A DNA stretch of 32,000 bases from Idiomarina loihiensis L2TR (GCF_000008465.1 NC_006512.1:120001-152000), one strand, 5' to 3'. Counted from the first letter of the stretch, positions 1-32,000 are shown. Made by a program: numbers and translations. The notes: generated from the letters alone by a model not told the origin.

Positions 1-1773
1 CTTGCCGGTTGTGTAGGCCACTGACGAAGCCAATTGAATATTGTCATTCAGCCAGTGAGTCACTGAGGCTTCAACGCCTTTTATCGTCACTTCGTCCTTA
101 TTAACATACTGGTACTCGACGCGATCCACACCCGGAATGTAGGTGGGACTGGTTCCGACGACCTGAGTATCGATAAAGTCGTCAAACTTGCTGTAAAAGG
201 CTGACAGATTCCAGCGAGTGTTGTTGTCCGCAAATTTCAGGCCGGTTTCCAGCGATCGGCTGCTCTCAGGATCTAAGTCGGGATTAGGCAATATGGCATA
301 AAAAGGTTCGATACCATGGTTCTGGTAAGCCTGATCATGAGGTGGAATTTTAAAGCCTTCGGCGTATTGAACGTATCCTCGAATATCATTTGAGAAAGTG
401 TATATAGCCGCCAGTTTAGGTGACAGAGCCGTTTCACGTACATCACTTAATAGCGACATATCGTAGAGTGCATTGTCTTGAGGCGTCATGCGGTAATGGT
501 CGATACGGACACCGGCAATGAATTTAATTGGGCTATCTTTCAGTTGAATGTTGTCCTGCAGGAAGAGCCCGGCTAACCATGTTTCTGCACCAGGAAAAGC
601 TTTTTGCGGTTCGTTGTCCTGCAGTAAGGTGCCGTCTGCTGCGGTGCGAGTTTTAAAGCGTGGTCGCTCAGTGTCGTAGTAGTCAACATCGAACCCAAAT
701 ACCAGGTCTTGTTCCACTTGGTTGCCGGACAACAAGGTTTCGCCCTGCCAGCGGGCACCAATAATACGTTGTTCAAAGCCGTAATCGTTATTGTCGATAT
801 AAGGACCGCCCTGGTCCGCACCTTGCACTATCTGGTCACTGTTTTGCTCGTAATGACTCAAATACAATTGCCAGTTTTGGGTATCGGTCAGCCAGTTGCT
901 GCTATTATTGAGATAGTCGATGGAAAAGGCGGTTTGTTTGTCTTCATCTTCGGTTTGCTCCGGCGGCTCCTGCAACTGCTCATTGTTTTGCTGGTAATGG
1001 TCCAGAGTAAACTTAAGTTCATTGTTATTCTCAAGCGCGATAGCCCACTTAGCCAGGACACCAACACTGTCGTAATCAAACTCCGGTAACGACTCCTCGT
1101 AGTTCTGGGTTTCGTTTCCTTTGCGGGCGGTGAGCTGAATGGATGCCTGTGATCCGGAAAACTGTTTTGCCGCCTGCACACCTAAACTGCGTTCGTCTGC
1201 AATGCTATCAAAACCCGCCTGCAGGGAGAGTGCGTTCGATTCACCTTGTAGCAAATCGTCAGGGTCAGGCGTAGTCAGAACAATAACCCCACCTAACCCG
1301 TCGGAGCCGTAAAGTGGCGATGCAGCGGCCTTAGCAACTTCCACCTGACTCAATTGTGAGACATCCAGGTAACCCCGGCCAACCAGATAGCCGCCACCGC
1401 CGGCATAGGCGTCGTTTAAGCGTCGGCCGTCTTTAATGTAGACCACCCGGTTACCGCCAATGCCACGTATTGACAGGGTTTGTGCCTGACCCTGACTGCC
1501 GGTTGAACTAATGCTGGGGTCATAACGAAAAATATCCGACAGACTGTTACTAACCTGAATATCAATTTCTTCGGCTGTCACCACGCTAACTGCACCGGCA
1601 ACATCTTCCAGTTTTTCTTTACTGCGGGAGCCGGTTACTACCAGTATTTCATCGGTTTCCAGCGTGGGTTTTGCCAAGTCAGCTGCGTAAACAGTGGCTT
1701 GTAAGGTAGCGAAAATGGCTGTCGCCAATAAGCTTTTTGCAAAGCCTCGAGTTGTCTTATGTCTTTTATTCAC
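1..1773 (-). CDS. TonB-dependent haem/haemoglobin-type outer-membrane receptor, N-terminal 591 codons (C-terminus lies beyond the left window edge)
   Basis: Absent from the ORF track because it runs off the window. Manual reverse-complement translation from GTG (1773-1771) gives 591 sense codons with no stop, ending in frame at position 1. It begins VNKRHKTTRGFAKSLLATAIFATLQATVYAADLAK (signal peptide). Next come a TonB-box-like ETDEILVVTGS and plug motifs SIRGIGGNRVVYIKDGRR and SPLYGSDGLGGVIVLTT. The barrel carries a FRAP-like GFKIPPHDQAY (about 343-354) and an NPNL-like PNPDLDPE (about 274-288), with His residues between them, as in haem receptors. The nearby ATG at 1780 hits a stop after 4 codons. 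Confidence 0.85.
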   Translation of the reverse strand, partial: MNKRHKTTRGFAKSLLATAIFATLQATVYAADLAKPTLETDEILVVTGSRSKEKLEDVAGAVSVVTAEEIDIQVSNSLSDIFRYDPSISSTGSQGQAQTLSIRGIGGNRVVYIKDGRRLNDAYAGGGGYLVGRGYLDVSQLSQVEVAKAAASPLYGSDGLGGVIVLTTPDPDDLLQGESNALSLQAGFDSIADERSLGVQAAKQFSGSQASIQLTARKGNETQNYEESLPEFDYDSVGVLAKWAIALENNNELKFTLDHYQQNNEQLQEPPEQTEDEDKQTAFSIDYLNNSSNWLTDTQNWQLYLSHYEQNSDQIVQGADQGGPYIDNNDYGFEQRIIGARWQGETLLSGNQVEQDLVFGFDVDYYDTERPRFKTRTAADGTLLQDNEPQKAFPGAETWLAGLFLQDNIQLKDSPIKFIAGVRIDHYRMTPQDNALYDMSLLSDVRETALSPKLAAIYTFSNDIRGYVQYAEGFKIPPHDQAYQNHGIEPFYAILPNPDLDPESSRSLETGLKFADNNTRWNLSAFYSKFDDFIDTQVVGTSPTYIPGVDRVEYQYVNKDEVTIKGVEASVTHWLNDNIQLASSVAYTTGK

Positions 1774-1829
1774 TTTTCATCTCCAATCCTGATTAACACG
1801 TCGTATGAAAAAATCAATAAGATCTAAAC

Positions 1830-1848
1830 GAAAATGATTTGCATTTGC
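1830..1848. promoter_or_regulatory. Candidate Fur box in the divergent haem-uptake promoter region
   Basis: GAAAATGATTTGCATTTGC matches 13 of 19 positions of the GATAATGATAATCATTATC Fur consensus (hand count). It lies in the ~135-bp gap between the divergent receptor (start 1773) and hmuT. It overlaps a possible -35/-10 pair, TTGCAT (1839-1844)-N17-TATTTT (1862-1867). Confidence 0.4.
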
Positions 1849-1912
1849 AAGTGAAAGTTACTATTTTTGATTTAGGACAAAAAAGAAAATCTAATTCAGG
1901 AGTTTGATTGTG

Positions 1913-2779
1913 ATGACAGGACGACAGTTTCTGGTTCATGCCGGAGCCGCTTTTCTATTGTTGTTTTCGTGGTTCGGCCAGGCTGAAGATACGCTGGATA
2001 CGGACGTTAACCAGTTAATAACCGCAGGCGGAACCTTAACCGATATCGTGTTTGCGCTGCATAAAGACGACAGCCTGATTGGCGTAGATACTTCCAGCAC
2101 TTCGCCTGCGGCTGTTAACCGGTTACCGAAAGTCGGTTACTACCGTAATTTATCCGCTGAGGGCGTTCTGAGTTTTGAGCCTGAACACCTGTGGGTGCTG
2201 GAAGGCGGCGGTAGCGATAAAGTTTTGCAGCAAATTGAGCGGGCCGGAGTTTCTGTGGTTGTATTTGATAAGCCGACGTCGCTTCAGGAGCTGTACGAGC
2301 TAATTGAAAACATGGCGGATCGCTTCGGTGCGCAAGCCGAAGGAAAGCAGGTGATTGCCGGTATCAAGTCGGATTTGACGACGACTAGCTCGCGTAAAGA
2401 GCCTTTGAAGGCTCTGTTCGTTCTGCAGGCGTCAGAGCGAGGCGTGGTGGCAGCCGGGACGGATACAGTACCGGATTTGCTTTTCAGTTACTCCGATATT
2501 AACAACGTGTTTTCTCACGTCGGATTCAAGACCGTTTCTACTGAATATTTACTGGCAGAACAGCCTGATTTTTTAGTTGCTCCTGAGCACGTGGTTAAAA
2601 GCCACGGCAGTAAAGAAGCGTTTTGTCAGGCGCAGGCACTTAAGCTACTGGAAGCCGGAAAAAACTGCCGGGTTTTGGTTATGGATTCGTTGCTGGCGCT
2701 GGGTATGACAACCCGCATTGCAGAGGCGCAACGAGTGGTTGCTGAGTTTGCCAATGAATTAGCGGCGGGCCGGGAGTAA
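1913..2779 (+). CDS. hmuT: Hemin ABC transporter periplasmic substrate-binding protein
   Basis: ORF 1904..2779. AGGAG at 1898-1902 favours a GTG 1910 or ATG 1913 start over TTG 1904. It has a signal peptide (FLVHAGAAFLLLFSWFGQA) and an N-terminus typical of class III (FecB/HmuT-like) binding proteins (ITAGGTLTDIVFAL). It sits directly upstream of the FecCD permease and ATPase. Confidence 0.8.
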   Translation: MTGRQFLVHAGAAFLLLFSWFGQAEDTLDTDVNQLITAGGTLTDIVFALHKDDSLIGVDTSSTSPAAVNRLPKVGYYRNLSAEGVLSFEPEHLWVLEGGGSDKVLQQIERAGVSVVVFDKPTSLQELYELIENMADRFGAQAEGKQVIAGIKSDLTTTSSRKEPLKALFVLQASERGVVAAGTDTVPDLLFSYSDINNVFSHVGFKTVSTEYLLAEQPDFLVAPEHVVKSHGSKEAFCQAQALKLLEAGKNCRVLVMDSLLALGMTTRIAEAQRVVAEFANELAAGRE

Positions 2780-2783
2780 GACT

Positions 2784-3800
2784 ATGCCGCTTGAACGTCG
2801 CTATTGGTTACTCGTCGGTGTTATGGGTATTGCTGTCAGCAGCGTTCTGTTGCTTTCCAGCGGACCGGTGATGTCGGACTGGCGGTTGCCCTTTATCTGG
2901 TTACCGGGAGTCTTGTCTGAAGCTACTGATATCCAAAAGACGGTATTAATCGATATTCGGTTACCCCGGTTGGTTTTAGGACTAATGGTGGGCGCGGTGT
3001 TGGCGCAGAGTGGTACTGCAATGCAAACCTTGTGTCGTAATCCGCTGGCTGATCCCGGGCTCATTGGTATTTCGGGGGGAGCGGCTGTATTCGCACTGGC
3101 AGTTATTGCCTTAGGTCCCGAGTTCGGGTTACAGGGACAGCTTTGGGTTTCCGGCGCGGCTTTTACCGGCGCTCTGCTGACCACCTTTGTGGTTTACCAT
3201 TTGGCTGGTGGGCGTTCCGGAGTTCATGTTGCCACCTTACTGCTGGCAGGTGTTGCCATCAATGCGCTGGCCGGTTCCATTCTCGGGTTGCTCAGCTACT
3301 ACGCTAACGATGACGCCCTGAGGCTTATGAGTTTCTGGCAGATGGGCTCTCTGGCCGGAGCCGACTGGCAACAGTTACCACTTGGCTTTTTGTTTATGGG
3401 CGTTAGCTGCGTTGCACTCTTTATTCACCGCCGGGCAATTAACACTCTGCTTTTAGGTGAACGACAAGCGCGTTACCTGGGCGTTAATGTCGGCACTCTG
3501 AAGCGTCGGATAATTTTTTTCGTTGCACTTGGTGTAGGCGGAGCTGTTGCCTTAACCGGCATGATTGGCTTTATCGGACTGATTATTCCCCACATTGCAC
3601 GAATGCTGGTTGGCGCTAATGTGCGCTGGTTAATGCCGGTATCCATGTTGTTTGGCGCAGCCATTTTAGTGCTTACTGACTGGTTGGCAAAAACTCTGGT
3701 TGCTCCGGCGGAATTACCTATTGGCATTATTACAGCGGCTATCGGCGCGCCATTTTTTATTTATTTGCTTATGAAGCAACGACGGAGGTTTTATGCTTGA
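2784..3800 (+). CDS. hmuU: Hemin ABC transporter permease (FecCD family)
   Basis: 338 aa and polytopic. FecCD-type signatures are present: IRLPRLVLGLMVGAVLAQSGTAMQ, NPLADPGLIGISGGAA and ELPIGIITAAIGAPFFIYLL. The stop overlaps the hmuV start by 8 nt. Confidence 0.9.
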   Translation: MPLERRYWLLVGVMGIAVSSVLLLSSGPVMSDWRLPFIWLPGVLSEATDIQKTVLIDIRLPRLVLGLMVGAVLAQSGTAMQTLCRNPLADPGLIGISGGAAVFALAVIALGPEFGLQGQLWVSGAAFTGALLTTFVVYHLAGGRSGVHVATLLLAGVAINALAGSILGLLSYYANDDALRLMSFWQMGSLAGADWQQLPLGFLFMGVSCVALFIHRRAINTLLLGERQARYLGVNVGTLKRRIIFFVALGVGGAVALTGMIGFIGLIIPHIARMLVGANVRWLMPVSMLFGAAILVLTDWLAKTLVAPAELPIGIITAAIGAPFFIYLLMKQRRRFYA

Positions 3801-4569
3801 TATCGATGTGTCGAATCTATCTATTGGTCGGCAGCAAGTGTTAACGTCACTGAACCTAAGTTTAGAAGCCCACCAATTTGTTGCCATTGTCGGCGAAAAC
3901 GGTGCGGGTAAGTCCACCTTTTTAAATATGTTAGCAGGGGAGCTTCCTTATAACGGTTCTATTTACTTAAATGGAAGAGAACTGAACTCGTGGGATGCTT
4001 TGAAACTGGCGCCGATAAGGGCGGTTATGGAGCAGCACCAGGCCGCGCCTGAAGGGTTATCGGTTAAGGAACTGGTGGCCATGGGACGATACTGGTCACA
4101 GGAGTCTGATGCCGATGCGGAGCAACGCGCAACCCAATGGTTAAGCCGCTTTGATTTAACTCCAATGGGGGAGCGTGGCATTGAAACCTTGTCTGGTGGT
4201 GAACAACAGCGGGCACATTTAGCCCGGTGTTTATGTCAGTTAGATAAAGATTTGCCTGGCGAACAATTGTTGCTATTGGATGAGCCGACCTCCGCACTGG
4301 ATGTGTATCATCAACATGCGGTGTTGCATGAAATTAAGTCGTTCAGCCAAAAAGGCAACCTGGTTCTGTCGGTTATGCACGATTTAAACCTGGCCTCGTT
4401 GTATGCCGACCAGGTCATAGTTTTAGGCAATAACTGTATTCAGCATGTTGACAGTCCCGAGAGTGTTTTTCGGGAAGATATTCTGGAAAGAACCTATCGT
4501 ACACCGGTGCACGTCAGCTCGCATCCAAGCTTTTTAAAGCCAATGATTTTCACCGAGCCAAGACATTAG
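3793..4569 (+). CDS. hmuV: Hemin import ATP-binding protein
   Basis: Walker A GENGAGKST, ABC signature LSGGEQQRAHLARCL and Walker B LLLLDEPTSALD. Third gene of the T-U-V unit. Confidence 0.9.
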   Translation: MLDIDVSNLSIGRQQVLTSLNLSLEAHQFVAIVGENGAGKSTFLNMLAGELPYNGSIYLNGRELNSWDALKLAPIRAVMEQHQAAPEGLSVKELVAMGRYWSQESDADAEQRATQWLSRFDLTPMGERGIETLSGGEQQRAHLARCLCQLDKDLPGEQLLLLDEPTSALDVYHQHAVLHEIKSFSQKGNLVLSVMHDLNLASLYADQVIVLGNNCIQHVDSPESVFREDILERTYRTPVHVSSHPSFLKPMIFTEPRH

Positions 4570-4582
4570 GGAGTATTTTATA

Positions 4583-5317
4583 ATGAATGAACGAATAAAA
4601 GCGGCGCGGGAAGCGCGAGTACTAGCACAAAATAGCGATACTGCAGTGCTGTCCACTATCTCGAAGAAGTTAATGGGATATCCGTTCGGCTCGGTATCAC
4701 CGTTTATGCTTTCTGCAGAAGGTCAGGTCATATTTTATGTGTCTGATATTGCCCAGCATGCCCGTAATTTATCAGTAGATAACCGTTTAAGTATTACCGT
4801 GTTCGATGCGGCTGAAAGCGGTGACCAGAATACTCACGGGCGACTGACGTTAACAGGAAATGCCCGGTTTTTAGTGGATGAGTCTTTAGGGGAATTGTAC
4901 TTCCAGCGTTTCCCCGACGCTTTAAGTTATCGCAATGCTCATGACTTTAAATTCTGGCAAATGGACGTTGAGCACATTCGTTATATTGGTGGCTTCGGCA
5001 AAATTTTCTGGATAAACCCTGCTGAATGGCTGCTACCTGAACCCCAATGGAATTCAACAGACGCATTGCAGATGATCCAGCATATGAATGATGACCATGC
5101 TGACGCTTGTGGCCTTATTTTGCGCCACCAGAAAGTGGAGTTCAGGAACTATGCAGGTAGCGTCAAAATGAGCAGTATTTATCCGGACGGGTTCCATCTA
5201 ATTGCCGATGAACGCAGTGTTTTCATTCCTTTTGAAACGGACTGTGTGACCTCTGGTGAGGTCAGAAAGCAATTAGTGAAAATGACCAATGCGGCCCGAA
5301 ATGTTATTGCAGCCTGA
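4583..5317 (+). CDS. HugZ-family haem utilisation / haem-degrading protein (PNPOx-like split barrel plus DUF2470-like C-terminal region)
   Basis: 244 aa. The N-terminal half resembles a pyridoxamine-5'-phosphate-oxidase-like fold (AVLSTISKKLMGYPFGSVSPF...RLTLTGNARF). The C-terminal MIQHMNDDHADA segment is typical of DUF2470. It lies 14 nt downstream of hmuV. Confidence 0.65.
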   Translation: MNERIKAAREARVLAQNSDTAVLSTISKKLMGYPFGSVSPFMLSAEGQVIFYVSDIAQHARNLSVDNRLSITVFDAAESGDQNTHGRLTLTGNARFLVDESLGELYFQRFPDALSYRNAHDFKFWQMDVEHIRYIGGFGKIFWINPAEWLLPEPQWNSTDALQMIQHMNDDHADACGLILRHQKVEFRNYAGSVKMSSIYPDGFHLIADERSVFIPFETDCVTSGEVRKQLVKMTNAARNVIAA

Positions 5318-5460
5318 CTTTTGAATTAATACCTTAATACAATAAGCTTAATAAAACTGTAAGTTAAACGAAATCCTATTGAAACACTACCACATCTATC
5401 ATACGTGCTTTCGTTTGGTAGCAACCCTGGCAGTCACTCACTATTAATAGGATTTTGTTA

Positions 5461-8283
5461 ATGAAAGCACGAAAATATCGTAATAAAAACTCAGTCAGTA
5501 AAAAAACAAAACTGAGTCAGGCAGTACAACAGGTTTTACTGGGTATGGCATTAAGTTCATCGGCCTATGCGCTTCAGGCTCAGGAGTTGAACGAAAATGA
5601 TAGTGCTGAAAAAGACGATATTGAAGTGATTGCAGTTAGCGGGAGCTACGTTAAAAGTCTGGAAAAAGCGGTTGATATCAAACGCTCCAACATCAGCTTT
5701 TCTGATTCGATAGTCGCGACAGATATTGCTGACTTCCCTGAACAAAACCTGGCAGAAGCTTTACAGCGCATGCCAGGGGTGACGATTGAGCGTAACAAAG
5801 GGCTGGGTTCAAGAGTCAACGTTCGCAGTTTGCCGACAGAGTTTACCCATGTATCCATTAACGGCCTGGCTACGGCCTCGGGTAGTGGCGGGCGTGATGT
5901 TGAATTCGATATTTTCGCATCCGAAATTATCCAGTCAGTAACCGTGAAAAAGTCGCCAACGGCGGCTGATGAAGAAGGCGGTATTGCAGGCTCTGTGCTT
6001 ATCTCCACTGCCAGACCGTTTGATTACGATGAAACACAGCTTGTGGCTTCGGTAGAAGCGGCTCACAACTCTATTTCAGAAGAGGTTGACCCGAAGTTCT
6101 CTTTCCTTGCCAGTGACACCTTCGGCGACTGGGGCGCGTTGGTATCGTTTTCACGTAGCGAACGCACCAACCGAACCGATTCTAACTCCGGCATCGATTT
6201 CCGACCACTGTCACGCTGGACTGAAAAGTCCGGTGATTCACAGTGGCAATCCGACCAAACCATTGCCGTGCTGGAACGAGACACTGGCGTTGTTATTGAT
6301 GATCCGTTAGATAGTGACGAAACCGGCCGTGCGGTTTTTATGAACAAGGTCGGTGACCGTGCTTATTTAAACGAGCAGGAAAAGTGGGGTGCCACAGCGT
6401 CTATCCAATACAAGCCCAGTAATGACTTCAGCCTAACGCTTGATGCCATGTTAGGCGGTTATGACAATACCGAGGACGAATACGATGCAGCCGCTTATTC
6501 AGCCTCAAGCGTCAGTGCGTTAGAACGCATTCACGAATACGATGACACGACCTTCTCTGAGTACGGCATGGTGGTGCTTTCAGATGTGTCTTATGCTGCA
6601 ACGCAGCACGAGTTTTTAAGCAAAGAAAACGTACACGAAACGGACTTTAGTCAGTTAAGTTTGTCGCTAGACTGGCAGCTTGGCGAATGGACGGTTACCG
6701 GGTTGATGGGGTATTCTGGGGCTGAGAAAACGTCGGACCGCACTAACCTAAAACATACGGCTTATGCGCCATCCAGAACGCGTTACACCAGCACTGGCGG
6801 TGAAACTATTCCGAGCGATAATCCTGACACTATCGATATGTATAATTCGCCCGGTTCGTACTTGTTTGATTTCTACGATGTTGACCTTGAAGAGATTACC
6901 GACGATAAATACGCCGCACAATTTGACTTCAGCCGCGGTATTTTCTGGGATGCCTTTCCTGCATTAGCTAAGGTCCAGTTCGGCGCGCGTTACACAGACA
7001 AGTCTAAAGAGCGGAACCTGGGCAATGTTCAGGTAAAAGGACCAACTGCGGGAGACAGCTCCTGGAGTGGTGAGCGAACGTTAGAGGACAGCGAGTTGAC
7101 GCTGATTTCAGACTTAGTACCAGGCGGCGCTTACTTGCCGGAAGTTGAAGGGAAAGGTGGCTGGAGTCAGGTCTCTAATGGCTATGCGCGTAATGAATTT
7201 CGTTACGACGGCTTTAATGTGCCGTTCCAGGACAACCAGTTTTACCGCGTGGACGAGGAAGTGCTGAGCATTTACGCAATGGCAGATTTTGAATTTAATA
7301 TCGGCCAGTTCCCAGTGTCTCTGAACACAGGCGTGCGCGCTGTTGATACCTCTGTTTTGTCTTTTGGTTACCATCAGGTTCAGATGCCTGACGGCAGCAC
7401 GGGTTACACAGATGAGCCCGTGTCTAAAAAAGGGAGCTATACAGAGGTTTTACCCAGCCTGAATATGGTGGTTGAACTAAGTGACAGCGTTTTGCTGCGA
7501 GCTGCTGCTTCCGAAACCTTTATTCGTCCTGCATTAGGCGACATTGCCTATAAACGGACAGTCAGTGTCAACGAGTTCAAATACTTCGATGGTAACCCTG
7601 ATTTGAAACCGACTTACGCCGACCAATGGGAGCTTGGTGTTGAGTGGTACTTAGATAACGGTGGTATTCTGGCTGCTTCCTATTTTGACAAAACCGTTGA
7701 AGGCGTCGTCCGTGAGTCTTTAACCGGGGTTGTAAAAGACGTGACCAAATACAATGATAACGGCACTCTGGATGGCGTTTATGACTTTGACGTGTATCAG
7801 AAGGTGAACGATGAAGGTTCTTACGATGTATCGGGAATTGAATTAATTGCTCAGTTCCCGCTTAAAGCGCTGCATTCGTCGTTAGAAGGTTTTGGCATTA
7901 ACTCTAACTACACCAAGCTGGACAATTCGTTAACGGGGTCGTCTGATTTGGGTATTCCAACACCACCGCCGGGGTTGGCTGAAACCACCTATAACTTTAC
8001 CGCTTATTATGAGAACAATAGCTTTGATGCACGGGTTTCATACAATTACAAAGACGACTACGTGGAGCGTATCGAACGTAGTATGTACCCAGTGTACCGC
8101 GACGCCTACGGTCAGGTTGATGTCTCTTTAGGTTACAAAATTAACGACTCAATTAAAGTGGTGGTTGAAGGAATTAACGTAACCGACGAAGCGACTAAAG
8201 GCTATACGATGGACCCTAAATTCCCGACCATGTATGAGTTTTCGGGACGTCGGATAAGCCTGGGCATTCGCGGCAGTATCTAA
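5461..8283 (+). CDS. TonB-dependent outer-membrane receptor, substrate unknown
   Basis: ORF 5455..8283 (TTG 5455 or ATG 5461). Signal peptide ends at AYALQA; TonB-box-like DDIEVIAVSGSY. Plug motifs: ATDIADFPEQNLAEALQRMPGVTIERNKG, VNVRSLP and IAGSVLIST. A long barrel follows (NPDLKPTYADQWELGVEWY). Confidence 0.85.
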   Translation: MKARKYRNKNSVSKKTKLSQAVQQVLLGMALSSSAYALQAQELNENDSAEKDDIEVIAVSGSYVKSLEKAVDIKRSNISFSDSIVATDIADFPEQNLAEALQRMPGVTIERNKGLGSRVNVRSLPTEFTHVSINGLATASGSGGRDVEFDIFASEIIQSVTVKKSPTAADEEGGIAGSVLISTARPFDYDETQLVASVEAAHNSISEEVDPKFSFLASDTFGDWGALVSFSRSERTNRTDSNSGIDFRPLSRWTEKSGDSQWQSDQTIAVLERDTGVVIDDPLDSDETGRAVFMNKVGDRAYLNEQEKWGATASIQYKPSNDFSLTLDAMLGGYDNTEDEYDAAAYSASSVSALERIHEYDDTTFSEYGMVVLSDVSYAATQHEFLSKENVHETDFSQLSLSLDWQLGEWTVTGLMGYSGAEKTSDRTNLKHTAYAPSRTRYTSTGGETIPSDNPDTIDMYNSPGSYLFDFYDVDLEEITDDKYAAQFDFSRGIFWDAFPALAKVQFGARYTDKSKERNLGNVQVKGPTAGDSSWSGERTLEDSELTLISDLVPGGAYLPEVEGKGGWSQVSNGYARNEFRYDGFNVPFQDNQFYRVDEEVLSIYAMADFEFNIGQFPVSLNTGVRAVDTSVLSFGYHQVQMPDGSTGYTDEPVSKKGSYTEVLPSLNMVVELSDSVLLRAAASETFIRPALGDIAYKRTVSVNEFKYFDGNPDLKPTYADQWELGVEWYLDNGGILAASYFDKTVEGVVRESLTGVVKDVTKYNDNGTLDGVYDFDVYQKVNDEGSYDVSGIELIAQFPLKALHSSLEGFGINSNYTKLDNSLTGSSDLGIPTPPPGLAETTYNFTAYYENNSFDARVSYNYKDDYVERIERSMYPVYRDAYGQVDVSLGYKINDSIKVVVEGINVTDEATKGYTMDPKFPTMYEFSGRRISLGIRGSI

Positions 8284-8286
8284 GCT

Positions 8287-10269
8287 ATGAAGTGTTTATT
8301 AAGTACGATGTTACTTGCGCTGCTGTTTATGGCAGCGCAAGTCAAAGCTGACAATAAAGAGGTTCCGGCAGTTGCTTTTATGCCGGACATTCACTTTCAC
8401 GATGTTTATGCCGACTTTAACGACGGTTCGTTCAAAGGCTTGCCGAACTCTCGTAGTAAGGATCACGCGACTATCCGCACTATGCAGGCTCAACTGCATT
8501 CTACCCGTCTGTTTAACGAAAACTACTTCGCACTGCTTGCCGCGCTAGATGATGCGGCAGCCAGAGGGATTAAACTCATTGCGCTTCCCGGCGACTTCAG
8601 CGATGACGGACAACAGGTGCACTTGCGCGGGCTGCAGAAAATACTCAAGCATTATCAGCAGAAGTACGATATGCGATTTTTTGCGGCACCGGGAAACCAT
8701 GACCCGGTTCGTCCTTTCAGTCGTCCCGCCGGTAAACCGGATTATTTGGGCACAGACGGCCACCGACAGCGAATATTCAGCAAAGGTGCCGCAGAATGTA
8801 CCGGGTATAAAGGCAAGCAGGCGGTTATTAAAACCGAAAACCCGCTGCCGACCATTTGCACAGAAGAAGTGCAGGAACTCGGGTATAAAGGTGTTTTATC
8901 GATATTGGGCGAGCACGGATTTTCGCCGCAGCCGGAATATATCTACTGGGAAACGCCGTTTAGCGGTTACAGCTACGAAGATTATGACTTAGCTAAGGGA
9001 AAAGCCAGCGCTGAACTCACTGCAAGACAATACGAAATTTGCAGCAACGGCAGCGGTGGCGAATTTAAGGCTGAAAACGCGGTTAACTGCGGGGAAATTA
9101 CCGATGCCAGTTATCTGGTGGAGCCGGTTGAGGGTTTGTGGTTACTGGCCATAGACGCCAATGTTTATATTCCTAAAGCGCAGACAGGCAAGAAGTCGTT
9201 ATCGGCTAATGACTTTCATGGCTCCGGTAACGCTGGCTATAACAAAGTGTTGACGCATAAAAAGCATTTAATGGGCTGGATAAAGGATATTGTAAAGCAA
9301 GCCGACGAGCGGGGAAAAACGCTGTTAGCTTTTAGCCATTTTCCTATGACAGAGTTTTATGACGGACAGTCTGACACGATATCTGAATTATTCGGTGAGG
9401 CGACGTTTCAACTGGCGAGGCGGCCAGATGACTCTGTTAGTAAACTGCTAGCCGAAACCGGGCTCAAAGTACACGTGGGCGGTCATATGCATATGAACGA
9501 CACCGGCGTTACCCGCAGCGGCGAACAGTTTTTAGTGAATATACAAGCACCGTCACTTGCGGCTTATGTGCCTGCGTATAAAGTTTTAAGGCCTGGTAAG
9601 TCGGGCTCGCTAGCAGTTGAAACCATTGTTATTAAAGAGGTTCCGCGTTTTAACGAACTGTTTGAGCACTATAGAGAAGAGTACCAGCAGCTGCTGTCGA
9701 CAGAGGCGGATAAACTCTGGGACAAAGAGGTTTTAACGGCAAAAAATTATCAGGAATTTACCAGTTGGCATATTCGCGAATTGACCCGCCAGCGTTTTCT
9801 TCCTGACGACTGGCCGGCTGATTTACGTGACTGGGTGTTTTCTCTAAACGGCGAGCAACTGTTGTCATTATCGCAGCTGACAGAGCAGAGATCCTGGCCG
9901 GAGGCTAAAGCAGCAGGCGAGTCTTTAGCTCGCTCTAAAGGCTTCAAACCGTCAGACTTTTCGCAGTGGACGGGCTTTGAATTTGCGGTCGATTTCTACC
10001 GCATTCGTAATGCTGGCCGGTTAGCACTCAAGGATATTTCGAAGTCCCGTTTGCGTCAGTATCAGTTACTTGCCGTTAGCCTAAGCGAGCTCGCGAAAAA
10101 GGTTAAGGCGCCTGAACAAGTGGTTCAGGAAACCGAGAGTAAACACCAGTTGGCGGCTGCTCTGGCGCATCGTTTCGGACCGGTGCTGGATATTTTCCTT
10201 GCGCTGCAAGAAGGTGAGCCTGACGATAATTTCATTATAGACTGGCAATCGGGTGAGCTTAGCCGTTAA
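8287..10269 (+). CDS. Secreted calcineurin-like metallophosphoesterase (660 aa) with intact catalytic motifs
   Basis: Signal peptide MKCLLSTMLLALLFMAAQVKA. All five metallophosphoesterase motifs are canonical: PDIHFHD, LPGDFSDDG, APGNHDP, AFSHFP and GGHMHMN. Four Cys lie in the insert between motifs III and IV, consistent with periplasmic disulfides. It starts 4 nt after the receptor stop. Confidence 0.8.
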   Translation: MKCLLSTMLLALLFMAAQVKADNKEVPAVAFMPDIHFHDVYADFNDGSFKGLPNSRSKDHATIRTMQAQLHSTRLFNENYFALLAALDDAAARGIKLIALPGDFSDDGQQVHLRGLQKILKHYQQKYDMRFFAAPGNHDPVRPFSRPAGKPDYLGTDGHRQRIFSKGAAECTGYKGKQAVIKTENPLPTICTEEVQELGYKGVLSILGEHGFSPQPEYIYWETPFSGYSYEDYDLAKGKASAELTARQYEICSNGSGGEFKAENAVNCGEITDASYLVEPVEGLWLLAIDANVYIPKAQTGKKSLSANDFHGSGNAGYNKVLTHKKHLMGWIKDIVKQADERGKTLLAFSHFPMTEFYDGQSDTISELFGEATFQLARRPDDSVSKLLAETGLKVHVGGHMHMNDTGVTRSGEQFLVNIQAPSLAAYVPAYKVLRPGKSGSLAVETIVIKEVPRFNELFEHYREEYQQLLSTEADKLWDKEVLTAKNYQEFTSWHIRELTRQRFLPDDWPADLRDWVFSLNGEQLLSLSQLTEQRSWPEAKAAGESLARSKGFKPSDFSQWTGFEFAVDFYRIRNAGRLALKDISKSRLRQYQLLAVSLSELAKKVKAPEQVVQETESKHQLAAALAHRFGPVLDIFLALQEGEPDDNFIIDWQSGELSR

Positions 10270-10285
10270 GTTAATGTAAGGGTTT

Positions 10286-10314
10286 TTGACATCCCCTCCC
10301 CACAACTCCATAAT
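10286..10314 (+). promoter_or_regulatory. Near-consensus sigma70 promoter, TTGACA-N17-CATAAT
   Basis: TTGACA at 10286-10291, an exact 17-nt spacer, then CATAAT at 10309-10314. It lies about 40 nt upstream of ATG 10355, in the 85-bp gap after the phosphoesterase stop. Confidence 0.5.
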
Positions 10315-10340
10315 CCTTAATCTTTAGGCTTTGTGGGGAG
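10296..10340. repeat. Perfect 10-bp inverted repeat CTCCCCACAA-N25-TTGTGGGGAG bracketing the -10 element
   Basis: Left arm 10296-10305, right arm 10331-10340. The arms are exact reverse complements and cannot be extended on either side. Confidence 0.9.
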
Positions 10341-10354
10341 TAAACGGCAGCAAG

Positions 10355-11419
10355 ATGGCAGCTTCAGCGGAAGAAGAAAAACAATACAAAGCCTCGTGGA
10401 AACGCTTAACGCTATTTAGTGTGTTATTTGTTTTACTCACGGCTGCCGGGTTTTACGCCATTTATGACCACTTTTCCGGTCGCAGCCTAACCTTCGATTT
10501 TCGTTTGTTTGCCCCTGAAGTTTTAAGTGCCGCAGTCTTGCTGTTACTGGTTTACTTCGCCGCCGACGGTTTGCGGCTTTACTACACTTTGCGCGCTCTG
10601 GGTTACCGTATTCCTAAAAAAGCCATGGCTAAACTGGTATTTATTAATATCTTTTTCTCCAATATTACCCCTATGGCCACTGGTGGCGGTTTCGCGCAGG
10701 TTTGGTTCTTACACGAGCACGGCGTGCCTATTGGGCGGGCGACCGCTGCCACTACTATTCGTACGGTGTTGGCTATTTTCTTTATTTTTTCGCTGACGCC
10801 GGTGTTCTTGCTGGTGCTGGAGCCACTGCAGAACAAAGCTATTATTGGTGAAATTGGTACGGCTCTTGCCGTTTTCATTGTGCTTTATCTGCTCTTCTTC
10901 GCGGTGGTTTTGTTGCGGGCACATTGGTTAATTGGGCCGCTAAGCTATTTATGTAAAGCGGTGCATAAGCTGCAACTGATTAGTCCTGAGCGTCATCTGC
11001 GCTGGCAATACAAAACTCGCCGCGAAATGCTGCGTTTCTCCCGGAGTTTTTCGGAGTATTGTCGCGGCTCTAAAGTGGCTATTGCGCTGTCGGTATTGTC
11101 CACCGTCGTTTTTCTGCTCAGCTTATTCAGTTTTCCCGCGCTGCTAATGTGGGGTTTAGGATACGACGTTGATTACCTCGTCAGCCTGGGACTGCTGGTG
11201 GTTACCACCTTTATCATGTATTTCGCGCCAACGCCCGGTGCTTCTGGAATTTCCGAAGGTGTGTTTGGTAGCTTTTTTAATGACATTTTAGCCAATAACC
11301 ATTTACTGTTAGTCACCTTTAGCTGGCGCTTTTTAACCATTTATCTTGGTATGTTATTGGGACTCTTTATTTTACAGCGCTACTTAGTTCAGTCGGCTAA
11401 AGTGCAGGGCATACAATGA
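10355..11419 (+). CDS. UPF0104 / LPG_synthase_TM-type (MprF flippase-domain-like) polytopic membrane protein
   Basis: ORF 10331..11419; ATG 10355 is preferred because TTG 10331 lies inside the inverted-repeat arm. It has about 8 hydrophobic segments. The family-like core is LRLYYTLRALGYRI...FFSNITPMATGGGFAQVWFL...GRATAATTIRT. Its stop overlaps the next start (ATGA at 11416). Confidence 0.6.
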   Translation: MAASAEEEKQYKASWKRLTLFSVLFVLLTAAGFYAIYDHFSGRSLTFDFRLFAPEVLSAAVLLLLVYFAADGLRLYYTLRALGYRIPKKAMAKLVFINIFFSNITPMATGGGFAQVWFLHEHGVPIGRATAATTIRTVLAIFFIFSLTPVFLLVLEPLQNKAIIGEIGTALAVFIVLYLLFFAVVLLRAHWLIGPLSYLCKAVHKLQLISPERHLRWQYKTRREMLRFSRSFSEYCRGSKVAIALSVLSTVVFLLSLFSFPALLMWGLGYDVDYLVSLGLLVVTTFIMYFAPTPGASGISEGVFGSFFNDILANNHLLLVTFSWRFLTIYLGMLLGLFILQRYLVQSAKVQGIQ

Positions 11420-13635
11420 ATAAAACCAAGTTACTGAAAGTCCTGTTTTACCTCAACATTGCGGTTGTGGTTGGGCTTATTGGCTATAAAATTTATTTGA
11501 ACCTGGTGACTTCTGAATTTGAGGCGGAGCATACCGAACAGCTCTCAGACATTAGTGCCCGGCTGGAAGGACAGGACAGTTACAGCTTTGCTGTCGTGGG
11601 TAATATCAATAATTCGGTTGGTATTTTCGAGCGTCGCATTATTCCTATGTTGAACGACACCGACATTGATTTTTTAGTGTCTGCGGGGAATGCTGTGAGC
11701 AGTGGAGGAGAAGACAAATACCGGGCAATAAAAGGTACTCTGTCGCGGCTGGATATGCCGTATTTACTGACCTTCGGTAACAATGAGTATGAAGAGTTTG
11801 GCAGCTTCCGCTTTTATGACCATTACGGTCCGCATTTTTTCAGTTTTACTGCCGATGACAGCCGCTTTATTTTCTTAGACAGCACGGGAAAAACGCCATG
11901 GCAATGGCAGCTTCGCTGGTTAACCGATATTCTTAAAGCCGACGATTCAAAGCATCGCTTTGTTTTTATTGGTCACCCACCTTTAGAGCCTGAAGAAGAG
12001 TTTTTTTTAGCCCAGGAGGACGATTTCCTGCAACCCATGGAGTTCCGTCATGCGTTACTGCAGACAATAAGCAACTTCGGTGTTGATCGCGTCTTTTCAT
12101 CCAATATCTCTATTTACTCAGAGCGTGAGCACAACGGTATTCCCTATATCACTACCGGTGGTGCGGGTGGTCTGGTACTGAATCAGGATGAAAGCTTTTA
12201 TCATTATGTGAAAGTAACAGTGAATGCCGATGGCTCGGTTGAGCACTCTGTTGAAGAGCTGGAAATTGGTCAGCACCCCATTCTGAAACAGCTGGAAAGC
12301 CTGTGGTTCTTTATTCATTCGTTATTTTACGTGGGCTACCTGAATTTTATTCTGCTGGTGAGCCTGTTTTTGGTTATTAGTACCAAATTGTACAACGCGG
12401 TATTCGTCGGTAAAGATTACTACCCGGACTACGATATTGACCCGCAGCCCTGGTTCAAAAAGCCGTTGCGCGTGGCCATGTTCACGAATAACTATCTGCC
12501 TTTTATCGGTGGTGTGCCAATTTCTATCGAGCGCCTGCGTCTGGGATTAGTTAAGCTCAAAGATAAGGTATTGGTTGTTGCGCCGCGCTATCAGCAAAGT
12601 AGTGAAAAAGAAGAGCATGTGGTGCGTATGCCGTCGCTGTTTTCTTTTGGTGAAAAGAGTGAGTTTCAGTTTGCCAATATTTTCTCCGGTGCCGTGCGTA
12701 AAAAGGTTAAAGCCTTTAAACCGGATATTATTCACGTTCACCATCCGTTCTGGATAGGTTCGCTTGGGGTCTTTATTGCGCGTCGCCTGAAAGTGCCAGT
12801 GGTTTATACTTATCACACGCGGCTAGAACATTATGCGCACTTTGTGTTTTTACCCGGTTCGTTGTTCCGCAATATTATTGCGCACTTTTTGGTGCGTCGC
12901 TTTGCCAACAAATGCGATGGCGTAATTGTGCCGACGCAATCGACGGAAGAATACCTGCGTATGATAGGGGTTAAGAAGCCGACCTTTGTACAGCCAACAG
13001 GTATTGAGTTTGAGCGTTTCCAGCAAGTTGACGACAAGCAAATAGAGGAGCTGCGCCAGCAACAAAAGCTAGGGGATGAAACGGTATTTGTTAGTGTGTC
13101 CCGGTTGTCGAATGAGAAAAATATCGACTTTATGATAGAGGCGGTGGCGCAACTGAAAGATCAAACCGATAAGCCGTTCCGCTTGCTGATTGTGGGCGAC
13201 GGTCATCAACGCCACCGGTTACAGGAACGCATCGATAACATGAAACTGCAGCAGTACATTACTCTGGTAGGCTCAGTTCCGCCTGAGCAAATGGCCGCCT
13301 GGTATCAGCTAGGAGACGCTTTCCTATTTGCCTCGCAGTCAGAAACTCAGGGCATGGTCATTCTGGAAGCTATGGCTGCGGGCTTACCCGTGGTTGCGGT
13401 GCGCTCTAGCGGTATCGACGATGTTGTTGAAGACGGGCATAACGGTTTTAAGACACCGGCTAAGCAGGCTTTATGGTGTGAGCGGGTGAAACAGTTACTG
13501 GATGACGAGGCGTTACGCCAGAGCCTGGCAGAAAATGCTCTGGCTTTTGCCCGTGATTATTCGGTGGAAAAATTCAGTGATGACGTACGCCATATTTACG
13601 CGGAAACTCTGGCTCGGTATCACGAGAAAAAATAG
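11416..13635 (+). CDS. Bitopic fusion protein: N-terminal TM helix, degenerate metallophosphoesterase-like domain, TM segment, C-terminal GT4 (group 1) glycosyltransferase
   Basis: TM1 spans about residues 9-30 (preceded by K3, K5, K8). Residues about 55-275 align motif-for-motif with calcineurin-like phosphoesterases, but the ligands are changed: VVGNINN (DxH expected), SAGNAVSSGG (GDxxD), FGNNEYE (GNH[DE]), FIGHPP (His kept) and FSSNISIY (GHxH). A hydrophobic segment follows at about 296-322 (LWFFIHSLFYVGYLNFILLVSLFLVIS). The GT4 domain starts at about residue 350 (LRVAMFTNNYLPFIGGVP) and has the EX7E motif ETQGMVILE followed by AMAAGLPVVA. Confidence 0.8.
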   Translation: MNKTKLLKVLFYLNIAVVVGLIGYKIYLNLVTSEFEAEHTEQLSDISARLEGQDSYSFAVVGNINNSVGIFERRIIPMLNDTDIDFLVSAGNAVSSGGEDKYRAIKGTLSRLDMPYLLTFGNNEYEEFGSFRFYDHYGPHFFSFTADDSRFIFLDSTGKTPWQWQLRWLTDILKADDSKHRFVFIGHPPLEPEEEFFLAQEDDFLQPMEFRHALLQTISNFGVDRVFSSNISIYSEREHNGIPYITTGGAGGLVLNQDESFYHYVKVTVNADGSVEHSVEELEIGQHPILKQLESLWFFIHSLFYVGYLNFILLVSLFLVISTKLYNAVFVGKDYYPDYDIDPQPWFKKPLRVAMFTNNYLPFIGGVPISIERLRLGLVKLKDKVLVVAPRYQQSSEKEEHVVRMPSLFSFGEKSEFQFANIFSGAVRKKVKAFKPDIIHVHHPFWIGSLGVFIARRLKVPVVYTYHTRLEHYAHFVFLPGSLFRNIIAHFLVRRFANKCDGVIVPTQSTEEYLRMIGVKKPTFVQPTGIEFERFQQVDDKQIEELRQQQKLGDETVFVSVSRLSNEKNIDFMIEAVAQLKDQTDKPFRLLIVGDGHQRHRLQERIDNMKLQQYITLVGSVPPEQMAAWYQLGDAFLFASQSETQGMVILEAMAAGLPVVAVRSSGIDDVVEDGHNGFKTPAKQALWCERVKQLLDDEALRQSLAENALAFARDYSVEKFSDDVRHIYAETLARYHEKK

Positions 13636-13652
13636 CGCTGCAGCTAGCGCTA
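13633..13652 (-). terminator. Possible intrinsic terminator hairpin between convergent genes
   Basis: TAGCGCT-gcagct-AGCGCTA forms a 7-bp stem with a 6-nt loop. On the minus strand it is followed by TTTTTTCTC. It overlaps both stop codons (TAG 13633-13635 plus strand, CTA 13650-13652 minus strand). The stem is short, so the call is weak. Confidence 0.35.
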
Positions 13653-14105
13653 CAAAATGTGGTTACCAAAGACCAGTAATTGGCAGACGATGACAATGGT
13701 CGTTAATAACACCCGTATACGGTAGTAGCCCATATAAGCTGTCATAGCCGAACTGCGAGCCAGCTTTTGTTCAAAGTACAGAACCAAGGCAAAGCCCACC
13801 ATCTGCATACCTAATGACCAGGCCGGTGCGTTAATTAAAATTGTGAACCAGGCCGCTAAAGCGAAAACATTGCTTAATAACAGTAAACCTGTGGTTTTTT
13901 CGCTTTCCGCGCGGTGCAGTGCCCGGCCCCATAGAGTACCGCCCAGAAAACTGAGAATAACAGCGCCGTAAGTAATTAAAAACTCTAAAGGTGAAATTCC
14001 CCACCAGGTTCCGGTATGCATTAAAGCCGCAAGCGACGATGCCAGAAAGGGAATAAGCCCTAAAAAGCCCAGAGTATAAATTAGCCAGTTTTTACCTTTG
14101 TTCAT
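13650..14105 (-). CDS. DUF3429-like small integral membrane protein
   Basis: ORF 13650..14120 (GTG); ATG at 14105 gives MNKGKNWLIYTLGFLGLIPF. It has about 4-5 TM segments. The segment YGAVILSFLGGTLWG matches my memory of the DUF3429 signature. Confidence 0.55.
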   Translation of the reverse strand: MNKGKNWLIYTLGFLGLIPFLASSLAALMHTGTWWGISPLEFLITYGAVILSFLGGTLWGRALHRAESEKTTGLLLLSNVFALAAWFTILINAPAWSLGMQMVGFALVLYFEQKLARSSAMTAYMGYYRIRVLLTTIVIVCQLLVFGNHIL

Positions 14106-14222
14106 AAAAAATGAGTCCACCAGAAGTCAGTTATTATTATTTTACGGTCATTGTTCAATTTACGTTTAGTCCAATTCTAAATGACTTATGTAATGAATAC
14201 TAAACAACAACTCGTATTCATT

Positions 14223-15542
14223 ATGGCAGATTATCGGTTAGGCCTATTTGTATTTCGGAATGATCTCAGGGTTGAAGACAACCTGGCGCTTTATGAGGCC
14301 GCGCAGCGCAGTGAAACACTTATCTGCTGCTTTTGTTTTAATCCGACACAGAATAAGTACGGTCATTATGGTATTCCGGCAATGGGTAAACATCGTTTTA
14401 CCTTTTTGCAGCAGAGCTTAAAGCAACTGCGAACCGAGCTGGAAATGCGTGGACAAAAACTTATTGTTTTGACTGGGACATTTGACCGAATTTTAACCGA
14501 ACTCATTTCCGAACGTCAGGTGGATGCGATATTCCTGAGCCAGCATCAGGGTTACTATGAACGGCTTCAACTGGGTTTGCTGCAGCAACGGTTTCCGTTT
14601 CTGCCTTTTCATGAAACACCAAACAACACCTTGTTTTCAGAGCAGGAACTGCCGTTTGAGCTAGCGGACTTGCCGGAAACCTTTTCTCAGTTTCGGAAAA
14701 AAGTAGAGCCGTTGAGCCGTAACTTTTCGGTGCAGCCGGTAAACGCTTTGCCTTCATTACCGAAGAACATCAGTTATCCGGGGTTCAAGGCTGAAACTCT
14801 GAATGAATTGGCGTCAGATGACTTTGAAGGTGGAGAAAGAGCCGCCTTAACGCATTTAACAAGCTACTTCTCCGGTGAGTCAGCAGGCACTTATAAACAA
14901 ACACGAAATGCCTTAGACGACTTTTCGAGTTCGACTAAGTTTTCGCCCTGGCTTGCGCAGGGTTGTCTTTCTGTCCGGCAAATAATGGCGGCGTTAAGGG
15001 CGTATGAAACAGAGTTTGGTGAGAATGAATCCAGCTACTGGATAAGTTTTGAATTATTGTGGCGCGAGTACTTCTTCTGGTACGCACTGAAGCACGGGAA
15101 ACGCCTGTTCGCTTTTTCCGGCCTCTCCGGTAAGTCACCCAAAACCAGCTTTTATTCTGAAAGGTTTCAGAAATGGTGCTCTGGCAATACGCCGTATCCT
15201 ATAGTTAACGCCTGCATGAAGCAGTTGAATGCCACCGGTTATATGTCGAACCGGGGGCGCCAACTGGTTGCCAGTTGTTTTGTGCACGAGCTGAGTCTGG
15301 ACTGGCGCTACGGCGCTGCCTATTTTGAACAGCAGCTGATTGATTACGATGTTTCCTCCAACTGGGGAAACTGGCAGTATCTTGCGGGTGTGGGAGCCGA
15401 CCCCAGAGGGCATCGTCAGTTTAACCTGGAAAAGCAGACCGAACGCTACGACCCGGATAATGAGTTTATTGAGCGCTGGGCCGGCGACTTGTCCGGGCAG
15501 CCCATAGACAGCGTTGATGCCGCAGACTGGCCGGTGCGGTGA
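14223..15542 (+). CDS. DASH-family cryptochrome (photolyase/cryptochrome superfamily)
   Basis: ORF 14181..15542. ATG 14223 gives MADYRLGLFVFRNDLRVEDN, the usual photolyase N-terminus. The FAD-binding C-terminal motifs are TGYMSNRGRQLVASCF and DWRYGAAYFEQQLIDYDVSSNWGNWQY. Confidence 0.85.
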   Translation: MADYRLGLFVFRNDLRVEDNLALYEAAQRSETLICCFCFNPTQNKYGHYGIPAMGKHRFTFLQQSLKQLRTELEMRGQKLIVLTGTFDRILTELISERQVDAIFLSQHQGYYERLQLGLLQQRFPFLPFHETPNNTLFSEQELPFELADLPETFSQFRKKVEPLSRNFSVQPVNALPSLPKNISYPGFKAETLNELASDDFEGGERAALTHLTSYFSGESAGTYKQTRNALDDFSSSTKFSPWLAQGCLSVRQIMAALRAYETEFGENESSYWISFELLWREYFFWYALKHGKRLFAFSGLSGKSPKTSFYSERFQKWCSGNTPYPIVNACMKQLNATGYMSNRGRQLVASCFVHELSLDWRYGAAYFEQQLIDYDVSSNWGNWQYLAGVGADPRGHRQFNLEKQTERYDPDNEFIERWAGDLSGQPIDSVDAADWPVR

Positions 15543-15660
15543 AAATAACTAAAAGCCGTTGAGGCTGGCGCATGAGTTTAAGTTGCCTTAGGGAAAGTCA
15601 GCCGATACTATTTCGCCCCTTTGATTTATAACGGCGCTACGGTTTTTGGGCACACCACCT

Positions 15661-16668
15661 ATGAAGAAACAGATATTGGTTACCGGAGGCTGCGGATTCA
15701 TTGGTTCGCACACGGTTGTTGAGTTGATACTTAGCGGCTACCAGGTGATTGTGATTGATGACCTGAGTAACAGCAACGCCTCGGTAATTGATAAGATTCA
15801 GTGTATTACGGGTGAGCGACCAGAATTTCATCAGGTTGATATCTGCAATCGGGATGCGCTGACCAAACTATTTAAACAATACGCTTTCGATGCCGTTATG
15901 CATTTTGCGGCACTTAAAAATCCTCAGGAAAGTTACCACTTAAAAGAGAAATATTTTCTGACCAATGTGGAAGGAACACGGAGACTGCTAGCGGTAATGG
16001 AAGACTGTTCAGTTAACCATTTAATTTTTTCCTCTTCAGCCGTTGTTTACGGCAACCCGTCGTGCGTCCCTGTTGCTGAATCGGCTCCGGCCGGAGCGAC
16101 AACCAATCCCTATGGCGAGAACAAATATCGATCCGAGTGTGATTTGGCTGAGTTTTGTGAGAAAAACCTCGCTTTCTCGGCTATAAGTTTGCGTTATTTT
16201 AATCCGGCAGGAGCTCATCCGTCGGGAGTTATTGGTGAGCAACCCATTAAACCTGCAGCTAATTTGATCCCGGCCATAGGCAATGTAATAACCCGAAAAG
16301 TTGACTCTGTTCAGGTTTATGGTGGTGACTATTCGACCTGTGATGGCACAGCAATACGTGACTACATTCATGTTTGTGACGTAGCAAAAGGTCATGTTGC
16401 GGCATTGGAAGCGGGGTTTGCCCGCACCGGACACCATATCTTTAACTTGGGAACCGGCAAGGGCGAGTCGGTACTGGGCGTGATCCATGCATTCGAACAA
16501 GCAAGTGGGCAAATTATTCCGGTTAACTTTTCAGAACGTCGCCAGGGCGATGTGGCAAGCTGTTACGCTCAGGCTGATAAAGCACTTCAGGAATTAAATT
16601 GGAGGGCCGAACATGATCTGCAGACGATAGCCCGGGATTACTGCCATTGGTTATCGTTATCTAATTGA
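15661..16668 (+). CDS. galE: UDP-glucose 4-epimerase
   Basis: ATG 15661 gives MKKQILVTGGCGFIGSH (Rossmann GxxGxxG). Also present are SSSAVVYGNP, the catalytic YxxxK in PYGENKYRSE, and LRYFNPAGAH. Confidence 0.9.
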   Translation: MKKQILVTGGCGFIGSHTVVELILSGYQVIVIDDLSNSNASVIDKIQCITGERPEFHQVDICNRDALTKLFKQYAFDAVMHFAALKNPQESYHLKEKYFLTNVEGTRRLLAVMEDCSVNHLIFSSSAVVYGNPSCVPVAESAPAGATTNPYGENKYRSECDLAEFCEKNLAFSAISLRYFNPAGAHPSGVIGEQPIKPAANLIPAIGNVITRKVDSVQVYGGDYSTCDGTAIRDYIHVCDVAKGHVAALEAGFARTGHHIFNLGTGKGESVLGVIHAFEQASGQIIPVNFSERRQGDVASCYAQADKALQELNWRAEHDLQTIARDYCHWLSLSN

Positions 16669-17195
16669 TACAGCAATACAGCGTCTTCTCTCTCAGATGA
16701 ATCGCTCTGATAAGCACAGAGTAAAAAAGGCTCTATCTGAAAGTATTTTGCTGAGTGCTTTTGTCTGTGAAGAGGCCTCTCTAGTACGCTAAGTAAAGGT
16801 ACACCCGAGGCTTTCGCGAAAGCTTCAGCCAGAGTCCAGTGATGAAAAAAATCACTTTTAGTTAAGGTACTGCCAGCCAGAAAACCGTCCTTATAATAGT
16901 CGCGAATACGGTGGTAGTCTTTTCGTGTATGCACATTCTCCAGGTCAATGCCTATAGTACTTGTCGTCGAGTAAGCCGCTGCGATACACCCTGATTTATG
17001 AGAAAGAGAACAGTAAACAGGGCATCCATCCACATTTAACAGCGGCGCACCGGAATCGCTGTTTTCAATAGAAATTCGCTGAGGTTCAGTAGCAGGCCAA
17101 TATTTTTTGACAAGCCGCAGCAGCAGATCTTTAGCGGCTGCCGAGACCTGTTTCTTTGATGCTGCTTCGTTGTAGAGTCTATATCCGATAACCAT
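16638..17195 (-). CDS. 4'-phosphopantetheinyl transferase, short Sfp/EntD-type (186 aa)
   Basis: This is the C-terminal 186 aa of ORF 16638..17603, taken from ATG 17195. Motifs present: SGAPLL (GKP-like), CSLSHKSG, IGIDLE (GxDxE) and WTLAEAFAKA (WxxKEAxxK-like). The 136 codons upstream have biased, non-protein-like composition and overlap the next gene on the opposite strand. Confidence 0.7.
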   Translation of the reverse strand: MVIGYRLYNEAASKKQVSAAAKDLLLRLVKKYWPATEPQRISIENSDSGAPLLNVDGCPVYCSLSHKSGCIAAAYSTTSTIGIDLENVHTRKDYHRIRDYYKDGFLAGSTLTKSDFFHHWTLAEAFAKASGVPLLSVLERPLHRQKHSAKYFQIEPFLLCAYQSDSSEREDAVLLYQLDNDNQWQ

Positions 17196-17211
17196 ATGCG
17201 ATGTTATATTT

Positions 17212-17240
17212 TTGAAATGTCCGCTGAGATTCTGTACTAT
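17212..17240 (+). promoter_or_regulatory. Candidate sigma70 promoter for the polyene cluster, TTGAAA-N17-TACTAT
   Basis: TTGAAA at 17212-17217, a 17-nt spacer, then TACTAT at 17235-17240. It lies in the 79-bp divergent gap between the PPTase (17195) and the first cluster gene (17275). Confidence 0.4.
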
Positions 17241-17274
17241 TCCGCTTCTTTTTTGAGTATCTGCCCAGAATCCT

Positions 17275-17943
17275 ATGCGAGCTTTTGTTGCTGATAGTAC
17301 ATTAGTCGAAACCGAATGTCGTGAGCGGCTGAAGCAAATACCAGCTTCTACCCGGCGGCGACTGAGTTCGTATGCAAAAGTCATAATGACAGCCATACTG
17401 GAGCTAAGCGAACGACATCCGCAGTTAAAAGAGACGCCAGTGGTTTTGGCAACGCGGCATGGCGACTTGCACCGTACTGAAAAATTACTACGGGAGTTGG
17501 TTCGTGGCGAGGTCTTATCGCCAACGCAGTTTGTGTTGTCGGTGAATAATGCTGTACTGGGGCAATACAGTATGGCGGCAGACAATCGACAGGCTATGAC
17601 CACTTTGTCTGCCGGTGAGCAAACTTACCCCCTGGGGTGGCTGGAAGCTGTAAGCCAGGTACAAAGCGAAACCAGGCAGGTACTGTTGGTTTATGCTGAT
17701 GAGGTACCACCGGCTGTCTATTCTGGTCAGGTTCACTCGCCAGTGAGAAGCTTTGCGCATGCGGTTTTGCTCGATAGAGAAAACGGACAGAAACTGATTT
17801 TGGATCGCCTTGTTGAAAAAGAAAGTCAGTTACAGGAGGACGTCTGGTTAGTTGCCAACGGCGTTCAACAGATGCTGGACTCCTGTAGCGGCAAGGTGGT
17901 TAAGGACTATAACGGAGTACGGTGGAGCTGGCATGTTGCTTAG
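17275..17943 (+). CDS. Beta-ketoacyl synthase chain-length-factor-like protein (ApeC-like KS partner, no active-site Cys context)
   Basis: 222 aa. IPASTRRRLSSYAKVIMTA is the hallmark RRRLS segment of Ketoacyl-synt_2-type CLF-like proteins. No TACSS-type cysteine is present. It is the first gene of the co-directional cluster. Confidence 0.65.
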   Translation: MRAFVADSTLVETECRERLKQIPASTRRRLSSYAKVIMTAILELSERHPQLKETPVVLATRHGDLHRTEKLLRELVRGEVLSPTQFVLSVNNAVLGQYSMAADNRQAMTTLSAGEQTYPLGWLEAVSQVQSETRQVLLVYADEVPPAVYSGQVHSPVRSFAHAVLLDRENGQKLILDRLVEKESQLQEDVWLVANGVQQMLDSCSGKVVKDYNGVRWSWHVA

Positions 17944-18769
17944 TCTCTGGCAGATAATAAATCGTACCTGGCGGCGTTTCGCTACCGGGCTATGCTTTGC
18001 CGTCTTTGGGCTAGGCGGTTTATTGCTGTCTATTACTGCACTGCCGGCGCTGGCGTTATTATCCAATGGTAATGAGAGACAGCGCGAAGCACGAGCCAGG
18101 CGCTTGGTGCAAATGACGTTCCGCTGGTTTATCGGAATAATGAAGTGGACTGGTGTGTTCAACTTCGACTTTCAAGCGATTGAACAACTTAAAGGAACCC
18201 GGGGTCACGTTATTATTGCAAACCATCCGTGTTTGATTGACGTGGTAGCATTAATTTCTTTTGTGCCGAACCCGGATTGCGTTGTTAAGTCCCATCTATG
18301 GAAAAACCCCTTTATGCGCGGTGTCATCCGCTCAACAGGTTATATCAGCAATGATGACCCTGAAGGTTTGGTTACGGATTGTGAACGCTCTTTAGCGCGT
18401 GGTAATAACCTAATAATTTTTCCTGAGGGCACACGAACCACTCCGGGAAAAAGAATAAAGTTCCAGCGTGGCGCGGCGCATCTGGCATTACGTACCAGGG
18501 CAAAAATTACGGCATTGCGAGTGGATTGTTTGCCGGTGACATTGATTAAAAATGAAGCCTGGTATTGCGCGCCTGAACGGAAACCGACTTTATCGGTGCG
18601 TTATCTTGGTGAAATCGACTCAGCTTCTTATTGCGATGCTGAAAAACTCAGTATTGCTGCGCGTCAACTGACTCGCGATTTACAGAATTACTATGAAAAG
18701 GTGTTAGAAGATGACGGAAAACCTGAAGCAAGAGATCAAAGCCTTGATTATCGAGTCGCTGGATCTTGA
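17933..18769 (+). CDS. PlsC-family lysophospholipid / 1-acylglycerol-3-phosphate acyltransferase (ApeD-like)
   Basis: ORF 17852..18769. ATG 17933 is preceded by GGTGGAG and is followed by an N-terminal TM segment. HX4D motif in IIANHPCLIDV; FPEGTRT motif present. Confidence 0.8.
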   Translation: MLLSLWQIINRTWRRFATGLCFAVFGLGGLLLSITALPALALLSNGNERQREARARRLVQMTFRWFIGIMKWTGVFNFDFQAIEQLKGTRGHVIIANHPCLIDVVALISFVPNPDCVVKSHLWKNPFMRGVIRSTGYISNDDPEGLVTDCERSLARGNNLIIFPEGTRTTPGKRIKFQRGAAHLALRTRAKITALRVDCLPVTLIKNEAWYCAPERKPTLSVRYLGEIDSASYCDAEKLSIAARQLTRDLQNYYEKVLEDDGKPEARDQSLDYRVAGS

Positions 18770-18983
18770 AGACGTAGAGATAGCAGATATTAATGATTCG
18801 GCGGCGTTGTTCGGAGACGATGACGATGGCTTGAATCTTGATTCTATTGATGCGCTGGAGTTAGGTCTGGCGATAAAGAAAAAATATGACGTGAAGCTGG
18901 ACGCTAATTCAGCAGAAACAAAAAAGCATTTTTATAGTGTCGATACGTTAGCGGAATTTGTCGCTAATAACCGTGGTGAGTAA
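18711..18983 (+). CDS. Acyl carrier protein 1
   Basis: 90 aa and acidic. The phosphopantetheine site is GLNLDSIDALEL. Confidence 0.85.
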   Translation: MTENLKQEIKALIIESLDLEDVEIADINDSAALFGDDDDGLNLDSIDALELGLAIKKKYDVKLDANSAETKKHFYSVDTLAEFVANNRGE

Positions 18984-18994
18984 ACGAGGGAACG

Positions 18995-19246
18995 ATGAAG
19001 ACAAGAGACGAAGTATATGCGCGGTTGACTCAAATTCTGGAAGAAGATTTTGAAATCGATTCTGGCGACATTTCTCTGGACGCTAACTTGTATCAGGATC
19101 TTGACCTTGATTCGATTGATGCGGTGGATTTAGTCGTGAAATTACGCGAAATTACCGGCAAGAAAATCAGTCCGGACGCGTTTAAAGCTGTGCGCACAGT
19201 CGAAGATGTTGTCGAAGAAGTTTATAAACTCGTTCACAGCGACTAA
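18995..19246 (+). CDS. Acyl carrier protein 2
   Basis: 83 aa. DLDLDSIDAVDLVVKL contains the DSx serine motif. Confidence 0.85.
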   Translation: MKTRDEVYARLTQILEEDFEIDSGDISLDANLYQDLDLDSIDAVDLVVKLREITGKKISPDAFKAVRTVEDVVEEVYKLVHSD

Positions 19247-19794
19247 TGAAAAACGGTCTGCGCTTATTAATCAGTGGTTTACTGATTGCCTACCCGCTAC
19301 TTGTCTGGTGGCTGGCGCAGAACGGGCTAACTAACTGGTTATTGCTGGTTCTGCTGGCATTACTGAGTTTAAGTATTGTTTCCCAGGGCATTCGTCACCC
19401 CAGAAGCTGGCTTACGCTGGCAGTACTTCTGGTTGTTTCAGTGACAGCTATTTTCGCAGACCAGTTGACTGGCGTGCTGTTTTATCCCGTTTGGATGAAC
19501 AGCGCCTTGTTGCTGGTTTTCCTTGCATCATTATGGCGCAAACCAGCGGTGATAACTCGCCTTGCCATGCTTATGGAAGGTTCCTTGTCAGATAAAGCGG
19601 TTGCTTACACTGAAAAAGTGACGCTGGTCTGGGCGATATTTTTCCTCGTGAATGGCGCTATTTCGCTGGTAACTGCGGTGCATGGCGACCTCAAACTCTG
19701 GACGCTATACAACGGTTTTATCTCCTATGTTCTGATTGGGTTACTCTTTGTGATTGAGTGGAGTGTGCGACGTGTTGTTAAACATAAACACTGA
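19246..19794 (+). CDS. Small polytopic membrane protein of APE-type clusters (ApeG-like)
   Basis: 182 aa with about 5 hydrophobic helices. Its start overlaps the ACP2 stop (TAATG). No catalytic motif was recognised. Confidence 0.5.
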   Translation: MKNGLRLLISGLLIAYPLLVWWLAQNGLTNWLLLVLLALLSLSIVSQGIRHPRSWLTLAVLLVVSVTAIFADQLTGVLFYPVWMNSALLLVFLASLWRKPAVITRLAMLMEGSLSDKAVAYTEKVTLVWAIFFLVNGAISLVTAVHGDLKLWTLYNGFISYVLIGLLFVIEWSVRRVVKHKH

Positions 19795-21121
19795 GCAATG
19801 GCAGCTGCAATGGCAGCAAGCAGATGCTGAGCTGGCCGTAGTGAAAGGACAGTCTATCAGCGCATCGGTGTGGCGAAAGGATATTGCGGCGGCAACCCAC
19901 TGGCTAAGTGAACAAGACGGCGATGCGCTGCTTTATCATCGCGACTGGTATCATTTTAGTGTCTGGCTGTTCGCTTTACTCAATAGTAAAAAGAGAATTG
20001 TTCTGCCAGCAAATGATAAGCCGGCAACTTTATCAGAGCTGTCGTTGCACTATTCGTTCAGAGTCCCTTCTGAATTACCTCAACACGCCAGCTCTGAAGC
20101 GCCGCCTTTAACGCTAAATGGCAGCTTAAATTCTCAACTGACCTTTTTCACCTCGGGCAGCAGTGGCAAACCCAAAGCCGTCAGAAAAACGCTCAGGCAG
20201 TTATGGTTAGAAGTGATTACGCTGGAACAAACCTTTGCGGAGCAATTAGGGCCGGCCAATATACTGTCAACGGTCACACATCAGCACATTTACGGATTGT
20301 TATTCACGGTACTCTGGCCTCTTGCTGCGCGCCGCCCGGTGACTTTGCCTTTGGTCGACTACCCTGAGCAGTTGCAGCAAATATTGGCGAAAGCTAACCG
20401 CCAGCGTTACGCTTTAATAAGCAGCCCTGCGCATTTGCAGCGGCTGGATAATTTACCTCAGCTTGCTAAGTACAGCCATTCTTTGGCCACGGTCTTCTCA
20501 TCAGGCGGTCCGCTATCCAATTCTGTTCCTGAAGATTTTGCTGAACATGAGTTAAACGCGCCAATTGAAGTGTATGGTAGTACGGAGACAGGGGGTATAG
20601 GCTGGCGTCGGCGCAACCCGGGCTCTAATGAAAACTTTCAGACTCTGGCGGGAGTGGATGCGAGCTGCAATCACAACGGTTTACTGGTTATTCAGTCACC
20701 GTATCTGAATAATCCGCAAAAGCCTTACACAACAGAAGATAAAGCCCGGCTTCAGGGGCAGGGAGATTTTCAGTTGTTGGGGCGGCAGGACCGAATTGTA
20801 AAAATTGCCGAAAAACGAGTGGCTCTTAACGAAGTAGAACAGTTCATTCAGCGCCATGACTGGGTCGAGTCAGCTAAAGCTTGTGTGTTACATAGCCCGC
20901 GTGTTGAACTGGGCTTAGTTTTAATATTAACGCCTGAAGGCGTTAATCAGCTTAGCACTCAGGGGCGATTTAAAGCGCGACAAGAGTTGCGACACCACTT
21001 ACTGCAGAGATTTGAAAAAGTGGTTGTACCTAAACGTTTCCGTTATGTGCAGCAGTTGCCATATAACGGTGCCGGTAAAGTGACACAAACCGATCTACAG
21101 GCTTTGTTCGAAGAGGAATAG
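19754..21121 (+). CDS. AMP-dependent synthetase/ligase, probable aryl-acid:ACP ligase (ApeH-like)
   Basis: AMP-binding motifs FFTSGSSGKPKAV and YGSTETGGIG. There is no in-frame ATG near the 5' end. Candidate starts are TTG 19754, GTG 19763, GTG 19772 and TTG 19775, so the start is uncertain. Confidence 0.85.
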   Translation: MSGVCDVLLNINTEQWQLQWQQADAELAVVKGQSISASVWRKDIAAATHWLSEQDGDALLYHRDWYHFSVWLFALLNSKKRIVLPANDKPATLSELSLHYSFRVPSELPQHASSEAPPLTLNGSLNSQLTFFTSGSSGKPKAVRKTLRQLWLEVITLEQTFAEQLGPANILSTVTHQHIYGLLFTVLWPLAARRPVTLPLVDYPEQLQQILAKANRQRYALISSPAHLQRLDNLPQLAKYSHSLATVFSSGGPLSNSVPEDFAEHELNAPIEVYGSTETGGIGWRRRNPGSNENFQTLAGVDASCNHNGLLVIQSPYLNNPQKPYTTEDKARLQGQGDFQLLGRQDRIVKIAEKRVALNEVEQFIQRHDWVESAKACVLHSPRVELGLVLILTPEGVNQLSTQGRFKARQELRHHLLQRFEKVVVPKRFRYVQQLPYNGAGKVTQTDLQALFEEE

Positions 21122-21128
21122 CAATAAC

Positions 21129-21485
21129 ATGCAGACTCAATTACCTGATTTTATAAGTTTCTCCGAAGGGCTCAGTGACAAAGAAAAGCCTCTACTTTGC
21201 GGTCGGTTTAAGCTGGCAGCGGACTGTATTTATTTGCAAGGGCATTTTCCTTCAACCCCGATTCTTCCCGGGGTTGCTCAAATGGACTGGGTCATTCAGC
21301 TAGCGGGGCAACATTGGTCGACACCAACATCCATTCAGCGTATTGAAGTGCTAAAGTTTAACGACATGATTTTGCCTGGTGCGACAGTCGATTTGCTGAT
21401 TGAAAGAAAGCGCGATGACTGCATCACGTTTAAATACTCTGACGGTGATAAAGCGCTGTCTTCCGGACGCCTGGTGTTTAATTAA
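21129..21485 (+). CDS. Hotdog-fold 3-hydroxyacyl-ACP dehydratase (FabZ-like, ApeI-like)
   Basis: 118 aa with the FabZ-type active-site context LQGHFPSTPILPGVAQMDW. Confidence 0.75.
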   Translation: MQTQLPDFISFSEGLSDKEKPLLCGRFKLAADCIYLQGHFPSTPILPGVAQMDWVIQLAGQHWSTPTSIQRIEVLKFNDMILPGATVDLLIERKRDDCITFKYSDGDKALSSGRLVFN

Positions 21486-21486
21486 T

Positions 21487-22227
21487 ATGTCTCAGTATTG
21501 CTTTCTTATTCCTATTTATAATCACGATAAGACCATCACTGCGACGGTTGAGCGACTGCTGCCTTATGAGTTGCCAATTATTATTGTTGATGATGGCTCA
21601 AATGATCACACCAAGGAAGTTTTGGCGACTTTGGCGGAAGAGCATAAGTCGCTTGTATTACTGCACACGCTTCCCGAAAATAGCGGCAAAGGCGGAGCGG
21701 TTATGGCTGGCTTTCATGTAGCCGCTGAAGAGGGCTTTACTCACGCGCTGCAAATAGATTCAGACGGCCAGCATGATAGTAACGATATTCCTGAATTTTT
21801 AGCCTTATCAAAGCAAAACCCCGGTGCGCTGATAAGTGGATACCCTCAATACGATGAGAGCATGCCGACCAGCCGACGCATTGGGCGCAAGATCACCCAC
21901 TTTTGGGTGCATATCGAAACCTTATCGATGCAGATAAAGGATACTATGTGTGGTTTTCGGGTATATCCCTTGTACCAGACGGTCGGCTTGATAAAGCGTC
22001 GTCATATCGGCACACGCATGGATTTCGATATTGAAATTATGGTGCGTCTATACTGGGCAGGTACACCGGTTTTGTTTATTCCAACCAAAGTGATTTATCC
22101 ACAAGGCGGACAGTCACATTTTCGCGCACTGCAGGACAACCTGAAAATTTCCTGGCTGCATACGCGCCTGTTTTTCGGCATGTTGCCGCGCATACCACTT
22201 ATATTACTGCGCAGGTTTAAAAGCTAA
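21487..22227 (+). CDS. Family 2 glycosyltransferase
   Basis: ORF 21400..22227. ATG 21487 comes directly after the upstream TAA (21483-21485). GT2 motifs present: FLIPIYNHDKTI, IIVDDGSND and QIDSDGQHD. Confidence 0.85.
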   Translation: MSQYCFLIPIYNHDKTITATVERLLPYELPIIIVDDGSNDHTKEVLATLAEEHKSLVLLHTLPENSGKGGAVMAGFHVAAEEGFTHALQIDSDGQHDSNDIPEFLALSKQNPGALISGYPQYDESMPTSRRIGRKITHFWVHIETLSMQIKDTMCGFRVYPLYQTVGLIKRRHIGTRMDFDIEIMVRLYWAGTPVLFIPTKVIYPQGGQSHFRALQDNLKISWLHTRLFFGMLPRIPLILLRRFKS

Positions 22228-22229
22228 TT

Positions 22230-23174
22230 ATGGTGGAGAAGCACTGGGCGAAAAAGAAAGAGCGCGGCAGCTACTGGGGCATCGTTATTGTTCTTCGAGC
22301 CTATCAGTATGGCGGCCATTGGCTAATGCGGCTGATTCTAGCGCCAGTGATCACTTACTTCTTTTTGACCGGGGGGGATCCTCGTAGGGCCTCTCTCGAC
22401 TTCCTTCGTCGCGTGCATTCATATGCTGCTGAACGGTCTCCTTTTACTGCTGAGCCGGGTTGGCGCCAAAGTTGGTACCATTTCTGGCAGTTTGGTTTGC
22501 ACGCTCTGGCAAAAATTGATGCCTGGGTCGGTAAGGTGTCTAAAAACCAGGTGCGTAACTGTGGTGATACCCACTTTGATGATTTAGAGAAACAGCCCCA
22601 GGGCGGCATTCTTATTGGTAGCCATCTGGGTAATCTGGAAGTTGCGCGAGCGCTGGCTTCAAAAAAGTATACCCGGCGCATGAATGTACTGGTGTTCACT
22701 CAGCATGCGCAGTCGTTTAACCGTGCATTGAAAGACGTAAACCCGAAAGTCGATATCGACCTGATTCAGGTGACCGACATTGATATGGGGCTGACTATAC
22801 TGCTGAAAGAGCGCATTGAACAAGGCGAGTTTGTGGTTATTGTCGGTGATCGCACTTCGGTGACTCAGCCCGGACAAACCATAGAGCAGGACTTTTTAGG
22901 TAAGCCAGTCTCATTTGCCTTAGGACCGTGGATATTAGCCAGTGTGTTAGAATGCCCGGTGTATTTTTTGTTCTGCTTAAAGAACCCCAACGACGGGCAT
23001 TACGATTTATATCTGAACCACGCGTGTGACCAACTCAAACTCCCCCGGAAAAGCAGGCGGGAAGCTTTGCAGCCAGTGCTGAAAGCTTATAGTGAAACGC
23101 TGGAGAAGCTGGCGATGCGCTACCCTTATCAGTGGTTTAATTTTTTTGATTTCTGGAAGAAGGACAGTCAGTAG
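22230..23174 (+). CDS. LpxL/HtrB-family (lipid A late-type) acyltransferase-like protein
   Basis: 314 aa with an N-terminal membrane anchor. HX4E context GILIGSHLGNLEVARAL. Overall layout resembles lauroyl/myristoyl acyltransferases. Confidence 0.7.
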   Translation: MVEKHWAKKKERGSYWGIVIVLRAYQYGGHWLMRLILAPVITYFFLTGGDPRRASLDFLRRVHSYAAERSPFTAEPGWRQSWYHFWQFGLHALAKIDAWVGKVSKNQVRNCGDTHFDDLEKQPQGGILIGSHLGNLEVARALASKKYTRRMNVLVFTQHAQSFNRALKDVNPKVDIDLIQVTDIDMGLTILLKERIEQGEFVVIVGDRTSVTQPGQTIEQDFLGKPVSFALGPWILASVLECPVYFLFCLKNPNDGHYDLYLNHACDQLKLPRKSRREALQPVLKAYSETLEKLAMRYPYQWFNFFDFWKKDSQ

Positions 23175-23175
23175 T

Positions 23176-24723
23176 ATGACGACATCGATTATAGCCTTTG
23201 GTGGCCGCCCGTTGACCATTAAAGACGTGGTAGAAATAGCCAATGGCAAAGCGCAGATCGCGTTAAGCGACGCGCCGGAGTTTGTCGAAAAAGTCGATGC
23301 CGGGGTTCGTTTTCTGGATGAGCTGTTAGAGCAGGACGGCGTGATTTATGGCGTGACAACGGGGTACGGAGACAGCTGCACAGTATCGGTACCGGAGAAC
23401 CTGGTTAACGAGTTGCCCATTCATCTTACGCGTTTTCATGGTTGTGGCCTGGGTGACACCTTTGATGAACAGGAAACCCGCGCTATTCTGGCAACCCGCT
23501 TAAGCTCGTTGGCACAAGGTTATTCCGGTGTCAGCTGGGAGCTGTTGGAACGCCTGGTGGTGATGTTGAATGAAAACATGCTGCCGCTTATTCCAAAAGA
23601 GGGCAGTGTTGGTGCCAGTGGTGATCTTACGCCTTTGTCGTACATTGCCGGCGCGCTTATTGGTGAGCGTGACGTGCGCTTCCGGAATAAAGTGATGAAC
23701 AGCGCAGAAGCCTTTGAGCTGCTTGGTATGTCGGTTCACAAACTGCGGCCAAAAGAAGGCCTGGCCATTATGAACGGTACCGCCGTGATGACGGCTTTGG
23801 CTTGCCTTGCCTGGGACCGGGCGGAGTACTTAACCCGGTTATCCAGCCGCATTACCTCCTTGGCGAGCATAGCTCTGGAAGGCAACAGTAACCATTTTGA
23901 TGACCTGCTGTTTGCCGTGAAACCCCATAAAGGGCAGCAACAGGTCGCCAGCTGGATCCAACAAGATCTGAACCATGTGGAGCATCCGAGGAATTCATCG
24001 CGTCTGCAGGACCGGTACTCCATCCGCTGCGCGCCTCATGTTATCGGCGTACTTAAAGACAGTTTACCGTGGTTTAAAGAAACCATAGAAAATGAATTAA
24101 ACAGCGCCAATGACAACCCCATTATTGATGGCTTAGGTGAGCATGTTCTGCACGGCGGGCACTTCTACGGCGGCCACATTGCTATGGTGATGGACTCGAT
24201 GAAAACTGCTGTGGCGAACCTGGCGGATTTACACGACCGGCAAATGGCGTTGTTGATGGACACAAAGATGAACCACGGTTTGCCCTCGAACTTGTCTGCG
24301 GCAGAAGGTGAGCGTAAGTCTATTAACCACGGCTTTAAAGCGGTGCAGATTGGTTGCTCAGCCTGGACTGCGGAAGCATTAAAACTGACTATGCCAGCCA
24401 GTGTCTTTTCGCGCTCAACCGAGTGTCATAACCAGGACAAAGTGAGCATGGGTACTATTGCTGCCCGTGACTGTATTCGTATTCTGGAACTGACCGAACA
24501 GGTGGTTGTTGCCACTTTGCTGGCAGCTTATCAAGGTGTTGAACTGCGTAAGCGTATTACAGACAAACCGGTGAACCCATCGGCCGGTGTCTTAGAAATG
24601 CTTCGAAGTCTGGCTGATCAGTTTGAACTGCTGACAGAAGACCGCCAGTTGGAGCCGGAATTACGTTATTGGCTTACCCAGTTGCGGTTAAAAGTATGGA
24701 ATTTGTATCAGGAGCCAGCATGA
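23176..24723 (+). CDS. MIO-dependent aromatic-amino-acid ammonia-lyase (HAL/PAL/TAL superfamily; aminomutase not excluded)
   Basis: ORF 23092..24723. ATG 23176 follows the upstream TAG (23172-23174). MIO-forming triad in GSVGASGDLTPLSY (ASG = 23614-23622). Also present: NGTAV, DRYSIRCAPHV, SANDNP and NQDKVSMG. Confidence 0.9.
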   Translation: MTTSIIAFGGRPLTIKDVVEIANGKAQIALSDAPEFVEKVDAGVRFLDELLEQDGVIYGVTTGYGDSCTVSVPENLVNELPIHLTRFHGCGLGDTFDEQETRAILATRLSSLAQGYSGVSWELLERLVVMLNENMLPLIPKEGSVGASGDLTPLSYIAGALIGERDVRFRNKVMNSAEAFELLGMSVHKLRPKEGLAIMNGTAVMTALACLAWDRAEYLTRLSSRITSLASIALEGNSNHFDDLLFAVKPHKGQQQVASWIQQDLNHVEHPRNSSRLQDRYSIRCAPHVIGVLKDSLPWFKETIENELNSANDNPIIDGLGEHVLHGGHFYGGHIAMVMDSMKTAVANLADLHDRQMALLMDTKMNHGLPSNLSAAEGERKSINHGFKAVQIGCSAWTAEALKLTMPASVFSRSTECHNQDKVSMGTIAARDCIRILELTEQVVVATLLAAYQGVELRKRITDKPVNPSAGVLEMLRSLADQFELLTEDRQLEPELRYWLTQLRLKVWNLYQEPA

Positions 24724-25130
24724 AACAAGCCAGTTTAATTATTGATGTTCCCTTTTTTGATGTCGACGCTATGCATGTTGTCTGGCACGGTCATTACATA
24801 AAATATATTGAAATGGCGCGTAGCGAGTTACTGCGTACTTTCAATTATGATTACCCCGACATGGAAGCCAATGGCCATTTATGGCCTATTGTCGATTTGC
24901 GCTTAAAGTACGTTGCGTCGGCTACATACGGACAACACATTCGGGTGACTGCTACTTTGGTGGAGTGGGAACATCGGCTGAAAATGAACTATGAAATTCG
25001 CTGTGTTGAAAGTAACGAGCTATTAACCAAAGCCACCAGTGTTCAGGTAGCCGTGTGCAAAGAAACGCGGGAAATGCTGTTTGAATCTCCTGACATTGTG
25101 TTTGAAAAGCTGGGAGTTGAGCGCTCATGA
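24720..25130 (+). CDS. 4HBT/YbgC-type hotdog thioesterase (ApeK-like)
   Basis: ATG 24720 overlaps the lyase stop (ATGA). The N-terminal motif VPFFDVDAMHVVWHGHYIKYIE is typical of 4-hydroxybenzoyl-CoA-thioesterase-fold enzymes. Confidence 0.75.
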   Translation: MKQASLIIDVPFFDVDAMHVVWHGHYIKYIEMARSELLRTFNYDYPDMEANGHLWPIVDLRLKYVASATYGQHIRVTATLVEWEHRLKMNYEIRCVESNELLTKATSVQVAVCKETREMLFESPDIVFEKLGVERS

Positions 25131-25657
25131 TCCGCTTACTTGTAACGACGATTCTATTGATGCTATCAGTAATAGCCGTTGCAAACGACGATGCGACAGC
25201 AGAGGCGCTGTCGGCACTTGAAAAGCAATCAGAACCTTTGCCGCTGTCGCTGGAGTTCAGTCAGAAAAAACAGTTATCGGGTCTGCCGAGACCTTTGGTG
25301 AGTGCAGGCCAGTTGGATATTAGAAAAGACGAAATAGTCTGGACAACAGAGCACCCACAGCAGCAACAGTTAACCATTAACCGTCAGGGTATTTTTGAGC
25401 AAGGTAATGAAGACTCGGTAAGTGGCAGTGACACCATTGCGCAATTGTTACTGGCGATTCTGCAGCAGGATGAAGCCGTATTGAAGCAGCAGTTCAGGCT
25501 TTCGCTAGAGCAGAATTGTGTGGTGATGGTTCCGGAAGCTGACGCTTTAGCCAGTGTGATTGAAAAAATACACAGTTGCGGTACTGACCGTGTTGAGCTT
25601 GTGGAGCTGTTTGAGCAAAACGGTAACACCACCCGTATAGAACTGAGCAAAAGGTAA
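25127..25657 (+). CDS. LolA-like periplasmic lipid/lipoprotein carrier (ApeL-like)
   Basis: 176 aa with signal peptide MIRLLVTTILLMLSVIAVA. The FSQKKQLSGLPRPLVSAGQL...VW pattern matches LolA-fold proteins of these clusters. ATGA overlap with the upstream gene. Confidence 0.6.
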   Translation: MIRLLVTTILLMLSVIAVANDDATAEALSALEKQSEPLPLSLEFSQKKQLSGLPRPLVSAGQLDIRKDEIVWTTEHPQQQQLTINRQGIFEQGNEDSVSGSDTIAQLLLAILQQDEAVLKQQFRLSLEQNCVVMVPEADALASVIEKIHSCGTDRVELVELFEQNGNTTRIELSKR

Positions 25658-25663
25658 GATGGC

Positions 25664-27892
25664 ATGAAGGGTGTACGCGCAGCTTTGGCGACTCGATTAC
25701 TGCTGTTATTTGTTGTCATTGTTGGCGTTGTAGCGGCGTTGTCGGCGCAACTCTCTAATACTCAGTGGAGCAGCAGTCTGGCCGATGCTCTGCCAAATGA
25801 AGTCTCTGAATTACAGCGCAGTTACTTAGCAAGTCAGCAACCTAATGCGCAGCAATTGCTGTTGGGTTTTGAGTCACAGCAGTATTCCGGCAGCGAAATA
25901 CTGCCTATTGTGCAAGAACAATTGAAATTACTGACTGAAGCTGAGCCGACTATTAAACTGGCGGAAATGACAAATCCGAAAGCGGTGTTGTCATTTTACC
26001 AGAATCAGGCCGGTCGTTTAGCAACACCGAACGACATGCAAGCGCTTGCGAGCGGCGACTACGGAACACTAATAAGTGAAGCACAAAAAGCCTTACAAAG
26101 CCCAGCGCCTGTTCTAGTGCCTTTGAAGCAGGACCCACTATTGCTGACAAAACGTTTTGTACAGCAATTACCGGACTTAATGCCAGGATATAAGAGTCAT
26201 AATGGGCTGTATACCCGCACTTCGGAGTCTATTCATCAGGTATTAGTGCCGCTGCGTATTGCGGGTGATGCGTTAAGCGTGACTCAGTCAGGGCAGTCAG
26301 TTCTGGTTATAAATGACTTTATTGCCAAAGTAACTGAGCAACTACCCGGTATTAATGTTTATCGAAGCGGCTTGCTATTCCATTCCGATGCGGCGGCAAA
26401 GCAGGCGAAGCAGGAAATGACCTGGTTTGGCGGGCTGTCTCTTCTGCTGGTGTTAGCTTTATTACTCTGGGTATTCCGCTCTGGTCAGCAATTGTTTTAT
26501 ACGTTGCTACTACTAAGTGTGTCGGCAGCGACAGGGCTATTGGCCACTTTGTTATTAAGCTCCCGGCCGCATGTGCTGATGTTGGTGTTTGCCACCAGCT
26601 TTATCGGACTGTGCATTGACTATGTTATTCATGGCTTTATCGCCCGCAGTCATGGCGCTAAGGCCTGGTCGGCACTGAAGCCGGCTTTGTGGCTTAGCGG
26701 GCTAACCACCATTTTCGGTTATATTTTGCTTCTGTTGCTACCACTACCGCTGTTACAGCAATTAGGTATTTTTATGGCAGTGGCTTTATTCACTGCCATT
26801 GTTCTGGTGGTTGTTACGTTACCTTGGTTGCCGCAGCCAGGGGCTTCGCGCCCCGGCTGGCAGCGATTTTGCCATAGCATGGCGCAGCTTTACCGACAGA
26901 TGCGCCAGCCAGACACTACTGCATGGTTGAGTGTTATGGCGTTAGCAACACTGGGCCTGTTGCTTTGGTCTTTTACCGCCAATGACAATGTTCGTTTGCT
27001 GGCCAGCTCACCCGAGTCGTTACTGCAACAGGAAAACCACCTGCGAAAAACTACGGACTTTTATTTTCAGCCAGATGTATTGTTAGTGTCGGGAGAAACC
27101 CAGCAGCAAGCATTGGAACGGACAGGTGGCCTTGGTGACATTAATGGCAGTGTTAGCTTGTACGATTATATGTTGCCAGCGTCAGAGCAGCAGCAACTGC
27201 TGCAACAGCAGCAAGAACTATTTAAAAGCCCGGAAGGGAAGACTTATATGCAATGGTTAGGCCTTGGACAGCTGGTACTCGCCAGTGATCAGCAAGAGCA
27301 CCCATTACAGAATCAATTTTTATATCCGACGGAAGAAGGCTGGATGAGTGTTGTGCGGCTAAAGCAGCCCTTTAACCATGGTGATATCACCGAGAGCCCC
27401 GGGAAACTGGAGCATTTTAACCCCATTGAGCATGCATCAGATGCACTGGCCGAGTACCGACATTCTATGCAGTTGTGGCTTATCGCTTTGCTGCTTGTGT
27501 CGTTGCCTATACTGGCAATGTTTTTGCGCAATCAGCAAGCCAACAAACGGCGGATTCAAGCTGCATGGCAGGTTACCTGTGTGATGACATTGTCCGTGTC
27601 GACGGCGTTGCTGTTGGCACAGCTGATACAACCACTGAACTTGTTTCATTGCATTGGTGCGATGTTCGTACTGGTGCTCAGCATTGATTACGGCGTTTTT
27701 TGCGCCGGACGGTTGAAGCGCGAACATGCGCTGCAAGCCATTTATCTGTCAGCTTTCACGACCATGGTGGCTTTTGGTGCCTTAAGCTTCAGCTCGACGC
27801 CAGCCATTGCGGCTTTTGGAATTATTGTTTTAATTGGGGTTTTTATGAGTGCCCTGTTCAGTCCGTTGATAATAGAGTCACCTGATAACTAA
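25664..27892 (+). CDS. MMPL/RND-superfamily exporter (ApeM-like)
   Basis: 742 aa. Two hydrophobic bundles (about residues 250-400 and 600-740) are separated by large soluble loops, which is the typical MMPL architecture. Confidence 0.75.
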   Translation: MKGVRAALATRLLLLFVVIVGVVAALSAQLSNTQWSSSLADALPNEVSELQRSYLASQQPNAQQLLLGFESQQYSGSEILPIVQEQLKLLTEAEPTIKLAEMTNPKAVLSFYQNQAGRLATPNDMQALASGDYGTLISEAQKALQSPAPVLVPLKQDPLLLTKRFVQQLPDLMPGYKSHNGLYTRTSESIHQVLVPLRIAGDALSVTQSGQSVLVINDFIAKVTEQLPGINVYRSGLLFHSDAAAKQAKQEMTWFGGLSLLLVLALLLWVFRSGQQLFYTLLLLSVSAATGLLATLLLSSRPHVLMLVFATSFIGLCIDYVIHGFIARSHGAKAWSALKPALWLSGLTTIFGYILLLLLPLPLLQQLGIFMAVALFTAIVLVVVTLPWLPQPGASRPGWQRFCHSMAQLYRQMRQPDTTAWLSVMALATLGLLLWSFTANDNVRLLASSPESLLQQENHLRKTTDFYFQPDVLLVSGETQQQALERTGGLGDINGSVSLYDYMLPASEQQQLLQQQQELFKSPEGKTYMQWLGLGQLVLASDQQEHPLQNQFLYPTEEGWMSVVRLKQPFNHGDITESPGKLEHFNPIEHASDALAEYRHSMQLWLIALLLVSLPILAMFLRNQQANKRRIQAAWQVTCVMTLSVSTALLLAQLIQPLNLFHCIGAMFVLVLSIDYGVFCAGRLKREHALQAIYLSAFTTMVAFGALSFSSTPAIAAFGIIVLIGVFMSALFSPLIIESPDN

Positions 27893-27903
27893 GGAAAAGA
27901 ATC

Positions 27904-29139
27904 ATGGAAGAGTCGATTTATGATGTGGTGATCATTGGTGCCGGCCCGGCAGGTTCGACTGCAGCAGCGATGTTGGCGAATGTCGGAAAAAGCGTGTTGG
28001 TAGTTGAGAAACAAGAGTTTCCAAGGTTTTCTATTGGCGAAAGCTTACTGCCTCAATGTATGACCTTTATTGAAGAAGCCGGGCTATTAGATGCGGTACT
28101 GGATAATGCAGAGCGTCTTGGGTTTCAGTACAAAGAAGGCGCTGCTTTTTATCATCAGGGTAAGAAGGTTAACTTTGATTTTCGCAAAAAGTCGAGTGAA
28201 GGTCCGGGCACAACTTATCAGGTGAAACGCGAACATTTTGATCAGCTATTGGCGCAGGGTGCGGCAGAGAAAGGCGCTGAAATCAGACATGGTGTTGCGC
28301 TAGAAGCTATTGATTTTAATGACCGGAATACGGTCAAATTGAGCTTAACCGGCGCCGCAGGAACAAGTGAAGCAAAGGCACGTTTTGTGCTCGACGCCAG
28401 CGGTTTCGGTAGAGTGCTGCCACGCTTGCTGTCGTTAGAATCGCCGTCGGACTTTCCTGTGCGTCAGGCCGTTTTTTGTCATGTAAAATCTGAGCTGGCG
28501 GGCGGGAACTTTGACCGCAGCAAAATTCTTATCACTGTGCATCCACAGAACCCTGAAATTTGGTACTGGTTAATTCCTTTTGCCGATGGTACTGCCAGTA
28601 TTGGTGTGGTTGGTGCGACTGAGTATTTTGCAGAAAGCGACAGCGAGAAAGAAGCATTGTGGAAACTGGTGGCAGATGAGCCTTACCTGCTTGAAGTGTT
28701 AGGTGAATACCAGGTCAGTCGTGCTGAGCAACGTATTACCGGCTACTCAGCTAATGTAAATTGCTTGTTTGGTGACCGCTTTGCTTTACTAGGGAATGCT
28801 GGTGAATTTTTAGATCCGGTTTTCTCATCAGGTGTGACCATTGCAATGCAGTCTTCATCGCTGGCGGTGCCGTTAGTCTTGAAAGAGCTGAATGATGAGC
28901 CTCAGAACTGGCAGAAGCTTTACAGTGACCCTTTACGTGTGGGTATTACCACCTTTCGCACTTTTGTTAAGGGTTGGTATGATACCCGCTTTCAGGATGT
29001 GATTTTTTATCCACACCAGCAGCAACAGGTTAAAGAAATGATTTGTTCCATTTTGGCAGGTTATGCGTGGGATACAGGCAACCCTTATGTCCGCGAAAGC
29101 GAACGCCGCTTGAACGTATTGGCAGAATTATGTGGATAA
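27904..29139 (+). CDS. FAD-dependent halogenase-like oxidoreductase
   Basis: DVVIIGAGPAGSTAA (GxGxxG), FPRFSIGESLLP, WYWLIP (the WxWxIP motif, 28561-28578) and FLDPVFSSGV. Confidence 0.75.
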   Translation: MEESIYDVVIIGAGPAGSTAAAMLANVGKSVLVVEKQEFPRFSIGESLLPQCMTFIEEAGLLDAVLDNAERLGFQYKEGAAFYHQGKKVNFDFRKKSSEGPGTTYQVKREHFDQLLAQGAAEKGAEIRHGVALEAIDFNDRNTVKLSLTGAAGTSEAKARFVLDASGFGRVLPRLLSLESPSDFPVRQAVFCHVKSELAGGNFDRSKILITVHPQNPEIWYWLIPFADGTASIGVVGATEYFAESDSEKEALWKLVADEPYLLEVLGEYQVSRAEQRITGYSANVNCLFGDRFALLGNAGEFLDPVFSSGVTIAMQSSSLAVPLVLKELNDEPQNWQKLYSDPLRVGITTFRTFVKGWYDTRFQDVIFYPHQQQQVKEMICSILAGYAWDTGNPYVRESERRLNVLAELCG

Positions 29140-29723
29140 AGTCGCTAAGAGTCGTGAGTGGCTTAATGCTGGTGTTAATGGTTGCCGGTTGCCAGTCTTT
29201 AGGCGGACAGCCAGCTCAGGTTCCTATCGCGGATGGTAGTTACCAGTTGCAGCATAGCTGGCCGCGAGAGCCGGTGCAGCTATGGCAAAAAGTTGAATGG
29301 AAAAAAGGCGAGCAACAGCGCATTTTCATGGTGTCGGCAGCTTTTGATAATGAACGATTACTGCTGGTGGCATTATCTCCCTTTGGCAATGAGCTGTTTC
29401 GGAGCGAACTCAGTCGTGCAAACGGAGTCACCTTTAAAGGCAGCGAAGCTTTTGACGACTCGCGGCTGGCTATGCAGGTCTGGTCAGATTTACAAATGGC
29501 GTTGTGGCCACTTGACAGTATCAATGCCAATTTGAGTGGTGTGAGTTTGCAAGCTACTCAAACCGGACGCGAGTTATGGCGTAATGGGGAATTGCTGTGG
29601 TCATCGGTTAGTGAAGATAAGAACCAGCAGCGAGTGATTCAGAACAAACCTATGGGTTATCAATTGACGATAACCACTCTCGAGTACGAGCTATTAGAAA
29701 CTGATGAAAATCACCTTAAGTGA
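29130..29723 (+). CDS. DUF3261-like lipoprotein
   Basis: ORF 29043..29723. ATG 29130 gives MWIKSLRVVSGLMLVLMVAGCQS, which has a lipobox (L-M-V-A-G-C). It overlaps the upstream stop by 10 nt. Confidence 0.55.
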   Translation: MWIKSLRVVSGLMLVLMVAGCQSLGGQPAQVPIADGSYQLQHSWPREPVQLWQKVEWKKGEQQRIFMVSAAFDNERLLLVALSPFGNELFRSELSRANGVTFKGSEAFDDSRLAMQVWSDLQMALWPLDSINANLSGVSLQATQTGRELWRNGELLWSSVSEDKNQQRVIQNKPMGYQLTITTLEYELLETDENHLK

Positions 29724-30897
29724 ACCGGGCGCAATTTGCGCGCTGGGTCATAATTGCGAAAGCCTATGGCAGGCTGCACTGGCAGGCGATCAAGCCGGGC
29801 TGAAGCCTGCAGCATTCAATACCAACGATGGTACGTCTTTGTTTGCCGGTTCAGTTGCAGATAATAAGTTGCCCGACATTGGTAGTCTGCCGGCAGCCAT
29901 GCGCACCCGTAATAACCAACTGGTTGCGGCTGCCTTACAACAAATTGAAGAACCCTTGCTGGCGCTGATAGATAGGTTGGGCTCTGATCGAGTAGCGGTA
30001 GTATTGGGGACTAGTACGTCCGGTATTGCCTCTGGTGAATCGGCGTTAGCATACGACGAGTCTGAAGGCGGTTTACCCGATACATTTTACTATGCCATGC
30101 AGGAAATGCTTGCTCCGGCAGAGTGTATAGCGGCGCTAACAGGTATTACCGGTCCGGTTTACAGTATTTCAACGGCTTGTTCGTCCAGTGCCCGAGTTTT
30201 TATGAGTGCTCGCTCTTTATTGCGTTTAGGCGTCGTCGACGCGGTGGTTGTCGGCGGTGTTGATTCTCTTTGTCGGCTAACATTAAACGGTTTTAAAGCG
30301 CTGGAATCGACCTCGGAAGGGCGCTGCAATCCGTTCAGTGCGAATCGCGACGGCATTACCATTGGGGAAGCTGCTGGGCTTTTTATTGCTACCCGCGAAG
30401 AGGACAACCTACAGCCGTCGGAAGTGACTTTAACCGGTGCCTGTGCAACTTCAGACGCTCATCATATGTCGGCTCCTCATCCACAGGGACGAGGGGCGTT
30501 GGCGGCAATCCAGGGGGCGCTGACCGATGCTGGTATTACTGCACAGCAACTCGGTTACATTAATTTGCATGGCACTGCTACGCCGTTAAACGATTTGATG
30601 GAAGCTTATGCGGTCAATGCATTGGGTGCTGGAAACGTGCCCGCGAGTTCAACAAAAGCGCTGACCGGTCATACCCTGGGAGCGGCAGGGGCAATTGAAG
30701 CGGTGTTCTGCTGGCTGGCGTTGGCGAAACAGGACGGCTTACCAAAGCACGCATGGGATGGCGTTAAAGATTCTGATTTGGCAGATATCCATTTGTATCA
30801 AGGTGGGTCACTGCAATATCCAATAGAGCATTGTCTGAGTAATTCTTTTGCGTTTGGCGGCAACAATGTCTCTCTCGTTTTTAGTAGAGGAAAATAA
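29704..30897 (+). CDS. Beta-ketoacyl-ACP synthase, FabF/FabB-like elongating KS (ApeO-like)
   Basis: Active-site Cys in YSISTACSSS (C159). Histidines in SDAHHMSAPHP and INLHGTATPLND. C-terminal NSFAFGGNNVSLVF. Confidence 0.9.
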   Translation: MKITLSEPGAICALGHNCESLWQAALAGDQAGLKPAAFNTNDGTSLFAGSVADNKLPDIGSLPAAMRTRNNQLVAAALQQIEEPLLALIDRLGSDRVAVVLGTSTSGIASGESALAYDESEGGLPDTFYYAMQEMLAPAECIAALTGITGPVYSISTACSSSARVFMSARSLLRLGVVDAVVVGGVDSLCRLTLNGFKALESTSEGRCNPFSANRDGITIGEAAGLFIATREEDNLQPSEVTLTGACATSDAHHMSAPHPQGRGALAAIQGALTDAGITAQQLGYINLHGTATPLNDLMEAYAVNALGAGNVPASSTKALTGHTLGAAGAIEAVFCWLALAKQDGLPKHAWDGVKDSDLADIHLYQGGSLQYPIEHCLSNSFAFGGNNVSLVFSRGK

Positions 30898-30898
30898 T

Positions 30899-31354
30899 AT
30901 GGGGCATGATTTGGCTGAGCTTATCAAGCACGAACCGCCGATGCGGTTGATTGATAAGCTGTGCTCGGCTGAACAGGGGAAAGGGCAGTGTTGTCTTACT
31001 GTGACCAGTGACAACCTGTTTTACAGTGAGCAGCATAAGGGCCTGCCGGTGCATGTCGGAATTGAGCTAATGGCGCAGACTATCGCTGCTGTTGCCGGTT
31101 ATCAAAGCAAAACCGACGGTGGGGAGATAAAGCTGGGCTTCTTGCTGGGCAGCCGGAAATATCAATGTGATATTGACAGTTTTAAGCTGGGAGAAAGATA
31201 CGATATTTTTGTTGAAGAACTGCATGTTGAGTCTTCGGGTCTGAGTGTTTTTGAATGCGATATTCGCCACAACGACAAGGTCGTTGCGCAGGCTCGGCTA
31301 AATGTGTATCAACCGCCCGACGAAACAGCATTTATAGAGGAAAATTATGGTTGA
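30899..31354 (+). CDS. Hotdog-fold dehydratase (ApeP-like)
   Basis: ORF 30848..31354. ATG 30899 follows the KS stop (TAA 30895-30897). The ELIKHEPPMRLIDKL N-terminus and GIELMAQTIAAVAG helix are typical of FabA/FabZ-like hotdog proteins in these clusters. Confidence 0.65.
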   Translation: MGHDLAELIKHEPPMRLIDKLCSAEQGKGQCCLTVTSDNLFYSEQHKGLPVHVGIELMAQTIAAVAGYQSKTDGGEIKLGFLLGSRKYQCDIDSFKLGERYDIFVEELHVESSGLSVFECDIRHNDKVVAQARLNVYQPPDETAFIEENYG

Positions 31355-32000
31355 AGGTATGGCTGAACGAGTTCTTGTCACGGGTTCCGGTAAGGGAATA
31401 GGACGTGCAATTGCCTTGCAGCTGGCAAAAGATGGTTTTGATTTGGCCATCCATTGTCGCTCAGACAAAGCTTCAGCAGAGCAAGTTGTGGATGAAGTGA
31501 AATCACTGGGTCGACAAGCGTCTTTGCTGGTTTTTGATGTCAGTGACCGCGAGGCTGCACGCAACGCAATTGAGCAGGATATTGCTGATAATGGCGCTTA
31601 TTATGGTGCGGTTTGTAATGCAGGCATTACCCGTGACGGTGCCTTTCCATCGTTAACCGAAGATGACTGGGACAGCGTTTTGCAAACGAATCTGGGTGGC
31701 TTCTATAACGTGCTGCATCCGTTAATTATGCCGATGATTCAGCAACGCCGGGGTGGCCGTGTGGTGACTATTGCTTCAGTTTCCGGTATCGCCGGTAATC
31801 GCGGGCAGGTGAATTACAGTGCGTCTAAAGGCGGTGTGATTGCTGCTACTAAAGCTTTATCTCTGGAGTTGGCTAAGCGCAAAATTACTGTCAATTGCGT
31901 AGCGCCGGGGCTCATTGAAACGGACATGACTGAAGAGCTGGAACACGGTAAGGAAATTTTGTCGATGATACCCATGCGCCGTGCAGGTAAGCCGGAAGAA
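31347..32000 (+). CDS. fabG: 3-oxoacyl-ACP reductase, SDR family (ApeQ-like), first 218 codons; continues beyond the right window edge
   Basis: Absent from the ORF track because it runs off the window. Manual translation from ATG 31347 gives MVEGMAERVLVTGSGKGIGRAIA (TGxxxGIG). It continues through NAGITRD and the catalytic YSASKGGV (YxxxK) to NCVAPGLIETDM, with no stop to position 32000. Its start overlaps the upstream stop (TGA 31352-31354). Confidence 0.85.
   Translation, partial: MVEGMAERVLVTGSGKGIGRAIALQLAKDGFDLAIHCRSDKASAEQVVDEVKSLGRQASLLVFDVSDREAARNAIEQDIADNGAYYGAVCNAGITRDGAFPSLTEDDWDSVLQTNLGGFYNVLHPLIMPMIQQRRGGRVVTIASVSGIAGNRGQVNYSASKGGVIAATKALSLELAKRKITVNCVAPGLIETDMTEELEHGKEILSMIPMRRAGKPEE

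Follow-up and report, generated by a model that had tools for sequence, protein, structure and literature searches.

Bacterial systems that couple the synthesis of a modified membrane lipid to a flippase-like protein appear to be the nearest described counterparts of the locus analysed here. The gpgSDF genes of Pseudomonas aeruginosa serve GlcN-PG synthesis (PMC12713373), with hexSDF of Clostridioides difficile as an analogue; GpgS is soluble, and flipping is experimentally unproven even for GpgF (PMC12713373). PplT domains are often fused to GT-B domains (bioRxiv 10.1101/2022.03.11.483950), and in MprF a PplT domain is fused to an aminoacyl-PG synthase. A metallophosphoesterase and a GT4 lipid-type glycosyltransferase also occur together in plcP–agt operons (PMC4796936, PMC8231724).

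In the window, the 32,000-nt stretch of the Idiomarina loihiensis L2TR genome that was analysed, a flippase-like gene is followed by a gene for a 739-aa fusion protein (11416..13635) comprising, in order, a TM helix, a metallophosphoesterase (MPE) fold, a second TM helix and a GT4 glycosyltransferase. By our comparison, gpgSDF, hexSDF and MprF, each of which pairs a synthase with a PplT flippase, come closer to its logic than PlcP–Agt does. Like gpgSDF and hexSDF, the Idiomarina pair would place a cytoplasmic GT4 lipid glycosyltransferase and a UPF0104/PplT protein in one small operon, but it has no deacetylase gene, its flippase gene comes first, reversing the order, and its glycosyltransferase, unlike the soluble GpgS, spans the membrane and carries a pseudo-phosphoesterase domain predicted to be extracytoplasmic. 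As in MprF, inner-leaflet synthesis would be coupled to a PF03706 translocator, although MprF transfers aminoacyl rather than glycosyl groups and the two functions here lie on separate polypeptides; the model for bifunctional MprF gave 17.6 bits, and a PDB sequence search, profile included, returned no match to MprF. The Mgs of Acholeplasma laidlawii (alMGS) is likewise a retaining GT4 enzyme with an EX7E motif, and we know of no described alMGS-type member that has a pair of TM helices together with a domain outside the cytoplasm. The PlcP–Agt systems of Sinorhizobium, SAR11, Phaeobacter and Pseudomonas share the association of a metallophosphoesterase fold with a GT4 glycolipid synthase; unlike theirs, however, the phosphoesterase fold of the fusion lacks metal ligands, is predicted to be extracytoplasmic and belongs to a different subfamily, and the unit includes a putative translocator gene as an integral part.

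The upstream gene (10355..11419, plus strand) encodes 354 aa from an ATG at 10355, a start that agrees with M-[AT]-A-S-A-E-E-E conserved in Idiomarina relatives; the mechanical ORF spans 10331..11419, and both ORFs of the pair exist as previously described. Its product matches PF03706 LPG_synthase_TM (E=6.7e-35, 121 bits against a cutoff of 33.4) and TIGR00374 'flippase-like domain' (87 bits against 43.2) and contains several hydrophobic helices, as expected of a polytopic membrane protein. The profiles thus identify a PF03706 (UPF0104/PplT, MprF-flippase-type) member with putative translocation activity. The junction with the fusion gene, CAATGAAT, contains an ATGA stop/start overlap on the plus strand at 11416..11419. 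We infer an identical 4-nt overlap at 24 other loci, and the two genes overlap by some length in 46/59, which suggests translational coupling. The top-scoring promoter-like site within 5200–14300 is of sigma-70 type, TTGACA-17 nt-CATAAT (10286..10314, plus strand), with 11/12 consensus positions, 41 nt upstream of the flippase-like ATG. Both hexamers are unchanged across four Idiomarina species, and the DNA further upstream is unrelated; this conservation marks the site as the module's own near-consensus promoter. At the other end, a minus-strand terminator scan found a G+C-rich terminator-like hairpin (13632..13655, no strand assigned) directly past the stop codon at 13633–13635, where it separates the convergent fusion and DUF3429 genes. 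Between promoter and hairpin, the operon in the window holds two genes only.

The fusion protein begins with a signal-anchor-type TM helix 1 (residues ~4–31, 11425..11508, plus strand; Kyte–Doolittle peak 2.03, AF2 helix 3–31), preceded by K3, K5 and K8. After the MPE domain, an interfacial helix and TM helix 2 (residues ~288–330, 12277..12405, plus strand; hydrophobic at 296–327, Kyte–Doolittle 2.39, AF2 helices 288–306 and 308–330) are predicted to return the chain to the cytoplasm. The AF2 model of the full-length protein has a pLDDT of 84. In 33/33 homologues, the N-terminal tail carries a charge of +2 to +4 with no acidic residue, and the stretch past TM helix 1 is net acidic, favouring an N-in topology. 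With this orientation, one further TM helix and a GT4 domain dependent on a nucleotide sugar, the MPE domain would have to be extracytoplasmic; the periplasmic placement proposed earlier is thus favoured as a prediction.

The MPE-fold domain (residues ~38–285, 11527..12270, plus strand) matches Pfam Metallophos (PF00149) at residues 78–191 weakly, though past the threshold (22.8 bits against a gathering score of 21.5, E=1.4e-4). Modelled alone by AF2, it reaches a pLDDT of 95.6, and Foldseek matches it to Rv0805 (E=2.8e-14), GpdQ (TM 0.70–0.72) and purple acid phosphatases (PAPs), bearing out the fold assigned in the preliminary description. The Foldseek matches also list GAP50 (3tgh, rank 19) and VPS29 entries (from rank 35). 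VPS29 of retromer and Plasmodium GAP50 share the fold but are eukaryotic and functionally unrelated, with no glycosyltransferase fusion or link to lipid synthesis. Both are described as non-catalytic scaffolds or anchors. The closest active sequence relatives are membrane-anchored CpdA/SpdA/GpdQ-like proteins of 270–360 aa (E ~1e-27 to 1e-16, 26–35% identity). These class III phosphodiesterase-type proteins share with the fusion the N-terminal anchor, G-D-x-x-N-S, KY, LD and Q..WL motifs and a GGAGG-like motif; they stand alone, however, and keep the GD/GD/GNH/H/HxH ligands, which the fusion's N-domain does not. The two genomic contexts of active relatives that were examined had neither a flippase nor a GT4 partner of the fusion's type.

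The motif residues read earlier are all present: G62-N63-I-N65, G91-N92-A-V-S95, G121-N122-N123-E124, H187 and S229-N230-I-S232, as are the three N-terminal lysines. Aligned with the active relatives, the domain has Asn or Ser (N63, N92, N123, N230 and S232) where the ligands of motifs I, II and V and the His ligand of motif III would be expected; the Asn ligand of motif III is kept in this protein as N122. The motif register of the preliminary description accordingly held for motifs I, II, III and V, where ligands are replaced family-wide, but not for motif IV: its claim that the motif IV His survives is uncertain, because the His of the active relatives (RFVFMH-VP) aligns with G186 and H187 lies one residue later. 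H187 occurs in 52/79 fusions and is not family-conserved. All 79 fusions encoded in genomes carry Asn in place of the motif II Asp, and 73 of them carry Asn in place of the motif I Asp; the His-x-His of motif V has disappeared, and Glu or Ala mostly replaces the Asn of motif III. Their consensus retains none of the di-metal ligands (Asp; Asp; Asn; His; His-x-His). The ligand motifs are likewise degenerate in about 12 cluster representatives of 720–770 aa from metagenomes. Mean pairwise identity is nevertheless 47.7% in the N-domain, against 54.8% in the GT4 domain, and conservation reaches at least 95% at G62, N66, S67, G91, N92, E124, D155, Q165 and W168 and in the GGAGG motif, N92 being invariant. 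Model and alignment thus mark the N-domain as a structural member of the PF00149 superfamily rather than a canonical enzyme, and its conservation indicates strong purifying selection despite loss of the di-metal site. It is probably non-catalytic, although Asn, Glu and His of the remodelled pocket could still bind a single cation; a periplasmic ligand-binding or regulatory pseudo-enzyme is a plausible role.

The C-terminal GT4 domain (12469..13626, plus strand), of the retaining GT-B type by Pfam, NCBIfam and Foldseek, matches Glyco_transf_4 at residues 364–534 (E=2e-30) and Glycos_transf_1 at 543–708 (E=1.4e-40). The EX7E motif noted previously is E643...E651, with both Glu at least 90% conserved among 33 homologues. 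Foldseek lists MshA, BshA, PimA, WaaG and PglA for this domain. The top curated family for residues 352–737 is alMGS (NF049988; 215 bits, E=2.3e-63, model positions 2–393 of 398), followed by the GlcNAc-PG synthase GpgS (NF053787; 132 bits), so both top-scoring curated families are membrane-glycerolipid glycosyltransferases; PglA, PglH and PglJ models score weakly. With 215 bits against an equivalog cutoff of 400, the domain is not an Mgs equivalog, and the GpgS and GpgF cutoffs are likewise missed (132 bits against 480 for the GT4 domain; 31.5 against 320 for the partner). The acceptor is therefore a guess, because the domain falls under the curated cutoffs of all named lipid-glycosyltransferase families. 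GT4 also includes enzymes with polyprenyl-linked and soluble acceptors.

The full-length architecture is found in 80/80 genome loci kept (39–91% identity), complete chromosomes included, and metagenomes add about 12 representatives of clusters made at 50% identity; because of this recurrence, the fusion is judged genuine and ancient, and neither chance nor artefact. The 79 full-length fusions without ligands extend from Proteobacteria to Halanaerobiales, Clostridia and Fusobacteria, and their distribution follows saline habitats, anaerobic Halanaerobiales among them, rather than oligotrophic low-phosphate waters. In 59 of the 76 evaluable loci, in taxa as diverse as Gammaproteobacteria, Halanaerobium, Clostridia and Ilyobacter, a PplT gene lies immediately upstream on the same strand (gaps of −23 to +68 nt, mostly overlapping), and PplT is adjacent in distant metagenomic members too; this synteny across phyla strongly supports the proposed coupling to a flippase-like gene. 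Eleven loci without PplT, ten of which form one clade, instead have a DedA/VTT-family membrane protein as direct neighbour, its gene convergent with the fusion gene and not co-transcribed; in six loci with ample flank, neither is nearby. Members of the DedA/VTT family have been linked to lipid translocation. A putative translocation of lipid by the PplT partner is supported here by synteny and by this swap of neighbours. Across phyla, the surroundings of the pair share no third gene family, and no deacetylase gene (gpgD/hexD) accompanies it. The 660-aa phosphoesterase gene at 8287–10269, cited earlier as a neighbouring active enzyme, is a conserved neighbour in none of the 80 loci. In Idiomarina, galE lies nearby.

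Three other readings of the module deserve weighing. The GT4 domain might act on a polyprenyl-phosphate-linked or other envelope precursor, with PplT or DedA recycling or flipping the carrier and the periplasmic domain docking on envelope polymer machinery. GT4 does include Und-PP-glycan enzymes, the weak Pgl scores and the PglA fold match are of that kind, the nearby galE of Idiomarina counts in its favour, and PplT is replaced in one clade by DedA, a family that in bacteria is linked to undecaprenyl-phosphate flipping. We nevertheless consider this unlikely: only two genes are common across phyla, with no initiating phosphoglycosyl transferase, Wzx/Wzy or polymerase gene conserved beside them, the best full-length-coverage family matches of the GT4 domain are DAG and PG glycosyltransferases, and the characterised PplT systems cited above all act on glycerolipids. 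Slightly less likely again is that the N-domain is a repurposed extracytoplasmic enzyme, mononuclear or metal-independent, that modifies the flipped lipid in place of the deacetylase GpgD/HexD. In the known analogues, the synthase and the flippase have a modifying enzyme between them, the two-gene module holds no other candidate modifier, and conservation is strong and specific, with N92 invariant, N63, N66, S67 and E124 nearly so and H123 or H187 in many members; yet all di-metal ligating residues of the closest active relatives are lost from the family consensus, the former ligand positions 122, 186/187 and 232 vary freely, as would be unexpected in a catalytic site, and the known ligand-less MPE folds among the structural matches, VPS29 and GAP50, are scaffolds.

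The preliminary description had taken the PlcP (phospholipase C)–Agt pair of phosphate-starvation lipid remodelling as the closest known logic; on that reading, the module would be a fused and rewired version, induced by phosphate limitation to substitute glycolipids for phospholipids. Like plcP–agt operons, the module does combine a metallophosphoesterase fold with a lipid-type GT4 glycosyltransferase, the host is a marine heterotroph, and glycosyl-DAG would be a likely product of both. But the N-domain sits, by prediction, across the membrane from the glycosyltransferase and, lacking the ligands, cannot cleave phospholipids in the way that PlcP does. The active proteins related to it are of the CpdA/SpdA/GpdQ kind rather than LpxH/PlcP-like: no LpxH/PlcP-like family was matched by the N-domain, the nearest named families being SpdA, CpdA and GpdQ. 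At the level of sequence, scanning for Pho boxes (E. coli-type consensus, up to 3 mismatches) gave 3 matches against 2.3 expected, and the one at 10344–10361 is no better than chance; a near-consensus, conserved sigma-70 promoter is present. The GT4 domain (~390 aa) resembles the ~400-aa alMGS type and is set apart by length from Agt/GTcp, published as 334 aa (PMC8231724), and the saline distribution, anaerobes included, does not suit an adaptation to low phosphate. With CpdA/SpdA/GpdQ-type relatives, an alMGS-like GT4, a promoter of its own and no Pho box, PlcP–Agt no longer serves as the closest logic, and we give this reading a low probability, below either of the other two. The idea that the fusion arose by misassembly or a frameshift error, or that it is a remnant in decay, found no support and has a probability near nil: uninterrupted fusions occur in 80 independent genomes and many metagenomes, against an artefact, and the N-domain is conserved nearly as well as the catalytic domain, against decay.

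The reading that we prefer, at roughly even odds, is that the pair forms an autonomous two-gene operon that synthesises a glycosylated membrane lipid and moves it across the inner membrane. At the cytoplasmic face, the GT4 domain would use a nucleotide sugar to add a hexose to a glycerolipid, most likely diacylglycerol, with phosphatidylglycerol as the alternative, and the co-translated PplT/UPF0104 protein would pass the product to the periplasmic leaflet, as proposed for MprF, GpgF and HexF. The two TM helices would tether the GT4 domain to an extracytoplasmic MPE fold that probably descended from membrane-anchored CpdA/GpdQ-like phosphodiesterases and lost its di-metal site. This domain would most likely be a non-catalytic binding module for the lipid head group or the partner translocator, and may either catch the product once it has been flipped or signal conditions in the outer leaflet or the periplasm back to the synthase. 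Judged from genome sequences, this so far uncharacterised two-gene design is widespread in salt-loving bacteria.

The module consists of two plus-strand genes joined by an ATGA overlap. The first (ORF 10331/10355–11419; the ATG at 10355 agrees with the starts of its Idiomarina orthologues) encodes a polytopic membrane protein, PplT, that matches PF03706 (LPG_synthase_TM, E = 6.7e-35) and scores above the cutoff of TIGR00374 ('flippase-like domain'). Sequence and profile searches of PplT against the PDB gave no match, so only the Pfam and TIGR models tie it to MprF. The second gene (11416–13635) encodes the 739-aa fusion, in which a hydrophobic helix (TM1, residues 4–31) is followed by a metallophosphoesterase (MPE)-type N-domain of ~250 aa (residues 38–285; a weak Pfam Metallophos match, above threshold at 22.8 bits for a gathering score of 21.5), a second hydrophobic stretch (residues 296–327) and a complete GT4 glycosyltransferase (residues 352–737; Glyco_transf_4 and Glycos_transf_1, with EX7E at E643/E651). 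Every fusion residue cited in the preliminary description lies where it was placed. The best protein match is from I. ramblicola (91% identity), and at genome loci I. abyssalis and Idiomarina sp. HP20-50 are 89–90% identical. A promoter-like site (TTGACA-17-CATAAT, 10286–10314) agrees with 11 of 12 consensus positions, and its −35 and −10 hexamers are unchanged in four Idiomarina species (the window, L009, L010 and L062) amid unrelated flanking intergenic sequence. Judged by eye, the alignment shows that L009 and L010 carry a terminator-like hairpin and T-run, the terminator of another gene, just 5′ of this site. Directly 3′ of the fusion stop codon is a hairpin (13632–13655) common to the fusion gene and a convergent DUF3429 membrane protein gene (13650–14120, minus strand), a neighbour that recurs only in three Idiomarina loci (L009, L010 and L062).

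The Pfam match, an AlphaFold2 model and PDB structural matches agree on the MPE fold proposed for the middle domain. The model of residues 36–290, made from an input alignment of 80 sequences, has a pLDDT of 95.6 and in the PDB is matched best by Rv0805 (E = 2.8e-14), by purple acid phosphatases and by GpdQ (TM 0.70–0.72); GAP50 and VPS29, classic non-catalytic versions of the fold, are also among the matches. An exhaustive HMMER search with residues 40–295 (E ≤ 1e-3) returned 1,698 cluster representatives. The nearest are 720–770-aa proteins of the same fusion architecture (GT4 verified by Pfam in P0131, P0144 and P0187), and more distant ones (E ~1e-27 to 1e-16) are standalone proteins of 270–360 aa with an N-terminal anchor, solid Metallophos scores and intact G-D, G-D, G-N-H, H and H-x-H motifs. 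Most of the nearest active standalone MPEs, P0152–P0270, have this anchor in the form of an N-terminal membrane anchor. In alignments of fusions with these active relatives, N63 takes the place of the motif I Asp, N92 that of the motif II Asp, N122-N123 that of G-N-H, and N230 and S232 that of H-x-H, which upholds most of the register in the preliminary description. Two of its assignments do not stand. Position 65 had been counted as a replaced ligand; since P0152–P0270 show Lys, Arg, Gln or His where motif I canonically has His (G-D-x-[KRQH]-N-S), it is not a ligand lost relative to the immediate ancestors. H187 had been taken for the surviving motif IV His, but the motif IV His of the active relatives aligns with G186, one residue away. 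The fusion is a structural member of the MPE superfamily that lacks the ligands by which the superfamily is defined.

Ligand loss extends across the family. A genome scan with one genome per species found 566 relatives, and the best 80 loci were kept; all 80 align across essentially the whole 739 residues. Their hosts include Idiomarina, Marinobacter, Halomonas/Vreelandella, Guyparkeria, Halothiobacillus, Marinospirillum, Methylophaga, Thioalkalivibrio, Saccharospirillum, marine Pseudomonas, Alphaproteobacteria (Fodinicurvata, Jhaorihella, Erythrobacter), Betaproteobacteria, Desulfobacterota, Gemmatimonadota, Synergistaceae, Halanaerobium, Halanaerobacter, Clostridia, Ilyobacter and Mcinerneyibacterium, and are overwhelmingly marine or halophilic, in a biased sample made up of the 80 best matches to an Idiomarina query. 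None of the 79 N-domains recovered from these loci has the intact ligand set that the standalone relatives keep. The motif II Asp position (92) is Asn in all 79, and the motif I Asp position (63) is Asn in 73, Glu in 4 and Asp in 2. At the motif III Asn ligand position (122), Glu and Ala predominate, with Asn in 3; position 123 is Asn in 38 and His in 28. In motif IV, position 186 is Gly in 60 and position 187 His in 52, and in motif V the first His position (230) is Asn in 57 and the second (232) is variable. The proposal of a pseudo-enzyme, with the fold kept and the metal ligands replaced, holds for these fused N-domains.

The N-domain is not decaying. Over 78 full-length proteins its mean pairwise identity reaches 47.7%, compared with 54.8% in GT4, and conservation is 95% or higher at G62, N66, S67, G91, N92, E124, D155, Q165, W168 and the GGAGG motif. 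Most of these residues are common to the active relatives too; the fusion-specific trait is the neutral Asn in place of the motif I and II Asp. Conservation and Asn replacement together fit a pocket that would have kept its shape, and perhaps its ligand, with di-metal chemistry gone.

The periplasmic-side placement of this domain, previously argued from positive charges near the N terminus, is upheld in its logic by 33 homologues, all of which have 2–4 Lys/Arg and no acidic residues in the N-terminal tail and, in the 20 residues following TM1, a net acidic stretch. A full-length AlphaFold2 model (pLDDT 84) shows a helix (3–31), a globular domain, a kinked helix (288–330) and GT4. Nucleotide-sugar-dependent GT4 enzymes face the cytoplasm. 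Because there is one membrane crossing on each side of it and GT4 faces the cytoplasm, the pseudo-phosphoesterase domain is predicted to be extracytoplasmic.

Only two gene families recur around the 80 loci, the fusion and PF03706. The coupling to a flippase-like gene noted in the window recurs in 59 of the 76 loci with sufficient flank, where a PF03706 gene lies directly upstream on the same strand (estimated gaps −23 to +68 nt; an exact 4-nt overlap in 24 loci). A PF03706 gene also adjoins the fusion gene in distant metagenomic members, overlapping in P0144 and divergent in P0187; in P0131, the 210 nt 5′ of the gene, where the contigs end, contain no flippase remnant. The Halanaerobium locus L083 has two tandem PF03706-type genes (2817–3890 and 3878–4957) 5′ of the fusion gene. 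Eleven loci without PplT (L040, L049, L050, L052, L055, L056, L063, L067, L068, L070 and L074) instead have a gene for a DedA/VTT-family (PF09335) membrane protein directly beside the fusion gene (for example, L049:7270–8007, minus strand), in Halomonas/Vreelandella, Allohahella, Thioalkalivibrio, Saccharospirillum, Pseudohongiella and Aliidiomarina; none of the PplT-containing loci among the 80 has one. In a neighbour-joining tree, 10 of the 11 DedA/VTT-linked fusions form one clade. Because this clade is nested among PplT-linked lineages, the PplT pairing is ancestral, with PplT apparently exchanged for DedA/VTT in one clade. The DedA/VTT family is implicated in lipid translocation, and its presence here looks like non-orthologous replacement of a putative lipid translocator. 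We regard this swap as the most informative new observation, one that speaks for a requirement of the synthase for a translocator from one family or the other.

Other neighbours are less constant. A 660-aa Metallophos (PF00149) protein (8287–10269, plus strand), which by eye has a signal-peptide-like N terminus and intact-looking N-terminal motifs, is encoded 3 nt after a TonB-dependent receptor (5455–8283, plus strand). The preliminary description named this phosphoesterase as a neighbouring active enzyme, but its relevance to the module does not hold: neither gene is beside the module at any of the 80 related loci, three Idiomarina species included, and we reject both as module parts. The pair appears specific to the arrangement in the window genome. 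Genes 5′ of the receptor (1904–5317, plus strand), for a Peripla_BP_2 protein, a FecCD permease, an ABC ATPase and a HugZ-like CREG/DUF2470/PNPOx protein, look, together with the receptor and the 660-aa protein, like an iron/heme-type uptake cluster. On the 3′ side, 2–4 kb from the module, the window (15646–16668, plus strand), L009 (10636–11742) and L010 (7882–8922) have an NAD-dependent epimerase gene, in our reading UDP-glucose 4-epimerase (GalE)-like, whose product could be a source of the sugar donor. A photolyase/cryptochrome-family gene (14181–15542) lies between module and epimerase in the window and is not found in L010.

What the module makes is suggested by its GT4 domain, whose best curated families are alpha-monoglucosyl-DAG synthase (215 bits, whole model covered) and GlcNAc-PG synthase (132 bits), in both cases below the equivalog cutoff. 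Both families are glycosyltransferases that act on membrane glycerolipids. The module is a GT4 and PF03706 pair that is the equivalog of no named enzyme. The closest characterised systems, P. aeruginosa gpgSDF and C. difficile hexSDF, each combine a glycosyltransferase and a deacetylase with a flippase-like protein of the UPF0104 family; a modified lipid is made and its export is proposed (PMC12713373). PplT domains are also frequently fused to GT-B domains (bioRxiv 10.1101/2022.03.11.483950). The common logic is synthase plus PplT, putative in our module, which lacks the deacetylase and differs from such systems by an extra ligand-less MPE fold, predicted to sit on the opposite side of the membrane to the active domain. 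Our literature searches found neither this conserved element nor a pseudo-MPE/GT4 fusion described in print. A split ancestral layout (active phosphoesterase, GT4 and flippase) was sought in the contexts of two active standalone relatives, short contigs that held a TreT-like glycosyltransferase and an alpha/beta hydrolase and no flippase.

Our best explanation, to which we give about an even chance, combines a lipid GT4, a translocator and an extracytoplasmic pseudo-phosphodiesterase binding module. GT4 would glycosylate DAG, possibly PG, at the inner leaflet, PplT (DedA in one clade) would carry the glycolipid outward, and the pseudo-phosphodiesterase would serve hand-off or feedback by binding a head group or the translocator; both which lipid is made and what the dead domain does are inferred. 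With both best-matching families acting on glycerolipids, a polyprenyl-linked or envelope-polymer precursor as GT4 acceptor seems unlikely. Somewhat less probable again, beside a ligand set that is intact in none of the 79 fusions, is an N-domain repurposed as a catalytic 'third enzyme'. The preliminary description saw the closest logic in PlcP/Agt, the phosphate-starvation lipid-remodelling pair. N-domain comparisons are instead of CpdA/SpdA/GpdQ type: by NCBIfam the active relatives are nearest SpdA/CpdA class III phosphodiesterases, GpdQ is the sole phmmer match of the N-domain in the PDB, and the PDB, NCBIfam and phmmer comparisons give no sign of the LpxH/PlcP branch. A Pho box consensus search around the module found nothing above chance, and we consider the PlcP/Agt analogy very unlikely. 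That the fusion is an artefact has next to no probability, its full-length architecture being present at all 80 kept loci.

A bolder and rather doubtful reading makes the dead phosphodiesterase fold a periplasmic head-group receptor for trans-bilayer control of a cytoplasmic lipid glycosyltransferase. It would sense the outer leaflet or ionic conditions in the periplasm and signal through the two TM helices, and so provide salt-adapted bacteria with trans-bilayer feedback on the composition of their membrane. One of the classical lipids of moderate halophiles, glucosyl-phosphatidylglycerol or glycosyl-DAG (Stern & Tietz 1978, cited in PMC5732225), may be the product; we know of no gene assigned to them, and such a product would suit a glycerophosphodiesterase-derived binding pocket. 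If the receptor proposal is true, the natural PplT-to-DedA swap would show PplT and DedA to be translocators of one and the same glycolipid.

How newly made bacterial lipids cross the inner membrane is a long-standing gap in which assays are hard, and PplT/UPF0104 and DedA/VTT are the leading bacterial lipid flippase candidates. The exchange bears on this open question: a lipid-type glycosyltransferase found with PplT in most lineages and DedA in one clade is comparative evidence of equivalent roles, and the compact, portable two-gene module is a tractable system for testing them. With its predicted topology, the fusion also offers a clear bacterial example of a single polypeptide whose conserved pseudo-enzyme domain and active domain lie on opposite sides of the membrane, a placement that hints at sensing across the bilayer or at hand-off of the product. 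The family occurs widely, is uncharacterised and lends itself to experiment, and its marine and halophilic concentration, in the top-80 sample for an Idiomarina query, points to an unstudied element of envelope salt adaptation.
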